Source of the DNA: an uncultured bacterium
GTDB lineage: Bacteria > Omnitrophota > Omnitrophia > Omnitrophales > Aquincolibacteriaceae
Direction of reading: 5' to 3'
DNA: 64,000 nucleotides
Assembly (NCBI GenBank): GCA_964434115.1
Contig: CAYSSX010000004.1
Coordinates: 175,688-239,687 of the forward strand
Under the pieces are notes generated by a model. It saw only the letters and a list, made by a program, of their open reading frames with translations, searched no databases and was not told the DNA's origin. The translations under genes were made by a program, and so were the position numbers. Within the stretch, counting starts at the first letter, position 1. The number at the start of each line of letters is the position of its first letter. Positions 1 through 64,000 of the stretch are shown here, piece after piece.

Positions 1-2048
1 GACGTGTTGAGCAGGATTTCCGTGCAGAGGTTTGAGCTGTGCACCACACCCTGGTGGTCCTGAGGAGAACGGACATTGGACGGATCCTTGAACGTAATCC
101 AGGGATGACCGGTTTCGAAAAGCATGGCCAGCGTCTTGCGCCAGAGCTGGACCGCGGGAATGGTGCGGTGCAGACGGATTTTTCCGTGCTTGGCCATTTC
201 TTCGTATTCCATGTAGCGTTTTTCGAAGGCAGAACCATAAATGTCGTGAAGGTCCGGCACTTCTTCAGGGCTGAAGAGCGTCCAATCCTGGTTGAGAAGC
301 ACGCGCTTCATAAAAAGGTCAGGAATCCACGCGGCCGTGTGCATGTCATGCGTACGGCGGCGGTCATCACCCGTGTTCTTGCGGAGTTCGAGGAATTCTT
401 CAATGTCCCAGTGCCAGACTTCAAGGTACGCGCAAACCGCGCCCTGGCGCTTGCCGCCCTGGTTCACGGCCACGGCCGTGTCATTGGCAACCTTCATAAA
501 GGGAATCAAGCCCTGGCTCTTGCCGTTCGTGCCCTTGATCTGGGCGCCCATACCGCGGACCGGCGTCCAGTCATTGCCAAGACCGCCCGACCACTTCGAG
601 AGCATGGCGTTGTCTTTCACGCACTTGAAGATGTTGTCGAGGTCATCTGAAATCGTGGTGAGGAAGCAGCTGGAAAGCTGGGAATGCAGCGTGCCGGCGT
701 TAAAGAGCGTCGGCGTGGAGCTGACAAACCGGAACGTGGACAGCACATTGTAGAACTCAATGGCGCGGTCGTTCTTCTGATCGCCTTCTTTAATGGCAAG
801 GCCCATGGCCACGCGCATCCAGAAAATCTGGGGCGATTCAAGACGGCGGCCCTTTTCATGGATGAAGTAGCGGTCATAGAGGGTCTGCAGGCCCATGTAG
901 CCGAACTGCAGATCCCGTTCAGGTTTCAGGGCAGCGCCGAGCTGTTCAATGTCGAATTCCAGAAGGGCCGGGCTCATGCGCTGGTAACGGACCCCCGCCT
1001 CAATCGAGGAACGAAGAGCGGCCGGGTACGCGGAACGCATTTCCTTGAGCGTAATCGGACGGCCCACGACCTGCGAATAGCAGGTGCGAAGAAGAAGCCG
1101 GGCCGCAACGTAAGTATAAGAAGGCTCCTTTTCGATCATGGGGCGGACCGAAAGAAGCATGGCTTCTTCGATCTGGGAGGCCTTCATCCCCTTAAAACAG
1201 TTCTTCAGGGTGTTTTCAAGGATGGCTTCCACGGAAACTTCGTCTTCAATACCATGGCAGCATTCCGCCAGCGTCATCTTCAGCTTCTCGATATCAAGCT
1301 TGGCAGGATGACCATCATCACCGACGATCTCCATACCTTCTTTCTCGGCAATGGAAATCTGGATGTCGGTCTGGGTCTTGGGCTTCTCTTCACGTTCCTT
1401 GCGGCGTTCCTCGCGGTAAACGATGTAGCGCTTCGCGATTTCAGGGTGGCCGGACTTCATGAGCGTGCGCTCGACGATATCCTGGATCTCTTCTATATCT
1501 ATTGTATAGATTCCTGAAGAGAGGGCCTTGATCTGGGTCGTGACCCGCTCGGTCATCTCAAGAACGAATTTGCGGGAAGCGCCGTCAAGCGGCTGATCGC
1601 CCCGGAGAGCGGCAAACGCCTTACCCACGGCAATGGAGATCTTCTCAGGCTTAAAGGAAACCACCTTGCCGTCGCGTTTCTTGACCGTGATACGTTCGTT
1701 TTCAAAGCGTTTCAGTTCATGAATGCGGCGGTAAGCGGCATAACGGCTCGAAATCTCGTCAAAGCCCTGTTCTTTCAATTCGCGGACAACGGTATTCTGA
1801 ATATCTTCAATAAAGACAATATGGTTCTTGGCAGCACCCTGGGTTTCACACCACTTCACGACGGCTTCAGTGACTTTGCGGACATTGGCCTTGGAAGAAG
1901 CATCAAGTTCGGATTCAAGCGGGACATTATAGAAGGCCTTAAATGCGCTTTCGATGGCGTTGAAGATGTGGACGTCATAAAAAGGAACTTGCTGGCCGTT
2001 TCTTTTTTTGACCGTCAGTGAAGACACTCCGGGGGTGGATTGAATCAT
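1..2048 (-). CDS. nrdA: Class I ribonucleoside-diphosphate reductase alpha subunit, N-terminal ~680 aa only (C-terminus beyond window start)
   Basis: Minus-strand ATG at 2048..2046 preceded by AGGAGG (revcomp of 2053..2058). Translation MIQSTPGVSSLTVKKRNGQQVPF... has two ATP-cone-like segments, ...VLSTFRFVSSTPTLFNAGT... and the ...SSNLCTEI... active-site loop, and is still open at position 1. Plus-strand ORFs 39..650, 292..753, 684..1517 and 1719..2021 are antisense artefacts. Confidence 0.9.
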   Translation of the reverse strand, partial: MIQSTPGVSSLTVKKRNGQQVPFYDVHIFNAIESAFKAFYNVPLESELDASSKANVRKVTEAVVKWCETQGAAKNHIVFIEDIQNTVVRELKEQGFDEISSRYAAYRRIHELKRFENERITVKKRDGKVVSFKPEKISIAVGKAFAALRGDQPLDGASRKFVLEMTERVTTQIKALSSGIYTIDIEEIQDIVERTLMKSGHPEIAKRYIVYREERRKEREEKPKTQTDIQISIAEKEGMEIVGDDGHPAKLDIEKLKMTLAECCHGIEDEVSVEAILENTLKNCFKGMKASQIEEAMLLSVRPMIEKEPSYTYVAARLLLRTCYSQVVGRPITLKEMRSAYPAALRSSIEAGVRYQRMSPALLEFDIEQLGAALKPERDLQFGYMGLQTLYDRYFIHEKGRRLESPQIFWMRVAMGLAIKEGDQKNDRAIEFYNVLSTFRFVSSTPTLFNAGTLHSQLSSCFLTTISDDLDNIFKCVKDNAMLSKWSGGLGNDWTPVRGMGAQIKGTNGKSQGLIPFMKVANDTAVAVNQGGKRQGAVCAYLEVWHWDIEEFLELRKNTGDDRRRTHDMHTAAWIPDLFMKRVLLNQDWTLFSPEEVPDLHDIYGSAFEKRYMEYEEMAKHGKIRLHRTIPAVQLWRKTLAMLFETGHPWITFKDPSNVRSPQDHQGVVHSSNLCTEILLNT

Positions 2049-2562
2049 ACTGCCTCCTCTAAAAGGGATTTGTATCAGAATAATTTATTAAAACTTTAGA
2101 AAAACCTACGAGAAGTTTCTGCTTTTGTTTCGAGGGTGTAAGTGGCAAAACGGATTGTTGTTTGATGGATGTCAAACCAACCATTTGCGGCTCCTCAAGG
2201 CCTCTCCCCTTTTCCGGGGGAAGCGACTCAAGTTTCGGTTTTGATCCTGGATTTGGGGTCCTCGGAAAATCCTCAAAAAAACGCTTGAAAAAACACCTGC
2301 TTTTTCAGGTCTCTTCAAAGATCGGCAGCTTTAGCCTAAAACCTAAGTCTTGTATCGCGCAGAGGAAAATACAACAAGATGTAGTGGAAGTCAACGGCCT
2401 TTTCAAAAAAAACTTACTTTCCAAATGCGTCAAAAAAGACTTGCTGAACTGTCATAAAAAACAGAATGATTTTAGTGCTTTTTTTTTGAAAAAAATAGTT
2501 GAAAGTTAAAAATTTTTTAATGAAAAAAATTTCGTATGAAGAGAAATTTTCAATTCGTTGAA

Positions 2563-2895
2563 TTATTTTTTAAAAATCAGCGAGTGAATCACAAAAGCAG
2601 CGTAAAGAAGTGCGAACGCACTCGTGTAAGTGAGAAAAAAATTCATCTTCATCCAGCGGTTCAAAAAAAACGGAAGGAAGAAGACAAGCGAGAGCGGAAC
2701 ACCGGCGAGAATCGACACCGCGAACGTGTTGACCTTGTCCATGTCGCGGAATTCGTAATAAGAAAACGCGAGCGAGAGAATCGACATGATCGGAAGCGCG
2801 ATGATGAAGCCCGCGAGCGCGGGATTGCGGCCCGAGAGGTGCGACGCGTAAGCAATCGTGAGACCTGAGAGAATAATTTTAAAAACAAAGAACAT
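2563..2895 (-). CDS. Small integral membrane protein (3 predicted TM helices), function unknown
   Basis: 110 aa hydrophobic ORF; minus-strand RBS AAGGAGG (revcomp of 2898..2904) 2 nt upstream of ATG 2895. Confidence 0.55.
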   Translation of the reverse strand: MFFVFKIILSGLTIAYASHLSGRNPALAGFIIALPIMSILSLAFSYYEFRDMDKVNTFAVSILAGVPLSLVFFLPFFLNRWMKMNFFLTYTSAFALLYAAFVIHSLIFKK

Positions 2896-2968
2896 GAATC
2901 CCTCCTTTTAGATTGGGCATGGTGACTAGCCCCATTCTGCATCATTCAGCGCGGAGGTCCAAGAATAT

Positions 2969-3036
2969 TTGCCGCCGCGAGTTCCGCAGGAACGAAGTGA
3001 CGAGGACTGTCTGAGCGCCGGAAAAGACTTTTGGGA
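2969..3036. repeat. Copy 1 of a ~57-60 bp conserved repeat (GCCGCCGCGAGTTCCGCAGGAACGAAGTGACGAGGACTGTCTGAGCGCCGGAAAA...); candidate structured RNA
   Basis: Near-identical to 5066..5131 (2 substitutions in the 57 bp core). Contains the perfect hairpin GTTCC-GCA-GGAAC. Lies 12 nt 3' of the stop of the minus-strand gene at 3052. Confidence 0.6.
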
Positions 3037-3051
3037 CTGGCAAAAAAAGTG

Positions 3052-3612
3052 CTAGTACAATTCGCGGCGTAAGGCGGGATTCATCTTCGCGGGCGACCAG
3101 GGCGGGTCAAAGGTCAAATCGATCTTGCATTCCTTCACACCCGGCACGGTCAGAATCTTGCGTTCAGCGTCTTTCTTGATCCAATCCCCCATGCCGCAGC
3201 CCGGCGCGGTCAAAGTCATCAGGATCTCTACCTTGTATTCCGCGGGGTTTTCAGGCAGTTCATTCACATCGCAGCGGTAAATCAGGCCCAGATCCACGAT
3301 GTTATGCGCGATTTCAGGGTCATAACAGGAGCGGAGCTTGAGCATGACCTGCTCATCCACGGGTTTGTCGGAGTGATTTGCGTGATATTCCTTGGGGATT
3401 TCGCGTCCCAAGGCGTCCGCATCGCGGCCGGAGAGGCTGGCCATGGTGGATTGATGCGTCAAAATCGTGAAAGTGCCGCCCAAAGCCTGGGTAATACGAA
3501 CCTCGGTGCCGGCATAAAGCGTGATGTCCTGACCGCCTGGAACCGTCACGCCAAGGCAATCGCGTTTAAGGGCAATCCATTCTTCGGGTTTAGCGGATGC
3601 AAAGGGATTCAT
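3052..3612 (-). CDS. DUF59 / MIP18-family Fe-S cluster assembly protein (SufT-like) with a ~70 aa N-terminal extension
   Basis: C-terminal half ...YDPEIAHNIVDLGLIY...VEILMTLTAPGCGMGDWI...DLTFDPPWSP matches the DUF59 architecture. Start ATG 3612 overlaps the stop of the upstream ABC ATPase (ATGA). Confidence 0.65.
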   Translation of the reverse strand: MNPFASAKPEEWIALKRDCLGVTVPGGQDITLYAGTEVRITQALGGTFTILTHQSTMASLSGRDADALGREIPKEYHANHSDKPVDEQVMLKLRSCYDPEIAHNIVDLGLIYRCDVNELPENPAEYKVEILMTLTAPGCGMGDWIKKDAERKILTVPGVKECKIDLTFDPPWSPAKMNPALRRELY

Positions 3613-4520
3613 GCGCGCATTTTAGAACGGTACCGGGTACCATTCAAGGCATTTGGTACCTGGTACCGTTCGGCGGGGACTGTTCCAAAAACTTTTTTCA
3701 GGACAGCGGGCGTAAGAACTTTCTTTTTCTCTCCGCAGGCCGCAAACTTTCCGGCTTTGAGGATCAGGCCATGGGTAAAGAAAGGGAGAATGTCTTCCAG
3801 GTGATGGGTCACAAGCAAAAGAGACGGGGCCTTGGGGCTTCGCGCGAGACGGGACAAAAACCCGTAGAGGGAAAACCGGGCGCCCATATCAAGGGCTGAA
3901 AAAGGTTCATCCAGGATCAAGACTTTGGGTTCTGCCATAAGTGCCCGGGCAATGCCTACTTTGAGCTGTTCCCCTGAAGAAAGATTCTCAAACGGCGTGA
4001 ACTCGAAACGGTACTGGGTACCTTTTGGGCCCTGGTACCCGGTACCGTTCAGGCAGCCGAGCTGGCGAAGTTTAGACCGAACCTTGGAACGCAGCGCGGG
4101 GGTAATTTTGTCATGATACGCGGTGCAGCCCTCGGTTCCGGCAGCCACGACCTCAATCACGGTTTCACCTCCCCGGACATGCTTTGGGACCCACGGCGCC
4201 ACATACCCGATCTTCTTACGGAGTTCCGGAAGGTTGGTCTTGCCATACGTCTCTCCCATGACCTGCACGGTTCCACGCGTGGCCCAGAGATAACCCATGA
4301 CCACTTCCAGAAGCGAAGTCTTGCCGGAACCATTGGGACCCAGGATAAACCAATGTTCCTTGGCCTTTACCGTCCAATTCACGCCCTGAAGGACCTTTCT
4401 TCCAGCTCTCGTTAAATAAATGTTTGAGAGGTGAAGGACAGGCAGATTTGTGGGGACAGGTTTAAAAACCTGTCCCCGATCTCCTCGCTCGGCGGTTCTT
4501 TTGCTTACGGATTTTTTCAC
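3609..4520 (-). CDS. ABC transporter ATP-binding protein (ModF-like, orphan ATPase) carrying two in-frame palindromic-repeat insertions
   Basis: Walker A GPNGSGKTS, signature FENLSSGEQ, Walker B VLILDEPFSALD, H-loop LVTHH. The annotated start GTG 4520 lies 58 nt inside the ArfB coding sequence and reads through palindrome 4452..4477, so the true start is probably downstream (~4443..4470). Residues LNGTGYQGPKGTQYRFEF (element 4010..4046) and the C-terminal GTVPAERYQVPNALNGTRY (element 3629..3667) are encoded by GGTACC repeat elements. Confidence 0.75.
   Translation of the reverse strand: MKKSVSKRTAERGDRGQVFKPVPTNLPVLHLSNIYLTRAGRKVLQGVNWTVKAKEHWFILGPNGSGKTSLLEVVMGYLWATRGTVQVMGETYGKTNLPELRKKIGYVAPWVPKHVRGGETVIEVVAAGTEGCTAYHDKITPALRSKVRSKLRQLGCLNGTGYQGPKGTQYRFEFTPFENLSSGEQLKVGIARALMAEPKVLILDEPFSALDMGARFSLYGFLSRLARSPKAPSLLLVTHHLEDILPFFTHGLILKAGKFAACGEKKKVLTPAVLKKVFGTVPAERYQVPNALNGTRYRSKMRA
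3629..3667. repeat. GGTACC-type palindromic repeat element copy (GGTACCGGGTACC-13 nt-GGTACCTGGTACC), inside the 3' end of the ABC ATPase CDS
   Basis: Two 13-mers, each made of two GGTACC hexamers 1 nt apart; same architecture as the other copies listed below. Confidence 0.8.
4010..4046. repeat. GGTACC-type palindromic repeat element copy (GGTACTGGGTACC-11 nt-GGTACCCGGTACC), in-frame inside the ABC ATPase CDS
   Basis: Imperfect 13 bp terminal inverted repeats. Located between the Q-loop region and the LSGGQ signature of the ABC domain and read through in frame. Confidence 0.8.
4452..4477. repeat. Palindrome GGGGACAGG-TTTAAAAA-CCTGTCCCC (core module shared with 10274..10299 and 55781..55809)
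   Basis: 9 bp arms identical to the arms of the 26 bp palindrome at 10274..10299. Sits in the ArfB/ABC ATPase overlap region. Confidence 0.6.
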
Positions 4521-4836
4521 GTTTTAGTTCCGATGCTGTTTTGAAAGGGGGCATACCTAAAGGCATGCCCCCATGATCCCTTTGCCAAATTTCAAATTTT
4601 TCAAGCATCACCCGGCGCGCAAAAAAGCGGTTCGCATGCTGGGAGCGTTCCTTCTGCATTTTCACTTCAAGACCCGAGGGACGGTGCTTTAGATAAACAC
4701 AGGTCGCGGTCTTGTTCACATTCTGACCTCCGCTGCCCCCGGAACGAATAAACTTCTCTTCAAGGTCGGCTTCCAAAAGCCCGGCCTTCTTCATCTGTTC
4801 CGCGAGTTCCTTCACCTTTTCCGGCCCAACACTCAT
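4462..4836 (-). CDS. arfB: Alternative ribosome-rescue factor ArfB (peptidyl-tRNA hydrolase, class I release-factor-like GGQ domain)
   Basis: 124 aa, ...IRSGGSGGQNVNKTATCVYLKH... GGQ motif plus a basic C-terminal tail KREKIRKQKNRRARR. RBS AGGA upstream of ATG 4836. Confidence 0.8.
   Translation of the reverse strand: MSVGPEKVKELAEQMKKAGLLEADLEEKFIRSGGSGGQNVNKTATCVYLKHRPSGLEVKMQKERSQHANRFFARRVMLEKFEIWQRDHGGMPLGMPPFKTASELKREKIRKQKNRRARRSGTGF
4539..4565. other. Hairpin GGGGGCAT-N10-ATGCCCCC inside the 3' end of arfB
   Basis: 8 bp G-rich stem seen directly. It is translated as ...HGGMPLGMPP... in ArfB, so it may be RNA structure within coding sequence rather than a terminator. Confidence 0.3.
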
Positions 4837-4847
4837 TTTTTCCTAAG

Positions 4848-4913
4848 GGTACCGGGTACCCATTGCTGCTTGCGCTGAAATGCTAACCGATACGTTGAAG
4901 GGTACCCAGTACC
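4848..4913. repeat. GGTACC-type palindromic repeat element copy (GGTACCGGGTACC-40 nt-GGTACCCAGTACC) plus a half-site GGGTACCC at 4934..4941
   Basis: Intergenic, immediately upstream of the arfB start. Same terminal 13-mers as the other copies. Confidence 0.75.
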
Positions 4914-5065
4914 CGTGGTGAACATTTCCTTACGGGTACCCATCAACCTGCTCTTTGCGGAGACGAAACCGTCAAGGTTTCGCGAGCACGATGAAGTCAT
5001 TGGGACTTCATCGCCAGCCTCTACCCCTTGTGGGTAAGGGATCTATAAAGTGCCGGGCCAAAAGT

Positions 5066-5131
5066 TTTCCGCCGCGAGTTCCGCAGGAGCGAAGCGACGA
5101 GGACTGTCTGAGCGCCGGAAAATTCTTTGGA
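5066..5131. repeat. Copy 2 of the ~57-60 bp conserved repeat (see 2969..3036)
   Basis: TCCGCCGCGAGTTCCGCAGGAGCGAAGCGACGAGGACTGTCTGAGCGCCGGAAAA. The internal hairpin is kept as GTTCC-GCA-GGAGC (a U-G wobble if read as plus-strand RNA). 82 nt 3' of the ABC-2 permease stop. Confidence 0.6.
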
Positions 5132-5216
5132 CCGGCACCGTTTCCTCCATTTTGTGAGCCGAACGCTCCAGGAAGACAACTATGCGTCTCAGCGATCCAG
5201 CCATTTCCGCCCCCGC

Positions 5217-6023
5217 CTATTCCATTCCGGCACGTACCAACCGCCCCGTCTCCATCGCCCGCCCATAAACCCAATGAAAGAAAACCACGGCCGCGAGAAA
5301 AAACAGCCCATTCAACCCCAGCCCTGTCCAAAAAGACGACGCGCTGAGCGTTTGCCCGGCCAGCACGGCCCGCATGCCTTCAAACACATACGTGCTCGGC
5401 AGACAAAGCGAAATGGCCTGCACCCACGCGGGCATGACAGAAAGCGGGTAAAAAATCGCGGACAACGGCTGCAGCAAAAATGGAATGCCCCAGATCAGGG
5501 CCTCGGCCGCGTAACCCCACCAAAGAAGCATGGACGAAGTGAAGATGCCGAGGATCCAGGCAAACAAAAGCAAATTAAACACCAAGGGAATCAAAGAAAA
5601 CCCAAGGTCTCCGGCGATATTGAATTGATAAAGGAAAAAACACAGCACGGCCAGCACCGCGGTGATGATCAGGGATTTCAGAAAACCGTAAAGAAAGGTC
5701 GCCATCAGCCATTCCCACAAACGGAGAGGTGAAATCAAAATATTCAGAAGGTTGTGATGCCAGATTTCTTCCATCACGGAAATCGTGACCGCCTGCTGAT
5801 TGCGGTAAAGAATGTCCCAGAAAATCATGCCGCCGAGAAACGCGAACACCAGCCCGCCCTTCAGGCCCGGCGCGAAACTGCGCAGATAAATGGTGAGAAA
5901 GCCCCAGACAAAAAGGTCCATCACGGGCCAGAACACCAGTTCCAAAGTGCGCGGCAGGCTGCGGCGGTGAAGATAAAGGTAGCGGGAAAGCATGGCGTGA
6001 ATGCGGGTCAGGGAACCTTTCAT
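5217..6023 (-). CDS. ABC-2 type exporter permease
   Basis: Start MKGSLTRIHAMLSRYLYLHRR... at ATG 6023 overlapping the ATPase stop (ATGA); 6 predicted TM helices typical of ABC-2 permeases. The ORF-track extension to 6170 is upstream read-through. Confidence 0.8.
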   Translation of the reverse strand: MKGSLTRIHAMLSRYLYLHRRSLPRTLELVFWPVMDLFVWGFLTIYLRSFAPGLKGGLVFAFLGGMIFWDILYRNQQAVTISVMEEIWHHNLLNILISPLRLWEWLMATFLYGFLKSLIITAVLAVLCFFLYQFNIAGDLGFSLIPLVFNLLLFAWILGIFTSSMLLWWGYAAEALIWGIPFLLQPLSAIFYPLSVMPAWVQAISLCLPSTYVFEGMRAVLAGQTLSASSFWTGLGLNGLFFLAAVVFFHWVYGRAMETGRLVRAGME

Positions 6024-6775
6024 GAGGATTCTCCCGAAAAAAGATCGCCGGAGCGGACCATTTTGATAAAGGCCTGTTCCAGCGTTTGGGTCGAGCACAA
6101 TTTCTGAACATCCGCGGGCGTGCCTTCCGCAATGCGCCGGCCTTTGTGAATAAAAATCACACGGTGGCAAAGCTCTTCCACTTCATGCATGTTATGCGAT
6201 GTGTAAATTATGCCCATACTGCGTTCGCGCTGGACACGCATAAGAAGCTGGCGGACTTTGTCAGCCATGTCAGGGTCAAGGCTGGCCGTGGGTTCATCCA
6301 GAATCAAAAGCACGGGGTCATTGAGCAGGCTTTTCGCGAGATTCAGCTTCGTTTTCTCGCCCGCGGAAAGCGCGCCGCACAAACGGTTTTTCAGGGCGCT
6401 CATTTCAAAAAGTTCCAGCAGGCCGTGGATTTTCACTTTCGCATTCTTCACCAGGTAAAGGCGCGAAATAATTTCCAGGTTTTCCATCACGGTCAGGTTG
6501 CCCGGAAGATTTCCGTAAGCGGAGGAAAAATTGAGTTTCATGGCCAGCTCGCAGCGCTCGCGAAAAGGGGAACGCCCCAGAAAGGAAACCGTGCCGGACG
6601 TGGGCTTTAAAAGGCCGAGCAGAATATGAAGGGTGGTGGTTTTGCCCGCGCCATTGGGGCCGAGAAGCCCCAGGATTTCCCCGGTGCGGACTTCAAAGGA
6701 GAGGTTCTCCAGCGCCAGGGTCTCGCCATAAAACTTGGTCAGGCCTTCGGCGCGGAGAAGAAGGTCGGAAGCCAT
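6020..6775 (-). CDS. ABC transporter ATP-binding protein (ABC-2/DrrA-like exporter ATPase)
   Basis: Walker A GPNGAGKTT, signature LSAGEKTKL, Walker B LLILDEPTASLD, H-loop IYTSHNM. Confidence 0.9.
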   Translation of the reverse strand: MASDLLLRAEGLTKFYGETLALENLSFEVRTGEILGLLGPNGAGKTTTLHILLGLLKPTSGTVSFLGRSPFRERCELAMKLNFSSAYGNLPGNLTVMENLEIISRLYLVKNAKVKIHGLLELFEMSALKNRLCGALSAGEKTKLNLAKSLLNDPVLLILDEPTASLDPDMADKVRQLLMRVQRERSMGIIYTSHNMHEVEELCHRVIFIHKGRRIAEGTPADVQKLCSTQTLEQAFIKMVRSGDLFSGESS

Positions 6776-6782
6776 GCGGCTC

Positions 6783-7217
6783 TTAGACCTTTTTCATGGT
6801 AACAATTTCTTTCACCGAGGAATACCAGCGGTCATTGTTCAGGCCATTGGCAAAATCATCCAGCTTGGAGCGGAGCTTATCGGAAACCTTGCCGGTGAGG
6901 ATGACAATAATAATTCCGGGCCACATTTTAAGGCCTTTCAAACGTTCAACCAAGGCCTTGAGCTCAGCGGGTGTGGAAAGGTTATGCTGAAATTCAATGG
7001 CCACTTCTTCAGACACCACGAGGTCCGCGAGCACGCCGCCCGCGTCCGCGCGTTTTTTCATGGGGTAGCCGCCCAATTCCTTCTGGAGATAATCAAAGAG
7101 ATGGTCAATGCGGGCGTCTTTGTCCGCTTTCTTCGGCATTTTCCAGGCCGGAAGCGCGCTGCGGATGCGTGATGCGATGTCATAAATTTCGTAACTGCGA
7201 ACCGGTGCAAGTCCCAT
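6783..7217 (-). CDS. Hypothetical protein (144 aa), first gene of the ABC-2 exporter operon
   Basis: ORF on the same strand 8 nt upstream of the ABC ATPase gene; no recognisable motif. Confidence 0.45.
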   Translation of the reverse strand: MGLAPVRSYEIYDIASRIRSALPAWKMPKKADKDARIDHLFDYLQKELGGYPMKKRADAGGVLADLVVSEEVAIEFQHNLSTPAELKALVERLKGLKMWPGIIIVILTGKVSDKLRSKLDDFANGLNNDRWYSSVKEIVTMKKV

Positions 7218-7298
7218 TTAAAGTCTCCTGAATGAGGCGCTCATCCTAGCCGAGAAGCGGATTGAAGTAAAGTGTGATGGCGGAAGCTGAAGGCTTTT

Positions 7299-7311
7299 GG
7301 TACCGGGTACC
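7299..7311. repeat. Solo GGTACCGGGTACC 13-mer (half element)
   Basis: Identical to the terminal repeat of the GGTACC element family. Intergenic between 7217 and 7314. Confidence 0.6.
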
Positions 7312-7313
7312 GT

Positions 7314-7838
7314 TTAAAGCGTTTCTCCGAGAACGGTTTCGCCGCAGGATTCCGAGGCCGTGGCACAGCTGTCCACACGGGGCGTGGCCAAAGTGGTTTT
7401 CACGGCTTCCAGGTTGGGCCTGTCCGCGGGAATAATGCGGGTCACAAAAAAGCTATCAGGATTATCCAGCGGCCGTTTCACCGCCACAAGGGCCGGAACT
7501 TCTTTATAAATCCGCAGGCTTTCCGGCGATTGCTTATAGGCAAAAGAGGTTTCAGGAGGAATAGAACTCTTCAAATATTCGGGTGTTTGAAAAGTCACGC
7601 GGGTCAAGGGAATGGTCACGCCCCGCTGGACCGTGCGCGCAAGAAAGGCGGTGTCCAGCTTCGCGGTAAAGACCGCGTCCGCGGCGCGGGCTTCGGCCAA
7701 AAAGTTTTCACGGTCTTCGGTGCTGGTGTAGGGCATCTCGGCCGCTGACGCGTCCGCCGGGGCCGGATCCGCGGCAAAGGCCGGGGCAAGGGCTGAGAAA
7801 AAGAGGATTGCGATTGAAGAAAATAAAAGGTTTTTCAT
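7314..7838 (-). CDS. Secreted hypothetical protein with signal peptide (MKNLLFSSIAILFFSALAPAFA)
   Basis: RBS GGAGAGG upstream of ATG 7838. The ORF-track extension to 7973 runs through the next gene. Confidence 0.55.
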   Translation of the reverse strand: MKNLLFSSIAILFFSALAPAFAADPAPADASAAEMPYTSTEDRENFLAEARAADAVFTAKLDTAFLARTVQRGVTIPLTRVTFQTPEYLKSSIPPETSFAYKQSPESLRIYKEVPALVAVKRPLDNPDSFFVTRIIPADRPNLEAVKTTLATPRVDSCATASESCGETVLGETL

Positions 7839-7857
7839 AGCCCCTCTCCGTGAATAG

Positions 7858-8076
7858 TTAAATCGACAAAAAATAAATTCCGGCCGCCACAAGACTGACG
7901 CCTCCCGCCACAAAAAAAACCGTTCCCATCTTCCGCGCGGAATCATCAAAAAAATCAGACGTTTCAAACTCACTGAAATGTTTGTGATAGTTCCTGTAAA
8001 AAAGCAGCGGGCCGATCACGAGCGCAGCGCCGATCAGAACCAGAATCCAGCCCAGTATTTTTGAGGATTGCAGCAT
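7858..8076 (-). CDS. Small membrane protein (72 aa, 2 TM)
   Basis: Hydrophobic ORF starting 7 nt downstream of the acetyl-CoA synthetase stop. Confidence 0.4.
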   Translation of the reverse strand: MLQSSKILGWILVLIGAALVIGPLLFYRNYHKHFSEFETSDFFDDSARKMGTVFFVAGGVSLVAAGIYFLSI

Positions 8077-8082
8077 GCGGCC

Positions 8083-10224
8083 TTAAGCCCCCGGGGGAAG
8101 GTCCACAAGGATGCGGTGATCAATCACCGCGCAGCCTTCACCCTTGTTGTAAACAAAAAGCGGATTGATATCGAGTTCCGCGATTTCAGGACATTCCATC
8201 GCGAGCTGGGAAAGCCGCTGAAGGCATTCGGCGATCTTTTCAAGGTCCGCGGGTTTTTCGCCGCGCACGCCTTCCAGAATTTTAAAACTCTTGATGTCAT
8301 GAATCATATGCTGGGCGCTGAGCTGGACAATCGGCGCAACCCGGAACGTCACGTCCTTCATGACTTCCACATACGTTCCGCCAAGCCCGAACATGAGCGT
8401 GGGGCCAAACAACGGGTCTTTGTTAAGGCCCAGAATCACTTCGCGGCCCTTGGGCGCCATTTTCTGGACCGTGACGCCAAGGATGTTCGCGTCCGGATGA
8501 GACTTGGCGATGCGCGTGATCATTTCTTCCGCTGCCTTTTCGACGTCTTCCGGAGTCTTAATATTCAGGGCCACGCCGCCCACATCAATTTTATGCAGGA
8601 TCTGCGGAGAACTGATCTTCACCACCACCGGACAGCCGATTTCACGGGCCGCTTCGCCCGCGGCCTTGGCGTTAGGCGCGAGTTTCATGGGCAGAAGCGG
8701 GAAACCGTAGGCCTCAAGGACTTCCCTGACTTCATAATCATAAAGGGCGCTGCGCTTTTCCTTCACCGCTTTCTCAACCACCTTCCTCGCGCGCGCTTTA
8801 TCCACGGTGTAGGTGATGACTTGGGTGCGCGGCCGGCTCATCCACTCGCCGTACTGAACCATATGCGACAGGGTACGCGCCGCGGATTCGGGGAAGCGGT
8901 AGGCGGGCATATTCCATTTTTCTTCCAGCACTTTCACGCCGCCGGAAACATCCACAATGCCCATAAAACACGCGAGCACGGGCTTCTCGGATTTACTGCT
9001 GATGCGCCCCACGACTTCGGCGATTTCTTCAATGTCGGTCATGGCCTGCGGTGTCAGAATCACAATGACCGCGTCCACCCCCTCTTCTTTCAAAACAATT
9101 TCAAGCGCGGCTTCATAGCGTTCATGCTGGGCGTCGCCGATCACATCAATCGGGTTATTAAAATTCGCGGTGGAGGGAAGGTGTTTGCGGAGTTCCTGCT
9201 TGGTCGGTTCTGAAATTTCGGCCATCTCAAGGCCGTAGCGCACGCAGGCGTCGGTCGTCATAATGCCCGGCCCGCCGGCGTTCGTGACAATGGCGACGCG
9301 GTTTCCCTTGGGAAGTTTGCGGAGCGCGAACGCCTGGGCGTAATCAAAAAGTTCCTGCACGGTTTCCACGCGGAGAATTCCGCCCTGCTCAAAAATCGCG
9401 TTGTAAATTTCATCCGAACCTGCGAGCGCGCCGGTGTGAGACGACGCGGCCTTGGCGCCCTGCAGCGTACGGCCCGCCTTGATCGCGAGAATGGGTTTGC
9501 AGATTTGGGCATCCCCCGTGATCTTGCGCGCGAGCTGGACCATCTCCCGGGGGTGTGAAAGATTTTCCAGGTACATGAGGATGACATCGGTCTCTTCATC
9601 GTTACCGAGGAATTCCAGAAGCTCCAGCTCCGTGACGTCCGCCTTGTTGCCCATGCTGATAAATTTGGAGAACCCGATGTTCGCGCCCTTCGCGTAATCC
9701 AGCACCGACGTGCAGAGCGCTCCGCTCTGAGAAATAAAGGCAATGCGCCCGCGCTTCGGCATGGCGCGCCCAAAAGAAGCGTTCATCGCGATCTTGGGGT
9801 CGGTGTTGATAAGCCCCAGGCAGTTCGGGCCCAGAAGCGGGATGCCGTTTTTCCGGGCAAGCCCGGTGATTTGTTTTTCAATAAGCGCGCCCGCCTCGCC
9901 CACTTCTTTAAAGCCCGCGGAAATAATCACCGCCGCTTTCACGCCCTTGGCGATACACGCGTTGAAAGTTTCAAGGCTCGCTTCCGCGTGAACAATCAAA
10001 ATCGCAAGATCCACGGGATCGGGAATTTCAGAAACCGATTTGTAACAGCGCACGCCCATGATGCTGAGCGCCTTGGGGTTCACAGGGTAAAGCACGCCCT
10101 GGTAACCGCCCGTGATCAGGTTTTTAAAGACCGCGTGCCCGACGGCCTCGGGCCTGCGGGACGCGCCGATCACGGCAATGCTTTGGGGATTGAAAATAAA
10201 ATGAAGCGGATGTTTCGAGGTCAT
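8083..10224 (-). CDS. Acetyl-CoA synthetase, ADP-forming (fused alpha-beta; CoA-binding + succinyl-CoA-synthetase-like + ATP-grasp domains)
   Basis: ...NPQSIAVIGASRRPEAVGHAVFKNL... CoA-binding N-terminus and a C-terminal ATP-grasp domain. Likely start MTSKHPLHF at ATG 10224. The ORF-track N-terminus MVPFTIGTGNMLPVPAVSGTF (to 10317) is encoded by the repeat element 10258..10315 and is probably not real. Confidence 0.85.
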   Translation of the reverse strand: MTSKHPLHFIFNPQSIAVIGASRRPEAVGHAVFKNLITGGYQGVLYPVNPKALSIMGVRCYKSVSEIPDPVDLAILIVHAEASLETFNACIAKGVKAAVIISAGFKEVGEAGALIEKQITGLARKNGIPLLGPNCLGLINTDPKIAMNASFGRAMPKRGRIAFISQSGALCTSVLDYAKGANIGFSKFISMGNKADVTELELLEFLGNDEETDVILMYLENLSHPREMVQLARKITGDAQICKPILAIKAGRTLQGAKAASSHTGALAGSDEIYNAIFEQGGILRVETVQELFDYAQAFALRKLPKGNRVAIVTNAGGPGIMTTDACVRYGLEMAEISEPTKQELRKHLPSTANFNNPIDVIGDAQHERYEAALEIVLKEEGVDAVIVILTPQAMTDIEEIAEVVGRISSKSEKPVLACFMGIVDVSGGVKVLEEKWNMPAYRFPESAARTLSHMVQYGEWMSRPRTQVITYTVDKARARKVVEKAVKEKRSALYDYEVREVLEAYGFPLLPMKLAPNAKAAGEAAREIGCPVVVKISSPQILHKIDVGGVALNIKTPEDVEKAAEEMITRIAKSHPDANILGVTVQKMAPKGREVILGLNKDPLFGPTLMFGLGGTYVEVMKDVTFRVAPIVQLSAQHMIHDIKSFKILEGVRGEKPADLEKIAECLQRLSQLAMECPEIAELDINPLFVYNKGEGCAVIDHRILVDLPPGA

Positions 10225-10257
10225 GTCAAACCGTGTCTTTCCGGGGGGTTCTAAAAA

Positions 10258-10315
10258 GGTACCGCTTACCGCGGGGACAGGTAACATGTTACCTGTCCCT
10301 ATGGTAAACGGTACC
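10258..10315. repeat. GGTACC-type palindromic repeat element, full copy (GGTACCGCTTACC - 26 bp perfect palindrome GGGACAGGTAACATGTTACCTGTCCC - GGTAAACGGTACC)
   Basis: Imperfect 13 bp terminal inverted repeats flank a perfect 26 bp palindrome at 10274..10299. Intergenic between the pirin stop and the Acd start. Confidence 0.8.
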
Positions 10316-10316
10316 A

Positions 10317-11018
10317 TTACGCGAGATCAAAAATTAAAACTTCAGCACCTGCCGCGCCTGCCTTGAAGGAAATTTCCAATTCGTTTTCAAAAGAGGCCCC
10401 GTCTCCCTGTTTCAGATTTTCCCGGGCCAGGTGAATCTCGCCCTTGGCCACCTGCAGCCACGCGTAACGGGAAGGGTTCATCGGGTAACGAAGTTCCACA
10501 TCGGAACCCGGACGGGCCAAAAGAAGCACGGCATCCTGATGGATTTTCATGGACCCTTCGCGCGCGTCCGGGGAAGCCACCACGCAAAACCCGTCTTTTC
10601 CCGCATCAGCGCCAAAGGCCTTTTGCTCATAGCCCGGTGTCAGCCCGCGTTTGTCCGGCATGATCCAGATTTGCAGGAGGTGAAGGGTCTCCGTGTCCGA
10701 AGGGTTGATTTCGCTGTGCGTGATTCCGGACCCGGCCGTCATGCGCTGGGCCTCGCCTTTTTCAATAATGCCTTTTTGGCCCGTACTGTCCTGATGCTGG
10801 ACCCGGCCTTCCAGAATATAAGTGATGATTTCCATGTCGCGGTGGGAATGCGGGTGAAAACCATTGGAGGGCAGGACCTTGTCATCATTGATCACACGCA
10901 GAGAACGGAACCCCATATACCGCGGGTCATGGTAATCCCCGAAGGAAAAGCTGTGATAACTCTCAAGCCAGTCGATCTTGGTGCGGCCCCGTTCATGGCC
11001 GCGGCGAAGATGAATCAT
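10317..11018 (-). CDS. Pirin-family cupin protein (quercetin 2,3-dioxygenase-like)
   Basis: ...FGDYHDPRYMGFRSLRVINDDKV...HPHSHRDMEIITYILEG... pirin N-terminal cupin His motif. Confidence 0.85.
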   Translation of the reverse strand: MIHLRRGHERGRTKIDWLESYHSFSFGDYHDPRYMGFRSLRVINDDKVLPSNGFHPHSHRDMEIITYILEGRVQHQDSTGQKGIIEKGEAQRMTAGSGITHSEINPSDTETLHLLQIWIMPDKRGLTPGYEQKAFGADAGKDGFCVVASPDAREGSMKIHQDAVLLLARPGSDVELRYPMNPSRYAWLQVAKGEIHLARENLKQGDGASFENELEISFKAGAAGAEVLIFDLA

Positions 11019-11067
11019 TTCGCCCTCTCTTTTTTGTCAGCCTTCAATTGCGTGTAACGCCTGTCCC

Positions 11068-11907
11068 TTAGTTGACGGGAGCATTCGCGTTGGAAAGAAT
11101 CCGGATTTCGCGCTGGGGGTACGGCATCACAATGCCGTTCGCGTTGAACGCTTTCAGAACCATCAAGTTAACGGCGTAAAGCGTTTCAAAATACTTCGTT
11201 GTCGGGACCCAGTAGCGGTATTCAATCGTGATCGCCGAATCCGCGAAATTAAGGATGCCGATCGTGGGTTTTTGAGACTTGTCCACGCAGTCAATAGAAT
11301 CGATAATGCCCCGGATCAAGTTGATGGCCTTTTCGGGGTCGCTTTCATAGCTGATGCCGACCGAACATTCGGCGGCACGGCACAATTTGGAGTTATGGAG
11401 GATCTCGCCGACAATGGATTTGTTCGGGATCACAATCCTGACGCCGTCTTCATTCACGAGAATGGTGCTGGCCAGCTTCACCTCTTCCACAACACCGCTG
11501 ACGCCCGCGACCGTGATGGCGTTACCGACCACAAAGGGCCGGGTCAGAATAATCGAGAGACCTGCCCCATAATTGGAGATCGGCCCCTGAATGGCGATCG
11601 TAGCACCGAAGGCAACCGCGCTCAACGCCGCGATAAAAGGCGCGACGGTAATGCCGAAATTCCCCAGCGCGATAATCACCGTGAAACCCAGCACAATGAT
11701 CCGTATCACGCTTGAAAGAAATTTGGAAAGAGTGACATCAAGGTTCTTTTTCTGGAAAAAGGCGAACAGGACGCGGCCCACCCAATTGGAAACCATGAAA
11801 CCCGCGATCAAAATGATGATGGCGCCGATAACCTGAAAACTGTAATTCACGAAAAATTCAATGAGGGTGTTGATAAGGTTCTGAAGCGTTGAAATGTTTT
11901 CCTTCAT
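11068..11907 (-). CDS. mscS: Small-conductance mechanosensitive channel (MscS family)
   Basis: ...APFIAALSAVAFGATIAIQGPISNYGAGLSIILTRPFVVGNAITVAGVSGVVEEVKLASTILVNEDG... Strong RBS GGAGGAG upstream of ATG 11907. Confidence 0.85.
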   Translation of the reverse strand: MKENISTLQNLINTLIEFFVNYSFQVIGAIIILIAGFMVSNWVGRVLFAFFQKKNLDVTLSKFLSSVIRIIVLGFTVIIALGNFGITVAPFIAALSAVAFGATIAIQGPISNYGAGLSIILTRPFVVGNAITVAGVSGVVEEVKLASTILVNEDGVRIVIPNKSIVGEILHNSKLCRAAECSVGISYESDPEKAINLIRGIIDSIDCVDKSQKPTIGILNFADSAITIEYRYWVPTTKYFETLYAVNLMVLKAFNANGIVMPYPQREIRILSNANAPVN

Positions 11908-12067
11908 ACTTCTCCTCCAGGGGGGGACGACGCCGTTTTTTAATCTGCCTTCACGCAAGACTATTCAAAAGATGGACCGTGGTGCTATGATACCAAAAAT
12001 AAATCCGGTTTTCATCCGTTAGCTTAAAATCCGATGAATTTCCGACATCAAAAAAAAGAGGACGCTC

Positions 12068-13348
12068 GTGAAACCTGCTAAAACACCTCTCTTTGCCCTG
12101 CTGACCGCCTTGCTGCTCCTGGTTATTCTGGAAGCCTTCTCGTATGCGGCTTTGGCCCTTCTCAAACAGCCCGCCAAAACCGAGGAGAGCCTGAAGGCCG
12201 CGGACCACGAATTTGAAGGCGTGGTTGACCAATCGGACCCGAACAAAAAAGACGCGGATTACCGTTCCAGCGAAGTCATTCATCCTTTTACGGGCTTTAT
12301 CAATTATCCCACCCCGGGCGTGGACCCCTACGGGTTCCGCAATGACGTTTACTCCCCGCTTCAGAAAAAGCAGCCCGGCCGTGTCATCATCGGAATTCAG
12401 GGCGGATCCGTGGCTTATTATTTCTGGCATACGGAACGGGAAAATCTGATCCGTATGCTGAAATCCCAGCCTTATTTTCAGGACAAGGAAATTGTCATCG
12501 TCAACCTGACGCTCGGCGGCGGCAAACAGCCCCAGCAATTGATGATTTTAAATTACCTGCTTTCTTTGGGGGCAGAGTTCGACATCATCATCAACATCGA
12601 CGGCTTTAACGATGTGGCGGTCACCGCTTACAATTATCTGAACTGGACACTCTTCCCTGCTTTTCCGAGAGACTGGCCGCTCCGGGTCAATGTCCTCTCC
12701 GCGCCGACTCTTCTTCAGGCCGCGGGAGAAGCCGCGTTCCTCAAGCATTTGAGAAAAGAACTCACCGCGCGCAGGGAAAAATCCGCTCTCGTCAAGGTCA
12801 GCGCCACCGCGCGACTGTTTTATCAGCTCGCCGGCCAATGGCTGGATGCGGCAGTGTACCGCGCGCAGCTCACGCTTTTGCAGCAGGACCTCAGCAAGGA
12901 ACAATCCGTCCTTCTCGGCCCGGAGGTTTCTTTTGAATCTCCGAACGCGGCCCTTGAGGAAGCGGCCCGGATCTGGGAGCGTTCTTCTTTGACCATGGCC
13001 CAGATCTGCAAAGCCAAAGGCATTGCTTATTTCCATTTCCTCCAGCCCAACCAGTATGTGCCGGACAGCAAAAAATTCACGGACGAAGAAAGGAATCTTT
13101 TTTATAAAGAAGACCATGTTTACCGCGACGGCGTGGTCATGGGCTATCCGCTTCTTTTAAAAGCCGGCCTGAATTTAAAAGCTCAGGGCGTTCTTTTCAC
13201 GGACCTCGTGTGGCTGTTCCTGGATGTTCAGGAAGCGGTTTATGGCGACGAGTGCTGCCACCTGAATCCAGCGGGAAACAACCGCATGGCCCTTGCCGTT
13301 GCCTACACCCTTCTTTCCCAAGCCGCGGCACTCCCTCCCTCGTCCTAG
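12068..13348 (+). CDS. Membrane-anchored SGNH / DltD-AlgX-like hydrolase or acyltransferase family protein
   Basis: GTG start with RBS AAGAGGA; N-terminal TM/signal; C-terminal ...YGDECCHLNPAGNNRMA... resembling the SGNH catalytic D-x-x-H block. The minus-strand ORF 11951..12538 is antisense. Confidence 0.5.
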   Translation: MKPAKTPLFALLTALLLLVILEAFSYAALALLKQPAKTEESLKAADHEFEGVVDQSDPNKKDADYRSSEVIHPFTGFINYPTPGVDPYGFRNDVYSPLQKKQPGRVIIGIQGGSVAYYFWHTERENLIRMLKSQPYFQDKEIVIVNLTLGGGKQPQQLMILNYLLSLGAEFDIIINIDGFNDVAVTAYNYLNWTLFPAFPRDWPLRVNVLSAPTLLQAAGEAAFLKHLRKELTARREKSALVKVSATARLFYQLAGQWLDAAVYRAQLTLLQQDLSKEQSVLLGPEVSFESPNAALEEAARIWERSSLTMAQICKAKGIAYFHFLQPNQYVPDSKKFTDEERNLFYKEDHVYRDGVVMGYPLLLKAGLNLKAQGVLFTDLVWLFLDVQEAVYGDECCHLNPAGNNRMALAVAYTLLSQAAALPPSS

Positions 13349-13574
13349 TTTTCGCAGACTCCCCTCGGGAGACGTTGACATTTTTGTCACAACGCTTCCC
13401 TCACCCACGACACTTCTGGCGCAAAGAATCCTTTTCCGGCGCAAACTTCCATTTTTGACTATTTTCATAACTCCTTATTTTACAGATATTTAAAAACATA
13501 TCATTAAGACTTAAATGTTGGCATGCCTTATGCAATCCCTAGGTCAAAACTGTTGGGCAAAGGAGAACGTCACT

Positions 13575-13781
13575 ATGAATGCAACGCGTGAACTTGTGAA
13601 AGTAACCGGGAGCGGAAAAATGAAAAAGTTTTCAACCCTGCTGGCTCTGCGTAAAGCGGTTTTAGATGAACGCTATGAAGATTGCGGGAAGCTTGTCGCC
13701 TCCGCGCTTCGCTTTCACGCTTCACAAGCCGAAGTGGCGAAGATTCTCCAGGACCCTTATTGCAATCTCGAAGGATTTTAA
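13575..13781 (+). CDS. Small hypothetical protein (68 aa)
   Basis: RBS AAGGAGA 5 nt upstream of ATG 13575; followed by a terminator. Confidence 0.4.
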   Translation: MNATRELVKVTGSGKMKKFSTLLALRKAVLDERYEDCGKLVASALRFHASQAEVAKILQDPYCNLEGF

Positions 13782-13788
13782 CCGCCCG

Positions 13789-13840
13789 GGCGCGGGACCG
13801 ATAAACCCCGGCAGAGACCGGAGTCGGTTCCGCGCCTTTT
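13789..13840 (+). terminator. Rho-independent terminator (13 bp imperfect stem GGCGCGGGACCGA...TCGGTTCCGCGCC followed by TTTT)
   Basis: Seen directly downstream of the 13575..13781 ORF. Confidence 0.5.
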
Positions 13841-13849
13841 AAAAAAACC

Positions 13850-15199
13850 GTGGCAGGCCCCACGCCTCTGGCGTATCATCCTTCCATGACCTGCCCCTTC
13901 GAAACTTTTTTTTCTTTCCTGAAACGCATCTCGAATTTTCTTTTTCAAAAGCCCCGCATTTTTCAGATCATCGTCTTCGCTTTTTTTGTAGGCCTGGGAA
14001 TTTCGACGGTCTACCGCGGCGGCATCAGCAAGCATCAGCGGACAGATTTCGCGGTGTTTGTACGCGCCGCCCAGGCCGTGGAGGCGAACCAGAATATCTA
14101 CGATGTCAAAACGGTCCGCCAGTGGAATTACGTGTACCTGCCGCTTTTGGCCATTCTGACCGTTCCCCTGACGTATATCCCTTTTCCGATGGCCGTATTT
14201 TTATGGTATGTCTTTTCCGCAGGCGCGTATGTGCTGGTGTTTAAGCTTGCCATCCGTCTCGGCCCTAATGCCCGGGACGGTTTTTTTGCGGCTTTGGCCG
14301 CGGCCCTGCTTTCTCTGCCCGCTTTCCTGAATACACTGTCGCGCGGGCAGCTGGGCGTGTTAAGCGTCCTCTTCGCGCTCGGCGTGTTCTGGCTTTATTT
14401 GCGCAAAAGAGATTTTCTCGCGGGGATTTTGCTGGCCTTTGGGATTGTCCTGAAAACAAGCCCGCTGGCGCCGCTGGTTTTCTTCTTTCTCTTTAAACGG
14501 AGCTGGCGGGTTTTGGCGGGATGCGCGCTCGGCGCTGTTCTTTTTGTACTTGTGATTCCTTCTCTGCCGCAGGGTTTTTCCAGAAACATGTTCTGGCTCT
14601 CGGAGTATTTCAGAATCACCACCTACGCGGTTTCTGACAAAGGTTATGACGGCCTGTTATGGCAGCAGCTGGTCACCCCTTTCGCGGAAGACAACCAATC
14701 CGCCTACGCGGTGCTGACCCGGCTCAAGTGGGGAACGGAAGCCGCTTTTATCGGGCACTCCAATGAGGCTGTGCGCTGGGTCATGCGGGTGCTGGGAGGC
14801 GTCCTGCTCTTCATCGCGGCCGCGGCGGGAATCAAGCACTCCAAGCGGGCGCCTGTGAAAAGACTTCTTCTGGAATATTCGCTGTTTCCCATGGTCATGC
14901 TTTGGGTCTCGCCCATCACGCAGACGCATCATTACACGGTGCTTTATCTTTTATTTCTCGCCGGGGCTTTTTATCTGATCGAAACTCCGCCCGAGGACAA
15001 ACGCGGCAGGCTCTTCATTCACGCGGGACTTTTGACCGGAGGTTTTAGTTTTCTGGCGGGGCTTGTTTCGGAACCGCTGGCATGGTGGGGTGTTCCGGTG
15101 TGGGGTTCCATGATTTCCCTGGCCTTGCTTTACCCGCCCGCCCTTAAGACTTCAAAAAAAGACGGTCACCGGGAACAGCCGCTTCAGCTTGAGGTTTAA
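13850..15199 (+). CDS. Polytopic membrane protein, DUF2029 / GT87-like (glycosyltransferase-like)
   Basis: About 11 predicted TM helices, 449 aa. GTG 13850 or ATG 13886 are both possible starts and neither has a good RBS. Confidence 0.5.
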   Translation: MAGPTPLAYHPSMTCPFETFFSFLKRISNFLFQKPRIFQIIVFAFFVGLGISTVYRGGISKHQRTDFAVFVRAAQAVEANQNIYDVKTVRQWNYVYLPLLAILTVPLTYIPFPMAVFLWYVFSAGAYVLVFKLAIRLGPNARDGFFAALAAALLSLPAFLNTLSRGQLGVLSVLFALGVFWLYLRKRDFLAGILLAFGIVLKTSPLAPLVFFFLFKRSWRVLAGCALGAVLFVLVIPSLPQGFSRNMFWLSEYFRITTYAVSDKGYDGLLWQQLVTPFAEDNQSAYAVLTRLKWGTEAAFIGHSNEAVRWVMRVLGGVLLFIAAAAGIKHSKRAPVKRLLLEYSLFPMVMLWVSPITQTHHYTVLYLLFLAGAFYLIETPPEDKRGRLFIHAGLLTGGFSFLAGLVSEPLAWWGVPVWGSMISLALLYPPALKTSKKDGHREQPLQLEV

Positions 15200-16629
15200 G
15201 ACGCGCTGATGCGGTGAATCTTGGTCATGTACCGCGCTCCGGGGAGCGCCTGCTTTCCGGAGAGAACCACGACCGGGTCGCCTTCTTCCAGCAAATCCGC
15301 TTTCAACACCGCTTCATCCCCTTGTTTCAGCATCTCATCGGTATTGCGCGCATAATTCACAATCACCGCGGTGACGCCCCGGAGAAGCGTCAGGTGGCGG
15401 GCAATGTGTCCCAGCGGGACCAGCGCAATAATCGGCGCCGAGGGTCTTAGTTTAGACATAAGCACCGCGGTTTTTCCGCTCAAAGTAAAAACCACAATCG
15501 CGCGGGCCTGCAAGGTTGCCGCCGCGTTCCGGGCCGCCAGCGTGATCGCGTTCACGGCCGCGTCCTCCGGTTTGGAATAAAAAGGAATGGTGCGTTCATC
15601 CGCGGGGCGTGAGGAGAGAATGTCGTTCTCCGCTTCCTGAATCACATTGGCCATGACGCGCACACATTCCAAGGGGTATTGCCCCACCGCGGTCTCACCG
15701 GAAAGCATCACCGCGTCTGTACCGTCATAAACGGCATTGGCAATATCGGAAGCCTCGGCACGGGTCGGGCGGAACTGCTTGATCATGGTTTCCAGCATCT
15801 GCGTGGCCGTAATCACGGGAATGCGCATCTGGTTGGCCGAATCGATCAATTGCTTTTGAATCACGGGGACTTTTTCCACACCCAGCTCAATGCCAAGGTC
15901 CCCGCGCGCGACCATGATTCCGTCCGCGACTTTGAGGATCGCGTTGATGTGTTTAAGCGCGCTTGGTTTCTCAATTTTAGCAATAATAGGGATCTGTTTG
16001 TTGCGGCGCTGCATCCATTTCTTGGCGGCAATAATGTCCTGTTCACTGCGGACAAAAGAAAGCGCGATAAAATCAACATCTTCATCAAGGGCCACGGCGA
16101 GGTCCGCCTTGTCTTTGGCCGTGAGCGCGGGAAGCGTAATGGGTGCGTTGGGAATGTTGATTCCTTTGTTTTCCCCAAGAAGTCCGCCGGCCACCACAAG
16201 CGCGCGGAAGCGGCCCTTTTCATGGGCCTGAATCTGGATCTCGATCACACCGTTGTCGAGCATGACATGGTCGCCCGTTTTTACCATCAGCGGAAACTCG
16301 CGGCAGGGCGTGGTCACGACCTTGCCTTCGCCCACAGCCCCGCCTGGAACCACATAAATGGTTTCTCCGGTTTTTAAATCGAGCGGCTTTTTATCTTTCA
16401 GTTTTCCGGTGCGGATACGCGGTCCTTGAAGGTCGACCAGGATCGCGGCTGATTTTCCGGCCCATTTGGAGGCCTGACGGATCAGCTGGATCCACTCGCG
16501 CAGGCCCTCCGGATTCGTGTGGGAGGCATTGATACGGACAACGTCCACGCCCTCCCGCAAAAGAGTGCCTAAACTTTCCTTTTTGTCGCAGGCAGGCCCC
16601 ACGGTTGCAATGATCTTTGTTTTTTTCAT
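15196..16629 (-). CDS. pyk: Pyruvate kinase
   Basis: MKKTKIIATVGPACD... N-terminus, RBS GGAGA upstream of ATG 16629. The ORF-track extension to 16692 is not supported. Confidence 0.9.
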   Translation of the reverse strand: MKKTKIIATVGPACDKKESLGTLLREGVDVVRINASHTNPEGLREWIQLIRQASKWAGKSAAILVDLQGPRIRTGKLKDKKPLDLKTGETIYVVPGGAVGEGKVVTTPCREFPLMVKTGDHVMLDNGVIEIQIQAHEKGRFRALVVAGGLLGENKGINIPNAPITLPALTAKDKADLAVALDEDVDFIALSFVRSEQDIIAAKKWMQRRNKQIPIIAKIEKPSALKHINAILKVADGIMVARGDLGIELGVEKVPVIQKQLIDSANQMRIPVITATQMLETMIKQFRPTRAEASDIANAVYDGTDAVMLSGETAVGQYPLECVRVMANVIQEAENDILSSRPADERTIPFYSKPEDAAVNAITLAARNAAATLQARAIVVFTLSGKTAVLMSKLRPSAPIIALVPLGHIARHLTLLRGVTAVIVNYARNTDEMLKQGDEAVLKADLLEEGDPVVVLSGKQALPGARYMTKIHRISAS

Positions 16630-16650
16630 GCCGCTTCTCCGGTTTTTGTC

Positions 16651-16690
16651 GGGGAGAAATAAAAAATGGCCCGGCATTTCCTGCCGGGCC
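16651..16690 (-). terminator. Rho-independent terminator downstream of cspA (hairpin GGCCCGGCA-TTTCC-TGCCGGGCC followed by TTTTTTATTT on the minus strand)
   Basis: Perfect 9 bp stem plus U-tract. Confidence 0.7.
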
Positions 16691-16711
16691 ATTCCGGGTA
16701 TCCGTGTTTCA

Positions 16712-16912
16712 CTACTTCTTCACAACGTTGACAGCCTGATCGCCCTTGGGACCCTTTTGGATCTCAAATTCGACATCCTGGCCTTCTTCCAGAGTCCTGT
16801 AACCATCGCCCTGGATAGCGGTGTGATGAACGAAAACATCGCTTCCGTTCTCAGGTGTAATGAACCCGTAACCTTTTTGATTGTTAAACCACTTCACTTT
16901 ACCTCGTGCCAT
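16712..16912 (-). CDS. cspA: Cold-shock protein (CspA family)
   Basis: [33 protein letters not shown]... RNP motifs; RBS AAGGAG 8 nt upstream of ATG 16912. Confidence 0.9.
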
Positions 16913-16950
16913 TCCCGCGGCTCCTTTCAACTCGCCGGTGATCCGGACAG

Positions 16951-16990
16951 AAATAAAAAAACCGCAAGGCGGTCGTAAACTGCCTGCGGT
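16951..16990 (-). terminator. Hairpin + U-tract (ACCGCAGGCAGTTTACGACCGCCTTGCGGT TTTTTTTATTT on the minus strand) between the response regulator gene and cspA
   Basis: Shares the GAAATAAAAAA motif with the terminator at 16651..16690. A TTGACA box on the minus strand at ~17055 suggests it may lie within a structured csp 5' leader. Confidence 0.5.
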
Positions 16991-17090
16991 TTAAATCTCG
17001 GGTCTCAGATAATCCGTGCGATACTGCTGTTTCATATTCAATAAAAGAATGCATGAATTCCACGCCTTTGTCAACTGGGTTCCCGGCTTT

Positions 17091-17474
17091 TTAGGGCTTG
17101 CGGACGTGCTTGCGGACGAGCGCCAACAGAGCCTCGGAAGCAATCGGTTTGGATTCGATTACAAGGTTCTTGATCCCGATCTTGTCGATCAGCGCTTTCC
17201 GCTCTTTCGTCGAGACAAAGGCCGTCAGGAAAACCACGGGAATCTGTTTCAGCTCAGGGTCGCGGTGAAGGGCTTCAAAAATGGCGACCCCGTCCATGTC
17301 CGGAAGAATCATATCCAGAATAATCAGGTCCGGGTTCAGGGCCCGGGCAGCGCTCTCAGCCTTGACGCCTTCCCGCTCAACGACAACATCATACTCTTCC
17401 GTGTACTCCAGGTTGAGCTTTACGATGTCGCCAAAGGATTCTTCGTCATCCACAACCAGAATTTTCTTTTTCAT
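17091..17474 (-). CDS. Single-domain response regulator (CheY-like receiver)
   Basis: MKKKILVVDDEESFGDIVKLNL...DLIILDMILPDMDG... Confidence 0.85.
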   Translation of the reverse strand: MKKKILVVDDEESFGDIVKLNLEYTEEYDVVVEREGVKAESAARALNPDLIILDMILPDMDGVAIFEALHRDPELKQIPVVFLTAFVSTKERKALIDKIGIKNLVIESKPIASEALLALVRKHVRKP

Positions 17475-17587
17475 CCGCTCCGGCTTTCCTGAAAAGATTT
17501 GTTCTTCTAATGTAGCGTCATCCCGCCGTGTTTTCTAAACCTGTTTCTTCGTTTGAATTCCTTAAAAGAGTGCCGTACAATGCGCCC

Positions 17588-17995
17588 ATGGTCAACATTG
17601 ATCTCGTTTATGAAGGCAGTCTCCGCTGCCGCCTGAAGCATGAACCTTCGGGAATGGAAATTTCAACCGATGCCCCCAAAGACAATATGGGCAAGGGCGA
17701 AGCTTTTTCTCCGACCGACCTTGTGGCCGCGGGGCTTGTCTCCTGCATGATGACGATTATGGGAATCTTTGCTTCCCGCCACAACATCGCGCTGGAAGGC
17801 GCCAGAGCGCGGGTCACCAAAGAAATGGTTCAGGACCCCCGCCGTATCGGCCGCCTGACCGTCACCTTTCACCTGCCCGGCGGAATTGAAGCCTCAAAAC
17901 GGGAAGCCTTGGAACGCGCGGCCCTCACCTGCCCCGCGCACAAAAGCCTTCGTCCTGACATTGAGGTACCCGTCAAGTTTGAATACGGCAGCTAA
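17588..17995 (+). CDS. OsmC/Ohr-family peroxiredoxin-like protein
   Basis: ...PTDLVAAGLVSCMMTIMGIFASRHNIALEGARARVTKEM...LTCPAHKSL. ATG 17588 gives the typical ~135 aa length. Confidence 0.7.
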   Translation: MVNIDLVYEGSLRCRLKHEPSGMEISTDAPKDNMGKGEAFSPTDLVAAGLVSCMMTIMGIFASRHNIALEGARARVTKEMVQDPRRIGRLTVTFHLPGGIEASKREALERAALTCPAHKSLRPDIEVPVKFEYGS

Positions 17996-18002
17996 CTCGC
18001 TT

Positions 18003-18578
18003 TTAAGCCCCGATTTTCTGCAGAAGTTTCGCGACCTGAGCGCCCACGTTTTCAACCATGCTCTGCATCTTCGCGTCTTTCAAGGACCCATCCGCCTGAA
18101 ACGCCTCATGCGCTGAAGAAACAGCCGCCTGATCGGGCACCACAAGGACTTGGATGTTTCCGAGCATGGCACGCACATGCACCAGCCCGCGAAGGCCGCC
18201 AAGTTTACCCGGAGAGGCGCTCACAAGCCCTGCTGTTTTTCCCGCAAAACAAGCCAGCGATTTTTCGCCCGGCAGAGGGCGCGAAACCCAATCGAGCGTG
18301 TTTTTGAGAAGCGGCGTGATGGAGCTGTTGTATTCGGGGCAGGAAAGAAGCAAGCCCTGATGGGACAGGAAAAGAGCTTTGAGCTTCTTTACATTTTCGG
18401 GAAACCCGCGGGCTTCAAGGTCTTCATCAAATACGGGCAGCGGAAAATCGCGAAGGTCAATCACCAGGACCTCCGCCCCGGCCTTCCGCGCTCCAGCCGC
18501 GGCAATTTGAATCAGTTTTTTGTTAAAAGAATCCTGCCGGGAACTACCGGCAAAAGCAAGGATACGCGGCTGGCTCAT
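18003..18578 (-). CDS. NAD(P)H-dependent FMN reductase (flavodoxin-like fold)
   Basis: MSQPRILAFAGSSRQDSFNKKL... ; RBS AAAAGGGG. Confidence 0.8.
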   Translation of the reverse strand: MSQPRILAFAGSSRQDSFNKKLIQIAAAGARKAGAEVLVIDLRDFPLPVFDEDLEARGFPENVKKLKALFLSHQGLLLSCPEYNSSITPLLKNTLDWVSRPLPGEKSLACFAGKTAGLVSASPGKLGGLRGLVHVRAMLGNIQVLVVPDQAAVSSAHEAFQADGSLKDAKMQSMVENVGAQVAKLLQKIGA

Positions 18579-18644
18579 AAAAACCCCTTTTATGGTTGAA
18601 TGCTGGCAGCGGGGACCTTCCGTGTCAGGCTGCGCCGCCTTGTT

Positions 18645-19370
18645 TTAGGCCGCGGCCGGGGGAACCGTGGAAGCGAATTTCTGCTGGGCCTGCTTGAGAA
18701 TGCCGGTTTCAGCAGCCGGGTATTGTTTAATCATTTTCGAAAGGCTTTCACGGGTTTGGGGAACCACTTTTTTCGTAAACTCCTGGATAAATTCTGCGAA
18801 TGCTTTTTTGAACGCATCGGAGTTCGGCCCGCTGAGGGATTTCACTTCCTCCCCGGCTTTGGCGGAGAGCTGACTGCCCAGATCCTGCTGAAATTTCTCC
18901 GTGAAAAGGCGGTCCAGATCCGCTTCCGCGGCTTTGACCCGAGCCAAGGTGGTGACCGCATTTTTTTCGGGAAATTCAAAAGAAACTCCTATATCCAGAG
19001 GAAGCAGGGCTCCCTGTTTTTCCCGTAAAGTGTAGAAAAAGGTGTACTTCCCAAGCTGAAGGCGGTCCTTTTCCTTCCCCTCTTCATCCGGTATGGAAAG
19101 GATTACTTTTAAACTGATCGTGTACCGGAGTTCCATCTTGTGCACGGCGCTTTGAAGGTCTCTTTTGATTTCCTGTTCGCTCGCAGTGGTCAGAATTTCC
19201 GATTTACGCTCCGCATCCTGCGCAAGAATCTTAAAATTCGGCCCATTCTTCAAGAGTTCTTCCGCACGAAGAAGCGTTGCCTGGCTCTGCGGCTCAGCAG
19301 CCTCAACGGCCGCCTGAGAAAAACTCACCCCTAAAAAAACAGCACTCATGACAACCCAAATCTTTTTCAT
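18645..19370 (-). CDS. Secreted hypothetical protein (signal peptide MKKIWVVMSAVFLGVSFSQA)
   Basis: Strong RBS AAGGAGG upstream of ATG 19370. Confidence 0.5.
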   Translation of the reverse strand: MKKIWVVMSAVFLGVSFSQAAVEAAEPQSQATLLRAEELLKNGPNFKILAQDAERKSEILTTASEQEIKRDLQSAVHKMELRYTISLKVILSIPDEEGKEKDRLQLGKYTFFYTLREKQGALLPLDIGVSFEFPEKNAVTTLARVKAAEADLDRLFTEKFQQDLGSQLSAKAGEEVKSLSGPNSDAFKKAFAEFIQEFTKKVVPQTRESLSKMIKQYPAAETGILKQAQQKFASTVPPAAA

Positions 19371-19384
19371 TATTTCCTCCTTGA

Positions 19385-20182
19385 TTAACGGAACCAGCTT
19401 TGGAGCGTCTGACGGGCCTGGTCCACCATGACCTTGGCCTGATTTTCAAGACTGTGCTGCAGATCATCGAGCTGGGCGTTTACAGCCATAAGGCCCAGCT
19501 TCTTCAGCACCATCACTACAATCTGCTCGGTCACGCTTGCCGGATCCGTGACATTCTGGAGCTGAAAGTTCTGAATGTTCACGTTCAAGCTTCTCTCCAC
19601 GAATTTATCCTTCGAAGTATCCACATACCTCGCGCGGCCGATACTCACCATCACCCGGTCCACCTGGGTTGTAATCCTGCGCCCGGGTTTCGGTTTTGCG
19701 GGCCCTTTGCTTTCCGGAGGCGGACCGCCCGGAGCGGGAGCCTTCCCCTGATTTTGCGCGTCTTTTTTGTTCTGATTCAGTTTTTGAATCAACTCGTTCA
19801 GATTGATTTTGCCCTGCGCATTTTTTTCAATCGTGATCTCTTCAATGTGGATCCTGATTTCCCGCACGTGAATGCGGCCTTTCAGAATGGCCAGCGGATT
19901 CATTTCAAAATAAATTTCGGGCAGCGACGCAAGGACGGGTTCACGGAACCCCTTCGGATTATGGATCTTGATCCCGTACAGGCCAAGCTTAACCGGATAA
20001 AGATTGACGTAAAAGCGGCTCACCGACACACGCGTGCCAATCGCCTGTTCCAGCATGCGGCCTGTAATTTCGCTCACCGCCGCCTGCGATGAAAAAATAG
20101 CGGCGAGTAAAAAGCCGCCCGTCAAAAACCAGCGCTTCCGCGGAAAAATCCAGTTAAAAAGAGAAAGCGTAAACGGTCCCAT
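19385..20182 (-). CDS. Membrane-anchored hypothetical protein (N-terminal TM, Pro/Lys-rich linker)
   Basis: RBS GAGGAG upstream of ATG 20182. Confidence 0.5.
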   Translation of the reverse strand: MGPFTLSLFNWIFPRKRWFLTGGFLLAAIFSSQAAVSEITGRMLEQAIGTRVSVSRFYVNLYPVKLGLYGIKIHNPKGFREPVLASLPEIYFEMNPLAILKGRIHVREIRIHIEEITIEKNAQGKINLNELIQKLNQNKKDAQNQGKAPAPGGPPPESKGPAKPKPGRRITTQVDRVMVSIGRARYVDTSKDKFVERSLNVNIQNFQLQNVTDPASVTEQIVVMVLKKLGLMAVNAQLDDLQHSLENQAKVMVDQARQTLQSWFR

Positions 20183-20191
20183 AAAAACTCC

Positions 20192-20746
20192 TCAAACCGG
20201 GGGCTTCTCCGGCAATGGATGAAGGTAGAACATAAGCCCGGCAAGGGCGAACCCGTCCACCACTCGCCGTTCCGCGAGAAGGGTCTGAACTTCCGAACGG
20301 GTGAACCACCGGGTTTGACGGACTTCATTGGCATCAAATTCAGCGGTTTTACGGCCCGCTTGTCCGCGCAGAATGTGAAACGTACAATTCGAAATCCCGA
20401 TAATCGGGTAATACGTATAAACCGGCTTCAGGGGGCCGGTCTCATAGCCGGTCTCTTCCAGGACTTCGCGCCGGGCCGCGGCTTCCACAGTTTCTTCGGA
20501 AGGCGTAAAACCTCCCGCGGGAATTTCCCAATCCACAAGATCATGCAGGTAGCGGTAAGACTCGATCAGGAGCACTTCATCGCGTTCATTGGTAATCACG
20601 GCAGCCACACCCTGGTGGGGAAAATCAAGAAAATGATGTTCTTCGGCAATGCGTCCCGCGGGATAAAGCACCCGGTCCACGTGAAGGCGTATCCAAGGGC
20701 TTTCATAAATCGTTTTTCTTGAAAGCGCTTTTGGCCTTGAACTCAT
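20192..20746 (-). CDS. NUDIX hydrolase
   Basis: Nudix box ...GGFTPSEETVEAAARREVLEETGYE... Confidence 0.8.
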   Translation of the reverse strand: MSSRPKALSRKTIYESPWIRLHVDRVLYPAGRIAEEHHFLDFPHQGVAAVITNERDEVLLIESYRYLHDLVDWEIPAGGFTPSEETVEAAARREVLEETGYETGPLKPVYTYYPIIGISNCTFHILRGQAGRKTAEFDANEVRQTRWFTRSEVQTLLAERRVVDGFALAGLMFYLHPLPEKPPV

Positions 20747-21258
20747 AGGGTCGTTGTGACCTCAGATTTTTCACCCGGAACCAGGATCTTCACAGACTCT
20801 GTTTCCGCTTTCCCGTCATCAACCGTACTTTCTTTTGCGGGAGCGGTTTCTTTTTTCTTTTCGCGGTCTTTCTTTTCTTCATGCGCCTTGCCGCGGAGTT
20901 TTTTGACTTCCTCCACCTTTTCGCGCTTTTGCTGCTTGAGTTCTTCCATACGGGCCTTGCGGACCGCTTTGTCTTTCTCTTCCCAGTCGCGCCGGCCTTT
21001 TTCAGTGGTCAGATCCGCCTTCGCCAGCTCCTTTTGCACATGCCCGCGGAGATCCTCCTGGGTTTCCCTCTTTTTCTTCACCGCGTCCGTGGGCTCAATC
21101 CGGGGCTTTCCCGCATACTCCGAATCAGGAGTGTCCTTTTCTTCTGTTTTGGCCCAAAAGCCCCAGGGACGGTCTTCCGCTGCGGCGGGATTGATCGGGG
21201 AAAATAAAAAACAGAGGCTCAAGAAGAAAAGTCCGGACCCGCGGCGGAGGGCATTCAT
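20743..21258 (-). CDS. Secreted Lys/Glu-rich coiled-coil protein
   Basis: Signal peptide MNALRRGSGLFFLSLCFLFSPINPAAA from ATG 21258 with RBS GGAAAGGG; 4 nt overlap with the downstream NUDIX start. Confidence 0.5.
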   Translation of the reverse strand: MNALRRGSGLFFLSLCFLFSPINPAAAEDRPWGFWAKTEEKDTPDSEYAGKPRIEPTDAVKKKRETQEDLRGHVQKELAKADLTTEKGRRDWEEKDKAVRKARMEELKQQKREKVEEVKKLRGKAHEEKKDREKKKETAPAKESTVDDGKAETESVKILVPGEKSEVTTTL

Positions 21259-21494
21259 TTTTCCGCACCCTTTCCAGCGTAGCGGAAACGAGGCACCTGT
21301 TTTCCCTCTACCGTCACTTCGCCGGAGAACATGGACTCGGGGCGGACCCAAAGGGAATCTTTTCCGAATTTCGTTTCATAAAGCGCGCGGTAAACCACCA
21401 AAGGCTCCAGGGTTTCACTGTGATGGGCAAGGCCGATCACTTCATAGGACTTTCCTTTGTAGTGATGATAAAGACCGGGCTTAAGCTCTGTCAC
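21255..21494 (-). CDS. DUF1653 domain protein
   Basis: ...YHHYKGKSYEVIGLAHHSETLEPLVVYRALY...; GTG start overlapping the upstream stop. Confidence 0.6.
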   Translation of the reverse strand: MTELKPGLYHHYKGKSYEVIGLAHHSETLEPLVVYRALYETKFGKDSLWVRPESMFSGEVTVEGKQVPRFRYAGKGAEK

Positions 21495-22015
21495 GGGTTG
21501 GCCGGTTCCACGGGTTCTGTGAGGGATTTTAAAGCTGTCTCAAGACGCGTGATTGCCGCGGCATCCGGCTGCGCCTGTTTTTTGCGGATAGCCAAGGCTT
21601 TTTCCAGTTTCACCCGGGCCTTGGAAGTCTCCTTGCGGTACAAGTCGAGCATGGCAAAATTATAAAGACTGTCGGCGACTTCAAGGCTTTCCAGCCCCAG
21701 GTTTTTTTCTTCAATGCGGATGGCGTCTTCATACATCCACTCGGCTTCATCGGAACGCCCGGCGCGGAAGTAGAGGTTGGCAAGATTGTTGAGGGCCTTC
21801 GCGGTGTTGATATGATCGGGGCCGAAATTGGCTTTGGCGTACCCCAGGGATTCCTCCGCAAGATGCACGGCGTTTTCGATATCCCCCTGCCGGTAGAGAT
21901 TAGCCACTTCTTCATTCAGATGATGCCAGGCTTCTTCATTAGCCTGAAGGGGCGGGAGAACGGAAAGCGTCAAAGACAAAAACAAGACAGCGGAAAACAC
22001 AAAAGGGGAATTCAT
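21491..22015 (-). CDS. Secreted tetratricopeptide-repeat protein
   Basis: Signal peptide + TPR-like ...AKALNNLANLYFRAGRSDEAEWMYEDAIRI...; RBS AGAGGAG. Confidence 0.7.
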   Translation of the reverse strand: MNSPFVFSAVLFLSLTLSVLPPLQANEEAWHHLNEEVANLYRQGDIENAVHLAEESLGYAKANFGPDHINTAKALNNLANLYFRAGRSDEAEWMYEDAIRIEEKNLGLESLEVADSLYNFAMLDLYRKETSKARVKLEKALAIRKKQAQPDAAAITRLETALKSLTEPVEPANP

Positions 22016-22120
22016 CGAAAGGGCTCCTCTTTTCCTGAAGTTGAAGAAAAAGCGGAGCCATTATACCGCCCGGAGGCCTAAAACAAAAACGCTTTTGAAA
22101 AAGAAAAGGCCTGTCCTGGG

Positions 22121-22140
22121 AAAACAGACGGGGCCGTCTG
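22121..22140 (-). terminator. Hairpin CAGACGG-CC-CCGTCTG followed by TTTTCC on the minus strand
   Basis: 7 bp stem with a short U-tract, downstream of the 22170..22394 ORF. Confidence 0.4.
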
Positions 22141-22169
22141 AAAAGATATTTAAGGGCGGGATTCTTCGT

Positions 22170-22394
22170 TTAATTCAGACTGGGGTCTTCGTGGGACCTG
22201 CTTTGCGGCTTGGCCCAGCGCACCCTGGGGCTGTAACCGGCCTTGCGATGCAAATGATCCCGGGTATTTTGAAACTCACTGACGGCCTCTTCGAGTCTTT
22301 CAAGAAGCGTTTCAACATCCACCAGTTTTTTTTCGATCGAGTGAATCTGCTTTTTCTTTTGTTCTTTCTGAGTAGCTTTCGGCCACCGATTCAT
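22170..22394 (-). CDS. Small coiled-coil hypothetical protein (74 aa)
   Basis: Strong RBS CAGGAGG 3 nt upstream of ATG 22394. Confidence 0.45.
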   Translation of the reverse strand: MNRWPKATQKEQKKKQIHSIEKKLVDVETLLERLEEAVSEFQNTRDHLHRKAGYSPRVRWAKPQSRSHEDPSLN

Positions 22395-22483
22395 GAGAAC
22401 CTCCTGAGTTGTCTGAAGATTACCCAGACGCGAGGAGGTTCAAATACCGGCGATGTAAAATCTGTGTAATCGCCGGGGAGGGG

Positions 22484-23155
22484 CTAAACAGCGGCCGCCT
22501 TTTCATACTTGGCGATGACTTCTTTTTCTTCGCGGGCCGCTCTCACCCATTCCTGCATGGCCGGAAGATTCATGACGGCCCGGACATACGCCACGGAAAT
22601 TTCATCCAGCCTCGGTTCATAGGCCGTGAAACGGACGCAGACAGGCGCGTACATCGCATCCGCGATACTGAAGCGGCCGAACAGAAAATCGCCGCCCCGC
22701 CCATGCGTTTTACGGCACTGATTCCAAATTTCACAGACGCGGGCAATATCCTCTGCCACTTCGGGGGTCATGCCTTGTCCGGGATACCTGCGGCTCGCAT
22801 TCATGGGCATGTTCTGCCGCAGCGCCTGAAAGCCCGCGTGCATCTCATGGGAAATGGAGCGTGCCAAGGCCCGTGCCCGGAGGTCTTCGGGCCAGAGTTT
22901 CTTTTCCGGATAACACTCCGCGGCATACTCACAAATCGCAAGCGATTCCCAAACCGTAAAATCCCCTTCCCGAAGGACCGGAACACGGCCTGACGGGGAA
23001 AGGCGCGCGACTTTTTCAGCCGTATCCGGAAGATGGAGAGGGATCCGGACTTCTTCGAAAGGAATGCCGGCTTGTTTAAAAAGAAGCCAGGGCCTCAGCG
23101 ACCAGGAGGAATAATTTTTATTGGCAATCACCAGGGTCCATGAATTTTTGTTCAT
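22484..23155 (-). CDS. Glutathione S-transferase family protein
   Basis: Thioredoxin-like GST N-domain ...SSWSLRPWLLFKQAGIPFEEV...RVPVL.. Confidence 0.8.
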   Translation of the reverse strand: MNKNSWTLVIANKNYSSWSLRPWLLFKQAGIPFEEVRIPLHLPDTAEKVARLSPSGRVPVLREGDFTVWESLAICEYAAECYPEKKLWPEDLRARALARSISHEMHAGFQALRQNMPMNASRRYPGQGMTPEVAEDIARVCEIWNQCRKTHGRGGDFLFGRFSIADAMYAPVCVRFTAYEPRLDEISVAYVRAVMNLPAMQEWVRAAREEKEVIAKYEKAAAV

Positions 23156-23532
23156 TTTAATTCTCCCTCTTCAGCGGATTTCGTAAACGGATAAACCCAA
23201 AGAATAAAAACAAGCTGCACCGGAAGTCTCATCCACAAAATGAAGGGAGGGACGCCCGGAAAAATTTCAGGATGAAGCGCGAGATGAATATTGGCAGGGA
23301 AAACCGCAAGAAGAAGAGCAATCAATCCCCAGGCGGAGAGACGGCGGGTTTTTTCCCATAGAACCAGGCCGCCCAAAAGAATCTCCGCGGCTCCGCTAAG
23401 ATAAACAAGGGCCAGCGGGGCTGGAAGGTAAGAAGGCATCATGCGCAGATAATAATCAGGATTCAGAAAGTGCAGGGTTCCGGCGGCCGCAAAAAAAAGG
23501 CTCAAAAAAATCTTGAGAAGACGTCTTTTCAT
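23152..23532 (-). CDS. DoxX-family membrane protein
   Basis: 4 TM, ...GAAEILLGGLVL...ALLLAVFPANI... Confidence 0.7.
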   Translation of the reverse strand: MKRRLLKIFLSLFFAAAGTLHFLNPDYYLRMMPSYLPAPLALVYLSGAAEILLGGLVLWEKTRRLSAWGLIALLLAVFPANIHLALHPEIFPGVPPFILWMRLPVQLVFILWVYPFTKSAEEGELK

Positions 23533-24008
23533 TCCTTTCCCAAAGCCTCCGTGACGGTCCGGAGAAAAAACTCCCCGAAATCTTCGGCAAGGATTTCAAT
23601 CTCCGCGCCGGGCTGGGAATAACCCGAGGGAAGCAGAAGCACCGGCCCCTCATCCCCTTTTTCTGCCGGGGAGGTATCAAGCGCAAGCAGCTCGCCGTCT
23701 CCTAAGGCGCCAATAATGACGTAAGGTTTTGGGAGGGCGCCGGATTTGCGTTCTTCAAGCGTAAACCAGACCGCGTCCGGGATCGCGGAGTTTTCAAAAT
23801 TTTCATCAATGATTCCGTAGAACTCTTCGCCCGCCACATCGCCGCAGCCCAGGTTCTTTAAAAAGGCGCGGTAGGTCGGCGGGAACTTGACCCCCAGCAG
23901 GCTTTCCGCCTTCTCGACAAGCGCCTCGGGTTTAGGGCCTTCAAAATCAGACTCGTCCCGGTGCTTGGCAATCAACGCCAGGGCATCACTCAAAGCCTCC
24001 ATGCTCAT
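23529..24008 (-). CDS. SMI1/KNR4 (SUKH-superfamily) protein
   Basis: ...LGVKFPPTYRAFLKNLGCGD... motif typical of SMI1/KNR4. Confidence 0.65.
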   Translation of the reverse strand: MSMEALSDALALIAKHRDESDFEGPKPEALVEKAESLLGVKFPPTYRAFLKNLGCGDVAGEEFYGIIDENFENSAIPDAVWFTLEERKSGALPKPYVIIGALGDGELLALDTSPAEKGDEGPVLLLPSGYSQPGAEIEILAEDFGEFFLRTVTEALGKE

Positions 24009-24415
24009 GACAGGTTTCTGGTGGCAAGGTCTTCAAAAACAGCATTCACCAGCTTCTGCGCAAGGTCCTGATGCGGAAAAAGGCCTTCCGCACGGCGCGC
24101 CTTGATACGGAAACGCACAGACACGGTTGTCGCCGGCTCAATGGACGCTTTCACTTCGGAGTCCTGAATCACGGCCTCCAGCGTGCGGGTGGTGCGGTTA
24201 CGGGAGGTAATCAGCCCCTTTTGCCCCAGCACATGTTCAACAGTCTCGTAAACGTCATCGATCGGCGCATCGGTAAGCCCTTCGATTTCATCGTCAGAAA
24301 CCGCGTACCCTCCGGCAGCCCCGCCACCGAGAAGGAAAAGGGCGCAGCCGGAATTTGCAAAACCCAAACCAAAAAGGAGGAGTAAAAGAGGCAGTGATTT
24401 TTTAAAAGCAATCAT
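24005..24415 (-). CDS. Lipoprotein (lipobox LGFANSGC)
   Basis: Signal peptide + Cys; RBS AAGGAAAA. Confidence 0.55.
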   Translation of the reverse strand: MIAFKKSLPLLLLLFGLGFANSGCALFLLGGGAAGGYAVSDDEIEGLTDAPIDDVYETVEHVLGQKGLITSRNRTTRTLEAVIQDSEVKASIEPATTVSVRFRIKARRAEGLFPHQDLAQKLVNAVFEDLATRNLS

Positions 24416-24509
24416 GGATTTTTCCTTATCTGGGGAAGGGAGAAAAACGATTAGAATTTAAGTCTTTGCCCTTTAGCATAATGATTTAGACGGAAAGCGC
24501 AAGCAGGGA

Positions 24510-24896
24510 TTAGGATTTGACGGCTTTCCGGATCTCCCGGACCAGCGGCAGGAAATAATTCTCGCTCGGCAGGTATTCGACGGCCGGGAGTTTGGGGGTT
24601 CCGGGAAGTTCCCCTCTCCGGAGCGCGTCAAAAACCTCGCTGATCACCAGCTGTTTCATTTTCTGAATGGAGGTTGCGGGAAAAAGGACCGATCCGTGGG
24701 CTGTCTTGAGCTTGACGCCTTCCCGCGACTCGGACTCAAATTCTCCGATCACGGCCGGGCCGGTTCTCATTTCAATACGGCGGTAATCCTTATGGATCAG
24801 GATCTCCGCGTAGTCTTTGAAAACCTCCGGGTAAACACGGATCCCCGCAGCCCAAACGCATCCTGCGGCAAGCAAAAGAAGCAAAATCTTTTTCAT
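24510..24896 (-). CDS. Putative lipoprotein (MKKILLLLLAAGC...)
   Basis: ATG 24896 with RBS GGAG. The ORF-track extension to 24941 is unsupported. Confidence 0.5.
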   Translation of the reverse strand: MKKILLLLLAAGCVWAAGIRVYPEVFKDYAEILIHKDYRRIEMRTGPAVIGEFESESREGVKLKTAHGSVLFPATSIQKMKQLVISEVFDALRRGELPGTPKLPAVEYLPSENYFLPLVREIRKAVKS

Positions 24897-24962
24897 CCAA
24901 ACTCCAGGTTTTTTAGGAAAGGGCCATGCCCAAACAGGCACAGCCCCAAGAACCGGCAGCGA

Positions 24963-25253
24963 TTAAGAAAAACTTTTAAGCACCGTAAACAGGCACCGCG
25001 GCGTGTCGACGATGCGGATGTACCCGTAAGACTCCCAGGTTTTCAAAATGTCCCGGAAACGCGCATCGCGGATATCCGCCGAGTAACCCATGACCACAAA
25101 AACATCCTGAGCATTCCAGTCTCTTTCCCCGCATTCAAAGTACCTTGCCATGACCGACTTCAAATCTCCGATGCCCTCATAAAACGGCTTTCTTTGAGAT
25201 CCCCTGCGTCTGATTTTATCCAGCCTTCTCATCACTCTCTGGTAGTCGTGCAT
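24963..25253 (-). CDS. Hypothetical protein (96 aa)
   Basis: RBS GGAGG 5 nt upstream of ATG 25253. Confidence 0.4.
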   Translation of the reverse strand: MHDYQRVMRRLDKIRRRGSQRKPFYEGIGDLKSVMARYFECGERDWNAQDVFVVMGYSADIRDARFRDILKTWESYGYIRIVDTPRCLFTVLKSFS

Positions 25254-25339
25254 GCGCACCTCCGTGAGATTCGAGATTAAGGTAGATCTTGTCTGCTTTT
25301 ATATCGTCACGGCAGAAATTTTCGGGAGGGTGTTTTTCA

Positions 25340-25371
25340 AAAAAAAAGGCAGGCTGTTTGGGCAGCCTGCC
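25340..25371 (-). terminator. Rho-independent terminator (GGCAGGCTG-N-CAGCCTGCC followed by T9 on the minus strand) closing the polyphosphate operon
   Basis: 9 bp stem plus a 9 nt U-tract. Confidence 0.7.
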
Positions 25372-25397
25372 GGAAACCTTAAAACCAGCCGATCGGA

Positions 25398-25535
25398 TCA
25401 GCCTTTTTTCTTGAGAAGCTCCTCGATAAGGACATTGGTTTTTTCCTGGGTCTTACGGCACTTCATCACTTCAATGGCCGTGACTGCCGTAGGGACAAAG
25501 ATAATCATAAACAAGGCTGCGATTAAGGGGGTCAT
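25398..25535 (-). CDS. Small single-TM peptide (45 aa, MTPLIAALFMIIFVPTAVTAIEVMKCRKTQEKTNVLIEELLKKKG)
   Basis: RBS AAGGAG 5 nt upstream of ATG 25535; last ORF before the terminator, directly after ppk. Confidence 0.4.
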   Translation of the reverse strand: MTPLIAALFMIIFVPTAVTAIEVMKCRKTQEKTNVLIEELLKKKG

Positions 25536-25613
25536 GACAGCTCCTTTGCTTCCCTTTCGGGAGGGTTTGATTTCTAGCCTACCTGCCTTCTTTGGAAAAA
25601 GCAAACCCTAGTC

Positions 25614-27758
25614 TCAGGACGGCGGAATAATCCGGATGTCCCGGGAAGAGTGCTGAGACTTTTTGGCCGGAGCAGGCACCGGGGCCTCAGGTTCGTCAGC
25701 CTTGGGTTTCTGCGGCTTTAACTCCCGGACCGTGACGGCTCTGGGGGCGCTTTCCGCGGCCTGCTGGGCCTTTTTGCAAAGGTAGTCCTGAATACGGAAG
25801 CGCTTTTCCTTATCGCCCTCATTCTTTTTCCATTCTCCGTCCGGCTGAAGGTGCCAGGCCTTGACGTTTTCCTTGAAGTAAAGACGGAGAAGGTCACTCA
25901 GGTTTTTTTTGATTTTTTTGTCTTCCACCGGAAACAGAAGCTCAAGACGGCGGTCAAAATTTCTTGGCATCCAGTCGGCGCTCGAAAGATAAACCTCTTC
26001 ATCGCCGTCATTGGAAAAATAAAAAATACGGCTGTGTTCCAAAAACATATCCACGATGCTGACCACTTCGATGTTTTCGCTCAGCCCTTTGACGCCGGGC
26101 TTGAGGCGGCAGATGCCGCGGACATTCAGCTTGATCTGAACACCGGCCTGGGACGCGTGGTAAAGCGCATCAATCACCTCCGGGTCCACAAGCGAATTCA
26201 TCTTGGCCATGATCAAACCGGGCCTTTCTTTCTGAGACCTCATCGATTCCCGGAGAATCAGCCGCTCGATTTTTTTCCGGAGCGTGTACGGGGCAATATC
26301 AATCTTGGAAAATCCCACGGGATGGGAAAAGCCGGTAATGACATTGAAAAACGCGGCAACGTCTCCGCTTAAGGCGTCGTTGCCCGTGAAAAGTCCGATG
26401 TCCGTGTAAAGGCGCGCGGTCTTTTCATTGTAATTACCCGTGGAAAGATGCAGGTAGCGCTTGATCCCCTCCACCTCGCGGCGGACCACGAGGCAGGCCT
26501 TGGCATGCGTCTTAAGTCCCGCGACGCCGTAAAGAACCGTGGCCCCGGCATTCACGAGCCTGCGCGCCCACTCAATGTTGCGCTGCTCATCAAAACGGGC
26601 CTTGAGTTCCACAAGGACCGTCACCTGTTTCCCGTTCTCAAGCGCGCGTTCAAGACAGCTGATCACCGCCGAAGGTTCCGCGGCGCGGTAAAGCGTCTGT
26701 TTGATGGCCAGCACATCGGGGTCTTTGGCCGCTTCATTTAAAAAATGGAGAAACGCATCAAAGGATTCATACGGGTGATGAACCATGACATCGCGCTCCT
26801 TGAGGAGGGCCCAAAGGTCAGGGTTTTCCAGAAAATCCTGGCAGGGTTTCGGCACCCACGCGGGTCTTTTGAGATTTTCAAATATCGGCTGGAACGAGAG
26901 CTGCGAGATGCTCTTCAGATCAATCCATGCTCCGGTTCGGTAAACCTTGTGGTCCGGGAGTTTCAGCTGTTCCTTCAAATACTCCGTCATGTCTTCCGGC
27001 GCGGAAACTTCAAGCCTGACAATATAACTGCGCCTCCTGCTGCGCAGCGCTTCGGTCATCACCTTGGCAAAATCCTCGTCTTTTTCCTCATTCAGGGAAA
27101 GTTCTGCGGCGCGCGTGAGGCGGATAAACCCGTGCTGGAGAATTTCGTAACCCGGAAAAAGTTCTTTGGCAAAAAGGGCCACCACATCTTCGAGAAGAAT
27201 AAACGCATACCCTGTTTCCGAGGCCAAAGCAATGACACGCGCATAATTTCTCGGCATTTCCACCACCGCGTAATGGCGGGAATCTTTCACCGCGGGATCC
27301 GTAAGCTGGAAAACGCAGTATATGCTCATATTCACAAGCGAGGGCAGCGTGTTTTCATCACGAATGGCAATCGGGGTAAGGAGCGGCATGAGCTCCTGGT
27401 GCAGAAGGGTTTTAAGATACTCCAGCTGGCGTTCCGTGAGCGCGTGAGGGCGAATCCGCACAAGCCCCGCCTTTTCCATATCCGGAGCAAGGCTCTTCCC
27501 AAAATCTTCCCGCTGCCGCTCCATCAAGGCAAAGGATTTGGCATAAACATCCTGGAGGACCGGACTGGTGTCCGGCAGGCTCGCGACACGCACCATGAAA
27601 AATTCGTCAAAATTAGCGCTGACAATCCCTGTAAATTTCAGGCGCTCCAGGAGGGGATTCGAGGTGTCCATGGCCTCGGCAAGAACGCGGGCATTGAAAT
27701 CAATCCATGAAAGCTCCCGGTCAAAATACTTTTCTTTTTTTGTTTCCGGCTGGCTCAC
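25614..27758 (-). CDS. ppk: Polyphosphate kinase 1
   Basis: MSQPETKKEKYFDRELSWIDFNARVLAEA... and PLD-like C-domains (...LKTHAKACLVVRRE...). Confidence 0.95.
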   Translation of the reverse strand: MSQPETKKEKYFDRELSWIDFNARVLAEAMDTSNPLLERLKFTGIVSANFDEFFMVRVASLPDTSPVLQDVYAKSFALMERQREDFGKSLAPDMEKAGLVRIRPHALTERQLEYLKTLLHQELMPLLTPIAIRDENTLPSLVNMSIYCVFQLTDPAVKDSRHYAVVEMPRNYARVIALASETGYAFILLEDVVALFAKELFPGYEILQHGFIRLTRAAELSLNEEKDEDFAKVMTEALRSRRRSYIVRLEVSAPEDMTEYLKEQLKLPDHKVYRTGAWIDLKSISQLSFQPIFENLKRPAWVPKPCQDFLENPDLWALLKERDVMVHHPYESFDAFLHFLNEAAKDPDVLAIKQTLYRAAEPSAVISCLERALENGKQVTVLVELKARFDEQRNIEWARRLVNAGATVLYGVAGLKTHAKACLVVRREVEGIKRYLHLSTGNYNEKTARLYTDIGLFTGNDALSGDVAAFFNVITGFSHPVGFSKIDIAPYTLRKKIERLILRESMRSQKERPGLIMAKMNSLVDPEVIDALYHASQAGVQIKLNVRGICRLKPGVKGLSENIEVVSIVDMFLEHSRIFYFSNDGDEEVYLSSADWMPRNFDRRLELLFPVEDKKIKKNLSDLLRLYFKENVKAWHLQPDGEWKKNEGDKEKRFRIQDYLCKKAQQAAESAPRAVTVRELKPQKPKADEPEAPVPAPAKKSQHSSRDIRIIPPS

Positions 27759-29317
27759 GACTTCGCCTCCTGAACCTGCTTAAGCTCGATCGGAGCCCCA
27801 AAAACATCCGCAAACATATCGCCTTTTTCACGGAGCGACGCGCGTTCCATGGAAATATCCCCAAGTTCCGCGGGAACCCAGAGCGTGTAGGATTCCTCCG
27901 AAAATTCCAGCGTGAGTGACCGCACGCGCTGCTGATGCCCAGGGTCCAGCGCATCGGCCACGCGCAGAATCGCGGCAAGCTTGGAGACCGTGGCCCGGTC
28001 AAGCTTCGGCAGGGACATATAAGGCTCGTGCGTGGGCCGCGGCGAGGAGCGGCGGTGGTAGCGGACGACGTTGGACACAATGTTTTTCTCGGCTTTCCGG
28101 AGTCCGAAGATTTCCGCGGCATCCACCAGGTAACTGGAATGCTTGTGGTGCTGGTTGGGTGAAATGTAGGTGCCGATGTCATGAAGGATCGCGGACACTT
28201 CCAGAAGCAGGCGCTCCTTGGATCCCATTCCGTGATCCTGCACCAGCGCATCAAAAATTTTCAGCGCGAGCGAGGAAACCGCCGCGACATGATTTTTATC
28301 GTACTTGTATTTTTCCGCAAGGTGGCGCGCGGAATTCAGTACCTGCTTGGAAAAATCCGTCCGCTTGTAGCGCGAAATCATCTGAGCGAATTCAAGCAGA
28401 AGTCCGTCACGGATGCTGTACATCGGGACGATCACCCGGTCAGCCTTGGTTTCACCAAGAAAGTTCGCGTAAACCAGGAGAGTCGGGTAAAGCGTTTCCG
28501 CCTGCGGGTAAGAAATGCTGTATTTGCTCACGAGTTCTTCCGGCGTGAGTTTGGACATTTTCTGTACAAAATCCAGAAAGGCCTTGGATTCCAGCGTCAG
28601 GAAAGGGTGCTCGCTTTTTTCGCAGAGCTGCTGCGCGACAAACCGCATGTCGCCGCCCAAAGCCACAAATGTGTCGATCTGATCAAGGTTGTATTCCCGC
28701 GCCGCATACACAGCCACTTCATGAATGTTGCGTTTAAGAACCCTCTGCATGACTGCCGGATCGGTTTTCCCGGGGATGGCCTGTTCGGGAAGGCGCATGG
28801 ACCCGAGAGAAAGCGTGCGCGTGATTTCAACCTGCCCTTGATTCAGGATAATCATTTCCGTACTGCCGGACCCAACCTCCACGATAAGGCAGTTTTTCGT
28901 GCTGAGGTCGACTTGGTCCCCCAGCGCATGCTCCACGGCGATCAATTCAAGACGGTTTTCTTCCGGACCCTCGAGGACTTCCACATCAATACCTGTCCGG
29001 ACATAAATGCGGTCAATGAAATTGTCCCTGTTCAAAGCCTCACGGACCGCGCTTGTGCCAATGGCCTGGATCCGGTCAACGCCGTAGCTTTCCGTCACGC
29101 TCTTATAATTCCTGAGAATCGCAATCGCTTCGCGCATGGCGGTGTTGCTGATGCGCCCTGTCGTAAAAACGTCTTTTCCGAACCGGACGGGCTTCTGAAG
29201 ATTTTCCAGATAACGGATATCCGTTTGCGGCGTAATTTCCGCAACGACCATGCGGATAGCGCTGGTCCCGATATCAATCACTGCGACGATTTGTTTTTGA
29301 GAGGTTCCGTCTTTCAT
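27755..29317 (-). CDS. ppx: Exopolyphosphatase / guanosine pentaphosphate phosphohydrolase (Ppx/GppA) with C-terminal HD domain
   Basis: ...IVAVIDIGTSAIRMVVAEI... actin-like ATPase fold; C-terminal ...ILHDIGTYISPNQHHKHSSYLV... Confidence 0.9.
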   Translation of the reverse strand: MKDGTSQKQIVAVIDIGTSAIRMVVAEITPQTDIRYLENLQKPVRFGKDVFTTGRISNTAMREAIAILRNYKSVTESYGVDRIQAIGTSAVREALNRDNFIDRIYVRTGIDVEVLEGPEENRLELIAVEHALGDQVDLSTKNCLIVEVGSGSTEMIILNQGQVEITRTLSLGSMRLPEQAIPGKTDPAVMQRVLKRNIHEVAVYAAREYNLDQIDTFVALGGDMRFVAQQLCEKSEHPFLTLESKAFLDFVQKMSKLTPEELVSKYSISYPQAETLYPTLLVYANFLGETKADRVIVPMYSIRDGLLLEFAQMISRYKRTDFSKQVLNSARHLAEKYKYDKNHVAAVSSLALKIFDALVQDHGMGSKERLLLEVSAILHDIGTYISPNQHHKHSSYLVDAAEIFGLRKAEKNIVSNVVRYHRRSSPRPTHEPYMSLPKLDRATVSKLAAILRVADALDPGHQQRVRSLTLEFSEESYTLWVPAELGDISMERASLREKGDMFADVFGAPIELKQVQEAKS

Positions 29318-30300
29318 GACTTTTTCCCCAGTGTATCCACCGCGAGTTTGGCGGCGCCTTTCACAATCGCATAATCGCCAAGCTTGGCCGCAGCCACCTT
29401 CACATGGGCCGCAAGCGGCTTCATGGCATAGTCGTGCATGGTCTGCCGGGCCACGGGAAGAAGAATGTCCCCCAGCGCCTCCACAAGACCGCCGCCCAGC
29501 ACAATGAGTTCCGGACTGAGAAGATTCACCACGTTGGCCATCCGGATTCCAAGGAGCACGGCCTTGTCCGTGATCAATTCCCGCACGGCTTCATCGCCGC
29601 CCTCGATAGAACGGGCGAGCGCCTTGCTCTTTACTTTGCGGATATCGTAGTCCGTAAGTTCCAAAAGTTTCGGGGCCTTCTGCTTCATCACAAGCAGCAT
29701 GGCTTCCGAGGCAATGCGGAGCCGCCCCATGAAATCTTCCACGGTTCCAGCCTTTTGGCCGCCGGGTAAAAAGGTGGGCAGTGTCAAAAACGTATGCCCG
29801 ATTTCCCCGGCCGCGCCGGTGGCCCCGCGGTAAAGCTTGCCGTCAAGAATCAAGGCGCCGCCCACGCCGGTTCCCAGAAAAATACCCGCAACGTGCTTGA
29901 ACCCTCGCGCGGCCCCGAATTGCTGCTCACCGTAAAGCCCTGCATTAACATCGTTTTCCACGGTTACGGGCACTTTAAAATGACGCGCCAGTTTTTCACG
30001 GAGCGGATAATTTTTAAGAAAGGAAATATTCGGGGAAATACGCACCACGCCTTCCGGAAGTTCAATGATTCCGGGGCAGCCGACCCCGATCGCGCGGATA
30101 TCCTTCACGGAAACCTTGCCGGAAAGAAGCGTTTCAATGCTGTCCACAAAGTTTTTGAAAAAATAGCGCTCTCCGCGGTTCGGTTCCACCGCGGTCTTGT
30201 AGAGCGCCTTTACTTGGAATTTTTCATCGAGGAGACCGGCCAGCATTTTCGTGCCGCCAAGATCCACTCCAAGAACATACTTTTTACGGGCATTTGCCAT
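29314..30300 (-). CDS. ROK-family sugar kinase (candidate polyphosphate/ATP glucokinase)
   Basis: ...VLGVDLGGTKMLAGLL... with no N-terminal HTH, embedded in the ppk/ppx operon. Confidence 0.8.
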   Translation of the reverse strand: MANARKKYVLGVDLGGTKMLAGLLDEKFQVKALYKTAVEPNRGERYFFKNFVDSIETLLSGKVSVKDIRAIGVGCPGIIELPEGVVRISPNISFLKNYPLREKLARHFKVPVTVENDVNAGLYGEQQFGAARGFKHVAGIFLGTGVGGALILDGKLYRGATGAAGEIGHTFLTLPTFLPGGQKAGTVEDFMGRLRIASEAMLLVMKQKAPKLLELTDYDIRKVKSKALARSIEGGDEAVRELITDKAVLLGIRMANVVNLLSPELIVLGGGLVEALGDILLPVARQTMHDYAMKPLAAHVKVAAAKLGDYAIVKGAAKLAVDTLGKKS

Positions 30301-30410
30301 GAGTCCCTTTCTTCCGCTCTCAAACGCTTCAAGCGGAGAAGATTAAAAACCCTTCATTCCGTTGACGGTTCCGTTGTGTAATGTTTAGGTAAAGCTTCTT
30401 CATTTTCCGC

Positions 30411-30908
30411 CTAAGCAGCGGCTTCAATTAATTTCGGCGATGTCAGCCAATGCAGGACCGCAGGGCCGCTTTGTCCCGCCCCCGGCACCGCCATTTTGCA
30501 AAGTCCCGCTTTTTTGAATTCAATGCCCGCAGAAATGTTTCCCGTCAGGAGATACGCGGCCAGTTTTCCCAGCAAAGGTTCATGCCCCGCGATCAAGATC
30601 CGTTTATGTTTTTTTCCGGAACGCGCCAAAGCTTGAGCTGCGGAACGGGGAGAACCTTCCGGCACCAGCCCTTTTGAAATCCGGACTGGAACATGCGGGT
30701 AAAATTCCTGGATGACTTCAAGGGTTTGACGGGCGCGGAGCAAGGGGCTGGTAAGAAACAGATCCAGCTCAATCCCCTGGGCTTTCATCCACCGGCCCAT
30801 GATCCGGACTTTCTTCGCGCCCTTTCGCGTCAAAGCCCGGTCTTCGTCGGCTTGTCCGTCCCGGCCTCTTTCCTCGGCCAGCCCATGTCTTAGCAAGTAA
30901 ACTTCCAT
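30411..30908 (-). CDS. sixA: Histidine phosphatase family protein (SixA-like phosphohistidine phosphatase)
   Basis: MEVYLLRHGLAEE...RALTRKG...IAGHEP... Confidence 0.75.
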   Translation of the reverse strand: MEVYLLRHGLAEERGRDGQADEDRALTRKGAKKVRIMGRWMKAQGIELDLFLTSPLLRARQTLEVIQEFYPHVPVRISKGLVPEGSPRSAAQALARSGKKHKRILIAGHEPLLGKLAAYLLTGNISAGIEFKKAGLCKMAVPGAGQSGPAVLHWLTSPKLIEAAA

Positions 30909-31191
30909 TATTCCGGTATCCCGAACACAAAAAAAAGCTGTTTTGAAATCCGTCCCCTGCGGCCCGGATTTCCCTAAAAACGTTTCCCAGGGCTCATTAA
31001 ATGCCTGTCAAAGCATAACTTAAGATAACGCATTCACCAAGGAAAAACCCTTCTAAAATAAGGATAAATCCCCTTCTATCAGGGACTCGCTCAAAATACT
31101 TTCTTAAGCTCTTGAAAAACTCGGATTGCCATGGAAAGCTTAAATTAAGCATACTTCTTAAAGTGCTTAAAAATCTCTCTCGGAGAAGGTT

Positions 31192-31431
31192 ATGAACCCT
31201 TCAAAAAGCAAAGGCTGTTTGGGACAGGCCATGGTGGAGTACGCGATGATTCTCGGCATGATCGCGATGGTAGGAATGGTTGCGCTCGAAGCCCTTGGCA
31301 CCAACATGCAAAACGCATTGCGCCAATACAGCATTGGCGGTGCTGCCCGCGACGGAGGCCCCGGCGACCACATCCCGCTTCAGGGTGACACCCTGGGAAC
31401 CCGTGCGAACCCGGAAAGCCTTAGCGTATAA
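31192..31431 (+). CDS. flp: Flp/Fap-family type IVb pilin precursor
   Basis: ...KGCLGQAMVEYAMILGMIAMVGMVALEALGT... class III signal + Flp motif; RBS GGAGAAGG. Confidence 0.65.
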   Translation: MNPSKSKGCLGQAMVEYAMILGMIAMVGMVALEALGTNMQNALRQYSIGGAARDGGPGDHIPLQGDTLGTRANPESLSV

Positions 31432-31540
31432 CCGGCATTCTCTTCACAAGGCTGGGAAATATCTTTCCAGATACTGACTTCGTGGAAAGCGGAGTCACCC
31501 TCCGGACAAATCCTTCATCCCTGTAAAATGAAACTTTTGA

Positions 31541-34033
31541 TTATTCCGCAGCAGATTTATCGAAGAGGTGCTTGAGGCCATGGGTCGAGAGACCAAAACG
31601 GGTCATGAGCTGGGCCATGTGCTTGGAGTACTCGGAAAAATTTACAGGGATGGACGCGGGGTCCTGCGTCCACTTCCGGATCAGGGAAAACAAATCATTC
31701 TGCGGCTGTAAGAGTTCCAGTTCGACCCCGAGTTTTTTGGAGAGTTTGTGCAGGTAGATGCATTCCGCGATCATTTTGTCTTCCTGATTCTGCACAAATC
31801 TTGCGACACGGCTGCTCAGTTCCTGACTGAGAAACTGCGCAACCGGCCCTTTCTGAATCTCCACGTTAAAGGCCTTTGCCGTGTCCATCATCCGGTAAGC
31901 GACCGTCGCTTTCTTCTGAAACCCTGAAGCGGCAAGTTTGTGAAGCTCTTCCAGGAGACGGCGGCTTAACACGTGCTGGGCCGCGTAGCGAAACTCCGCG
32001 GGAATGGGAAGATGGATGGACCCGTAAATTTCATTGATGCGGCGGCTCTCTTCGTACACGCGTTCATAAAACTTGCTGATGCTGTCGATCTGGCGCCTTG
32101 TCAGACGGGAAATAATATTCATGCGGTCTTCAAGCACCAGTTCCTTAAGGGTAAAATAACGCTCTCCAAACCGCATATCGATTTTCTTAAAAACTTCCAC
32201 AATGTGGGAATTGTACAAATCTTCAAAGGTGGCCTGTTCCAGCGCTTCAAAATCATCTCCGCTTTCAAAAGGTTTCACGGAGCACCGGAAATCGTAAAGC
32301 CCGGTCTGGAGCGCGAGAAAAATAATATCTTTTTCCTCCAGCGTGATTTTGGAAATAATTTTGACGCGGCCGAAATTCAGGGTCAGCCCGCCGAAACTCT
32401 CCTTGCGCTGATACATCACCTGAAGATTGAAACAGTAAATATCGAGGCTTTCCCTCTGCGGGTAATAGTCCTCAAAAATCGACCCCATGGCGTAGTAGCT
32501 CACAATGTGTTCCAGCGTCGCCACGGAGGATTTCACAAGCTTTTCATAAACACCCCGGCCGTCACGGTAGGTCTCGACATTGCTTTTTGCCTTTTCCAGG
32601 CGCTGAAGGAACTCTTCCTCGTAACTCGCGCCCGTGACTTCGCGCACCAGCTGAATGGCACGCGCGGCGTACTGCAAGATCTGCACGGTTTCAATGCCTG
32701 AAAGTTCGGTAAAAAACCAGCCGCAGCTCGTGTACATGAGCATGGCATGGCGCTGCATCTCCAAAAGTTTCAGGCAAAGGGTCATCTCCGCGCTCGTGAG
32801 GTCATGCTTGCGGTGGCAGTCAAAGAAACTCTGGATACTGGGCTCGCGGCGGTCCAGCACGACTTTGATGTAATCGTCGCGGGCATCCCAGGGATTTTTT
32901 AAATACGCTGAAATGCGGTCTTCATAAACCTTTGCCAGCTCGTCCCGCAGCCAGTCAAGCGAGTCCCGGAGAGGTTTGCGCCAATTCTGATTCCACTCCG
33001 CGGGGCCGCCGCCCCGGCATCCGCAATGGTCTTTCCAGCGGCGCACGCCATGAGCACAGCTCCACGCCGTGCCTTCGTTGTTTTCACCTTCGTGAAGCCG
33101 CGCCTCAAACTCCGGGGGGTATTCTTCCAGGAATTCCCCGTAGTTGACAATCCGGTAACCCCGCGCCGGCGCCTCAACATGAGTCAGATACGCAGCGGCC
33201 CTGTCTCCAAACGCCTTGTGGTGCCCGTAAGTTTCGCCGTCCGTCGCAATGTGAATCAGCTGAGGTTTGTTCCCGTAATCCACAACCGCCCCGTCAATGC
33301 GGGACATAAAAATTTTGGCGTCAAAAAGAAGGTTTTCGAAACCCGCGGCCTTTGAAATAGGGCCGTCATAGAAAAAAATATCAATGAACTTTTCGGGGTT
33401 TGACTTCAAGAAACAGCGGTAGGGACGGCGCGGATCGATCCGGCCCGGAGTCGCATCCAGCCATTCCCCTCCGAAAGGGCGGAAGGCCTGGGCCTGATGC
33501 GGCTCAAGAATAATGAATTTTATTTTCTCTTCCACCAGGACTTCCAGCGTGGCCTCATTGCAGGCCGTTTCAGGAAGCCAGATCGCTTCCGGCTCGCGGC
33601 TGAAACGGTGCCGGAACTCGGCCACTCCCCAGCGAACCTGGGTCACCTTGTCGCGCCGGTTGGCCAGCGGCATAATCATGTGATTATAAACCTGGGCAAT
33701 CGCGTTTCCGTGGCCGTGATGCCGTTTCCGGCTCTCGTGGTCGGCTTCAATGATGCGCAGGTAGGTATCAAAATGTTTTGCTTCAAGCCAGGACATCAAA
33801 GTCGGCCCGAAATTGAAACTCATCTTCTCGAAATTATTGACGATGTCGGCGATCTTGCCGTCCGGCCCGAGGACACGGGCGCGGGAATTGGGAAGGTAGC
33901 ACTCCGAATGAATGCGTTCATTCCAGTCATGGAAAGGCGCGGCGCTCTCCTGGGGCTCAATTTCTTCGATCCAGGGATTTTCGCGGGGAGGCTGGTAAAA
34001 ATGACTATGGATGCAGAGACAGGCTTTAGTCAC
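31541..34033 (-). CDS. GH57-family glycoside hydrolase (alpha-amylase / 4-alpha-glucanotransferase-like) with a large C-terminal domain
   Basis: N-terminus CLCIHSHFYQPPRENPW... (H-x-H-x-Y-Q-P GH57 motif), 830 aa. Confidence 0.75.
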   Translation of the reverse strand: MTKACLCIHSHFYQPPRENPWIEEIEPQESAAPFHDWNERIHSECYLPNSRARVLGPDGKIADIVNNFEKMSFNFGPTLMSWLEAKHFDTYLRIIEADHESRKRHHGHGNAIAQVYNHMIMPLANRRDKVTQVRWGVAEFRHRFSREPEAIWLPETACNEATLEVLVEEKIKFIILEPHQAQAFRPFGGEWLDATPGRIDPRRPYRCFLKSNPEKFIDIFFYDGPISKAAGFENLLFDAKIFMSRIDGAVVDYGNKPQLIHIATDGETYGHHKAFGDRAAAYLTHVEAPARGYRIVNYGEFLEEYPPEFEARLHEGENNEGTAWSCAHGVRRWKDHCGCRGGGPAEWNQNWRKPLRDSLDWLRDELAKVYEDRISAYLKNPWDARDDYIKVVLDRREPSIQSFFDCHRKHDLTSAEMTLCLKLLEMQRHAMLMYTSCGWFFTELSGIETVQILQYAARAIQLVREVTGASYEEEFLQRLEKAKSNVETYRDGRGVYEKLVKSSVATLEHIVSYYAMGSIFEDYYPQRESLDIYCFNLQVMYQRKESFGGLTLNFGRVKIISKITLEEKDIIFLALQTGLYDFRCSVKPFESGDDFEALEQATFEDLYNSHIVEVFKKIDMRFGERYFTLKELVLEDRMNIISRLTRRQIDSISKFYERVYEESRRINEIYGSIHLPIPAEFRYAAQHVLSRRLLEELHKLAASGFQKKATVAYRMMDTAKAFNVEIQKGPVAQFLSQELSSRVARFVQNQEDKMIAECIYLHKLSKKLGVELELLQPQNDLFSLIRKWTQDPASIPVNFSEYSKHMAQLMTRFGLSTHGLKHLFDKSAAE

Positions 34034-34037
34034 CGGC

Positions 34038-34259
34038 TCAATACTTGTCCGTGCTCAAGAGTGAAATTTTGACGGTTTTTCCCGACCACTTCATGCTGAT
34101 CTTGTCCTCACGGGCAAGCCAGCCAAGGGCCTGATGAAAAAGGTCGGCGTTCACCGGAACGGCCTTATGCAATTTGACCGCGGTGGTTTCTCCGCTTTCC
34201 TCAAGGGCCTTGTAGATTTTGCCTGCGGTTTCGCCAATCAAATAATATTCATCCTGCAT
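34038..34259 (-). CDS. Small winged-helix protein (DUF2582-like), paralog of 47260..47481
   Basis: MQDEYYLIGETAGKIYKALE...FHQALGWLAREDKI... ; RBS GAGGTG. About 55% identical to the paralog, which has the same RBS. Confidence 0.6.
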   Translation of the reverse strand: MQDEYYLIGETAGKIYKALEESGETTAVKLHKAVPVNADLFHQALGWLAREDKISMKWSGKTVKISLLSTDKY

Positions 34260-34293
34260 GGAGCACCTCGCTTAAGTCCGGATTTCCGGACAA

Positions 34294-35877
34294 TTAATTC
34301 TCCGAGTAAACGCGGTAATCAATTCCCGGGAAAATGTTGTTTCGGCTTTCAAGACCCGCCAGCCAGCCTTCATCGACCGTGCCGCGGCGAACATCCTCAT
34401 AAAGCTTCGTAAAGTTTAGCAGATGGTCCTTGGTCCGTTTTTCCGCGTAAGGGACCATGGTTCCCGTATGCATAATAAAAGCCCAGTCGCTTGACTGCGC
34501 GAGCAGAAGTTCGCGGGCCGCCTGATTGAGCGCGCGGTTCGTAAGCCCGTCCGAGTTCCGGTAGGAGGAAGCCAGCTCCCCCATTCTCAGCGCGGCCTTA
34601 TGCAGGTGCCGGTAAATCCAGTGATTCGACCCCGAGAGCCATGTCTCCGCGTACCCTTTCCAGCCCCAGCTTGAAAAAGACGGCGTTGAGACCTGGTTCA
34701 CCGGGTACTCCCGCAGATAATCCGACGGGGTCGCCAGACGGATGGTTTTCTGGTCAAACGCGGTTTTACGGATCAGGAAATTTAAAAAATCAGGGCCTTC
34801 ATACCACCAATGCCCGTAAAGCTCCGCATCGTACGGAGCTACAATGATCGGCTTTCTTCCCAGAAAATCGTAGAGGTATTCCGCCTGTTTTTCGCGGTTG
34901 AAAATAAAATTGGCGGCATGGCTTGCGGCTTTGGCCATGGCGTGTTCACGCACATAAGGCTGTTTGTCATTCGAGGGGCCTGTGATCCGGTGGTACTTGA
35001 TACCGGTCGAAACACGCAGGCCGTCCGGCGAAATGTAGGGCTTGATGTATTCAAAGTCGAGATCAAACCCGATGTCGCGGTAAAATTCGCGGTAATCAAA
35101 ATCTCCCGGATAGCCTTCCGCCGCAGACCAGACCTGCTTGGAAGATTCCGCGTCGCGGCCAAACGCGGCCACACCCGTCGGGCAGTAAACCGGGGCAAAC
35201 ACCCCGTACTTGGGCCGGGGTGAAGCATGAAGAATCCCGTGCGTATCGGTGAGAAAATAGCGGATGCCTGATTCTTTCAAAAAGCGGTCAGCCCCGGGGT
35301 AATAACCGCATTCCGGAAGCCAGATGCCGAGCGGCTTACGCCCGAACGTTTGTTCATACTGGCTGACGGCGGTGACCACCTGTGCGCGGATGGAACCTTC
35401 GGTGCGGTTGATCAGCGGGAAAAAGCCATGCGTGGCGCCGCAGGTAATGATTTCAAGACATCCCAGGTCCTGGTATTTCCGGAACGCCTGCGTGAGGTCT
35501 CTCGCGTAACGCAGAAAGGTTTCACGGGTTTGCGTGAACTGCCAGAAATAATGAAGGGCCGTGCCATGATATTCGGGAAGGAAACGCGTGCGGTCCACTT
35601 CCTTGTTCGCAAGCTCAATAAGTTTATCGAGATGCCGGATGTAACGCTCCTGAAGCAGCGGGTCGCGCAGCATGGAAATCAAAGGCGGCGTCATGGACAT
35701 CGTGATGCGGTAAGGAACCCGGTCGCGTTCCAGGCCTTCAAACATATGGATCAGCGGGACATAAGTTTCCGTGATCGCTTCGTAGAGCCAGTTTTCTTCG
35801 AGGAAATACTCGTGTTCAGGATGGCGGACAAAAGGCAGATGCGCGTGAAGAACAATCGAGAGCAGTCCCTTTTCCAT
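34294..35877 (-). CDS. GH57-family 1,4-alpha-glucan branching enzyme
   Basis: ...LSIVLHAHLPFVRHPEHEYFLEENWLYEAITETY... GH57 branching-enzyme signature, ~527 aa. Confidence 0.85.
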   Translation of the reverse strand: MEKGLLSIVLHAHLPFVRHPEHEYFLEENWLYEAITETYVPLIHMFEGLERDRVPYRITMSMTPPLISMLRDPLLQERYIRHLDKLIELANKEVDRTRFLPEYHGTALHYFWQFTQTRETFLRYARDLTQAFRKYQDLGCLEIITCGATHGFFPLINRTEGSIRAQVVTAVSQYEQTFGRKPLGIWLPECGYYPGADRFLKESGIRYFLTDTHGILHASPRPKYGVFAPVYCPTGVAAFGRDAESSKQVWSAAEGYPGDFDYREFYRDIGFDLDFEYIKPYISPDGLRVSTGIKYHRITGPSNDKQPYVREHAMAKAASHAANFIFNREKQAEYLYDFLGRKPIIVAPYDAELYGHWWYEGPDFLNFLIRKTAFDQKTIRLATPSDYLREYPVNQVSTPSFSSWGWKGYAETWLSGSNHWIYRHLHKAALRMGELASSYRNSDGLTNRALNQAARELLLAQSSDWAFIMHTGTMVPYAEKRTKDHLLNFTKLYEDVRRGTVDEGWLAGLESRNNIFPGIDYRVYSEN

Positions 35878-35879
35878 GC

Positions 35880-37187
35880 TCAGGAACCCTTGGCTGGGCG
35901 TATCACAGGTTCAGGGCGGTAGGTTTCGCGCTGAACAACCGGCGTGATCACGCGTTCCTCAATGCCGTCGGCAGATTCCGCCTTGGCGTCAAAAACAAAT
36001 TTTCCATCGGGTAAGGCAAACCGGAAAGAAAAAGTTCCGTCCGGACGCAGCTGGATGACTTTTCCCTGAAAGGTCACTTTGGCATCCGGCTCGGTACCCC
36101 CGTAGACAATGACTTCACAGTCCAGCCAGAACCAGAACTTGCGGTCCTTGCCGGGAGGTCCTTTCGCGCCCGGACTCGACATGCTGGAAAGAAGGCCTGC
36201 CCCGGACCCGGAAGAAATATTGCCCTGAATCTTATCTTCCATCAATTTCCGGACTTCCATGGAGCTTTTTCCCGGATCAAAGCCGCCTGAGAGTGCGTAA
36301 ACCTTGTCAAAATCAATATCCATCCACTGTTCATCCAGCACATCCGACATCTGGGAACGCGGCATCAGGACCTGATTGGATTTCGCAAGGGCCAAAAACC
36401 GTCCATCTTTGTGCAGAACGCCGATCTCGACAAAATAACGCCGGTTCGGCTGTGTGTTGACATACCAGTGGTTCGTAATCCCGCCCAGATAAAGGTCATG
36501 AAAAACGCCTTCTTTTTCAGTCGTATCATAAACGCGGAGGATAACGCACACGTCTTCCCAGGATCCGCCCAGGCGCGCACGCGCGTTTTCCACATAATCC
36601 CGCTGCAATTCCCAATAGGCATAAGCCCAGCAAGGGTCGCGGACCATAAAATAAATCATGTTGTCGCCGTAATTCTGGGGAAGCTCCGCGGGCCGGGCTT
36701 CATGCACCACCGGCGCGGGCGGAGATTTTGGCTTCTTGCGCAAAGACACCCGGACAGCGCCGAGAAGATCCAAAGCCTTCTGCCTTTTTAATCCGGCGGA
36801 TATCGCCGATGACTTGACGCGCATTTTTTGCGGTGCCGCAGGCTTAACAGCGGTCTTTTGCAGAGACTTTTTGGCCGCGGGCATAGATTTTTTCTTCGCG
36901 GTTTCCGGTTTCGTTTTCAGCTTGGGAGCGGACACCGCTTTTTTCACTTTCGGAGAAACCGCCGGCTTCAAAACCGTTTTACGGACTGAAGACGTTTTAA
37001 AACTGAGTTTCACCGGAGCTGCGGAACGGACTTTTGCTGGAGAGGCCTTTTTAAGAGGAGGCTTTTTGCGGACTTGCGGCTTGACTGCTTTTTTGCTCTT
37101 GGTAACAACCGCTCTTTTCACCTGCTTTTTAGCAGGCTTGCGAGTGACATTTTTGGCTTTCTTTTTTGTCTTTCCGGCACGCACCAT
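35880..37187 (-). CDS. DUF4912 domain protein with a ~170 aa Lys/Ala/Pro-rich (histone H1-like) N-terminal tail
   Basis: ...YFMVRDPCWAYAYWEL... DUF4912 core; RBS AGGAAA. Confidence 0.7.
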   Translation of the reverse strand: MVRAGKTKKKAKNVTRKPAKKQVKRAVVTKSKKAVKPQVRKKPPLKKASPAKVRSAAPVKLSFKTSSVRKTVLKPAVSPKVKKAVSAPKLKTKPETAKKKSMPAAKKSLQKTAVKPAAPQKMRVKSSAISAGLKRQKALDLLGAVRVSLRKKPKSPPAPVVHEARPAELPQNYGDNMIYFMVRDPCWAYAYWELQRDYVENARARLGGSWEDVCVILRVYDTTEKEGVFHDLYLGGITNHWYVNTQPNRRYFVEIGVLHKDGRFLALAKSNQVLMPRSQMSDVLDEQWMDIDFDKVYALSGGFDPGKSSMEVRKLMEDKIQGNISSGSGAGLLSSMSSPGAKGPPGKDRKFWFWLDCEVIVYGGTEPDAKVTFQGKVIQLRPDGTFSFRFALPDGKFVFDAKAESADGIEERVITPVVQRETYRPEPVIRPAKGS

Positions 37188-37334
37188 ACAACAATTTCCT
37201 AAGGGGGGTCATGAAAAGTTGGTCAGCCTTTCTTTGACTGTGCCTACTATACTGCAACGAACGTGCCTTTTAAATAAAAACTTTCCAAAACTCTTGCCGA
37301 CGGTCCCTCCCCTTCGAAAGGGCTCCCCAAGACC

Positions 37335-39821
37335 TTAACGGGCCTTTGGCTTGGAAAAAGGGATTTTCCAGATCTCCCGGGCGTATTCGGTAATCGTCCG
37401 GTCACTTGAAAATTTGCCGGAACGGGCCACGTTCAGAATGGCCTTTTTCGTCCATTCCTCGGGGTTGAGGTAAGCGGCGGAGATTTTCTGCTGAATGGCG
37501 CAATAGGCATCAAAATCCGCGCAAACCAGAAAAGGGTCGGAGTGCATGAGGTTATCGATAAGCGGCATGAACATCCCCGGATCCACGGGAGAAAAAAAGC
37601 CGCTTTTGAGCATTTTGAAGATCTCTGCCAATACCGGAGAGCGGGCAATAAAATCCTGCGGGACATACCCTTTTTCCTGAAGGGCCCGGACTTCATCCGC
37701 CTTAAGGCCAAAAGTGAAAATATTCTCCGCGCCTACGGCCTTGGCCATTTCGATGTTCGCACCATCCAGCGTTCCCACGGTCAAAGCGCCATTGACCATA
37801 AACTTCATGCATCCGGTTCCGGAAGCTTCCGTCCCCGCCGTGGAAATTTGCTCTGAAAGATCACTGGCCGGAAAAACGTTCTCCGCCAGGGAAACCCTGT
37901 AATTCTCCAGGAAAATAATTTTCATCTTATCGCCGATGGCTTTGTCGTGATTCACCACATCCGCAATATTGGAGATAAATTTGATTATGAGTTTCGCCAT
38001 GGCGTAACCCGGCGCCGACTTGCCCGCGAATAAAAAAGTCCTCGGCACGTGCGGCTTCTTGCTGTTTTCCTTGATCTTCAGATACTCGGAAATAATGTAG
38101 AACGCAAAAAGGGTCTGCCGCTTGTATTCGTGGATGCGTTTGATCTGAACGTCAAAAATAGATTCCGGGTTCACACGGACCCCGTTCAAATCAAGAATCG
38201 TCTTCGCGAAATCCGCCTTGTTGGCCTGTTTGATCTTTGCCCATTTTTCGCGGAACGCCGCGTCATCTTTATGCGGGGTAAGCTTTTCAAGCTCGTAAAG
38301 ATCCGTGACCCAGCTGCCGCCGATGGTTTCATCGATCAGGGAGGAAAGTCTCGTATTGGCGTTTTTCAGCCACCGCCGCTGCGTGATGCCGTTGGTTTTG
38401 TTGTTGAATTTCTCCGGATAAAATTCGTGGAAATCCCGGAAAAGGTCGGTTTTAAGAAGCGTGGAATGCAGTTCCGAAACGCCGTTGACGGAATGACTGC
38501 CAACGATCGCGAGGTAAGCCATCCGCACGCGCTTCTGATTCCCTTCTTCAATAATCGACATCCGCTTCAAGCGCGCCGTGTCGCCGGGATAATGGTTCGC
38601 GACCTCGCGCAAAAAACGGGCGTTGATTTCATAAATCAACTGCATGTGGCGGGGCAGGAGCTTTTCAAAAAGCGGCGCGGCCCAGCACTCCAAAGCTTCG
38701 GGCATCACCGTGTGGTTGGTATAGGCAAAGGTGCGCACGGTCGTGTCCCAGGCCGTTTCCCAGTCCAGACGCTCTTCATCCAGAAGAACGCGCATGAATT
38801 CCACCACCGCGAGCGCGGGATGCGTATCGTTAAGCTGAATGGCCGCCTTTTCGGGAATCTCGCGAAGGTCCGTGTTCTCCGCCTTGAAGCGGCGGATAAT
38901 ATCCGTGACCGCCGCGGCCGTAAAAAAGTACTCCTGTTTCAGACGGAGTTCACGCCCCATCGAATTGGCATCATTCGGATAAAGAACCTTGGAGATGTTT
39001 TCTGAAAACATCTTGTTGTAGACGGCCTTTTCATAGTCCCCGTGGTTGAAATACTCGAAATCAAATTCTTCGGAACCCCGGGCGGACCAAAGACGGAGCG
39101 TGTTAACCACATCGTTCTGGTATCCGGGCACCGGCGTGTCATAAGGCATGGCGACGACGTCCTGGGTGTTCCGCCACTCCACGCAAAGTTTTCCGTTCTT
39201 GTCGTGGTACATGTACGTGTCGCCGTAGAAACGGACGGTCACGGCATATTCCGGTCTCGGAAACTCCCAAGGGTTGCCGTGCTTGAGCCATTCATCGGGA
39301 AATTCCACCTGATGGCCTTCGACAATTTTCTGATTAAAAATGCCGTAGTCATACCGGATCCCGTAACCGTGCCCGGGAATCCCCAGCGTGGCCATGGAAT
39401 CGAGAAAACACGCGGCCAAACGGCCAAGCCCGCCGTTACCAAGACCCGCGTCCGGTTCTTCGTCGCGGATAAATTCAAAATCCAGATTCATTTCCTTCAG
39501 CGCTTCCTTGGCCGGCTGAAGCAGGTTGAGATTAAGCATGTTGTTGCTCAGAAGACGTCCGATCAAAAACTCCATCGAAAGATAATAAACTCGCTTCGCA
39601 TTTTTCTTGTGATATTCCTGCTGGGTTTTGATCCAGCGTTCCACGATGCGGTCGCGGACAGCAATGGAAAGCGCCATAAAATCATCATGCGTCGTGGTGG
39701 TGAATCGGTCTTTGGCGAGCTGGTAAAAAAGGCTGGAGCTGAAGGAGGTCCGCATGCCCTCTTTGGTCATGTCTTTGTAAACGACTTCCCAGGGTTCCTG
39801 AGCGGGCTTATGCTTTGACAT
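37335..39821 (-). CDS. glgP: Glycogen/maltodextrin phosphorylase (GT35)
   Basis: 828 aa; ...EFPDEWLKHGNPWEF..., ...TNHTVMPEALE..., PLP-site region ...EASGTGCMKFMVNGALTVGTLDGANIE... Confidence 0.95.
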   Translation of the reverse strand: MSKHKPAQEPWEVVYKDMTKEGMRTSFSSSLFYQLAKDRFTTTTHDDFMALSIAVRDRIVERWIKTQQEYHKKNAKRVYYLSMEFLIGRLLSNNMLNLNLLQPAKEALKEMNLDFEFIRDEEPDAGLGNGGLGRLAACFLDSMATLGIPGHGYGIRYDYGIFNQKIVEGHQVEFPDEWLKHGNPWEFPRPEYAVTVRFYGDTYMYHDKNGKLCVEWRNTQDVVAMPYDTPVPGYQNDVVNTLRLWSARGSEEFDFEYFNHGDYEKAVYNKMFSENISKVLYPNDANSMGRELRLKQEYFFTAAAVTDIIRRFKAENTDLREIPEKAAIQLNDTHPALAVVEFMRVLLDEERLDWETAWDTTVRTFAYTNHTVMPEALECWAAPLFEKLLPRHMQLIYEINARFLREVANHYPGDTARLKRMSIIEEGNQKRVRMAYLAIVGSHSVNGVSELHSTLLKTDLFRDFHEFYPEKFNNKTNGITQRRWLKNANTRLSSLIDETIGGSWVTDLYELEKLTPHKDDAAFREKWAKIKQANKADFAKTILDLNGVRVNPESIFDVQIKRIHEYKRQTLFAFYIISEYLKIKENSKKPHVPRTFLFAGKSAPGYAMAKLIIKFISNIADVVNHDKAIGDKMKIIFLENYRVSLAENVFPASDLSEQISTAGTEASGTGCMKFMVNGALTVGTLDGANIEMAKAVGAENIFTFGLKADEVRALQEKGYVPQDFIARSPVLAEIFKMLKSGFFSPVDPGMFMPLIDNLMHSDPFLVCADFDAYCAIQQKISAAYLNPEEWTKKAILNVARSGKFSSDRTITEYAREIWKIPFSKPKAR

Positions 39822-39912
39822 TGTTTACCTTTCTTCCTCGAAGGAAATTCACGGGGGAAGATTAACAGATTTAAAAGGAACCATTCAAGAATGAATTCTT
39901 AGCACCTGGAGT

Positions 39913-41889
39913 CTAACCCTCGTGCAAAAAGAAAACCGCCGAAAGCGGCGGAAGATCCAGATGCAAAGAATGCGGCTGATGATGCCACGGCACGGATTCC
40001 CCGGGGCGTCCGCCCTGGTTGCCGCTGCCGCTGCCTCCGTAATCATCCGCGTCGCTGTTGAAAATCTCCCGGTACCATCCGTCCCACGGAACCCCCACAC
40101 GGTACCCCAGCCGGGGAACGGGCGTCATGTTAAAAACACACACCACCGGTTTGCTGCGCCCTTTCGCCCAGCGCACAAAACTCACCACGCTGGAATCCCG
40201 GTCGGAAAAATCAATCCACTGAAATCCCTCCGGCGAAAAATCCAGCTCATGAAATGCGGCGAGATCGCGGTGGCAGCGGTTTAAATCGCGGACAAGACGG
40301 CCCCAGGCCTTAAAAATAGGCACGGGCGCAAGATGCCAATCCATGGAATGGCGGCAATTCCACTCCGCCGGCTGGCCGACATCCGCGGTCATAAATAAAA
40401 GCTTTTTTCCCGGGTGCGCGTACATATAAGAAAGGAAGAGCCTCGCGTTGGCCCAGCGCTGCCAGTCATCGCCCGGCATTTTTTCAAGAAGCGATTTTTT
40501 TCCATAAACCACTTCGTCATGCGAAACCGGAAGAATAAAGTTCTCGGTGAACGCGTAGAGCATGGAAAAGGTCAGCATGTCCTGATGAAACCGGCGGTGC
40601 ACGCATTCTTTGGAAAAATAATCCAGCGTGTCATGCATCCAGCCCATGTTCCATTTCATGCTGAAGCCGAGCCCACCCGCGTAGGTCGGCCTTGAAACAC
40701 CGGTCCAGGCGGTGGACTCCTCGGCAATCGTCAAGACTCCGGGATACCGCTCATGCACCACTTCATTGAACCGTTTGAGAAAACTGATCGCCTCAAGGTT
40801 CTCATTGCCGCCGTATTGATTCGGCTGCCACTCTCCCGGCGCGCGGGAATAATCCAGGTAAATCATGGAAGCCACCGCATCCACACGCAGTCCGTCGAGG
40901 TGATACTGATCCAGCCAGAACAGCGCGTTGGACATAAGAAAGTTCCGGACCTCGTTACGTCCGTAATCAAAAACCAGGGTTCCCCACTCCCGGTGCTCGC
41001 CCTTTTTCCAATTGTCATAGGCGTAAATCTGGCGGCCGTCAAAATCCGCGAGGCCGTGAGCGTCTTTTGGAAAATGCGCGGGAACCCAGTCCAGGATCAC
41101 GCCCAGCCCATGACTGTGGCAGGTGTCCACAAAAAACATAAAATCTTCCGGAGATCCAAAACGGCTGGTCGGCGCAAAGTAGCTGATGACCTGATAACCC
41201 CAGGATTCATCCAGCGGATGCTCGCTGATCGGCATCAATTCAAGGTGCGTATAACCCCGCTCAATCGCAAAAGGAATAAGTCTTTCGGCCAGTTCCCGGT
41301 AAGTCAGAAAGTCCTCTCCCTTTTCTCCGGTCCGCATCCAGGAACCCAAATGCACTTCATAAATGGAGACAGGCCCTTCCAAAGGGTTGCGCGCCGCGCG
41401 GGTTTTCATCCAGGCGTCATCGTTCCATTTGAACTTTTGAAGGGCTGCCACCACCGAAGCGGTCCGGGGACGGACTTCGGTCTGAAAGGCATAGGGATCG
41501 GATTTAAAAAAAACATGCCCTTCCGGCGTCTCGACCGCGAACTTATAAAAGGTTCCTTCCACGAGACCGGGAATAAAGCCGTCCCAAAAACCCGACCCGG
41601 GAAGGCGGCGAAGGGGGTTCGCTCCGGACTTCCACAGGTTAAAATCACCCACCACACTGACAGAACGGGCGTTCGGCGCCCAGAGCGAAAAATAAGTTCC
41701 CGGTTTTTTTTCCGTCACGCAGACATGCGCGCCCAGTTTCCGGTAACTATCGAAATGGTTTCCCTCGCCCAGCAAATGGAGGTCAAAACCCGTCAGCCTT
41801 GTTTCTTCCAAAAGAGGAAGGGTTTTGGAGACAGCCGCCGCTTTCGGGCGCCTTACGGCACGTGCTGGGGGACGCGTTTTTCTTTTCAC
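39913..41889 (-). CDS. glgB: 1,4-alpha-glucan branching enzyme (GH13_9)
   Basis: ...GFDLHLLGEGNHFDSYRKLGAH..., ...LGVILDWVPAHFPKD..., ...YDYGRNEVRNFL...; the GGTACC hexamers at 40069..40110 are coding coincidences (GY/WY codons). Confidence 0.9.
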   Translation of the reverse strand: MKRKTRPPARAVRRPKAAAVSKTLPLLEETRLTGFDLHLLGEGNHFDSYRKLGAHVCVTEKKPGTYFSLWAPNARSVSVVGDFNLWKSGANPLRRLPGSGFWDGFIPGLVEGTFYKFAVETPEGHVFFKSDPYAFQTEVRPRTASVVAALQKFKWNDDAWMKTRAARNPLEGPVSIYEVHLGSWMRTGEKGEDFLTYRELAERLIPFAIERGYTHLELMPISEHPLDESWGYQVISYFAPTSRFGSPEDFMFFVDTCHSHGLGVILDWVPAHFPKDAHGLADFDGRQIYAYDNWKKGEHREWGTLVFDYGRNEVRNFLMSNALFWLDQYHLDGLRVDAVASMIYLDYSRAPGEWQPNQYGGNENLEAISFLKRFNEVVHERYPGVLTIAEESTAWTGVSRPTYAGGLGFSMKWNMGWMHDTLDYFSKECVHRRFHQDMLTFSMLYAFTENFILPVSHDEVVYGKKSLLEKMPGDDWQRWANARLFLSYMYAHPGKKLLFMTADVGQPAEWNCRHSMDWHLAPVPIFKAWGRLVRDLNRCHRDLAAFHELDFSPEGFQWIDFSDRDSSVVSFVRWAKGRSKPVVCVFNMTPVPRLGYRVGVPWDGWYREIFNSDADDYGGSGSGNQGGRPGESVPWHHQPHSLHLDLPPLSAVFFLHEG

Positions 41890-41956
41890 AACAGAGCCCT
41901 CACAGGCTTCACTAGGTTTTAGGGGGGAATAGGATGAGAGCTTCGTAATTTTTGTA

Positions 41957-43054
41957 TTATGTTACAGGCATATGCACTTTCGGAAGAGAAAAAATAAATT
42001 TCGATCCCTTCCCCGCTTTGCTTTCAACACGAATACTGCCGCCATGAGCGGTCATAATGCCTTTACAAATGGCAAGGCCAAGCCCCGTTCCCTTTTCGCC
42101 TCCGGCCGGAGTATGCCCAAATTGCTCGAATTTATTGAAAAGCTTTTCAAGGCCTTCCTCGGGAATGCCCGCGCCCGTATCGGAAACACTGCACTCAATC
42201 GCGCCGCCCCGGTCCTCAATGCCGACACGGATTGTCCCCTGCGGGGTGAACTTCAGCGCGTTGCTCAGAAGATTGATAAAGACCTGCGAAATTTTTTCGC
42301 GGTCCGCTTCCACAAGAATGCCGGGATCCGGATAAACCTGCTGAAGTTCCAGACCGCGTGAAGCGATACTCTGCTTAAAACTCGCGCACACCTCCTGCGC
42401 CAGCGCCGCCATATTGAAGCTGGTTTTTTTAAGCTTCATTTTTCCGATTTCGATCTTGGTGAGGTCAAGCAGGTCATTGATCAAAAGGTTGAGGCGCTCC
42501 ATGTTTTTAAGCACCATGTCCAGAAAGAAGCGCTGATCTTCGGAAACCGTTCCAAGGATCCCCTCCAGGATCTGACGCAGCCCTTCGATCGAGACTGTAA
42601 GCGGCGAGCGCAGCTCATGCACCACCATGCCCATAAATTCCTCGCGGAGTTCCTGGATTTTTCTGCGTTCAAGGGCATAGCGCAGGACCCTTTCAAAAAG
42701 CTCCGGCGACATCTGGTCCTTCATCATGTAATCCTGCGCTCCTCCGGCCACCGCATCCGCGGCAATGTTTTCATCGGTAATGCCGGAACAAACAACGATG
42801 GGAACGCCTGCCGCCGACGGCTGAAGCCGGCGCAGGGTGTCCAGGCCCCGGCTGTCGGGAAGCTGAAGGTCCAGCAAAATCAGATCGAAGTGTTTCTGCG
42901 TGAGGAGTTCCAGCGATTTTTCCAGCGACGGGGCCCGCACAACGCGGTAATGGTTCACTGATTTACCAAGCCTTGACAGGAGTTTACCCATAATCAACGC
43001 ATCATCATCGTCATCTTCCACAAGCAGAACTTCAAAATCATGCTGATCCATCAT
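41957..43054 (-). CDS. Hybrid sensor histidine kinase (N-terminal receiver + HisKA + HATPase_c)
   Basis: ATG 43054 overlaps the stop of the upstream RR; ...VLLVEDDDDDALIMGKLLS...MVVHELRSPLT..., G-boxes. Confidence 0.85.
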   Translation of the reverse strand: MMDQHDFEVLLVEDDDDDALIMGKLLSRLGKSVNHYRVVRAPSLEKSLELLTQKHFDLILLDLQLPDSRGLDTLRRLQPSAAGVPIVVCSGITDENIAADAVAGGAQDYMMKDQMSPELFERVLRYALERRKIQELREEFMGMVVHELRSPLTVSIEGLRQILEGILGTVSEDQRFFLDMVLKNMERLNLLINDLLDLTKIEIGKMKLKKTSFNMAALAQEVCASFKQSIASRGLELQQVYPDPGILVEADREKISQVFINLLSNALKFTPQGTIRVGIEDRGGAIECSVSDTGAGIPEEGLEKLFNKFEQFGHTPAGGEKGTGLGLAICKGIMTAHGGSIRVESKAGKGSKFIFSLPKVHMPVT

Positions 43055-43509
43055 GGTCTCTCTTTGGGAAGTGAAACAATTCCAAACCAATAGGCATAAA
43101 TAATTTTGACGATTTCGACAAGCTCTTCAAACGTGACGGGTTTACGGATAAAGGAATTGCTGCCCAGCCCGTAAGTGTTGCCGATATCGTCTTCGGACTC
43201 GGAAGTCGTAAAAACCAGAACCGGGATTTTTTGAAACCTGGCATCGCGCTTGATTTCACGCAGCGCCTCACGGCCGTCTTTCCGGGGCATGTTTAGATCC
43301 AAGAGCATCAGGTCCGGCGCGGGAAACCTTTCAGCGCCGGAAAAAACACCGCGGTTTTCCAAATAATCCAGAAGCGCCTCGCCATCCACCGCGCGGAAAA
43401 GCCTCACGTCAAGGCGGGCCTTTTTGAAGGCCTTCTCGACCAGCATAAAATCATCGTCATCATCTTCCGCCATCAAAACAACAGGCAAAGCATGAGGTTC
43501 ATTCGGCAT
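43051..43509 (-). CDS. Single-domain response regulator
   Basis: ...VVLMAEDDDDDFMLVEKAFK...LLDLNMPRKDG...; RBS AAGGAG. Confidence 0.85.
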   Translation of the reverse strand: MPNEPHALPVVLMAEDDDDDFMLVEKAFKKARLDVRLFRAVDGEALLDYLENRGVFSGAERFPAPDLMLLDLNMPRKDGREALREIKRDARFQKIPVLVFTTSESEDDIGNTYGLGSNSFIRKPVTFEELVEIVKIIYAYWFGIVSLPKERP

Positions 43510-43518
43510 CGGTACTCC

Positions 43519-46500
43519 TTAGGGTGCCAGAGGAAGCGTAAAAATAAAAGCAGCGCCTTCTCCCGGTTTGCTTCGAGCGGTAATTTCACCGCCGTGGCGA
43601 TGGACGATTTTCTGGCATATGGAAAGGCCAATGCCTGTCCCTTCGTATTCCGATCGCGTGTGAAGTCTCTGAAAAGGAACAAAAATCCGGTCCAGGTATT
43701 TTTCATCAAACCCGATTCCGTTGTCCTTGATTCTAATTTCCTGGAAACCATTGTTCAAGGACACTCCTTCAATCTCCACGCACGGCACTTCTCCCGGCCG
43801 GCTGAATTTAAGCGCGTTTCCAAGCAGGTTCAGGAACAGCTGACTGACCTGCCCGGGATCGGCCATCACGGGAAGAAGTGTTTTCACGCTGATCCGGGCC
43901 TCGGTTTCAAGGATGCGGATTTCAAGGTCTGACAAGACTTCCGCCACCAGGGCGTTAAGGTCAACCTTCTCAAAGGGCTTGATCTTACGCATGACCCTGG
44001 AATAGGTCAGCAGGTCTTCGATGAGCTGGCGCATGCGCATCGCCCCTCCGACAATCCGGTTCAGATAGTCGTGCGCTTCATCATCCAGCCGGGATTTCTC
44101 TTTCTCTTCCAGCAGCTTGGAAAAAGAAATGATTTTTCTCAGCGGCTCCTGAAGGTCATGCGACGCCACACAGGCAAACTCTTCCAGTTCTTTATTGGAG
44201 CGCGCCAGTTCAAGGGATTTTTGCTGGAGCTGCTGCACGGCATTTCTTCTCTCGGTAATGTCTTTGACCTGCGCCACAAAAACAAGCGGCGCTCCCTGCT
44301 CATCGCGCACAAGAGATACGGCAAGGAGGCCCCAGACATAATGGCCCTTTTTATGGATATACCGTTTTTCCATGTGGTAAAAATCGATTTTCCCGGCAAG
44401 GAGCTGATTGACATTTTCCAGATCCGCATTCAAGTCGTCCGGATGAGTGATTTTTTGAAAAGTCGTTTTTAAAAGCTCTTCCTCCGAGTAGCCCAGAATC
44501 CCGCAAAGCGAACGGTTCACTTCCAGCCAGCGGCCGTCAATCCCCACAAGAGCCATGCCGATCGCGGAATGCGTAAAGGCCTCGCGGAAGCGTTCCTCAC
44601 TCTGCCGGAGTGCGATCTCGGTCTTTTTTCTTTCGGTAATGTCCTGGGAAATCCCGAGAAGGTAAAGCGGCTGGTTGTTGTCATCATAAACCGGGACTTT
44701 GATGGTATGAAGGTAACGCTCGCCCTGGTTATGGCTTTCGATTTTTTCGGAAGGAATATCCAGCGGCTTTCCGGAATCAAAAACTTCCTGGTCTTTGGCC
44801 CTGAAAAAATCCGCCTGTTCTTTGGGAAAAAAATCATAGTCCGTTTTTCCGATCACATCTTCCGCCTTCCAGCCCAGAATTTTTTCCGCGGTCGTATTCC
44901 AAAGTTCAAACATTCCAAAAAGTTCAGGTTTCGCGCTTTTGACAAACACCGAAACCGGCAGATTGTCGATCATGCTTTTCAGAAAAGTCCGGTTTTGACG
45001 AAGCGCTTGCTCCGTCTTCCGGAAATCAGAAATATCGGTGATCGTTCCCAAATACCCCTTGAGTTTGCCGCCCTTGTCTAAAACCGGAATAGCGGTTCCG
45101 AGCGCCCAGCGGACCTCTCCCTCCGAAGTTAGAACGCGCCCATCCATCACCAGGGGCCCGCCGCTTTTCAGCGCTTCTGCCCAGGCCCGAAGAACCTTTC
45201 CGCGGTCTTCCGGATGAACCGCCTGGATCCATCCATTGCCCATCATTTCCTGGTAAGAACGGCCCGCAATTTGAAGGTAGCGCTCATTGGCGAAAAAGCA
45301 GCGCCCCATGTCGTCGGTTTCAAAAATTCCAACAGGGGCATTCGTCACCAGGGTCCGGAAACGGTTTTCGCTCTCAAGAAGGGCTTCGGTCCGTTCCTGA
45401 ACGGTTTTGCGGATCACTCTTTCGCGGCTGGTCATAAGAGAAACATACTGCGAAATCATAAGGACAAAGAAAAGCACACTCCAGCAGGCCACCCAAGGCA
45501 TCCAGGAATTGATTGACCGCAAATAAGCGGCAGACGGCACACAGACAAACTCCAGGACCCGGTCGCCGATCCTCACCGTCTCTGAATAAAAAAACGGGCT
45601 ACGCGCAGCAGGCTGGCCCTGAGAAATCGGAGTCTGCCCCGCCAGCAGGGCTTCCGCATTGTAGTAATAAAGAAACTGTTTCTCCCGCGGATCCGTCTTA
45701 TCATAAATCAGCATGTTGATGGCCTTCCGCTCAGGCCGCACAAAAGTTTCTTCAAGGATGGCGCCGAGGTAGAAGGTACCCATCACAAACCCGCTAAGAC
45801 CGGCCTCTTTCTGATCCTCAGTGTCAAGCGGGACGCCCCCTTTATAAATGGGGTTTAAAATAACCAGTTTGAAATTATGCTCAGCATCATCAAAGCGCAA
45901 AAGGGGCGCCACGGTTCCCAGGCTTCCGCTTCGCGCAATTCGCCGCATGGCTTCATGACGGGTGGGATCGCTCGATACGTCAAACCCGAGGCGGTGTTTA
46001 TTGTCTTCAAAAGGAACCGTAAAAAAAATAGGGAAATAGCGGTCCTTGGCTGCGATTTCTTCGGGTTTGCCCTCCCGGTCTTTCTGATAGAAACGATAGC
46101 CTTCCAGTCCGCCGGCCCTTGCCTGCTGTTCGAAACTCTCCCTTTCCGCGCCGGAGACAAGCGGAAGCCAATCCATAGCTTTGACGCTTTTGTTCGCGGC
46201 AATACTTTCCCCGGCAAAGATGCGGAACTCATCCCTGTCGACCTGGCTGGAGCCTTTGTAAAAGGCTTTTAGGGCATTCATGACCTGAAGGTCTGCATCC
46301 ACATAGCGGCGGAAAAGAGTAATCCGGTCCTGGGCATCAGAACTGAACTGCATATAAAAACTCTTCTGCTGCTCCGCCAGAAGAATGTAATAAGTTTGCG
46401 CGGCCAGCGTCACGCCAAAAACAAAAACAAAAAACTGCGGCATCATACGGCTTCCTAAACACCAGGATTCGTACACGAGAAAAATACCCACGAGTACAAA

Positions 46501-47076
46501 ACCCAATGCCGTGTGGAAAGCCACGAGAGTAAAGAAGGCCCAGATAGAAGAACCATGCCCGCCGCTGAGGTAGCCGATCATGGAAGCACTGCCCAAGGCA
46601 AAAAGAGCGGTCCCAATGCCGCCGGTCAGAAAATGCCTGCGGGAGGCCTTGCTCCGGTCTGAAATTAAAAACGCCAGGCAAATAAGACAGAAGCAAAGCG
46701 CCGTTGTCGGCGCCATCCGCACCGGCTGAGGACTGCAGAGCGCGGCCCAAGCAGGAAGCAGCGCATCGTTGATCCCGGTTTTGGCATGAAAAAGATATTC
46801 CGCGAGCGTGAGAGCGCCCACAAAGCCCGGCACGCAGGAAAAGACCGTGTAAAAAATTCTTTTTTGCAAGGCGGCGGTAAGGACTGCGGCTCCCGTAAAA
46901 ACAAAGCAAAGCGCGGTATTGGGATGCATGTGGGCAAAAGCCGGGTTGATCTGAGTCAGCACCTCCAAATGGAAAATCCATCCGAACAGAGCCGTCAATC
47001 CAAGAAGAGTGCAAAAAGAACCGGCCGTAAGGCGCGCGCGGTTCAGACCTTTCACATCACGCATTGATTGCAGCAT
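43519..47076 (-). CDS. Large membrane sensor histidine kinase (multi-TM N-terminus, periplasmic sensor, 3-4 PAS domains, HisKA, HATPase_c)
   Basis: ~1185 aa; repeated PAS segments, ...VASHDLQEPLRKI... H-box; probable start ATG ~47076 (alternative 47064). Confidence 0.85.
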   Translation of the reverse strand: MLQSMRDVKGLNRARLTAGSFCTLLGLTALFGWIFHLEVLTQINPAFAHMHPNTALCFVFTGAAVLTAALQKRIFYTVFSCVPGFVGALTLAEYLFHAKTGINDALLPAWAALCSPQPVRMAPTTALCFCLICLAFLISDRSKASRRHFLTGGIGTALFALGSASMIGYLSGGHGSSIWAFFTLVAFHTALGFVLVGIFLVYESWCLGSRMMPQFFVFVFGVTLAAQTYYILLAEQQKSFYMQFSSDAQDRITLFRRYVDADLQVMNALKAFYKGSSQVDRDEFRIFAGESIAANKSVKAMDWLPLVSGAERESFEQQARAGGLEGYRFYQKDREGKPEEIAAKDRYFPIFFTVPFEDNKHRLGFDVSSDPTRHEAMRRIARSGSLGTVAPLLRFDDAEHNFKLVILNPIYKGGVPLDTEDQKEAGLSGFVMGTFYLGAILEETFVRPERKAINMLIYDKTDPREKQFLYYYNAEALLAGQTPISQGQPAARSPFFYSETVRIGDRVLEFVCVPSAAYLRSINSWMPWVACWSVLFFVLMISQYVSLMTSRERVIRKTVQERTEALLESENRFRTLVTNAPVGIFETDDMGRCFFANERYLQIAGRSYQEMMGNGWIQAVHPEDRGKVLRAWAEALKSGGPLVMDGRVLTSEGEVRWALGTAIPVLDKGGKLKGYLGTITDISDFRKTEQALRQNRTFLKSMIDNLPVSVFVKSAKPELFGMFELWNTTAEKILGWKAEDVIGKTDYDFFPKEQADFFRAKDQEVFDSGKPLDIPSEKIESHNQGERYLHTIKVPVYDDNNQPLYLLGISQDITERKKTEIALRQSEERFREAFTHSAIGMALVGIDGRWLEVNRSLCGILGYSEEELLKTTFQKITHPDDLNADLENVNQLLAGKIDFYHMEKRYIHKKGHYVWGLLAVSLVRDEQGAPLVFVAQVKDITERRNAVQQLQQKSLELARSNKELEEFACVASHDLQEPLRKIISFSKLLEEKEKSRLDDEAHDYLNRIVGGAMRMRQLIEDLLTYSRVMRKIKPFEKVDLNALVAEVLSDLEIRILETEARISVKTLLPVMADPGQVSQLFLNLLGNALKFSRPGEVPCVEIEGVSLNNGFQEIRIKDNGIGFDEKYLDRIFVPFQRLHTRSEYEGTGIGLSICQKIVHRHGGEITARSKPGEGAAFIFTLPLAP

Positions 47077-47194
47077 CCTGATTTTCCACTCTCTTTTAAA
47101 ACACTCATGACGCTTTGGGATACAGCTCCGCCGCGCGAGAAAACTCATTTTTTTATCGGCTTTATAAGGTTTGAACTAACGCTGCATTTAGAAG

Positions 47195-47232
47195 AAAAAA
47201 AAAGCCCCCTGCCGTTTAAAACGGCAGAGGGC
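47195..47232 (-). terminator. Rho-independent terminator (GCCCTCTGCCGT-TTTAA-ACGGCAGGGGGC followed by T9 on the minus strand)
   Basis: Downstream of the wHTH gene 47260..47481. Confidence 0.7.
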
Positions 47233-47259
47233 CGGATCCCCATCAAAAGCAGAAGGTTT

Positions 47260-47481
47260 TTAGACGCCTGAAGTCAGAAGTGAGACCTTGACGCCCTTGC
47301 CTTGCTTTGCGACATTGATTTTGTCTTCCCTCGCAAGCCAGCCAATGGCCTGGTTAAAGAGAGCCGTGTCTTCGACACCGACTTCTTTCTGAAGTTTCGA
47401 GGGCGTCAGAGCGCCTTGTTTTTCAAGGATCTGAAAAATTCTTCCCGCTGTTTCACCGATGAAATAATAATTTTCCTGCAT
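47260..47481 (-). CDS. Small winged-helix protein (DUF2582-like), paralog of 34038..34259
   Basis: MQENYYFIGETAGRIFQILEK...FNQAIGWLAREDKI...; RBS GAGGTGA. The ORF-track extension to 47736 is unsupported. Confidence 0.6.
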   Translation of the reverse strand: MQENYYFIGETAGRIFQILEKQGALTPSKLQKEVGVEDTALFNQAIGWLAREDKINVAKQGKGVKVSLLTSGV

Positions 47482-47542
47482 AAACTCACCTCGCGTTTGA
47501 AAGTTCAAACATAGGTTCATTATAGGCCTGTAAAGACGGCTG

Positions 47543-49030
47543 TCAAAAGGCATAATGCCGCAAAGGCTTAAAAAAATGGACTTCTCCGGGCCCCAGCTCC
47601 ACATACAGCCCATGCGCCTTAAGCTCGCTTTGACTTCTCTGATACACCACCCCTGAAAAAAGGTCTTCCAGATAAAGATTTTCCGATAAATCCGGGAAAA
47701 CCCAGGGAATGCGCGCAGAGCAGCGGCCCTCGGCAAGGTTCAGCACGCCAAGCCGCCAATCTTCCCCCAAGGTCCAGGCTGTGACCATAATATGATGGTA
47801 AGAGGGGTCCGCGTCCCAGGAGGGACGGGGTTGAAGAATTTGCCACAACCCTTTCTTTAACAAAGGCTTAGAACATTCATTCCAGAGTTTTTCATAAAAC
47901 CCTTTAAGAGCCTCATGCACAGGCTCTTCCGGCCCCCGGGCCAGCTGCACAGGGATGTGGCGGGCGGCCCCTTCCGCCTGCCCGTCATGAAAAAAGCGCA
48001 TTCCGGGCTGAAGCGCGCAGGCCAGCGCCGCGGCTTTGGAGCGCTCTCCGAGGAACACCTCCGCGGCCCGCATTTCATCATGATTTTCAATAAACCGGAC
48101 CATGCGCGTCTCCAGGCCCTCCTGAGAAAGCAGATGCCTTCTCGCTCCGTCCGCAGACCCTGCCCGCAATTGATCGTAAAATTTTTTGTCGTACACAAGG
48201 TCAAACCCAAGGTCCAAAAGTTTTTTTTCCAGGTCCCAGTAAACTTCCGCCATAAAAAGAAACTTCGGGTAGCGGGCTTTCACGGTCCGGATGGCTTCTT
48301 TCCAAAACTCTTCGGCAGGCGCCTTCAAACGCACGGTTTCTCCCCAGACGCGTGAAAAGACCTCGTTCAGCCCGAGCATCGCCATATCGCAGCGGACACC
48401 GTCAGCCACCGCGGCAATATGAAGAAGCTCCCCGGTCATTTTCTCCCGCATCTCGGCGGAAAAAAAATTCACCTGGACCGTATCAATCCAGGGTTCAAAA
48501 TAAGGGTCACGGCCGTGGGCCAGCCACGCGCCGCCCTCAGTTTTAAAAAACCAGCCCGGGTGATTCTTGAGATCGGTTTTGGAAGCGCGCACAAAAAGTT
48601 CGGGATGAGAAAGCGTCCAGGGGTGGTCAAAGGCAAGGTGGTTGGGAACAAAGTCCAGAATCACTTTCAGGCCTGCTGCGTTCAGTTTCTTTTTGATTTT
48701 CACCAAAACACTGGGCGGGCCCAAAAAGGGATCGCGCTCATAACCGTAAACCGCGTAGGGAGACCCTGTAATATCAGCCTCGGTCCAGCCGGGTAAAAGC
48801 GCGTCATAAATTTTGATTTGATTCGGGTGGGTCAGCGCGATTTTCCGCGCGCCGGGACTTCTTTTCCACACGCCCATGAGCCAGACATAATCAAACCCCT
48901 TTTGCTTCAGGCTTTCCCATTCGGCATCGGAAACTTCGTCAAGCGTGAGGGCTCGCCCCGCCTCACGGCGTTTCCGGTTCAGCCAGACAAAGGTATTGAG
49001 TTCCATCATCTGCGCGGATTCCAAAAGCAC
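47543..49030 (-). CDS. GH13-family alpha-amylase-like enzyme (cytoplasmic glycosidase / transglucosidase)
   Basis: GH13 regions: ...VILDFVPNHLAFDHPW..., ...GVRCDMA..., ...FIENHDE... . Start uncertain (GTG 49030, TTG ~49020 after AAGGAG, or ATG at MMELNTF). Confidence 0.7.
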   Translation of the reverse strand: MLLESAQMMELNTFVWLNRKRREAGRALTLDEVSDAEWESLKQKGFDYVWLMGVWKRSPGARKIALTHPNQIKIYDALLPGWTEADITGSPYAVYGYERDPFLGPPSVLVKIKKKLNAAGLKVILDFVPNHLAFDHPWTLSHPELFVRASKTDLKNHPGWFFKTEGGAWLAHGRDPYFEPWIDTVQVNFFSAEMREKMTGELLHIAAVADGVRCDMAMLGLNEVFSRVWGETVRLKAPAEEFWKEAIRTVKARYPKFLFMAEVYWDLEKKLLDLGFDLVYDKKFYDQLRAGSADGARRHLLSQEGLETRMVRFIENHDEMRAAEVFLGERSKAAALACALQPGMRFFHDGQAEGAARHIPVQLARGPEEPVHEALKGFYEKLWNECSKPLLKKGLWQILQPRPSWDADPSYHHIMVTAWTLGEDWRLGVLNLAEGRCSARIPWVFPDLSENLYLEDLFSGVVYQRSQSELKAHGLYVELGPGEVHFFKPLRHYAF

Positions 49031-49036
49031 TCCTTT

Positions 49037-50683
49037 TTATTTTTGCGGCTTACGGCCCTTGTCAGAAACCCAGAATTCCAGATACCGGCCCAGCATCAGC
49101 CGGGTCTGCGCATCCAAAGCCGGGAGAGCGCTGAAGAAAATAACAATCGGCGGGACGAGAAACCACTCAAAGGCATGAATGGCGCGGATAAAAAGAGACT
49201 GTTTGGTTTTGCTTTTGGGAAGAAGAAAAAGGCTCAGGATAATCGTTGCCAAAAGCGATACAAAGGCCAGGTTGAAAATCGTCGTGCTGATACGCGGCGC
49301 GCTGTAATACAAAACAGAGTTGGCGTATTCGCGGCTCGCAAAAAGCGCGGGCATCCACCCGATCACGGCCAGCAGAAAAGGCCACGTGGCCCAGGCCAGA
49401 TGCCCCTCAAAAAGCTTGAACCCGTAAAGAACTTTGGAGCGGAACGGAATGCCTTTGGAGCGCAGAAAACCGCGCATGACAATCGGAAAATTCTCAACCC
49501 CCCAGGCCCAGCGGCGTTTCTGTTTATACACATGCACCGCTGTTTTAAAAAGACTGCCCGCGTCAATCACATCCATTGAGACCGTGATGTACATGGGAAC
49601 GGCCCGGTAGTCGCCGTCATAGTGAAGAAGGGATTTCCAGAAAATCGCGGAGTCATCCGAGATCATGTCCACCGGCCAGTAATCCACTTCGACGAGCGCC
49701 TTGAAACTCATGCTGTGGCTTGAAAAAGTCACCAGCTTGTCGGGGTCTGTCGCTTCCGTAAGCTGGAAAAAAGAGGCCCCGGTTTCCAGCACCCGCGCGA
49801 ACCCCGGGACATCCCAGATGTTGTTGTGATACACCGGGACCGGCTGAAAGCTGGCGCGGAAACGGTTGGGACAAATCATAAAACTATACGTCAGGCACGC
49901 GAAGTAATTCATGCTGACCACGGTGTCCGCGTCGAAACAGGAAATGACAATATTTTCGAAGGCCACTTCTCTTTCCTTAAAATACTCCGCGGCCTGGCGC
50001 GCGGCATAAGTGATGTTCGCGCCTTTGACGCGCGCTTCCCCCGGAATGCCCGAGGGGTGATAGATCACGAGAAAATCCCGGAAGTCTTTCTTGTATTTTT
50101 TCTTCAGCTCTTCGGCGCCCTGCTTCACATCGTCCTTGGCCCTGTCCTCAAGCGCCAGCACCATCACGATACGCGAAGCGGGGTAACTTCCCCTCGCAAT
50201 GCTCTCAATACCCGGCTCCAGAACATCCCGGCTTTCCTTGATCGCGGGAATCACCACCAGATGCACGATTTCATCGGATTGGGGCGGAGGAAAAACGCTT
50301 TCTTTGATCCGCTCGATCTCCTGCCGGTAAATCCACGCTGAAATCTTGCGCTTGAGGTTCCAGCCTTTCACGCGCGGCGGATTTAATTCTCCTCCCGCGA
50401 GAAAAACATCCAAAGCCTTGACCCGGCCAAACCAATCTGTTTTTTCTTCAAGCGAAAGGCGGAAGTAGGAAAGACAAAGAAAAATCGTGATGTAAAACAT
50501 CCTCAGCAGCCAGTAGAAATTGAAAACAATCATCACAATCGCGGCCGCGACCGGTTTGGTAAAAGAAAGCGTGATCATTCCCAGAATCACAAACCAGCTG
50601 GCGGCCCCGGGAAGAATTTCAAAAAGCCTTTCCAGCCGGGCTTCGCGGGGCGAAAGGTTGTGCCGTGAAAAATGAAATTTCAT
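49037..50683 (-). CDS. Processive family-2 glycosyltransferase (cellulose-synthase-like membrane-embedded polysaccharide synthase)
   Basis: N- and C-terminal TM bundles, ...ISCFDADTV... (DxD), ...QKRRWAWG... (QxxRW). Confidence 0.8.
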   Translation of the reverse strand: MKFHFSRHNLSPREARLERLFEILPGAASWFVILGMITLSFTKPVAAAIVMIVFNFYWLLRMFYITIFLCLSYFRLSLEEKTDWFGRVKALDVFLAGGELNPPRVKGWNLKRKISAWIYRQEIERIKESVFPPPQSDEIVHLVVIPAIKESRDVLEPGIESIARGSYPASRIVMVLALEDRAKDDVKQGAEELKKKYKKDFRDFLVIYHPSGIPGEARVKGANITYAARQAAEYFKEREVAFENIVISCFDADTVVSMNYFACLTYSFMICPNRFRASFQPVPVYHNNIWDVPGFARVLETGASFFQLTEATDPDKLVTFSSHSMSFKALVEVDYWPVDMISDDSAIFWKSLLHYDGDYRAVPMYITVSMDVIDAGSLFKTAVHVYKQKRRWAWGVENFPIVMRGFLRSKGIPFRSKVLYGFKLFEGHLAWATWPFLLAVIGWMPALFASREYANSVLYYSAPRISTTIFNLAFVSLLATIILSLFLLPKSKTKQSLFIRAIHAFEWFLVPPIVIFFSALPALDAQTRLMLGRYLEFWVSDKGRKPQK

Positions 50684-52158
50684 ACTTCCCGGATCTCGCT
50701 TTCTTTGCGTTCTTCCAAAAGATTGGGCAGTGTTAAAAATTTGATTTTCCGTTTCGGCAGGATCTCAAGCGCTGAAAGCGCTCCGCCGGATTCGGCCAGG
50801 TAGTAAAGCTTACCGGTATCATCGGAATAATAGATCATGCTGTCTTTTTTAACGTCCACGATGGGGTTGACCTGGGATTGGCCAAAACCTTCCAGTTCCA
50901 GAAGCGAGACATGCTGCCCGTCCCGGAAAAGAATATGCGCGCCTTCAAAGACCCAAAAGGCCTGGCGGATATCCGAGCCGTCACGAAACACTGAAATCAA
51001 GCGGACCCCTTTTTCAAAAATTTCCTTTTCCGCCGGCATGCGCCTGAAATCCAGAACACTGATGCTGTCCGGCCCCCAGGCCAAAACCTTACGCGGGCCT
51101 ACCAAAAAAGTCCCGCCGTAAAACTCCATTCCGGAAACCCCTGTCTCCGTGTGCACATAAGGAAGGCGGTTGCTGACCAGCTTCCCGTCCCGGCCCAGGA
51201 AGAGAACAAGGTCACGGGAAAACACATGAAGGGAGTACTCGTCCGTCTCACCCAGCAGGGTTTTCACAAGGTCGGCATCGCGGGACAAAAGCTTCCGGCC
51301 TTCCCCGTCCATTTCCTGCATGAGGAGGGTGTTATCTTTTTTCAGGGCATACACCCCCTTTTCAAAAAGCCCGATGCCCCGCACGTCTTTGAGAAAACCC
51401 GGAGACACCGTATTTTTTCCGGCATCCACCCGGTTCACAGTCCCTTCCCGGACCGCGAAAAGAACATCCTCGGCGGCCCCGTTCCAGACCACGGTTTCCG
51501 GCGATTCTAAAAACAACGGCGTCAAGTCTTGGGGGACTTCGTCATCAGCCTTGAAAAGAAGGTAGCGGTGCTTATTCGAGGCTTCGTCGGTTTCAAAAAG
51601 AATCAGCGGGCTGTCTTCCCTGACAAAAAATCTTGAGAAGCGAACACCGGCCATCCCTGCTTTCGAAGACACCAGCGGACGGACTTCCTCGCTCCGGGTA
51701 TCAAACACCTGGACATCCGAAAGCTTTGAAGTGCGGGTGAGGAGAAGCCGGGTGCCGCGGGCAAACGGGACAAAGTCCCGGAAACTCTCTTCGGCCAAAA
51801 TTTCCGGCTTGAATTCCTCGGGAAGCAGAAGGATTTTGTCGATAACCGTAGCCTTGCCGGCTTCCACGGGAAGGTTTTGGTTCCACGGCTTATAACCTTT
51901 AAGGGAAAGGGTCAGAGGGTATTCGCCCGGCATCAGGTCAAGCATCAGGGAGGGGGTCGGCTGCTCCAGTAGTTTTCCGGACAAAGTGACCGAGGCCCCT
52001 GCCGGCACGGTCGCGGCATAGATCAAGCCTGTCTTCACAATCCCCTGTTCATGCCCTGGTTTAAACAAATACCCCAAGGCATAGAGTACAATTAAAGGAC
52101 AGAAGACAATAAAGATCAGGGAAAAAAAGTAGAAAACAATTTTTCGAAGCAGTCCCAT
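50680..52158 (-). CDS. Membrane-anchored PEGA-domain protein with a C-terminal beta-rich domain
   Basis: N-terminal TM, then PEGA-like ...ATVPAGASVTLSGKLLEQPTPSLMLDLMPGEYPLTLSLKGYKPW...; 4 nt overlap with the GT2 synthase start. Confidence 0.6.
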   Translation of the reverse strand: MGLLRKIVFYFFSLIFIVFCPLIVLYALGYLFKPGHEQGIVKTGLIYAATVPAGASVTLSGKLLEQPTPSLMLDLMPGEYPLTLSLKGYKPWNQNLPVEAGKATVIDKILLLPEEFKPEILAEESFRDFVPFARGTRLLLTRTSKLSDVQVFDTRSEEVRPLVSSKAGMAGVRFSRFFVREDSPLILFETDEASNKHRYLLFKADDEVPQDLTPLFLESPETVVWNGAAEDVLFAVREGTVNRVDAGKNTVSPGFLKDVRGIGLFEKGVYALKKDNTLLMQEMDGEGRKLLSRDADLVKTLLGETDEYSLHVFSRDLVLFLGRDGKLVSNRLPYVHTETGVSGMEFYGGTFLVGPRKVLAWGPDSISVLDFRRMPAEKEIFEKGVRLISVFRDGSDIRQAFWVFEGAHILFRDGQHVSLLELEGFGQSQVNPIVDVKKDSMIYYSDDTGKLYYLAESGGALSALEILPKRKIKFLTLPNLLEERKESEIREV

Positions 52159-52222
52159 GAATCCGCACTTTGTTTTTTAAGGAAAGAGCCGTAGTATAAC
52201 CAACTTCCTGGGCCCATACAAA

Positions 52223-53545
52223 ATGATTCAAAAATATAGTTCAACGCCTTACTATCGAAGCCTTGACGCCTCCTGGAAAGAAGGGGTCGCGGCCAGCGTC
52301 ATGCTGGCAGTGTCCGAATACTACCTTATTCCCTTCGGCCTGGTGCTTGGAGCATCGTCCCTTGAGATCGGCCTTTTGGTCGCGATTCCTCAGCTGCTCG
52401 GTTCCTTTGCCCAGCTTTTAGCCGTCCGCCTTGTCAAACTTTTGGGAAGCCGCCTTCTGTTTCTGGTTCAGGGAGTGTACCTGCAGGCCGCAATCCTGAT
52501 TCCCATGGCCATGGCGCCTCTTTTTCCCGATGAGTGGCGCGTGGGAATGTTCATTGCTTTGGCAACGGCCTTCCGTATTGTCGGCAATTTGATCGGTACG
52601 GTCTGGGGCAGTTTGGCCAGCGATTACCTTCCGGCCGAGGAGCGCGGGCAGTATTTCGGATGGCGCGCCCGGATCACCGGAATCGCCGGGGTTCTCAGCA
52701 CGCTGGGCGGCGGGATTCTCCTTTATTTTTCCAAGCAATGGACCCATGCCGCGGCAGGCTTCACGGTCCTTTTTCTAGTGATTTCCTTTGCCCGCTTTGT
52801 TTCAGGTTCCCTGATGGCCCGCATGCAGGACATTCCTTTTGAACATGAGCAGGGCGGCAGCTTTACTTTCATCCGCTTTCTGATCCGCTCCCGGGAAAGC
52901 AACTTTTTCAAATTCCTGATTTACGTGGCCAGCATTACTTTTGCCGTGCAGCTGGCCGGCCCTTATTTCAGCGTTTACCTTCTGCGGGATCTCAAATTCG
53001 ATTATCTTTCTTTCACCGGCGTTCAGCTGGCCTCCGTCATCGGCGGGCTCGTGGCCTTTCCCATCTGGGGCCGCCACGCGGACCATGTCGGAAACGCGAC
53101 GCTTTTAAAACTGGGAAGTTTTCTGATTCCTCTGATTCCGTTTCTCTGGCTGATTTCCCCGCACCCCTTCTACCTCATGGCGGTGGAAACTTTTTCAGGA
53201 TTCGTTTTCGGAGGGTTTGGTTTGTGCGCGGTGAATTTTATTTTTGATGCGGTCAGCCAGCCCAAACGCGTTCAATGCCTGAGTTATTTCGCGCTCTTCT
53301 GCGGCATCTCGATTTTTGCGGGCGCCGCGCTCGGCGGTATTTTGGCGGACCGTCTTCCCCTGTTCGGGGGTTCAAGCCTGGGTTCGCTGTTTATTATCTC
53401 AGGAGTTTTGAGAGGGCTTTCTCACTTCGCGCTCGCGGGAAAATTCACGGAAGTCCGGACCAACACGAAAAAAGTTTCCAGCAGCCAGCTCTTCTTCAGT
53501 GCCTTTGGCGTCAAATCCCTTTTCAGGAGATCCCGGGAGACCTGA
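52223..53545 (+). CDS. MFS transporter
   Basis: 12 predicted TM helices, 440 aa. Confidence 0.8.
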   Translation: MIQKYSSTPYYRSLDASWKEGVAASVMLAVSEYYLIPFGLVLGASSLEIGLLVAIPQLLGSFAQLLAVRLVKLLGSRLLFLVQGVYLQAAILIPMAMAPLFPDEWRVGMFIALATAFRIVGNLIGTVWGSLASDYLPAEERGQYFGWRARITGIAGVLSTLGGGILLYFSKQWTHAAAGFTVLFLVISFARFVSGSLMARMQDIPFEHEQGGSFTFIRFLIRSRESNFFKFLIYVASITFAVQLAGPYFSVYLLRDLKFDYLSFTGVQLASVIGGLVAFPIWGRHADHVGNATLLKLGSFLIPLIPFLWLISPHPFYLMAVETFSGFVFGGFGLCAVNFIFDAVSQPKRVQCLSYFALFCGISIFAGAALGGILADRLPLFGGSSLGSLFIISGVLRGLSHFALAGKFTEVRTNTKKVSSSQLFFSAFGVKSLFRRSRET

Positions 53546-53562
53546 CAGAGCAGACAGGCCCT

Positions 53563-53784
53563 TCAGAAATGAAAGGCCTGATCTTCCACCAGTTTATATT
53601 TGATCTTCACTTCGTTTAATTTCTTCTCAATGGCCAGGAACATGGCCTTGATCTCATCCGCGGTATATTCGTAGGTATGCCGGTTGGCGCAGTGGCCGAG
53701 AATATCCAGCTTCTTAAGAACTTCATTGGTGCGGCTTCCCGCAAGCCTCTTGAAACGCTCGCGCCTGACTTCAGGTGTTTCCAT
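53563..53784 (-). CDS. Small hypothetical protein (73 aa)
   Basis: RBS AAGGAGG 5 nt upstream of ATG 53784. Confidence 0.45.
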   Translation of the reverse strand: METPEVRRERFKRLAGSRTNEVLKKLDILGHCANRHTYEYTADEIKAMFLAIEKKLNEVKIKYKLVEDQAFHF

Positions 53785-53894
53785 AAATTCCTCCTTATAG
53801 AATAGGTTCCTAACGGGTTATGAATAGAACCTTACCCTATGGATTGGGTTCTTTCCAGTCACGCGCTGTTTCTTTTTTAAGGGGAATTCCGGGG

Positions 53895-54431
53895 TTAGCT
53901 GTGTTCAACTTTGACGAGGATATAACTGTCTTCCTGGCCGGGGATTTTTTTGAGGAACAATTTCATTTTATCTTTGCCCGGAGAGTCCCAGGACTTGATG
54001 CCGAAGGTTTCAATGGGGTTGCGAACCGCGACCTTGAGCCATTCTTTTTCTTCTTCCTGCTCAGGCTCTTCAAAATCCAGGGTCAGAAGTTTAAGCGCCT
54101 TACGGCCTTTGGCCGCTTCTTTCATTTGTTGAAACTTGGTGGGGCCTTGAAGTTTAATCTTTCCAAACTGCCCGCGGAAGGTTCTTTTAATCAGGAAAGA
54201 CACCACAGCCTGCGGATTGGCACGGTTCTCGGGATTATTTTCAACAGCATCGATCACTGTTTTCGGACTTAACGCTTTGACCCGCACGGGAACAGCCACA
54301 ACACCAATGTCATAATCCGAGGCGTCATAAACAGGCAAACCGTCAGGGGCGGTTTCCGCGGCTGCCGGTAAAACTTGAAAAATAAAGACCGCAAAAAAAA
54401 CAGCGGCAAAGCTCAAAAGGGTCTTTTTCAT
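53895..54431 (-). CDS. Secreted hypothetical protein (signal peptide)
   Basis: MKKTLLSFAAVFFAVFIFQVLPAAA... Confidence 0.5.
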   Translation of the reverse strand: MKKTLLSFAAVFFAVFIFQVLPAAAETAPDGLPVYDASDYDIGVVAVPVRVKALSPKTVIDAVENNPENRANPQAVVSFLIKRTFRGQFGKIKLQGPTKFQQMKEAAKGRKALKLLTLDFEEPEQEEEKEWLKVAVRNPIETFGIKSWDSPGKDKMKLFLKKIPGQEDSYILVKVEHS

Positions 54432-54495
54432 ATTTCTCGCTTTCGCAGGGAATCCGGAATTTTATCCTCAAAACCTTTTCATGCCAAGGAAAAGA

Positions 54496-55752
54496 CTAGG
54501 TATTTTTGACCCGCCGGGCGGCTCCGGCCGCGGCCGTGACACCGCTCGACCAGGCCCATTGAAAGTTAAACCCCCCGATACGGCCGTCCACATCCAGGAT
54601 CTCCCCGGCAAAGAAAAGGCCCGGCTGCAGGCGTGATTCCATGGTGGCGTCATCGACTTCTGTCAAATCCACGCCCCCGGCCGTCACTTCAGCCTTGGCA
54701 TAGCCGGCGGACCCGCTGACCGAAAGAGAAGCCCGGAGAATTCCCTTCACCAGCGCTTCGCGTTCCTCCCGGGACACCTGATTCATAATCCGGTTCTCCG
54801 GAAGCCCTGCCTTTTTAATCAGCATGACCGCCAGTTTTTCCGGAAGTTCCAGGGCCAGAAAATTTTTCACCATCATTTTCGGATTTTCTGAGAGGGCCCC
54901 GGCCAGCGCCTTGCGTAAATCATCTTCATGAAGCGCGGGCAGAAAATTCGCGGTCAGAACCGCGGACGCATCGTTAAGACGGATCCAATGCCTGCTGATA
55001 TTCAAAACCACAGGGCCGCTGTAGCCCGTATGTGTAAAAAGAAACGAGCCTTCATACTCGACGTTTTTTTCTTTTCCCGCGTAAAGCGTGAGGCGCACCG
55101 GTAAGGTCACGCCGGACAGGCTTTTCCAATCCGCATCAGCGGTCAAAAGCGGGGTCAGCGAAGGCGATGTCGGAATAAGCGAATGCCCAAAGGCCTGTGC
55201 CAGCGCGTAACCCGATCCATCAGAACCGCTGGTAGGAAAAGACAACCCTCCGGTGCAAAGCACCACGGTTTTCGCCTGACACACTGCCCCGGCCTGGGCT
55301 TTCACGTTAAAAACAGAACCTTCCCGCTGAACACTCTCCACTTTAAAACCGGTCACAAGATTGACACCTATACGGGCCGCTTCGCGCGTCAGTGCTTCAA
55401 GCACCGTACGGCCTGAATGCGTGGCCGGAAAATACTTTCCGCCCGGTTCCAGCACCAGCTCCACCCCCAATTTTTGGAAAAACTCCACGGCCTTAGGCGC
55501 GGGAAAAGCCCTCAGCACATTCCTCACCTGCCTGATCTGCATGCTTTGAAAATCCCGCTCGCTGACCTTTTCATTCGTCACATTACAGCGGGTGCCGCCG
55601 GACATGAGAATTTTGGCGCCGATCTTTTCCCTTCCATCCAGAAGGAGCACGCTCAACCCCTGGGTTCGGGCCGAAATCGCGGTCATAAGGCCGGCCGCGC
55701 CGGCGCCTACCACCGCCATATCCGCCACTTCAGCCAGATTGTCTTGCATCAT
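54496..55752 (-). CDS. NAD(P)/FAD-dependent oxidoreductase, HI0933/BaiN-like family
   Basis: ...VVGAGAAGLMTAISARTQGLSVLLLDGREKIGAKILMSGGTRCNVTN...; likely start ATG 55752 (RBS GAAAGG). The ORF-track N-terminus MSPRYPVPLRKA (to 55788) is encoded by the repeat element. Confidence 0.85.
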   Translation of the reverse strand: MMQDNLAEVADMAVVGAGAAGLMTAISARTQGLSVLLLDGREKIGAKILMSGGTRCNVTNEKVSERDFQSMQIRQVRNVLRAFPAPKAVEFFQKLGVELVLEPGGKYFPATHSGRTVLEALTREAARIGVNLVTGFKVESVQREGSVFNVKAQAGAVCQAKTVVLCTGGLSFPTSGSDGSGYALAQAFGHSLIPTSPSLTPLLTADADWKSLSGVTLPVRLTLYAGKEKNVEYEGSFLFTHTGYSGPVVLNISRHWIRLNDASAVLTANFLPALHEDDLRKALAGALSENPKMMVKNFLALELPEKLAVMLIKKAGLPENRIMNQVSREEREALVKGILRASLSVSGSAGYAKAEVTAGGVDLTEVDDATMESRLQPGLFFAGEILDVDGRIGGFNFQWAWSSGVTAAAGAARRVKNT

Positions 55753-55765
55753 TGCCTTTCTTAAA

Positions 55766-55827
55766 GGTACCGGGTACCTAGGGGACACGTAACTTTGTTA
55801 CATTTCCCCAAGCAGGTACCCGGTACC
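55766..55827. repeat. GGTACC-type palindromic repeat element, full copy (GGTACCGGGTACC - GGGGACACGTAAC..GTTACATTTCCCC - GGTACCCGGTACC)
   Basis: Perfect 13 bp terminal inverted repeats; the central degenerate palindrome 55781..55809 is related to 10274..10299. Confidence 0.8.
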
Positions 55828-56442
55828 ATTTTATTTTCATTTTTACACACTCTTTACTTCAGTCCCGGGCCGGACCGTGCCGAAACATTAGATGCAACAA
55901 AGGAGGACATTATCGTCGAATTCGATTGGATTCTCCATCTCATGACCTTTCTTAATTGCCCTGAGAAAAAACCGCATGACCCGCGCGCCGAAGAGCAAGA
56001 GCCTTTGGCAGCCTGAAGCGGGCCGGCCGGAGCAGTCCCGTCCGGCAGCCGGCAGCGGCAAATCCCCTCACGAATCCCCATACCCTTTTTTCGAACGAGC
56101 GTCTTTTAACAGCGGGGGAATTCCCTTGTCTCATAAAAGGAGTTTCTCTGTCAACCTCCGGAGGCATCTCTATGACGAGCCTTAAACGTTTTTTCATGAT
56201 GCGTTCCCTGCTCAAAGTCAAAGCCCCGTCGAATAAATACCGCCGGGACAAAAGCTGTTAAAACAGAAGTAACCGCTCTTTAATCACCCTGTCAGGTTAA
56301 ACCCGCAGCATTTATTTTAGGCTGTCCCGGGTGGTGAATTTTATACCCTTCCCCGCGTCTTAAAGCTGGAGCCTTCCCCAAGTTTCAATTATAATGCGCC
56401 TTCTTATAAATGATGATTCGTTTTTTACCTGGAGCGCTTCCG

Positions 56443-57186
56443 ATGAAAAATAAAAAAATCTCCTCTTTCCTTGTTTTCTCCTTCATGATTTTTGCCTTTG
56501 CCGCAGCTATTCCCTTCGCGCTCGCGCAGGCCCCGGAAACCGCAGGAACTTCACCCTCGCTTTCAACCGCCATCAAAGGCATGACGCTTTGGCAGGTCAT
56601 TCAGGCCGGCGGCATTGTCATGGCGGCGCTCGGAGTCCTCTCTCTTCTGATGACGGCCCTTGTTATTTTTATGTTCCTGCGGTTCAATCAGGAAAAACTT
56701 CTCCCAGTTGAAAGCACCCGCCGCCTTATCGCCCTTTTAAGACAAAAGCGTTTCGACGAAGCGGAAAAGGTCTGCGCCACGGATGATTCCCCGGTCTCCA
56801 ACATTGTCAAAGCCGGGTTGAGCACCAAGGGTGACCTCAGCCTGTCGCGTGAGTATGTTGAAATGGCGGCCCGTAAAGAAGTGACTTCGCTCTGGACCCT
56901 CATGAACTACCTTTCCGAAGTGGCCCAGATTTCTCCGATGATGGGACTTCTCGGAACCGTGCTCGGTATGATCCAGGCCTTCAACACCATTGCCTTTGAT
57001 TCCGGCGTGGTTAAACCGATCATGCTTGCGGGCGGTGTTGCCAAGGCCATGATCACAACGGCCGGCGGCCTCACCATCGCCATCGCGGCCATGATTTTCT
57101 ATTCCTTGTTAAGACCGCGGGTTCAGAACATCACGAACCTGCTTGAAACCATTACCACCCAGATCTCGGAGAGTTTTTCAAAATGA
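56443..57186 (+). CDS. exbB: MotA/TolQ/ExbB proton-channel family protein with an N-terminal signal/extension
   Basis: ...MTLWQVIQAGGIVMAALGVLSLLM...SPMMGLLGTVLGMIQAF...; ATG 56443 has RBS GGAG. Confidence 0.85.
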   Translation: MKNKKISSFLVFSFMIFAFAAAIPFALAQAPETAGTSPSLSTAIKGMTLWQVIQAGGIVMAALGVLSLLMTALVIFMFLRFNQEKLLPVESTRRLIALLRQKRFDEAEKVCATDDSPVSNIVKAGLSTKGDLSLSREYVEMAARKEVTSLWTLMNYLSEVAQISPMMGLLGTVLGMIQAFNTIAFDSGVVKPIMLAGGVAKAMITTAGGLTIAIAAMIFYSLLRPRVQNITNLLETITTQISESFSK

Positions 57187-57611
57187 TCCGCCTTGATCCG
57201 CCGGAGACACGCAAGGCTTTCCCCACCGTCCAGATCGCGCCTTTCATCGACATTGTTTTCATGACGCTCATCTTCTTCATGACGCTCTCGGTTTATTACC
57301 AGCTTGAAAACGAAGTTTCGATCAGCGTTCCGAAAGCCGAGGAATCCAAGGAAGTCACCCGCAGCCCGGGCGAAATTATAATCAACGTGGACAGCAAGGG
57401 CGCGATGATTGTCAACCAGCGGGTCCTTGATCAGGCGGGTCTGGCCGAAATGCTCAAACGTGTTTCCTCCCTCTACCCGAACCAGCCGGTCATTATCCGG
57501 GCGGACAGAAAAACCCATCATGAAAATGTGATGCGGGTCCTGGACGCCTGCGCCTCCGCGCATATCTGGAACATCGCTTTCGCCACTGTCAAAGAAGAAC
57601 CCAAGCATTAA
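57183..57611 (+). CDS. exbD: ExbD/TolR biopolymer transport protein
   Basis: ...APFIDIVFMTLIFFM... single TM plus periplasmic domain; overlaps the exbB stop. Confidence 0.85.
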   Translation: MIRLDPPETRKAFPTVQIAPFIDIVFMTLIFFMTLSVYYQLENEVSISVPKAEESKEVTRSPGEIIINVDSKGAMIVNQRVLDQAGLAEMLKRVSSLYPNQPVIIRADRKTHHENVMRVLDACASAHIWNIAFATVKEEPKH

Positions 57612-57631
57612 GCTCGATCTGAGGGCGTTCT

Positions 57632-60007
57632 ATGAGCCAAGAAAAATTCCGCTTTTTTTCAGCCATGCTTCTTTGCGCCTGTCTCCTGCCGCCGGCGGCC
57701 CGGGCCGAAGACCCGGCCCCTGTTCCTCCGGCCTCTCAGCCCGCGCCTCAACCGGAAGCCGGCTCTGACCGTTTTGATTTTGCCGACGGACTTTATGCTC
57801 GAAGCATGTACGACATGGCCGCGGCGGAATACGAGAAACTCATCGCCGAAATGCCCGCGCACAGCCGCGCCCCGGACGCATTGTTCCGCCTCGCGGAATG
57901 CTTCTTTTTCCTGGAACAAAATGATCAGGCCGCGGCCCTTTATGAAAAATTTATCGCCTCTTACGGTGACCGCCCGCAGGCTGAAACCGCGAAACTGAGA
58001 AGCGCGGAACTCTTTGAACGCGCGGGCAAAAATGAAGAGGCCTTGGCCGCCCTTGAACCTTTGACGCAAAGCGCCGCGGGCAGCATTAAAAACTCCGCGC
58101 TTTTCCGCAAAGGCAAAATTCTTTTCGGCCTGGGAAAATTCCCGGAAGCCGCCGCGGCTTTTGAACCTCTTGCCGCGGCCCCTTCCGCAGAGGACAACCC
58201 CTTCAACAGCATCGCGCACTACTACCTTGGAGAGATCGCTTCCAAGGGAAAAGATTTCGCGAAAGCCTCTGAACACTTTGAGGCCGCGCGGCAGACGGAT
58301 AAAAAAGACATGCAGCAGCTCGCGGGGTCCGGTCTCGGTCAAGCCCTTCTGCTGGCCGGCAATCTCGAAAAAGCCCGCGATGCTTTTTTTCAGGCCTATC
58401 AAATCAAGGCCGATCCGGCCGCGACCCAGGAAACCTTTTATTATTACGCAAAGACCTTGTATGACCTGAAGCAGTACGAAGAAGCCCTGAAAGCCATTCA
58501 AGCGGAGAGCGCTGCCACGCCGGCTTCTCCGCCCATCCGTTTCGTAGAGGCTGCCGCGCTCGAAGCCTTGAACCGTTCCCCTGAAGCACTCCAGGTTTTT
58601 GACGCGGTCCTGGCCATTCCGGATTTAAAGCCGGAAGAAAAAGAAACCGCGGAGCTTGGAAAAATCGAAACCTTTCTGCACATGAACCAGCCCGCCGAGG
58701 CCTTAAAAACCGCGCAGGCCGCCCCGCAGGAACGCGCCTTTTACAAAGACCGCTGGGCCTATCTCATGGCGGAAACCCTGCGCAGAAATAATCAGCCCAA
58801 AGAAGCCCTGACCTGGCTGGATAAAATGATGGCTGAATTTCCAGAATCCCCTTACACTTCGCAGGCCGCGCTGAACCGCGGTTACATTCTTTATGAAGCC
58901 GGTGACCCTCAAAACGCGCGCTCGGCTTTTGACAACTACCTTCTCGCCCATCCGGGTGACGCGGAAACGCTTCCCACTTTAAAGAACCGGATCACGCTGG
59001 ACATCAAACTCGAAGACTGGCAGGCCGCGATTCAGACCTCCACCACGTTTCTTGAATTGTTCGGCACCTCTCCCGAGGCCCAGGATGTTCAAGCCCAGCT
59101 CGCGTCCCTATACCTCCAGGTTGAAGATTATGAGTCCGCGGTTAAAACCTTTGAGGCGTTTTTAATGCAGTACCCGGAATCCCCGAAAAAAGGCGAGATC
59201 CGTTTTTTTCTCGCTTACGCGAATCAATTGGCCGGGCATCTTGAAAAGGCCGTGAGTATTTACCGCGAAGTGACCAAGGAAAGCGTGACGCCGGACCTTT
59301 ACAGCGCGGCCCTGAAAAACACGGGCTACTGCCTGGTCCGCCTTGAGAAAATCAAAGAAGCCGCGGCCGCTTACCGCCGCTGGATTTCTGAAATTCCCGA
59401 CGCGGACGCAAGCCCGGAAGTTTTTTTCTGGCTTGCGGAACAGGAACTTCGCGACGGCGACGGCGACAACCTTTTAAAAGTCATGGAGGCCTTTCAAAAA
59501 AGACCCGGCTCTGAAACCTCCAAAGGCGCGGTCGAGTATTACCTCGGCGAGGCCTACCGTTTTAAGAAAGACGCGGATCAGGCCGTGGCTCATTACGATG
59601 CATCGCTCGCGGAACCCAATGACTACCGGGCCAAAGCAGTCTTCGGCAAAGCCCTCGCGGACGCCGTGCGCGGTCATTTCGATGAAGCCGCCGCGGGATT
59701 TGAAAGCGCCATCCATGAAGGCAGCGGCGACAACAACCTGACCCTTGAGGCCCGTCTTGAACTTGGAAAATTACACGCGGCCCAAAACCATTACCTGGAC
59801 GCGGCCAAGGCTTTTTTCGCGGCAGGCATTTTGTACGAAGATCTTGAGCGCGTTCCTGAGGCCCTTTTCAAAGCGGGTGAAATGTTTGAAAAGGCGGGAA
59901 AACCGCAGGACGCGGTGAAGGCTTACGACGAACTCATCAAACGTTTTCCGAATCATCCTTTGGCCAAAGACGCGGGCGCAAAATCCGCCGCCGCTCAAAC
60001 AGCATGA
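57632..60007 (+). CDS. Secreted tetratricopeptide-repeat protein (791 aa)
   Basis: Signal peptide, many TPR-like repeats. Confidence 0.8.
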   Translation: MSQEKFRFFSAMLLCACLLPPAARAEDPAPVPPASQPAPQPEAGSDRFDFADGLYARSMYDMAAAEYEKLIAEMPAHSRAPDALFRLAECFFFLEQNDQAAALYEKFIASYGDRPQAETAKLRSAELFERAGKNEEALAALEPLTQSAAGSIKNSALFRKGKILFGLGKFPEAAAAFEPLAAAPSAEDNPFNSIAHYYLGEIASKGKDFAKASEHFEAARQTDKKDMQQLAGSGLGQALLLAGNLEKARDAFFQAYQIKADPAATQETFYYYAKTLYDLKQYEEALKAIQAESAATPASPPIRFVEAAALEALNRSPEALQVFDAVLAIPDLKPEEKETAELGKIETFLHMNQPAEALKTAQAAPQERAFYKDRWAYLMAETLRRNNQPKEALTWLDKMMAEFPESPYTSQAALNRGYILYEAGDPQNARSAFDNYLLAHPGDAETLPTLKNRITLDIKLEDWQAAIQTSTTFLELFGTSPEAQDVQAQLASLYLQVEDYESAVKTFEAFLMQYPESPKKGEIRFFLAYANQLAGHLEKAVSIYREVTKESVTPDLYSAALKNTGYCLVRLEKIKEAAAAYRRWISEIPDADASPEVFFWLAEQELRDGDGDNLLKVMEAFQKRPGSETSKGAVEYYLGEAYRFKKDADQAVAHYDASLAEPNDYRAKAVFGKALADAVRGHFDEAAAGFESAIHEGSGDNNLTLEARLELGKLHAAQNHYLDAAKAFFAAGILYEDLERVPEALFKAGEMFEKAGKPQDAVKAYDELIKRFPNHPLAKDAGAKSAAAQTA

Positions 60008-61689
60008 AAAAAAGAAATCTCTTTGCGGTCTCCGCATCCATTTCTGTTTTCGTTCACGCGCTTCTGCTGGCCGCGGTTTACTTTCTCCAGCTCCCCGGCC
60101 TCACGGCAAGCATCACGCCGCCTTTGCAGCCCGAGAAAATTTTTCAGGTCAAAACCGTGACCCTGCCGCCGGTTCCTCCGGCCGAAAACGCGTCCGCCGA
60201 GCGCCGCACAGAAACCTACGTCCAGAAAGTCCAGTTTGAAAAACCTGCCGCGGGCATGGCGCAAAAAATTAAAGGGGCTTTGACTGAAGGCCCGCAGTTA
60301 AAAGCGCCGGAGAACCTGGCTCCCGCGCCTCTGCAGAAATTGACGCTTGAAGATTTCGCGCCGCGCAAACTCCCGTCTTTTAATGAGACGGGGGAATCGT
60401 TGAAAGAATCCGTCCAGCTTCCCAAGCGCCTCACGCCGGCCCCGTCCGCAATTCATCAGCCCGTGCTTCCGGTCTCGCCTGAAAAAATCCTTCCGGAGGA
60501 TGACGTCTTGGAAGCGCCGCAGGATTTTCTCGAACACATGCCGGCCTTTACACCGGAAAGCATTTCACGTTCGCCGGGCTCCAAAAAACTGACCTCGGAC
60601 GCGTTGGGAATTTTTTCCGGCAGCAGCGTCTATCAATCCAACCCGAACTTTCAGCCGCTCGACCAATACCTGGGCGTCAAGATTCAGACCTACCGCGACC
60701 CGGGCGACGGCCAGGGTTATTACCGCATTTCTATTTATCCTTTTGCCGAGGCCAAGGTCCTGACCGTTTTACCCAAGGAAGTTCTTTTCCTGGTCGACGC
60801 CTCGCTCAGCATTCAGGCCCGGCGCTTGTATGCCTTTAAAGAGGGCATCAAGCACGCCCTGCAGAATCTGAACCCCGGCGACCTTTTCAATATTTACGTT
60901 TTCAAAAATGACATTGCGCCTTTTGCTCCAAAATCCCTTTCCGCCGGCCCCGCGGAAATTCAAAGCGCCATGGAATTTCTGGACGAATTAAAACCCAGCC
61001 AGACCACCGATATTTATCAGGCCTTTTTTGATACGCTCCAGCAGCCAGCGCCGGCCATGCCCTCTTACATGATGCTTCTCAGTGACGGCAAACCCACGGC
61101 CGGTGAAGGCTCCACAACAAAACTCATCGCGGAAATCACCAAGGCGAACAACCACATCCGCCCCATCTTTGCTTTCAGCGGCGGCGCGCGCGTCAACCGC
61201 TTCCTGCTTGATTTTCTGGCCTATCCCAACCGGGGCTGGTCGGAATACGCGTCCTCCAACGCCCAGATCAAACAGCGGCTGATGGAATTCACGGATAAAA
61301 TCCAGAACCCCGTGCTCACGCATGTCCGCTATCAATTGACTCCGCTCAGTGAAGATGAGGTTTATCCCAAACACCTGACCGACATTTATCAGGACACGTT
61401 TTTCACGATTTATGGGCGGTTCAAGGATGAGACACGGTTTTCCGTGCGCGTCACCGGAGAGGCTGGGGACGTGAACAAGGAATTTATTTTTTCAGGCGAT
61501 TTGACTCAGGCCCCGCAGGGCGACCGTGACATCGCGCGTTTCTGGGCCTTTAACAAGGTCTATCACTTGATCAGCAAGATGGTGCTCGAAGGTGCCACGG
61601 ATGGGGAGAAAAAAGAAATTCAGGACCTCATCACTCATTTCCAGCTGGAAATTCCCTACAACATTGAAGAGATCGAAAAGAAAAGCTAA
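60004..61689 (+). CDS. TonB-anchor-like N-terminus fused to a von Willebrand factor A (VWA) domain protein
   Basis: N-terminal TM SASISVFVHALLLAAVYF (S-x3-H as in TonB anchors); Pro-rich linker; VWA ...VLFLVDASLSIQA...MMLLSDGKPTAG...; overlaps the TPR gene stop. Confidence 0.65.
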   Translation: MKKRNLFAVSASISVFVHALLLAAVYFLQLPGLTASITPPLQPEKIFQVKTVTLPPVPPAENASAERRTETYVQKVQFEKPAAGMAQKIKGALTEGPQLKAPENLAPAPLQKLTLEDFAPRKLPSFNETGESLKESVQLPKRLTPAPSAIHQPVLPVSPEKILPEDDVLEAPQDFLEHMPAFTPESISRSPGSKKLTSDALGIFSGSSVYQSNPNFQPLDQYLGVKIQTYRDPGDGQGYYRISIYPFAEAKVLTVLPKEVLFLVDASLSIQARRLYAFKEGIKHALQNLNPGDLFNIYVFKNDIAPFAPKSLSAGPAEIQSAMEFLDELKPSQTTDIYQAFFDTLQQPAPAMPSYMMLLSDGKPTAGEGSTTKLIAEITKANNHIRPIFAFSGGARVNRFLLDFLAYPNRGWSEYASSNAQIKQRLMEFTDKIQNPVLTHVRYQLTPLSEDEVYPKHLTDIYQDTFFTIYGRFKDETRFSVRVTGEAGDVNKEFIFSGDLTQAPQGDRDIARFWAFNKVYHLISKMVLEGATDGEKKEIQDLITHFQLEIPYNIEEIEKKS

Positions 61690-61694
61690 AAGGC

Positions 61695-62279
61695 TTAATC
61701 GGTCGAAGGTTCCCGCACCGGAGGCTGAATCATCTTGTCGATTTTTTGCGCCTCCCGGATTTCATGAGACCCTGACTTCAAATCAAAATCATTCTGATGC
61801 GGATTGGGTCTCGACTTCAGCCACACACCGGAAGCTGTTCCCGTAATCACCCCAACACCGGCCGCGCCGTAAAGACCCGCTCCCCCCGCCGCCCCTGTCG
61901 AAGCCGTCGCCGCGGGAATCGCGGTTGAAGCCGCAAGACTCCCCGCAACACCTACGGTCGCAAGGGTTCCCGCGAGAATGTAAACTTTTTTACGGTCACT
62001 AACAGGCCCGTGATACGGAATCTGTCCGGATTTTACTTTCGGGTCCAGCATGCGGTAGTCAGGCCGCGCGATCTGCTCAATCTTTCCGGTCAGCGCGGGG
62101 CTGGTGCGCGTGCCGTCTTTTCCAATAATCGTGACATAGGGTTTTCCGGTTTTGGGATGCTCGCGCACCGCCACCTGGGTCCCGGTAGGACGAAAGACTT
62201 CAGAGCCTTCCTCGGCCCGAATCCCAGGCTGAAAAACCAGAGAACTTACGAGAAAAAAAACTGCCGCGCGATTTTTCAT
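61695..62279 (-). CDS. Secreted Gly/Ala-rich hypothetical protein
   Basis: Signal peptide MKNRAAVFFLVSSLVFQPGIRA. Confidence 0.45.
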   Translation of the reverse strand: MKNRAAVFFLVSSLVFQPGIRAEEGSEVFRPTGTQVAVREHPKTGKPYVTIIGKDGTRTSPALTGKIEQIARPDYRMLDPKVKSGQIPYHGPVSDRKKVYILAGTLATVGVAGSLAASTAIPAATASTGAAGGAGLYGAAGVGVITGTASGVWLKSRPNPHQNDFDLKSGSHEIREAQKIDKMIQPPVREPSTD

Positions 62280-62902
62280 GGCTGAGGCGCCTCGGGCGCG
62301 GGAAATTTCCCGGTCGTAATTCCATCCTGCACATACTGCAGAACCGCGATGATATTTCTTTCAAGGGCCGCGTTGAGGTTCACTTCCGGCCCGCCCTTTT
62401 TCGCGAAAACTTTCTGGGCGTCACTCACGCCGCTGGATTCAAAATAACTCAGCACGTTTAAATTTGTGTCATAAACCACGGCCTCTGTGGTCAACGCCAC
62501 GGCCTGGCCTTTCAGGGTCACCCGATTCCCCAGGTCCTTGATCCCCACCACCACCAAATACGGAATCCCGTATTGGCGAAGCACATCCGGCGTGGGCTCC
62601 ACTTCCACCAGTACGAATTCTTTAAACGCGGCCTGAAAACCTTCGATCAGCATGGGCGCGTACGCCTCGCCCACATAATACGTTTGAGGGTCCGCGAATT
62701 TCCCTCCCCGGTTTGTTGACTTGTAAGTAAGGAGCTGGGGCGGAAGGTAAAGGGCCACGCGCTGGTCAAGCTCAGGCACTTCCTGCGCGAATTGCGCGGA
62801 AAGAATTCCCGGCGCGTGAATGTTCCAGCCAAAAAGAGTGGCGCATCCCGCGAGCAGCGGCAGCAGCAAAATCAAAAACAGTTTTTTATCGTTAAGTCTC
62901 AT
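62276..62902 (-). CDS. Lipoprotein (lipobox LLAGC), function unknown
   Basis: MRLNDKKLFLILLLPLLAGC... Confidence 0.5.
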   Translation of the reverse strand: MRLNDKKLFLILLLPLLAGCATLFGWNIHAPGILSAQFAQEVPELDQRVALYLPPQLLTYKSTNRGGKFADPQTYYVGEAYAPMLIEGFQAAFKEFVLVEVEPTPDVLRQYGIPYLVVVGIKDLGNRVTLKGQAVALTTEAVVYDTNLNVLSYFESSGVSDAQKVFAKKGGPEVNLNAALERNIIAVLQYVQDGITTGKFPAPEAPQP

Positions 62903-62929
62903 AAAATTAGGCTTTTACGGAATTTCTGT

Positions 62930-62979
62930 TTGACGCTCCAAGACTTCGTCCGTATATTAGACCGACTGATAGGTCTAAT
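62930..62979 (+). promoter_or_regulatory. Sigma-70-like promoter (TTGACG-17 nt-TATATT) with an overlapping palindromic operator ATTAGACC-N8-GGTCTAAT
   Basis: -35 at 62930..62935, -10 at 62953..62958, 8 bp perfect inverted repeat at 62956..62979. Upstream of the TolC-like gene. Confidence 0.5.
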
Positions 62980-63059
62980 AATACACCTTCCGGCTGAGAT
63001 CTGAAACTCCCCGTTCTTCCTCTCCGGAAAAACAAGCACAAATCTTATACGGCTGGCCC

Positions 63060-64000
63060 ATGAAAAAATTCACTGCCTTGCTGGCTTTTCTTTTCTTACT
63101 GCCGGTTTGCGCCTGGTCCATGGCCCAGCGGCCTCCCTTGCCCGAAACAAAAACCCCGGCCGAGGAACCGCAGCTGCCCCCGCTTTCCCTTGAGGAATGC
63201 TACGAACTTGCCTTGAAACAAAGTGAAACCATTGCCATCAAAAATCTCGACATTGAAAAATCGTGGTCGGATTTCCTCAAAGCCACGGGGGAAGTGATCG
63301 GCGACGGCAAATTCGTGATGACCGATTACTTTATTGAACCTCAGGGAAACAACGGCAGTGCGGACTCCGGCGCCACGGGAAATGCCTTCCGCCCGGAAAG
63401 CCGCGCTAAAACCTTTGTGATTTCCCAGCCGCTTTTCCAGGGCCTCAAAGAAGTGGCCGCGGTCGCGGGCGCGGGCAATCTCCGCAAGCAGCGCGAAAAC
63501 GAAGCCAAACGCGCGCGGCAGCTTTTGTTCAACGATGTTTCAAGCGCCTTTTTTTCCGTGCTGAAATCCCAGCATGACCTGGCCATCAATCAGGAAATCC
63601 TCACGCTTTATCAAGACAGGATCAAAGACCTGGATGAACGCGAAAAAATCGGAAAGTCCCGTTCCAGCGAAGTGGCCACGGCAAAATCCCGTATGAAAGC
63701 CATTGAAGCCGATGTCTCGGGCATCCGCGGAACACTGGCTTTTCAAAAACGACTGCTCGAATTCCTCACCGGAACCCCCTTGAAAAACCGCGGTCTTGTC
63801 GATGATCAGCAGCAGCTTGACCGTCCCGGAGACCTGGACACCTACCTTGAAAGTGTGGATGAACGCGCGGATGTGCGGGCCGCCCATCACGCGGCCAAAG
63901 TCCGTTTTCAAAATATTGTCTCCACCCAAAGCGCGATCTGGCCCCAGCTTTCACTCGACGCCAATCTCTATGAACAGCGTGAAGGTTTTCAGTCCGGCAT
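63060..64000 (+). CDS. TolC-family outer-membrane efflux protein (N-terminal part; continues beyond window end)
   Basis: MKKFTALLAFLFLLPVCAWS signal peptide, ...LSLEECYELALKQSETIAIKNLDIEKS... TolC/OprM-type N-terminal repeat. Not in the ORF track because it is open at the window end. Confidence 0.7.
   Translation, partial: MKKFTALLAFLFLLPVCAWSMAQRPPLPETKTPAEEPQLPPLSLEECYELALKQSETIAIKNLDIEKSWSDFLKATGEVIGDGKFVMTDYFIEPQGNNGSADSGATGNAFRPESRAKTFVISQPLFQGLKEVAAVAGAGNLRKQRENEAKRARQLLFNDVSSAFFSVLKSQHDLAINQEILTLYQDRIKDLDEREKIGKSRSSEVATAKSRMKAIEADVSGIRGTLAFQKRLLEFLTGTPLKNRGLVDDQQQLDRPGDLDTYLESVDERADVRAAHHAAKVRFQNIVSTQSAIWPQLSLDANLYEQREGFQSG

Follow-up and report, generated by a model that had tools for sequence, protein, structure and literature searches.

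A DUF4912 gene within a glycogen-handling cluster

Why does the gene for a DUF4912 protein, with a long basic tail, lie among genes for glycogen enzymes and directly ahead of one annotated as a GH57 branching enzyme? The question is raised by a minus-strand locus in the 64-kb stretch of DNA analyzed here (the window), which comes from an uncultured Omnitrophota bacterium. A preliminary description had listed six genes, and all six open reading frames (ORFs) are present, with Pfam and NCBIfam matches far above the curated cutoffs (Table 1). Together they form a real glycogen-handling gene cluster. GlgB matches Pfam CBM_48, Alpha-amylase, and Alpha-amylase_C; its first ~35 aa are basic and precede the model match and so may be an over-extension of the ORF. 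The translation of GlgP shows the PLP-lysine motif EASGTGCMKF and scores under the equivalog cutoffs of both glycogen phosphorylase and maltodextrin phosphorylase.

Table 1. Features of the DUF4912 locus, with positions in the window
Feature	Position	Strand	Basis or remark
glgB, GH13 1,4-alpha-glucan branching enzyme (CBM48, GH13 catalytic domain, C-terminal beta domain)	39913..41889	-	NCBIfam/Pfam; equivalog PRK05402, 955 bits (cutoff 741); TIGR01515, 898 bits (cutoff 464)
glgP, GT35 alpha-glucan phosphorylase	37335..39821	-	Pfam Phosphorylase, 1101 bits; TIGR02093, 1206 bits (cutoff 553)
Promoter-like site TTTAAA-17-TATAGT, in the 147-nt gap ahead of DUF4912	37246..37274	-	Consensus scan; consensus match only
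DUF4912 gene	35880..37187	-	Pfam PF16258, 90.6 bits (cutoff 29.4), aa 173-286
DUF4912 N-terminal K/A/P-rich disordered tail, aa 1-168	36684..37187	-	Composition
DUF4912 Pfam domain, first beta-sandwich, aa 173-286	36330..36671	-	PF16258, 90.6 bits; AlphaFold2 10-residue block mean pLDDT 87-96
DUF4912 interdomain linker	36138..36329	-	Motif S..DE.WM...F...YALSGGF..GKSS plus GS-rich stretch
DUF4912 C-terminal beta-sandwich, aa ~351-422	35922..36137	-	10-residue block mean pLDDT 91-97
AmyC-type GH57 "branching enzyme" (GH57 + BE_C)	34294..35877	-	Begins 2 nt past the DUF4912 stop codon
DUF2582 winged-helix protein, 73 aa	34038..34259	-	PF10771, 61.7 bits (cutoff 24.2), E 7.7e-17, full length
GH57-DUF3536 enzyme, 830 aa, non-branching type	31541..34033	-	Pfam DUF3536, 358 bits; GH57, 58 bits
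Divergent cytoplasmic GH13 alpha-amylase-family enzyme	47543..49030	-	Motifs DFVPNH, GVRCD, AEVYW, ENHD

The six genes had been described as one tightly spaced operon. The spacing is indeed tight between DUF4912 and GH57 (2 nt) and between the winged-helix gene and GH57-DUF3536 (4 nt), but not at the other junctions (34 nt from GH57 to the winged-helix gene, 147 nt from glgP to DUF4912, and 91 nt from glgB to glgP). Direct reading places an AGGA Shine-Dalgarno-like sequence between the promoter-like site and the DUF4912 ATG, and the end of glgB carries a terminator-like hairpin. These signals speak against a single tight operon and suggest that the locus probably comprises two or three transcription units.

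We scanned 60 non-overlapping window ORFs of at least 90 aa, plus the short winged-helix and Flp-like ORFs, and none matched Glyco_transf_5, Glycos_transf_1, or NTP_transferase. The absence of glgA and glgC from the window, as previously reported, is thereby confirmed, and the same profile scan found no glgX or malQ in the 64 kb. Classical glycogen operons (glgBXCAP or glgBCDAP) have glgB, glgP, and cytoplasmic alpha-glucan in common with this locus, which in place of glgC, glgA, glgX, and malQ has two GH57 genes, DUF4912, and a winged-helix gene. A GT2 enzyme encoded in the window had been put forward as an alternative synthase. GT2 enzymes invert anomeric configuration, and the window GT2 is a membrane protein that adjoins a PEGA protein, so it cannot be an alpha-glucan synthase. 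A GT2 homologue lies directly upstream of DUF4912 in one related locus.

Two further enzymes extend the set. The divergent GH13 enzyme has no transmembrane segment or signal sequence, its closest solved structures are 4gkl and 3dhu, and an orthologue lies directly 3' of DUF2582 in four related loci; it probably belongs to the same alpha-glucan gene set. The DUF2582 gene itself follows GH57 only in the closest Omnitrophota clade (six loci). The GH57-DUF3536 enzyme has no solved relative by sequence and carries HSHFY as CSR-I and ETYGHH as CSR-IV. It shares its domain pair with Pontibacter PoGH57, a characterized hydrolase with 4-alpha-glucanotransferase-like chain trimming (PMC11206854), in which CSR-IV is identical and CSR-I (HGHFY) differs at one position. 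Both enzymes lack the branching-enzyme fingerprints, but PoGH57, unlike the window enzyme, is encoded alongside GlgE-pathway genes in a Bacteroidota locus.

The GH57 "branching enzyme" is of the loop-less AmyC type

The window GH57 protein is colinear with Thermotoga maritima AmyC (PDB 2B5D; E 7.5e-171) over residues 3 to 525. It retains both fingerprints (HAHLP and ELYGHW) along with the catalytic E and D, it carries the AmyC-type-specific 19-aa insertion, and its beta5-beta6 strands and flexible loop are deleted. AmyC, described as a "glycogen branching enzyme with high hydrolytic activity," shares all of these features: fingerprints of the form HxHLP and ELY/FGHW, the catalytic Glu and Asp, the 19-aa insertion, and the absence of the strands and the loop. 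By its sequence, the window enzyme is thus a member of the AmyC-type, loop-less class. Loop-containing "true" GH57 branching enzymes (Thermus thermophilus, Thermococcus kodakarensis, Pyrococcus horikoshii) share with it GH57 + BE_C, the catalytic residues, and the fingerprints but differ in being highly active in branching and in having both the beta5-beta6 strands and the flexible loop.

The loop-less class makes up 92% of GH57 branching-enzyme-like sequences, and its role has been called puzzling; its members are reported to be weak or inactive alone in vitro (PMC9291813) and, on amylose, weak, hydrolysis-prone, or inactive (PMC9291813, PMC6616209). The earlier view of this gene as a second full branching enzyme is therefore not upheld. 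AmyC and the Kosmotoga pacifica and Petrotoga enzymes do form alpha-1,6 branches in vitro (PMC6616209, PMC9291813, PMC10708623), in assays run without any partner (PMC9291813, PMC6629080, PMC6616209).

The juxtaposition of GH13 and GH57 branching-type genes is, as had been supposed, unusual. GlgB was found in none of 80 DUF4912 loci (flanks up to 10 kb each side) and adjoins none of six AmyC-type loci, so that its presence beside the DUF4912/GH57 module is rare (0/86 related loci). Petrotoga mobilis resembles the window in combining GH13 and GH57 branching-type enzymes in one organism; there the GH13 enzyme is far more active, and adding GH57 to GH13 gives shorter, denser branches (PMC6629080, PMC10708623). 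In Petrotoga olearia, GH57 has no GH13 glgB within 6 kb, whereas in the window ~2.5 kb, with glgP intervening, separates glgB from the GH57 module.

DUF4912 is a specific neighbor of AmyC-type GH57 genes

A check of the domain context of DUF4912 had been suggested; we searched for relatives and found a link that the preliminary description had missed. An AmyC-type GH57 gene lies directly downstream, on the same strand, in 60 of the 80 DUF4912 loci, and its product is 58 to 78% identical to the window GH57. The loci come from at least 10 phyla (Omnitrophota, Bacillota, Planctomycetota, Thermodesulfobacteriota, Nitrospirota, Elusimicrobia, Margulisiibacteriota, Krumholzibacteriota, Bacteroidota, Poribacteria, and others). 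The gap between the two genes has a median of 19 nt and is at most 30 nt in 27 of 49 cases; the other flanking genes are heterogeneous. No natural DUF4912-GH57 fusion appears among the matches listed. The 20 loci with no adjacent GH57 gene come mostly from Gemmataceae and other Planctomycetota. The polyphosphate genes that neighbor DUF4912 in the window recur near it in 0/80 loci, which indicates no general link.

The association also holds from the side of the enzyme. All six of the AmyC-type loci that we examined, from Thermotoga, Kosmotoga, Petrotoga, and Halobacteroides, have DUF4912 directly upstream. They include two Thermotoga contigs with AmyC-like genes (99% and 75% identical to AmyC); K. 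pacifica, where DUF4912 overlaps GH57 by 8 nt; P. olearia, where it is 4 nt away; and Halobacteroides halobius, where the order is glgA-DUF4912-GH57-glgP and the called genes of the locus do not include a GH13 glgB. The same DUF4912 HMM that detects these six finds none at 83 loop-containing GH57 branching-enzyme loci (0/3 genome loci and 0/80 metagenome loci, 62 of the latter with more than 1 kb of upstream sequence). DUF4912 is thus a specific, conserved neighbor of AmyC-type GH57 genes. Our literature search found no paper connecting the two families, AmyC has been studied solely alone, and the published Petrotoga assays left out the DUF4912 protein. A whole class of branching enzymes that works poorly alone in vitro has a near-constant neighbor that has never been studied.

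A basic tail and two beta-sandwiches

The K/A/P-rich N terminus of ~170 aa noted previously is real. Its 168 aa include 42 K (25%), 11 R, 25 A, and 18 P, with 4 acidic residues and 1 aromatic residue (pI 12.0, net charge +49). We consider it translated, not an over-extended ORF, because its N-terminal motif MxRxxKTKKKxK is kept in the three closest relatives and the AGGA sequence precedes the ATG. Across relatives, the composition of the tail is conserved and its sequence is not. The label "histone-H1-like" fits this composition but is not borne out by profiles, since neither the H1 nor the HC2 profile of Pfam matches the window protein at E≤0.01. The proposal that the tail may bind polyanions gains support at the family level: a Rho_N domain occurs in 31 of 99 diverse DUF4912 proteins (HC2 matches one), and net charge reaches at least +10 in 54 of 78 N-terminal extensions.

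A Foldseek search with the DUF4912 model returned FN3/Ig-like matches of a generic kind and no others, and profile comparison shows no similarity to CBM48. Pfam Glucodextran_B matches the C-terminal region in 59/99 relatives but not in the window protein at E≤0.01. The linker motif is the most conserved in the family outside both beta domains, and its invariant or near-invariant columns coincide with low confidence in the AlphaFold2 model (10-residue block mean pLDDT 33-66), which makes the linker a candidate docking segment. Thermotogota versions are short (222 to 261 aa) and lack the N-terminal extension, implying that the core is the conserved functional unit.

A possible partner for a loop-less enzyme

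We propose, with a probability of roughly 0.6 for the reading as a whole, that this is an alpha-glucan cluster in which DUF4912 serves as the dedicated partner of the AmyC-type GH57 and its tail as an anchor to a polyanion. The locus would branch, trim, and phosphorolyze cytoplasmic glycogen, with synthase genes elsewhere in the genome. GlgB would be the main branching enzyme, GlgP would take off outer chains as glucose-1-phosphate, and GH57-DUF3536 and the nearby divergent GH13 enzyme would trim or disproportionate chains. DUF4912 and the AmyC-type GH57 would form a conserved two-gene module, probably with its own promoter. The beta-sandwiches and conserved linker may bind to GH57, to the glucan, or to both; in trans they would provide a feature missing from the AmyC class, either a module that binds substrate or a structure that covers the active-site cleft. 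Since AmyC and its relatives are partly active without it, DUF4912 is not strictly required for catalysis. The N-terminal module varies by lineage, here a lysine-rich tail and elsewhere Rho_N with a basic linker, and could anchor the complex to nucleoid DNA, most likely, or otherwise to RNA or polyphosphate.

DUF4912 could instead have a purely passive role at an ordinary glycogen turnover locus, as a structural protein or one that binds glucan granules (a granule coat, or a carbohydrate-binding module acting in trans), neither forming a specific complex with GH57 nor affecting it, with the tail an unspecific disordered spacer. Its generic beta-sandwiches are of a kind common in carbohydrate-binding modules, the Glucodextran_B matches point the same way, small CBM48-only proteins adjoin or lie near DUF4912 in five loci, and a quarter of the loci (20/80) lack the adjacent GH57. 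Such a protein would not be expected to follow one GH57 subclass so exclusively (6/6 against 0/83), or to stay 0 to 30 nt upstream of GH57, with stop/start overlaps, across phyla; the lack of similarity to CBM48 also counts against this idea, which we consider improbable. To the same degree, we doubt that the pair serves another oligo- or polysaccharide pathway, its adjacency to glgB and glgP being incidental. A role outside glycogen synthesis has been proposed for loop-less enzymes, given their very low or no activity on amylose (PMC9291813), as has one in methylglucose lipopolysaccharide synthesis for mycobacterial Rv3031; most pairs are located among unrelated housekeeping genes, and the promoter-like site separates the pair from glgP. 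Against this stand the alpha-1,6 branches formed in vitro, the H. halobius gene order, the GlgP, GH57-DUF3536, or divergent GH13 genes beside the pair in five loci, and GlgA, GlgC, and PGM beside it in some.

Least probable is that DUF4912 is a nucleic-acid-binding regulator, Rho_N- or histone-like, of downstream GH57 expression or local chromatin and not an enzyme partner. The Rho_N domains, the single HC2 match, and the strongly basic tails would fit, and a 2026 study noted a cyanobacterial Rho_N-DUF4912 family of unknown function as "Rho-like" (PMC13613805). That protein, however, is missing the RNA-binding and ATPase domains of Rho (PMC13613805), the two beta-sandwiches of the core are no known DNA-binding fold, and the window locus already has a separate winged-helix gene. 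Moreover, Thermotogota and Halobacteroides versions keep their position upstream of GH57 without any nucleic-acid-binding module.

Compared with AmyC, whose close relatives are likewise preceded by DUF4912, the window enzyme differs in having a partner with the long basic tail and in adjoining GlgB and GlgP. For the tail, a functional analogy, and not homology, may be drawn with PhaM of Ralstonia eutropha, another protein associated with a storage polymer, which has a lysine-rich, histone-like tail. PhaM binds DNA, positions PHB granules, and tethers them to the nucleoid (PMC3556143); its protein partner is PHB synthase, while DUF4912 has its link to a GH57 glucan enzyme, and any DNA binding by DUF4912 is hypothetical. 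The tail may alternatively be a mere solubility or spacer element. Thermococcales GH57 branching enzymes, unlike the window GH57, carry a fused C-terminal K-rich linker and HhH domain, an arrangement parallel to the basic extension of DUF4912.

A glucan gene cluster in probably two or three transcription units

The Pfam and NCBIfam assignments of six successive ORFs on the minus strand are unambiguous, and the order glgB, glgP, DUF4912, GH57 with BE_C, DUF2582 winged helix (wHTH), and GH57-DUF3536 stands as it was given in a preliminary description of the window. That description also took the genes to form one tightly spaced operon, which holds for only two junctions, of 2 nt and 4 nt. The gap between glgB and glgP measures 91 nt, and that between glgP and DUF4912 measures 147 nt and holds a promoter-like TTTAAA-17-TATAGT and an AGGA ribosome-binding sequence. 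In addition, a terminator-like GC hairpin (CCGCCGCTTTCGGCGG, then a T-run) falls within the last glgB codons and could partially uncouple glgB from glgP. Because of the promoter-like site, the Shine-Dalgarno-like sequence, and the hairpin, the cluster probably comprises two or three transcription units, one being DUF4912-GH57-wHTH-GH57/DUF3536. An Rfam scan of the window returned no RNA family.

Directly upstream of glgB lie three signaling genes, which encode a 1209-aa CHASE-PAS histidine kinase, a response regulator, and a hybrid receiver-histidine kinase. In L004, a locus from another genome, the glucan cluster is likewise flanked by a large PAS kinase, and sensory control of the glucan genes by such neighbors is possible.

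Features of the glucan cluster, its surroundings in the window, and loci from other genomes (L numbers)
Feature	Location	Strand	Length	Assignment or remark
Glucan cluster, six ORFs	31541-41889	minus		
GlgB		minus		GH13; CBM_48 + Alpha-amylase + Alpha-amylase_C (Pfam); PRK05402 955 bits vs 741; TIGR01515 898 vs 464
Basic start of glgB ORF	41785-41889	minus	~35 codons	ahead of GlgB model match
Hairpin in glgB	39936-39951	minus		terminator-like
GlgP		minus		GT35 phosphorylase; PF00343 1101 bits, model positions 1-713 of 713; TIGR02093 above cut-off
DUF4912 protein		minus	435 aa	PF16258, 90.6 bits vs gathering 29.4, model positions 1-118 of 118
DUF4912 linker	36138-36329 (aa ~287-350)	minus		low AlphaFold2 confidence
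GH57 + BE_C protein		minus	527 aa	AmyC-type
DUF2582 wHTH		minus	73 aa	full-length Pfam match, E 7.7e-17, model positions 1-63 of 65
GH57-DUF3536		minus	830 aa	DUF3536 358 bits; GH57 58 bits; N-terminal GH57 domain
Signaling genes	41957-47148	minus		three genes
PEGA, GT2-like, GH13-like	47543-52158	minus		adjacent genes
Polyphosphate set	25614-30908	minus		four genes
Small ORF	31192-31431	plus		no Pfam match at E ≤ 1e-4
GT2-like gene	L015 1-906			64% identical to that of the window
PPK2-SixA-CHAD-ROK set	L002 17945-21092			7 kb from DUF4912
CBM48-only proteins	L002 9584-9958; L003; L042 ~6289-6615; L064 ~6707-6949; L071 ~6903-7151			
Thermococcales GH57 branching enzyme	L095 5001-6965			C-terminal fusion

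Glucan enzymes and neighboring genes

GlgB is a GH13 branching enzyme, both by the NCBIfam equivalogs that it passes and by its CBM48, GH13, and C-terminal domain architecture. The basic stretch at the start of its ORF (MKRKTRPPARAVRRPKAAAVSK...) may be a genuine feature of the N terminus, or the ORF may have been extended too far, to the GTG at 41889. The GlgP translation shows the PLP-binding lysine motif EASGTGCMKF; the NCBIfam equivalogs do not separate glycogen phosphorylase from maltodextrin phosphorylase. Source names of the nearest DUF4912 homologues assign the organism to Candidatus Omnitrophota, a group that is in general inferred, from surveys of metagenome-assembled genomes, to synthesize glycogen (PMC8542988). 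Among the scanned ORFs of the window, the GlgA, GlgC, GlgX, and MalQ families are absent (no NTP_transferase and no Glyco_transf_5 match), which agrees with the earlier statement that glgA and glgC are missing here, and the adjacent glgC and glgA of a classical glycogen synthesis operon are not found within the window.

Three adjacent genes encode a PEGA protein with an N-terminal transmembrane (TM) segment, a GT2-like membrane glycosyltransferase (4 TM; weak PgaC/Glyco_tranf_2_3 matches), and a divergent cytoplasmic GH13 protein with an intact catalytic triad. The preliminary description had named the GT2 protein as a possible alternative synthase. We discarded this proposal on mechanistic grounds: GT2 enzymes are inverting and the protein is membrane-bound, so it cannot make alpha-glucan. 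In L015, the related GT2-like gene lies directly upstream of DUF4912, and a GH13-like gene follows DUF2582 in four other loci (L004, L008, L009, and L013).

Directly after the glucan genes comes a polyphosphate set consisting of a SixA-like phosphohistidine phosphatase, a ROK sugar kinase, Ppx/GppA, and PPK1. Polyphosphate glucokinase is a possible function of the ROK protein, but the corresponding NCBIfam model matches it only weakly. One further contig, L002, also has such genes in the vicinity of DUF4912; as a general feature of DUF4912 loci, we rejected the link to polyphosphate genes (0/80 loci).

The GH57 enzyme belongs to the loop-less AmyC-type class

We compared the GH57 protein with the branching-enzyme criteria of Xiang et al. 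2021 (PMC9291813). The CSR-I fingerprint HxHLP (x = A/S/T) is present as HAHLP (aa 11-15), CSR-III and CSR-IV read WLPECGY and YDAELYGHWW, and the catalytic Glu and Asp columns are invariant in our alignment of branching-type GH57 sequences (A7). The "true," highly active GH57 branching enzymes are recognized by a flexible loop that covers the active site and by the strands beta5-beta6 (PMC9291813). Both elements are deleted in the window protein (A7 gaps, columns 239-255 and 283-320), which is therefore AmyC-type, or branching-enzyme-like, and not a "true" GH57 branching enzyme. Its alpha-1,6 branching activity is putative. The protein is colinear with Thermotoga maritima AmyC (PDB 2B5D; E 7.5e-171); AmyC and the Kosmotoga pacifica enzyme have the same deletions, and all three share a 19-residue insertion that is missing from the Thermus, Thermococcus, and Pyrococcus enzymes.

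The loop-less class makes up 92% of 2497 GH57 branching-enzyme-like sequences. Xiang et al. reported that it has very low or no activity on amylose, suggested that its members are perhaps not glycogen branching enzymes, and found it puzzling that GH13 and GH57 genes occur together (PMC9291813). The preliminary description called two branching enzymes in one operon unusual. As an adjacency, the pairing is indeed uncommon, with GlgB near none of 86 related loci, but the second enzyme is AmyC-type.

The motifs of the GH57-DUF3536 protein are of a nonbranching kind (HSHFY in CSR-I, ETYGHH in CSR-IV). PoGH57, the only characterized DUF3536 enzyme, hydrolyzes and shortens branches (PMC11206854); it has an identical ETYGHH and, one residue off, HGHFY. 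A sequence-profile search of the PDB found no relative of GH57-DUF3536.

DUF4912 accompanies AmyC-type GH57 genes across phyla

A scan of one genome per species yielded 80 DUF4912 loci. In 60 of these, which represent at least ten phyla, the next gene downstream on the same strand is an AmyC-type GH57 gene (58-78% identity to that of the window); the median gap is 19 nt. Other neighbors of the pair are heterogeneous, and the loci that have no adjacent GH57 gene are mostly from Planctomycetota. Viewed from the GH57 side, each AmyC-type locus that we examined has DUF4912 as its direct upstream neighbor, including those of K. pacifica (CP011232, at about 1.540 Mb; with an 8-nt overlap) and Petrotoga olearia and two Thermotoga contigs with AmyC-like genes (99% and 75% identical to AmyC). 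Halobacteroides halobius has the order glgA-DUF4912-GH57-glgP, with GH13 glgB not among the called genes. DUF4912 was found at none of three loop-type genome loci (Thermus oshimai, Thermococcus sp. P6, and a Chloroflexota MAG) and at none of 80 metagenome loci, each of which was verified to encode a loop-type enzyme; more than 1 kb of upstream sequence is available for 62 of them. The AmyC-type class, and only that class, is accompanied by this conserved, uncharacterized gene.

Genes for a GH57 4-alpha-glucanotransferase (AmyA-gluTrfs_C), GalT-like DUF4921/DUF4931, GlgA, GlgC, and PGM occasionally lie near the pair; each such family matched only 2 of the scanned flanking ORFs (alignments A3 and A4), and the assignment in L036, L044, and L081 is a guess. 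CBM48/AMPK-type-only proteins of ~110-125 aa adjoin DUF4912, or lie at most 3.5 kb from it, in several Omnitrophota-type contigs. The DUF2582 wHTH gene was dismissed as a general member of the module, being confined to the closest clade.

DUF4912 combines a conserved core with a variable N terminus

AlphaFold2 (62 homologues) predicted two confident β-sandwiches, the Pfam DUF4912 domain and a C-terminal domain, and a joining linker of low confidence. The linker motif S..DE.WM...F...YALSGGF..GKSS is the most conserved of the family outside the two β domains. Conservation together with low modeling confidence is commonly seen in segments that fold upon a partner, making this linker a candidate docking segment. 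Foldseek with the DUF4912 model retrieved FN3/Ig-like folds only, and a sequence-profile search of the PDB found no DUF4912 relative. We rejected a relationship to CBM48, since HHalign against a CBM48 protein gave a probability of 4.7%.

An HMM search for DUF4912 and the domain context of its relatives, a check suggested in the preliminary description, revealed a large family (4684 clusters at 50% identity, E ≤ 0.001). Among 99 diverse members, 59 have a Glucodextran_B match in the C-terminal domain and 31 have an N-terminal Rho_N domain. In the searchable literature, PF16258 is not named and DUF4912 appears in two papers, one of which describes a Rho_N-DUF4912 "Rho-like" family of unknown function that is conserved in cyanobacteria (PMC13613805).

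In the window protein, an acidic core (pI 5.4) is preceded by a low-complexity tail (residues 1-168), in which Lys accounts for 25% and which has a pI of 12.0, a net charge of +49, and one aromatic residue. This composition fits the earlier label "histone-H1-like," but homology does not, as neither H1 nor HC2 (Pfam) matches the window protein at E ≤ 0.01; an HC2 match occurs in 1 of the 99 relatives. N-terminal extensions carry a net charge of at least +10 in 54 of 78 cases. The basic tails of close Omnitrophota relatives are shorter (~80 aa), and tails of 170-225 aa with a charge of about +50 to +62 occur only in the sub-clade of the window protein (homologues P0002, P0121, and P0122). The Thermotogota and Halobacteroides proteins span 222-261 aa and therefore consist of the core only.

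DUF4912 as a proposed dedicated partner of AmyC-type enzymes

The role best supported for DUF4912 is that of a partner dedicated to AmyC-type GH57 enzymes, as indicated by an adjacency that is class specific, cross-phylum, and translationally coupled. The core would supply the conserved function of the partnership, and the variable N-terminal module would localize the DUF4912-GH57 complex on a polyanion. We infer that the two proteins bind physically, that binding affects catalysis, and that the tail has a ligand. Together with GlgB, GlgP, and the trimming GH57 (and, in sister genomes, the divergent cytoplasmic GH13), the pair would form a set for branching, trimming, and phosphorolysis, with the synthase encoded elsewhere. 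The interpretation first placed on the cluster is partly supported.

Other roles for DUF4912 explain some of the data. It could be a passive granule-binding protein or a nucleic-acid-binding regulator, or the DUF4912-GH57 pair could serve a pathway other than that of glycogen. None of these covers both the specificity for one GH57 class and the tail-less Thermotogota versions. The partner reading can also be taken further, to a version that we consider rather unlikely, in which DUF4912 is the missing subunit of AmyC-type GH57. Bound through its conserved linker and β-sandwich domains, it would turn a weak, hydrolysis-prone enzyme into one capable of physiological branching or remodeling, and the Rho_N or Lys-rich module would tether granule formation to the nucleoid or polyphosphate. 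DUF4912 would then correspond, for glycogen, to PhaM, and the fused helix-hairpin-helix of archaeal GH57 branching enzymes would mirror it. In Thermococcales, these enzymes have a fused C-terminal K-rich linker and HHH_5 helix-hairpin-helix (contig L095; homologues P0456 and P0494; A7 columns 640-782), which parallels the Rho_N or K-rich modules of bacterial DUF4912 and is an independent case of a nucleic-acid-binding-type module on a GH57 branching system.

The physiological role of GH57 branching-enzyme-like proteins, which are widespread, has been called puzzling in the field; many genomes also carry a GH13 GlgB. In most of these proteins, the elements on which good activity depends are missing, and in vitro they are weak or dead. 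No published assay included the DUF4912 neighbor, the AmyC, K. pacifica, and Petrotoga enzymes each having been assayed alone, and neither the AmyC paper nor a 2026 review of branching enzymes mentions a partner or neighboring gene. DUF4912 is an unstudied, testable partner candidate for a large, enigmatic enzyme class. If its basic or Rho_N modules bind DNA or polyphosphate, it would be the first candidate for a factor that positions glycogen in bacteria. Better-behaved GH57 enzymes would be of practical interest for starch modification.

A small plus-strand ORF lies convergent to the end of the glucan genes and contains a segment, GQAMVEYAMILGMIAMV, that resembles the Flp/Fap pilin motif.

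Follow-up and report, generated by a model that had tools for sequence, protein, structure and literature searches.

Two DUF2582 winged-helix paralogs in a glycogen gene cluster and a recurrent, facultative association of the family with alpha-glucan genes

We found that two small paralogous proteins of the DUF2582 family (PF10771) are encoded next to alpha-glucan genes in a 64,000-nucleotide stretch of DNA (hereafter the window), and that the association of DUF2582 with glycogen genes is real and recurrent across lineages, but facultative. We are highly confident that the two copies are stand-alone DUF2582 paralogs whose association with glycogen genes is not random. To our knowledge, structures of DUF2582 proteins have been available since 2010 while the function of the family is still unassigned, and the literature searched contained no paper linking DUF2582 to alpha-glucan genes or to any pathway. 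The adjacency to glycogen genes is a guilt-by-association lead, and it is the first concrete and testable functional lead for DUF2582 of which we are aware. We know of essentially no studies on the control of GH57-based bacterial glycogen clusters, and a small factor encoded within them would be a natural entry point to this question.

The two copies and their transcription units

The gene cluster comes from an uncultured Omnitrophota bacterium. The two 73-aa open reading frames described in an earlier note on this DNA are present on the minus strand, copy A at 34038-34259 and copy B at 47260-47481, and their translations are 56% identical (40/71 residues; BLASTP, E 9e-28); the sequence motifs quoted for them were correct. 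The accompanying guess that they are DUF2582/PF10771 winged-helix proteins was borne out by HMM search, which gave 61.7 bits for copy A (E 7.7e-17, model positions 1-63) and 58.6 bits for copy B (E 7e-16, model positions 2-63). Membership was defined by the gathering score of 24.2 bits with a match over nearly the full 65-position model, and both proteins pass this score and share the winged-helix fold of the family structures 2L01 and 2L02; they are new members of a known family. No further DUF2582 copy was found in the window. The ribosome-binding context common to the two genes was also confirmed, with GCGAGGTG preceding the ATG by 5-6 nt in each. Compared with their orthologs in L001, the closest relative carrying both copies, the two genes show a non-synonymous divergence of 0.11-0.16 against saturation at synonymous sites (0.73-0.76), and this sequence comparison indicates that A and B are real genes under strong purifying selection. 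The net charge of the protein is about 0 to +1, so it is not notably basic. A phage or anti-phage defense protein was considered and rejected, as there was no PHROGs or PADLOC match at E <= 0.01.

Copy A lies between two GH57 genes, as had been claimed. Directly upstream is a gene for a GH57 glycogen branching enzyme (34294-35877, minus strand; Glyco_hydro_57 and BE_C domains in Pfam), which the NCBIfam branching-enzyme models match below their cut-offs, and directly downstream is a gene for an 830-aa protein with GH57 and DUF3536 domains (31541-34033, minus strand; Pfam). Copy A starts 34 nt past the stop codon of the former and ends 4 nt ahead of the GTG start of the latter. For a Pontibacter homolog of the GH57/DUF3536 protein, the reported behavior is that of a 4-alpha-glucanotransferase (PMC11206854). 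The first gene of the set encodes a DUF4912 protein (35880-37187, minus strand; Pfam), and copy A is transcribed as part of the resulting unit, DUF4912 - GH57 branching enzyme - copy A - GH57/DUF3536, with probable translational coupling. A sigma-54-type promoter-like element, GGCACG-N4-TTGCA (37253-37267, minus strand), precedes the start of the DUF4912 gene by approximately 66 nt; it is the sole exact match within the window and is also conserved at 6721-6735 of L001, in the orthologous intergenic region, and we infer that it may function as a promoter. Between the branching-enzyme gene and copy A there is a perfect 7-2-7 palindrome, GTCCGGAAATCCGGAC (34276-34291), which is unique in the window and not conserved in L001.

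Copy B lies downstream of a set of genes (52158-47543, minus strand) encoding a PEGA-domain protein (52158-50680; Pfam), a GT2-like glycosyltransferase (50683-49037; Pfam, below the gathering score) and, directly upstream of copy B, a divergent 495-aa GH13-like protein (47543-49030) with a weak Pfam Alpha-amylase match. Orthologs of the GH13-like gene also flank DUF2582 in L001, L005-L007, L012 and L013. The earlier note had regarded copy B as the distal end of a GT2-GH13 operon, but the gene has its own promoter, TTGACA-16-TATAAT (47519-47546, minus strand), which matches the sigma-70 consensus at 12 of 12 positions and makes copy B a separate monocistronic unit, not merely an operon tail, with a strong ribosome-binding site and a strong terminator. 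The GH13-like gene terminates at a TGA within the -35 hexamer of this promoter, and the L001 ortholog has TTGACG/TATAAT at the same position with diverged flanks. The intrinsic terminator (47203-47233, minus strand) consists of a 14-pair stem with 9 GC pairs and a T-run; its stem begins 26 nt past the stop codon, not 10 nt as previously given, and an equivalent hairpin and T-run are found downstream of the L001 ortholog. Embedding in an operon thus holds for copy A and not for copy B, which has its own consensus promoter and terminator. The 5′ leader of copy B carries, directly ahead of the ribosome-binding site, another perfect 7-2-7 palindrome, GTTTGAACTTTCAAAC (47495-47510), which is unique in the window and probably forms a 5′ hairpin in the mRNA; the palindrome at the same place in L001 differs in sequence.

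The remainder of the glycogen cluster comprises genes for the glycogen phosphorylase GlgP (37335-39821, minus strand; PF00343, 1101 bits) and the GH13 branching enzyme GlgB (39913-41889, minus strand; CBM48, alpha-amylase and C-terminal domains in Pfam). A block of three two-component genes (41957-47148, minus strand; Pfam and NCBIfam) separates glgB from copy B and encodes a CHASE/PAS histidine kinase (47148-43519), a stand-alone receiver (43509-43051) and a receiver-histidine-kinase hybrid (43090-41957). This block is missing at this position in L001 and L002, and it is context and no conserved part of the cluster.

Neighborhoods of DUF2582 across lineages

We examined 160 DUF2582 loci from genomes and metagenomes. 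An alpha-glucan gene was directly adjacent in 14 of them, always on the same strand and at a distance of at most 571 nt, which corresponds to a binomial p <= 1e-6 against an assumed, unmeasured background of 1-2% and without correction for phylogeny. The glucan-linked copies fall on separate branches of the family tree. They represent four or more distinct gene arrangements and come from at least four phyla, with bacteria and one archaeon among their hosts; the arrangements are of an Omnitrophota, a GlgB/GH57-DUF3536 and a Planctomycetota type, besides that of a Thermoplasmatota archaeon. The repeated association with glucan genes proposed in the earlier note is supported by these data, and because adjacency in 14 of 160 loci is far above chance, the absence of any conserved glycan neighborhood among homologs, which would have spoken against it, is not what we observed.

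The order DUF4912 - GH57 branching enzyme - DUF2582 is kept in all Omnitrophota relatives recovered via DUF2582, and the DUF4912 gene precedes the GH57 branching-enzyme gene in all Omnitrophota loci examined. The pairing of DUF2582 with a GH57/DUF3536 gene was also present in L001-L004, L097, L120 and L165. In L001 as in the window, the DUF2582 duplication has been retained and a glucan enzyme is encoded next to each of the copies. Elsewhere the order was GlgB - DUF2582 - GH57/DUF3536 (L079, L120 and L165) or DUF2582 - GlgB - GH57/DUF3536 (L068 and L095), while L175 has GDE - GlgP - DUF2582 - two GT5-like synthases - GH57 branching enzyme and L061 a similar set; the Thermoplasmatota archaeon L086 has GlgP - tandem DUF2582 - GT5-like - GDE. 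Glucan-adjacent DUF2582 genes were also seen in Aminicenantes-type genomes. In L010, three DUF2582 copies are interleaved with genes for PFK, pyruvate kinase and a CBM48 protein; small CBM48-only proteins are encoded in the comparable clusters L010 and L179, and glycogen clusters therefore do carry small non-enzymatic accessories.

The glucan link is not family-wide, since the genes surrounding most homologs are unrelated housekeeping genes: approximately 90% of those sampled have no glucan neighbors, and the genes found beside them include a UvrD-like helicase, leuD/leuB, plsX/fab genes, RecX, PilT and TPR proteins. Nor is DUF2582 an obligate component of the clusters, even though adjacency is above chance in independent gene orders. 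Elsewhere, four GH57/DUF3536 loci were sampled, from an Elusimicrobia MAG and from further Omnitrophota, and none of them has it; one of the four forms a complete cluster that includes DUF4912 and the GH57 branching enzyme. DUF2582 is thus dispensable for the GH57/DUF3536 enzymes. Many distant DUF2582 genes have a near-consensus promoter, as read by eye, and a unit-initial position.

Fold and relation to known winged-helix proteins

The AF2 model of copy A (pLDDT 82.6) has the topology H1-S1-H2-H3-wing, with helices at residues 2-22, 27-33 and 38-50 and strands at 24-26, 54-59 and 62-67. A Foldseek search with this model returned 2L01 at rank 1 (TM 0.78) and 2L02 at rank 5 (TM 0.75), the NMR structures of the Bacteroides proteins BVU3908 and BT2368, which belong to the same Pfam family; a profile built from the window proteins together with their relatives matches the two at E 3e-12 and 4e-9, respectively. 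These proteins are single domains of the same size as the window copies (about 70-80 aa) and share with them IG-x-x-AGK-(I/V)-W and GWL-(A/L)-RE-(D/N)-K. They are, however, only about 30% identical to them and have no reported glycogen context, and the window differs in having two paralogs, one in an operon and one monocistronic. The 2012 NMR study by Eletsky et al. reportedly found that the wHTH of 2L01 and 2L02 mediates homodimerization and that the DNA-contact residues are not conserved.

Beyond these two, nearly every one of the closest solved structures is a DNA-binding regulator; they include HlyU, SqrR, SrnR and BigR from the ArsR family, as well as MarR and the centromere-binding protein AspA. 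The core wHTH fold is shared with ArsR/SmtB and MarR proteins (TM 0.66-0.75), which are dimers that often control adjacent genes, although the sequence similarity to HlyU is weak (profile match E about 0.02) and DUF2582 lacks their extra N- and C-terminal dimerization helices and sensory site. Because its matches lie below the family thresholds, DUF2582 is not a member of either family: there was no HTH_5 or HTH_20 match at E <= 1 and the protein ends right after the wing, and for MarR copy B reached 13.5 bits against the PF01047 cut-off of 24.6, with 73 aa compared to roughly 140 aa. The TrmB regulators, which control maltodextrin and glycolysis genes of archaea and bacteria in response to sugars, are likewise winged-helix proteins encoded beside alpha-glucan or sugar-metabolism genes, but they carry a large sugar-binding effector domain that DUF2582 lacks, and no Pfam TrmB match was found in the window copies.

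Among 150 representatives listed, one (P0135) has a receiver domain followed by a C-terminal DUF2582, in the output position of OmpR/NarL-type response regulators, whereas the window proteins stand alone without a receiver and the DUF2582 wHTH is not of the Trans_reg_C fold family. A K/A/P-rich basic tail, as in linker histone H1 and bacterial H1-like tailed proteins, accompanies the winged helix in at least 8 of the 150 top-ranking cluster representatives; the window copies have no such tail, and the likeness to histone H1, PhaF and PhaM is one of analogy only. Relatives with tandem 2x and 4x DUF2582 repeats are consistent with a dimer as the working unit. The conserved residues are small or hydrophobic and make up the patterns G9xxxG13 (helix 1) and G46-W-L-A (helix 3). 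GWLARE, the motif of the recognition helix, does not vary between phyla whose neighboring genes are entirely different, and this invariance is more easily explained by a common partner or a structural role than by operators specific to each lineage.

Possible roles beside glucan genes

The fold, the receiver-domain fusion and the H1-like basic tails favor a dimeric nucleic-acid-binding regulator. We tentatively suggest that the DUF2582 copies could well be small nucleic-acid-binding winged helices, probably working as dimers, that adjust the expression of adjacent glucan genes; the dedicated regulator of the glucan cluster that the earlier note envisaged is plausible, while its other suggestion, a carbohydrate-binding adaptor, found no support, the protein being a plain wHTH that lacks any features of a carbohydrate-binding module. 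According to this model, the synthesis of copy A would keep pace with that of the enzymes encoded around it, whereas copy B would be expressed from its own strong promoter, possibly under autoregulation. As there is no sensor domain, the regulatory signal would have to come through the abundance of the copies, a partner protein, or DNA or RNA structure. A shared operator was not found, the palindromes before A and B being different from each other, unique in the window and unconserved in L001; because similar 5′ hairpins also precede glgP, they look like a general mRNA feature.

A rather less probable explanation is that a DUF2582 dimer binds a co-encoded glucan protein or the glycogen particle and acts as an assembly, activity-modulating or tethering factor. 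Candidate partners would be the GH57 branching enzyme, the GH57/DUF3536 protein, the DUF4912 protein and the GH13-like enzyme, and the logic would be comparable to that of PhaM and PhaF, which tether PHB granules to the nucleoid. The tight coupling of copy A to the GH57/DUF3536 gene (a gap of 4 nt in the window and 7 nt in L001) agrees with such an accessory, as do the near-neutral charge, the glycine patterns in helices 1 and 3, which suit helix packing or interfaces, and the small CBM48-only proteins of L010 and L179. Moreover, the consensus promoter of copy B suggests the abundance of a structural protein over that of a low-copy repressor, and the authors of the NMR structures reportedly doubted DNA binding. 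However, there is no constant enzyme partner, the neighbor being the GH57 branching enzyme, GH57/DUF3536, GlgB, a GT5-like synthase or GlgP; glucan genes are missing from the vicinity of most members of the family; and the receiver-domain and basic-tail fusions, together with DNA binders as structural neighbors, point to nucleic acid.

It is unlikely that DUF2582 is a general nucleoid-associated or global wHTH protein with no role in glucan metabolism, placed here by inheritance in a few lineages and chance insertions near highly expressed genes. The heterogeneous neighborhoods across the family, the strong conservation of helices 1 and 3 whatever the context, the basic-tail variants resembling nucleoid proteins, the frequent presence of an own promoter and the functioning of GH57 clusters without DUF2582 in related organisms are all in keeping with this. 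On the other hand, chance hardly explains how distantly related phyla came to have at least four gene orders in which DUF2582 always directly adjoins a glucan gene of the same orientation, the duplication is kept beside glucan enzymes in both the window and L001, and the three copies of L010 with PFK, pyruvate kinase and CBM48 point to carbon metabolism.

A split response regulator, in which DUF2582 would be the detached output of the receiver at 43509-43051 and the CHASE/PAS kinase would control the glucan genes, has the fusion P0135 as a precedent, the two-component genes directly between copy B and glgB, and a PAS kinase and stand-alone receiver 6-9 kb downstream in L005 and L006, but it is highly improbable, given that L001 lacks the block, that the fusion is the only one among the 150 representatives listed, and that proximity to two-component genes is weak evidence because such genes are very common.

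A broader and doubtful extension, drawn by analogy with PhaM/PhaF, is that DUF2582 might be a hitherto unrecognized glycogen-cluster factor shared by bacteria and archaea, either as a minimal regulator of storage-glucan transcription or as a winged-helix dimer linking glycogen enzymes or particles to nucleic acid; if so, one copy in the window would be tuned to the GH57 enzymes and the other to the GH13-like enzyme. The genes of the window lie in a storage-polymer island that contains both glycogen and polyphosphate genes.

Two DUF2582 genes within a glycogen gene cluster

The two 73-aa paralogous ORFs that had been proposed at 34038-34259 (A) and 47260-47481 (B) are present, both reading on the minus strand, and the guess that they belong to DUF2582 (PF10771, 'winged helix-turn-helix domain') was right: the HMM check gave 61.7 bits for A and 58.6 bits for B against a gathering score of 24.2. 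The two proteins are 56% identical (40/71, E 9e-28), both genes are preceded by GCGAGGTG, and no third DUF2582 copy was found in the window. Compared with their orthologs in L001, the closest related locus with both copies, non-synonymous divergence was low (0.11-0.16) and synonymous divergence was saturated (0.73-0.76), indicating that A and B are real genes and subject to purifying selection. Neither protein has an NCBIfam model. The closest named homologs, for both DUF2582 and GH57/DUF3536, come from Candidatus Omnitrophota MAGs, and it is on such homologs that the assignment of the window to Omnitrophota is based. A phage or defence origin of A and B was rejected, as PHROGs and PADLOC gave no match.

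All genes of the surrounding cluster lie on the minus strand. In the direction of transcription they encode a PEGA-domain protein (52158-50680), a GT2-like protein (50683-49037), a divergent GH13-like protein (49030-47543), B (47481-47260), a two-component block made up of a CHASE/PAS histidine kinase (47148-43519), a stand-alone receiver (43509-43051) and a receiver-kinase hybrid (43090-41957), then GlgB (41889-39913), GlgP (39821-37335), a DUF4912 protein (37187-35880), a GH57 branching enzyme with a BE_C domain (GH57BE; 35877-34294), A (34259-34038) and a GH57+DUF3536 protein (34033-31541). The two-component block (41957-47148, minus strand), which separates B from glgB, either entered the glycogen cluster by a lineage-specific insertion or has been lost in L001, since only a 265-nt spacer is found at that place in L001. 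Rfam and tRNA searches of the window gave no match, and a non-coding RNA or riboswitch in the cluster was rejected.

Several other features of the region were noted. Downstream of the glucan genes, at 25614-30908 (minus strand), lie genes for a histidine phosphatase, a ROK-family (gluco)kinase, Ppx/GppA and polyphosphate kinase 1, an order that is also kept in L001 and in a further compared locus, L004; because these polyphosphate genes follow the glycogen genes in the same orientation, the region can be viewed as one storage-polymer island. Convergent with the glucan operon is a 79-aa ORF (31192-31431, plus strand) with a MVEY-type, Flp/Fap pilin-like N-terminus and a weak Pfam Flp_Fap match (19.1 bits, under the 32.2 cut-off); the gap that holds it measures 632 nt in the window compared with ~150 nt in L001. 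The DUF4912 gene stands directly 5′ of GH57BE in every Omnitrophota locus examined (the window, L001, L005, L012-L014, L098 and L179), even in L179, which has no DUF2582 gene, and the two look like a tighter partnership that is equally uncharacterised.

Recurrence and limits of the glucan-gene context

The association of these small proteins with glucan genes, on which the earlier note had built its proposal, proved genuine and recurrent in several arrangements when the neighbourhoods were compared, but it is facultative and does not extend to the whole family. A DUF2582 profile was used to sample GTDB species genomes and metagenomes, 80 loci from each, and we probed these loci with the glucan proteins of the window and then with further glycogen proteins that Pfam had identified within them. 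A glucan gene was present in 7 of the 80 genome loci and in 7 of the 80 metagenome loci, only 41 of which had a flank of at least 4 kb, and in all positive loci it lay no more than 571 nt away. With 14-15 of 160 loci positive against an assumed 1-2% chance of adjoining a glycogen gene, p is at most 1e-6, and for four independent arrangements among ~12 clades p is ~7e-5 on the same assumed background, kinship being ignored in both cases. The glucan-linked copies fall on at least three separate branches of a neighbour-joining tree.

In the closest loci, L001 and L002 (77% identical to A), the order is GT2, GH13-like, DUF2582, GlgB, GlgP, DUF4912, GH57BE, DUF2582 and GH57/DUF3536, which is the gene order of the window minus the two-component block. 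DUF4912, GH57BE, DUF2582, a GH13-like gene and GlgP follow one another in L005-L007, L012 and L013, while the GH57BE-DUF2582 pair is kept in L014, L097 and L098. Elsewhere, DUF2582 lies between GlgB and GH57/DUF3536 (L120 and L165; in L079 with an extra GH13-like gene after DUF2582) or ahead of both (L068, from Aminicenantes, and L095). A different set occurs in L175, namely GDE, GlgP(DUF3417), DUF2582, two GT5-like synthases and GH57BE, to which the genes of a Planctomycetota MAG (L061) are related, and in a Thermoplasmatota archaeon (L086) the order is GlgP, tandem 2x DUF2582, GT5-like, GT and GDE. In L010, three DUF2582 genes are interleaved with genes for phosphofructokinase, pyruvate kinase and a small CBM48 protein.

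Three side observations concern these loci. The DUF2582 protein of L086 (9426-9830, 135 aa) has two tandem domains and is thus a covalently linked 'dimer' in an archaeal glycogen cluster. Small stand-alone CBM48/AMPK-type glycogen-binding proteins of 90-98 aa occur in the carbon-storage clusters of L010 (9706-13855), L011 and L179 (14910-15182); the one in L179 adjoins GlgA and GH57BE, with no DUF2582 there. An identical DUF2582 protein, P0040, adjoins GlgB and GH57/DUF3536 in L095 and other genes in L094, where DUF2582 stands beside an integrase, a Prim-Pol and a weak TerL-like match, ending at tRNA-Arg(TCG) (640-9817); a prophage-like element appears to have integrated at the tRNA preceding the DUF2582 gene. 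The same tRNA-Arg(TCG) is found in L068, and L094 is the only prophage-like DUF2582 context among the sampled loci.

A glucan linkage of the family at large was rejected, since the neighbours clustered in the 80 genome loci were mostly unrelated: a UvrD-like helicase, LeuD/LeuB, PlsX/FabD/FabG/L32, TPR proteins (in Planctomycetota), RecX and PilT (both in Acidobacteriota), ROK proteins and tRNA synthetases, with Crp and HU/RuvX among further neighbours. The helicase, of ~1290 aa, was a neighbour in 17 Gastranaerophilales loci. In these gut Melainabacteria, DUF2582 is consistently divergent from the helicase gene (e.g. L083, 1494-5372, in which the DUF2582 gene is duplicated), a conserved pairing of another kind for the family. 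In the reverse direction, GH57/DUF3536 homologs were looked up in an Elusimicrobia MAG and in other Omnitrophota, and none of the four had DUF2582 nearby; one of these loci, L179, has a complete cluster of GH57/DUF3536, GH77, DUF4912, GH57BE, CBM48 and GlgA without it; these four look-ups rule against DUF2582 as an obligate partner of GH57/DUF3536. Because most homologs have unrelated neighbours and four GH57/DUF3536 loci have no DUF2582, it accompanies glycogen clusters as a facultative accessory: they are not defined by it, and the family is not dedicated to them.

Expression signals and the search for an operator

A starts 34 nt past the GH57BE stop and ends 4 nt ahead of the GTG start of the GH57/DUF3536 gene; it lies inside an operon, probably with translational coupling to the next gene. 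B had been placed at the GT2-GH13 operon's distal end, with a terminator 10 nt away, but it is not merely a distal gene: it has a promoter of its own, TTGACA-16-TATAAT (47546-47519, minus strand), which is a perfect sigma-70 consensus (12/12) and the sole such match in a 20-kb scan, all others reaching 9/12. Its -35 hexamer includes the TGA that ends the GH13-like gene, and the terminator, a 14-pair stem, was measured at 26 nt past the B stop. The L001 ortholog of B has TTGACG/TATAAT at the same position and a terminator despite diverged surroundings, so that B is a self-contained unit, and judging by its promoter it is probably strongly expressed.

The unit of DUF4912, GH57BE, A and GH57/DUF3536 is preceded at ~66 nt by a sigma-54-type element, GGCACG-N4-TTGCA (37267-37253, minus strand), which has no other exact match in the window and is kept in the orthologous L001 spacer (6721-6735); we infer that it acts as a promoter. 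The cluster showed no enhancer-binding protein. L061 has another exact match (9543-9557), ~450 nt ahead of its DUF2582 gene. Upstream of glgP the candidate sigma-70 promoter is weak, and only a conserved block is claimed there.

Perfect 7-2-7 palindromes stand just 5′ of the ribosome-binding sites of A (GTCCGGAAATCCGGAC) and B (GTTTGAACTTTCAAAC). They were rejected as a common operator, as their sequences differ and each occurs once in the window; their L001 counterparts are other sequences or absent. A DUF2582-specific 5′-UTR hairpin was likewise rejected as a family-wide feature, since 158 unique leaders folded from -50 to -9 gave a median z of ~0 against shuffles and similar hairpins also precede glgP. 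With palindromes that are different, unique and unconserved, and no general excess of leader structure, no operator for A or B was found in the window or L001. Separately, Acidobacteriota leaders (L142, L132, L113, L114 and L037) have a common hairpin ~10-40 nt upstream of the DUF2582 start (e.g. GUUCUGGAAACCCGGAAU), directly 5′ of the ribosome-binding site GGAAAGGAG, the stems of which vary in a compensatory way (UUCUGG/CCGGAA, UCCUG/CAGGA, UUCUCG/CGAGAA); this may be a clade-specific 5′-UTR element.

Fold and possible function

The AF2 model of A (pLDDT 82.6) is a canonical winged helix, with H1 at 2-22, S1 at 24-26, H2 at 27-33, H3 at 38-50 and a hairpin wing at 54-67. In structure it is closest to 2L01 and 2L02, the family's two NMR structures, followed by DNA-binding regulators, namely HlyU, SqrR, SrnR and BigR of the ArsR family, MarR, and the centromere binder AspA. 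In sequence, a profile of 24 relatives matches 2L01 at E 4e-9 and 2L02 at E 3e-12. Helix 1 has the invariant residues G9, T11, A12, G13, I15 and L19; also invariant are the stretch G46-W-L-A-R-E51, at the end of helix 3, and L67. A has a net charge of 0 and B of +1, the median of the sampled homologs being +1. Within this family of modest size (1873 clusters at 50% identity, E <= 1e-3), many relatives are tandem 2x to 4x repeats, some of ~350 aa combine two DUF2582 domains with a coiled coil, one (P0165) joins a YbaK-type tRNA-editing domain to DUF2582, and another (P0135) has an N-terminal receiver domain followed by DUF2582, the layout of a response regulator. At least 8 of the top 150 representatives (P0132, P0141, P0154, P0156, P0174, P0182, P0183 and P0194) have K/A/P-rich, highly basic N-terminal tails resembling those of linker histone H1.

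Together, the predicted fold, the structural matches and the architectures favour a dimeric nucleic-acid-binding module. This is opposed by the 2012 NMR paper of Eletsky et al., which reportedly took the winged helix-turn-helix to form the dimer interface and the DNA-contact residues to be unconserved. As the most likely reading, we tentatively hold that glycogen clusters have recruited DUF2582 as a small regulator, a winged-helix dimer that binds nucleic acid; A would then be produced along with the GH57 enzymes, and B from a strong promoter of its own. That helix 3 is invariant in lineages whose DUF2582 neighbours differ fits a common ligand or structural role better than lineage-specific operators. 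A protein- or particle-binding adaptor is a possible, if somewhat unlikely, alternative. We also consider it unlikely that DUF2582 is a nucleoid-type protein of general function, without a specific part in glucan metabolism. That it serves as the output of a split response regulator is highly improbable: the two-component block adjoins B and a receiver-DUF2582 fusion exists, but L001 is without the block.

The family of A and B is already known, with its function unassigned, and no description of a DUF2582-glucan link was found in the literature searched; the genuine, recurrent glucan-gene context is thus a new contextual lead for it.

Follow-up and report, generated by a model that had tools for sequence, protein, structure and literature searches.

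The window considered here (the whole stretch of 64,000 nucleotides, from an uncultured bacterium of the phylum Omnitrophota) raises the question of whether three adjacent genes on its minus strand form a single polysaccharide synthesis module. A sequence-only reading had proposed such a module from a gene for a PEGA-domain protein (50680..52158, minus strand, 492 aa), a gene for a GT2 synthase (49037..50683, minus strand, 548 aa) and a GH13-like gene (47543..49030, minus strand, Pfam Alpha-amylase), and had added a divergent MFS transporter gene (52223..53545, plus strand) as a possible supplier or exporter of a sugar. All three ORFs were found where that reading had placed them, and the transporter gene is real as well (Pfam MFS_1, 6.6e-22). 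The reading had also remarked that the partners of known synthase systems are missing, and indeed the scanned flanks (25614-47148 and 52223-61689) contain no Bcs, Pga or Alg partner gene.

The first two genes are joined very closely. The stop codon of the PEGA gene and the start codon of the GT2 gene share the four nucleotides ATGA (50680..50683, minus strand), which lie within the sequence GTATGAAA, and this arrangement has the form of translational coupling, as had been proposed. The third gene follows at a short distance. Directly 3' of the GT2 stop codon TAA lies AAAGGAG, the Shine-Dalgarno sequence for the GH13 gene, for which there are three candidate starts (GTG at 49030, TTG at 49024 and ATG at 49009); of these, TTG 49024 or ATG 49009 is probably the one used. 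The gap between the GT2 and GH13 genes, earlier given as 7 nt, is thus 6-27 nt depending on the start chosen, and the earlier value is roughly right. This interval contains no terminator as strong as the hairpin at 47203..47233 (minus strand; a 14-bp stem followed by a T-run), which is terminator-like only and would end a transcription unit comprising the PEGA, GT2, GH13 and DUF2582 genes. In the lineage of the window, the GH13 gene is probably co-transcribed with the PEGA-GT2 pair.

The DUF2582 gene (47260..47481, minus strand) encodes a winged-helix protein of 73 aa (Pfam DUF2582, 2.5e-15). It is a lineage-specific neighbour, with a 69-aa homologue at the same position in a metagenome contig of the same clade (L088), and it has promoter-like and terminator-like sites of its own. 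The promoter-like site, TTGACA-16-TATAAT (47519..47546, minus strand), is a perfect sigma-70 consensus with 12/12 matches; it overlaps the stop codon of the GH13 gene and lies upstream of the DUF2582 gene.

The GT2 protein is, as had been stated, a membrane-embedded enzyme of the cellulose-synthase type, and this assignment is supported by its motifs, by profile comparison and by its predicted fold. The motifs VKGAN, SCFDADT, FSSHS, SDDS and QKRRWAWG are invariant in 27 homologues; these include the DxD residues D251 and D253 within SCFDADT, which are also at least 90% conserved in 118 distant homologues, and the QKRRW motif (Q388-W392). In a profile alignment with E. coli BcsA (HHalign 97.5%, E 7e-12), the motifs align to HAKAGN, DCD, FFCGS, TED and QRIRW of that enzyme: ISDDS, in which D343 and D344 are invariant, aligns to VTEDA, and QKRRWAWG to QRIRWARG. 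The alignment with E. coli PgaC (HHalign 97.3%) extends over 323 columns and includes the C-terminal TM region. By sequence, then, the protein appears to belong to the superfamily of BcsA, PgaC, hyaluronan synthase and chitin synthase. In the AF2 model (pLDDT 80.9, pTM 0.83), there are two long helices at the N-terminus and about three or four at the C-terminus, and QKRRW sits on a helix at 378-408. This suggests two TM helices at the N-terminus, then a GT-A domain in the cytoplasm, an interface helix with the QKRRW motif and, C-terminally, a TM bundle. By a simple hydrophobicity count of the C-terminal helices, the basic tail at the end of the protein would lie on the 'wrong' membrane side. 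Foldseek ranks BcsA, PcManGT, hyaluronan synthases and Chs1 highest for the model (E values 1e-10 to 1e-6), with TM-scores of only about 0.4.

The family is distant from those already described. The window protein scores 24.3 bits for PF13641 and 19.5 bits for PF13632, against a Pfam gathering cut-off of 27, and most of its homologues have a precomputed match to PF13632 (Glyco_trans_2_3); on profile scores, the family is a divergent outlier. Against the NCBIfam model PgaC_IcaA (TIGR03937), it reaches 22.1 bits versus a cut-off of 422.3. Searches of the PDB with the single sequence or with a profile of close homologues found no relative, and a broader profile gave E values above 0.1 at best. 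No Pfam match to a PilZ domain was found in the protein, which stops at residue 548, immediately behind its last helix.

The upstream partner carries a PEGA domain (PF08308) at residues 46-108, with 34.5 bits against a gathering cut-off of 20.8 (2e-8), and has a single N-terminal hydrophobic helix, in agreement with the TM anchor previously ascribed to it. In the AF2 model (pLDDT 86.5), a helix at 2-27 is followed by an all-beta structure, with the strands of the PEGA domain at 44-110. The model thus predicts a signal-anchor TM helix, a PEGA beta-sandwich (about 44-110) and a beta-propeller (about 119-465), and its Foldseek matches are Lp49 (3bws, 1e-10), WD40 propellers and BamB. The helix is conserved in sequence (P21, Y26, A27, G29 and Y30). 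Positive-inside counts over 39 homologues are 3.0 on its N-side versus 1.0 on its C-side, from which an N-in, C-out topology with a periplasmic soluble part is predicted. Profile comparison gives HHalign values of 0.15% with E. coli BcsB (partner profile A2) and 0.3% with OpgG; at the sequence level, the partner appears to be unrelated to either.

To what extent is this pair found elsewhere? Relatives of the GT2 protein are encoded in at least 593 GTDB genome stretches, of which the best 80 loci are all from Omnitrophota MAGs or from Ca. Velamenicoccus archaeovorus, and its homologues form more than 3561 clusters, with about 60% identity across the Omnitrophota. A PEGA homologue lies directly upstream of the GT2 gene in all 83 loci examined. 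Of 80 loci, 42 share the -4 nt spacing, and in 78 the distance falls within -35 to +31 nt; even a GT2 relative with just 38% identity (L091) is preceded by a PEGA gene that overlaps it by 4 nt. At 28-35% identity, GT2 relatives have no detectable PEGA-family partner at one Coriobacteriia locus and one Brevibacterium locus. At another locus with a distant relative, probably from Patescibacteria, the contig end truncates the upstream gene. Among the papers searched, none connects a PEGA protein with a synthase or gives an account of this gene pair, in line with the earlier description of the module as uncharacterised. The PEGA-GT2 pair is therefore an uncharacterised, tightly coupled gene pair that is conserved in an uncultivated phylum.

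Among the neighbours of 79 loci, there is no conserved outer-membrane porin or TPR exporter; BcsC and BcsZ (GH8) homologues are absent both from these conserved neighbours and from the vicinity of the window locus, and no PgaD, PgaB or PgaA gene stands beside the GT2 gene in related loci. One type of gene does recur. In 19 of the 72 judgeable loci (about 26%), the gene immediately after GT2 on the same strand encodes a secreted hydrolase of about 355 aa, and it is present in 14/14 and 4/4 judgeable members of two GT2 sequence clusters. An N-terminal signal peptide is present in each of the 19 proteins, and the motifs WQxENEP and TELQAEPW are invariant among them. Pfam matches are GH42 (3.8e-15), GH10 (5.6e-9) and also GH2_C, and PDB matches include GH42, GH35 and GH10 enzymes, GH5 mannanases and PslG. 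The protein has the sequence features of a clan GH-A enzyme of the beta-glycanase type, namely a putative TIM barrel, NEP acid/base and second catalytic Glu. The hydrolase that is stably linked to the pair, where one is present, is of this type and not GH13; the 64-kb window itself encodes no homologue of it.

These features can be compared with those of known systems. The resemblance to BcsA-BcsB lies in a membrane-embedded GT2 with DxD, TED-like, FFCGS-like and QxxRW motifs, for which BcsA is the top structural match, in a co-encoded partner with a single TM anchor and periplasmic beta-rich domains and, in some genomes, in a glycoside hydrolase encoded downstream, as with BcsZ. However, the catalytic domain has only about 21% identity to that of BcsA, and the protein lacks a PilZ or c-di-GMP module (548 aa versus 872 in E. 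coli BcsA). Unlike BcsB, the partner is encoded upstream, is anchored N-terminally and consists of PEGA and beta-propeller domains; there is no linked porin of the BcsC type, and the hydrolase belongs to clan GH-A rather than GH8. PgaC/PgaD (IcaA/IcaD) is similar in the size class of the synthase and in the requirement of the synthase for a small or separate membrane partner, but the PgaC_IcaA score is far below its cut-off, the pga partner genes are missing, and the partner is a 492-aa periplasmic protein instead of a small two-TM peptide. In Streptomyces CslA-GlxA-CslZ, Listeria PssC/D/Z and Clostridioides CcsA/B/Z, a synthase is combined with an anchored extracytoplasmic partner and a secreted hydrolase. 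These systems follow the same module logic as the PEGA-GT2 loci with a clan GH-A gene, although their hydrolases belong to GH6 and GH8, and the PEGA partner would not be expected to be homologous to theirs. CcsZ has been described (PMC7710045). GlxA contains a beta-propeller on an N-terminal membrane anchor and is a copper radical oxidase, whereas no copper radical oxidase signature was seen in the PEGA partner.

The best reading of these data, and one that seems to us reasonably probable, is a beta-glycan synthase-translocase of two components whose periplasmic partner is of a new kind. Its basis consists of the gene order and its conservation, the motifs, the profile homology to BcsA and PgaC, and the fold predictions; processivity, the beta linkage, contact between the two proteins, the partner's place in the periplasm, and what the polymer is and where it goes are what we infer. 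The GT2 protein, which we suppose to be processive, would polymerise a nucleotide sugar at the cytoplasmic face of the membrane, and, as GT2 enzymes are inverting, its product would carry beta linkages. The growing chain would be threaded through a putative transmembrane channel of the synthase itself. The PEGA protein would be held in the inner membrane by its conserved helix, which probably packs against the synthase, and its presumably periplasmic beta-sandwich and propeller would receive the glycan as it emerges, or guide or organise it; the partner would thus do for this synthase what BcsB does for BcsA, though its fold is unrelated. The secreted clan GH-A hydrolase encoded in about a quarter of species would trim or release the polymer, like BcsZ, PslG and CcsZ. 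As the pair has no linked outer-membrane exporter, its product may remain in the periplasm or envelope, or may leave via machinery encoded elsewhere.

A different reading is that the PEGA, GT2 and GH13 proteins serve one pathway, in which the GH13 enzyme primes, trims or recycles the GT2 product, or the GT2 enzyme extends an alpha-glucan primer, while the MFS transporter supplies or exports a sugar. Within the window this looks reasonable: the genes share a strand, are separated by a short gap with a Shine-Dalgarno sequence and lack a strong terminator between GT2 and GH13, and the closest relative (L004) shares the order MFS | PEGA-GT2-GH13-DUF2582-HK, as does L088, where the GH13 protein has 59% identity. 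The GH13 catalytic residues are also intact. The protein matches Pfam Alpha-amylase with 30 bits against a cut-off of 22, and its four GH13 regions (DFVPNH, GVRCDMA, AEVYW and FIENHDE) are invariant in 28 homologues, the conserved residues being D126/N130/H131, R213/D215, E262 and H317/D318, with the Asp/Glu/Asp triad present. The comparison with relatives, which the sequence-only reading had itself suggested as a check, nevertheless speaks against the proposal. Of 80 GTDB species loci, only that of L004 has a GH13 homologue within 7 kb of the GT2 gene, and the contig L088 has one as well; thus the GH13 gene is not kept beside GT2 in relatives, a result which that reading had named as counting against it. 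Conversely, PEGA, GT2 and MFS are absent from all 80 metagenome loci of the GH13 family, in which the commonest neighbour is a GH63/MGH1-like glucosidase. The GH13 protein lacks hydrophobic and TM segments as well as a signal peptide and therefore could not reach a secreted polymer. Its profile matches are Thermotoga neapolitana AmyB (4gkl, 3e-21), an intracellular maltose-forming amylase that is the best solved relative and shares the four regions and the triad, and GlgE (5e-12), with 3dhu also near; the relationship to AmyB is distant, a single-sequence search reaching only E 3e-8. We predict from sequence a cytoplasmic, AmyB-like alpha-glucan enzyme. In the window, its gene adjoins a glycogen cluster with GlgB, GlgP and two GH57 enzymes. 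The MFS homologue is adjacent to the PEGA-GT2 pair only in L004 and L088, and in another Omnitrophota contig (L086) a homologue with 46% identity adjoins the GH13 homologue with no PEGA-GT2 pair between them, so that the assignment of the transporter to the module is probably unsupported. The GH13 gene is a local neighbour that probably belongs to glycogen metabolism and lies outside the conserved module, and a shared three-enzyme pathway is very improbable. The earlier puzzle, that an enzyme expected to form beta-linkages is paired with one acting on alpha-glucosides, is therefore a product of the gene order of one lineage: the apparent GT2-GH13 link comes only from adjacency there, and the false paradox is removed. 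In the best reading given above, the functional unit is the pair of PEGA-propeller protein and GT2 rather than the string of three genes.

Two further readings accept the pair and concern what it makes. Some QxxRW-type GT2 enzymes are lipid glycosyltransferases that are not processive, and D...DxD...QxxRW motifs occur in lipid glycosyltransferases of the GT2/GT21 families too. The GT2 protein may accordingly add one or a few sugars to diacylglycerol, a ceramide-like lipid or polyprenol phosphate, like MGlcDAG synthase, GtrB or PcManGT, with the PEGA-propeller protein using or flipping the glycolipid on the periplasmic side. PcManGT (6yv7), which we take not to be a polymer synthase, ranks second in Foldseek and first in a weak profile search; the lack of a linked outer-membrane exporter would fit, and the identity of about 60% throughout the phylum would suit a core envelope-lipid function. 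Against this, it is two polymer synthases, BcsA and PgaC, that give the best profile matches, with the FFCGS-like acceptor motif and the C-terminal TM helices of PgaC, the structural matches are dominated by BcsA, hyaluronan synthases and Chs1, and a secreted endo-type hydrolase after GT2 in 19/72 loci makes sense for a polymer. We regard the lipid reading as unlikely. It is likewise doubtful that the product is an oligo- or polysaccharide kept in the periplasm, as with proteobacterial OpgG/OpgH, rather than a surface or matrix polymer. The E. coli opgG-opgH genes match in order and coupling, with the periplasmic protein encoded first and an 8-nt overlap, no outer-membrane porin or TPR exporter is conserved beside the pair in either case, and the Omnitrophota genes appear constitutive, core-like and phylum-wide; however, neither protein has detectable homology to its counterpart (HHalign 15% for the GT2 family and OpgH, with the still lower value given above for the partner and OpgG). 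This last reading concerns the destination of the product only and is otherwise compatible with the two-component synthase-translocase.

The Omnitrophota are abundant, uncultivated and mostly ultra-small bacteria that are thought to be attached to, or to prey on, other microbes, and to our knowledge almost nothing is known of their surface chemistry. We suggest, tentatively and as a possibility rather than as the expected outcome, that the pair is an undescribed two-component synthase near-universal in the core of the phylum, in which a class of co-subunit made of PEGA and propeller domains replaces the BcsB type, and that its product is an envelope or surface beta-glycan essential for ultra-small, host-attached cells, for example in the envelope or in adhesion to prey or host. 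A synthase that, in hundreds of species, retains about 60% identity and its partner gene is a strong candidate maker of a phylum-defining envelope or surface glycan. If this is true, the field of polysaccharide secretion would gain a synthase family without a sequence-detectable solved relative, together with a new architecture of the periplasmic partner.

The sequence-only reading placed three consecutive open reading frames on the minus strand, and an ORF check together with Pfam confirms them: a PEGA-domain protein of 492 aa (50680-52158; Pfam PEGA, 34.5 bits, above threshold), a GT2 synthase of 548 aa (49037-50683; PF13641 at 24.3 bits and PF13632 at 19.5 bits, neither of which reaches the cut-off of 27), and a GH13-like protein of 495 aa (47543-49030; Pfam alpha-amylase family, 30 bits, above threshold). 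The proposed coupling of the first two genes is also borne out, since the PEGA stop codon overlaps the GT2 start codon in the sequence ATGA. The sequence AAAGGAG lies directly 3' of the GT2 stop codon, and GH13 has three candidate starts, GTG at 49030, TTG at 49024 and ATG at 49009, the last of which is used in the database gene calls (488 aa). The stretch between the GT2 and GH13 genes contains no strong terminator; one of that kind is present beyond the DUF2582 gene, further downstream (47233-47203). On the other side, a divergent MFS transporter gene lies upstream, separated from the PEGA gene by 64 nt. A search of 46500-54500 revealed neither riboswitches nor any other RNA family, and no tRNA genes were found in the 64-kb window.

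The PEGA and GT2 genes form a pair that is conserved far beyond this contig. GT2 homologues fall into more than 3561 clusters, of which the named ones are nearly all Candidatus Omnitrophota, with about 57-63% identity over the full length. Scanning a single genome for each GTDB species reveals at least 593 stretches with a gene for a GT2 relative; the best 80 of these loci are all from Omnitrophota MAGs, and some of these MAGs carry the label "uncultured Planctomycet*". Among the 80 is Ca. Velamenicoccus archaeovorus, whose genome is complete and has its GT2 at about 492435-494066 (NZ_CP019384). Since the phylum contains somewhat more than 700 species in GTDB R232 according to a preprint, the GT2 gene is near-core in Omnitrophota. 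Complete genomes of the phylum number 176 in a preprint (10.64898/2026.06.07.730766). In every one of 83 loci, GT2 is directly preceded, on its own strand, by a PEGA homologue (23-59% identity, mostly full length). Measured from the PEGA stop to the GT2 start, 42 of 80 loci show a spacing of -4 nt, and 78 of the 80 fall within -35 to +31 nt. Even a locus whose GT2 is just 38% identical (L091) retains the PEGA gene, again with an overlap of 4 nt.

At identities of about 12-21%, the phylogeny suggested in the sequence-only reading, with GT2 set against BcsA, PgaC, CrdS, HAS and NodC, would not be meaningful, and profile and fold comparisons took its place. The motifs E..VKGAN, SCFDADT, FQP.PV..NNIW, VTFSSHSMS, SDDS and Q..RWAWGVEN are invariant in 27 GT2 homologues, and D251, D253, D344, Q388, R391 and W392 are at least 90% conserved among 118 cluster representatives of 25-50% identity. 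Neither the single sequence nor the profile of the 27 close homologues matches any PDB chain, and the 118-sequence profile reaches E-values of 0.14-0.7 at best (PcManGT, a chitin synthase and cellulose synthases). HHalign clearly relates GT2 to E. coli BcsA (probability 97.5%, E 7e-12), aligning HAKAGN, DCD, FFCGS, TED and QRIRW of BcsA with VKGAN, DAD, FSSHS, SDD and QKRRW of GT2, and to E. coli PgaC (97.3% over 323 columns, reaching the C-terminal membrane helices). The AlphaFold2 model (pLDDT 80.9, pTM 0.83) starts with a pair of long helices, continues with a GT-A domain and a long helix bearing QKRRW, and ends in a C-terminal helical bundle. Its top Foldseek matches are BcsA, PcManGT, viral and vertebrate hyaluronan synthases and yeast Chs1 (E 6e-10 to 1e-6, TM-scores about 0.4). 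GT2 thus forms a divergent lineage within the superfamily of membrane-integrated GT2 synthases, outside the Bcs, Pga and Opg families, and it lacks a PilZ or other regulatory domain. Homology to OpgGH was considered because of the shared operon layout, and was ruled out by HHalign (OpgH 15%, not significant).

A library-wide HMMER search with the GT2 family yields 319 clusters (50% level) at E < 1e-30. Its remote members, which are full length and 28-35% identical, occur in Patescibacteria, Coriobacteriia and Brevibacterium (L084, L085, L090; Brevibacterium litoralis). No PEGA-family partner was detected at those Coriobacteriia, Brevibacterium and Patescibacteria-type loci that were inspected, the upstream gene in L090 being cut by the contig end. 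The remote relatives in these three contigs are annotated just as "hypothetical" or GT2, and the wider family is uncharacterised as well.

In the model of the PEGA partner (pLDDT 86.5), a helix at the N-terminus (residues 2-27) is followed by a PEGA beta-sandwich (44-110) and then by a domain made up of beta structure throughout (119-465). Foldseek matches the last of these to beta-propellers, namely the leptospiral antigen Lp49, WD40 proteins and BamB; Lp49 itself combines an Ig-like domain with a propeller. HHalign finds no similarity of the partner to BcsB or OpgG. Over 39 homologues, the count of basic residues is 3.0 on the N-side of the helix versus 1.0 on the C-side, from which an N-in, C-out topology is predicted, with the soluble domains in the periplasm. 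The helix is unusually conserved (R5, F9, P21, Y26, A27, G29, Y30, P34), in contrast to the propeller, which is just about 35% identical. Such a pattern is to be expected of a helix that packs against the synthase in the membrane.

In some relatives a further gene follows the pair. When the neighbours of 79 loci were clustered, 72 loci had enough downstream sequence to judge, and in 19 of these 72 Omnitrophota species loci a protein of about 355 aa is encoded directly after GT2 on the same strand (L006, L011, L012, L018, L019, L021, L028, L030-L033, L035, L048, L053, L055, L056, L064, L067 and L068; for example, L053:8642-9715). Two GT2 clusters carry the gene in every member that could be judged (14/14 and 4/4), and a third cluster carries it in one member. 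The encoded protein starts with a signal peptide and matches GH42, GH10 and GH2 TIM-barrel models as well as solved GH42, GH35, GH10, GH5-mannanase, GH158 and PslG structures; none of its close relatives is characterised. Two motifs, WQxENEP and TELQAEPW, do not vary among these proteins and supply both of the glutamates that act in catalysis in clan GH-A, whose enzymes are retaining beta-glycosidases. The placing of a secreted hydrolase after a synthase parallels BcsZ, PslG and CcsZ. A secreted enzyme of a beta-glycosidase clan in this position gives indirect support to a beta-linked polymer as the product of GT2. A search of the 64-kb window for a homologue of this hydrolase found none.

The PEGA-GT2 pair is probably a synthase-dependent polysaccharide system with a new type of periplasmic subunit. 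In the mechanism that we propose, GT2 would build a polymer from a nucleotide sugar on the cytoplasmic side of the membrane and pass the beta-glycan through its own channel. Translational coupling would supply the PEGA-propeller protein in fixed proportion to GT2, and this protein, docked on the synthase by its conserved helix, would handle the glycan chain in the periplasm; where the GH-A enzyme is present, it may trim or release the chain. The pair has no linked outer-membrane exporter, and its product could be destined for the periplasm or envelope, or else for the surface. The main rival to a polymerising synthase is that GT2 acts as a non-processive lipid glycosyltransferase, which we regard as unlikely, given the profile and fold matches to BcsA and other polymer synthases.

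A pathway that joins all three enzymes, as in the sequence-only reading, appears highly improbable. A GH13 homologue lies within 7 kb of GT2 in only 1 of 80 species loci, that of the closest relative (L004, GT2 74% identical), where the MFS gene and two more upstream genes are also shared. The same clade includes L088 (GT2 77%, GH13 59% identity), in which the order is MFS / PEGA-GT2-GH13-DUF2582-CHASE/PAS kinase-...-GlgB-GlgP. The sequence-only reading had named a lack of GH13 conservation beside GT2 in relatives as grounds for refutation, and on this test the result speaks against the three-gene module. Membership of the MFS transporter in the module was considered too: the transporter adjoins the pair only in the window's clade, and in another Omnitrophota contig (L086) a 46% identical homologue lies divergently upstream of GH13 with no PEGA-GT2 in between. 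The transporter was accordingly rejected as a part of the module. In L086 a gene for a MarC-family membrane protein lies between the MFS and GH13 genes, and such a gene also adjoins PEGA-GT2 in 9 of 79 loci (L001, L002/L003, L007 and others); there are hints here of an older syntenic block, MFS-MarC-(PEGA-GT2)-GH13, rearranged across lineages.

The GH13 family itself comprises more than 7749 clusters (about 47% identity) in Omnitrophota, Chloroflexota/Dehalococcoidales and Elusimicrobiota. The enzyme is probably active, as judged from its four signature regions and catalytic Asp215, Glu262 and Asp318, all of which are invariant. Its best profile match is AmyB of Thermotoga neapolitana (4gkl, 3e-21), an intracellular maltose-forming amylase, followed by a Lactobacillus amylase and then by GlgE maltosyltransferases, and no hydrophobic segment or signal peptide is found in the protein. 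In L086 and L087 the gene stands beside one for a HAD hydrolase. At 80 further metagenome GH13 loci there are no PEGA, GT2-family or MFS neighbours, the commonest neighbour of metagenome GH13 genes being a GH63/MGH1-like glucosidase (16 of 58 loci). The simplest reading is that the enzyme serves cytoplasmic alpha-glucan metabolism. In the window's clade its gene abuts PEGA-GT2 and is probably co-transcribed with it, and the apparent paradox of an alpha-acting GH13 beside a beta-forming GT2 resolves into an incidental gene adjacency.

The window also contains an alpha-glucan cluster on the minus strand (31541-41889) with two kinds of branching enzyme. It encodes GlgB, a GH13-type branching enzyme with CBM48 (39913-41889), GlgP (37335-39821), a DUF4912 protein (35880-37187), a GH57-type branching enzyme (34294-35877) and a GH57+DUF3536 protein (31541-34033). 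Directly after it on the same strand (25614-30300) come a ROK-family kinase (29314-30300), a Ppx/GppA phosphatase (27755-29317) and a polyphosphate kinase, Ppk (25614-27758), so that together they make up a "storage polymer" region. Between GH13/DUF2582 and the glycogen genes lie two minus-strand kinase genes, in an order retained in L088: a sensor kinase of 1209 aa with CHASE, several PAS and HisKA-HATPase domains (43519-47148) and a hybrid response-regulator/kinase (41957-43090). The DUF2582 gene (47260-47481, minus strand), whose position is likewise retained in L088, encodes a winged-helix protein of 73 aa. Within 47203-47546 the gene is flanked on its 5' side by a perfect match to the sigma-70 consensus (TTGACA-16-TATAAT), which overlaps the end of GH13 at its stop codon, and on its 3' side by a hairpin whose 14-bp stem is followed by a T-run. 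Upstream of the locus, genes for a MotA/ExbB-family protein, a 791-aa TPR protein and a VWA-domain protein stand in a row on the plus strand (56410-61689); they are not conserved beside PEGA-GT2 in relatives. A GT87-family membrane protein (13850-15199, plus strand; PF09594, 5e-23) is a candidate envelope glycosyltransferase.

In the literature searched, we found no description of the PEGA-GT2 pair or of any partnership between a PEGA protein and a synthase, and nothing relevant to the pair in work on Omnitrophota glycosyltransferases and V. archaeovorus. In principle, such a system is no surprise. The pair is conserved throughout a whole uncultivated phylum, and it provides a solid, testable lead into the envelope biology of Omnitrophota.
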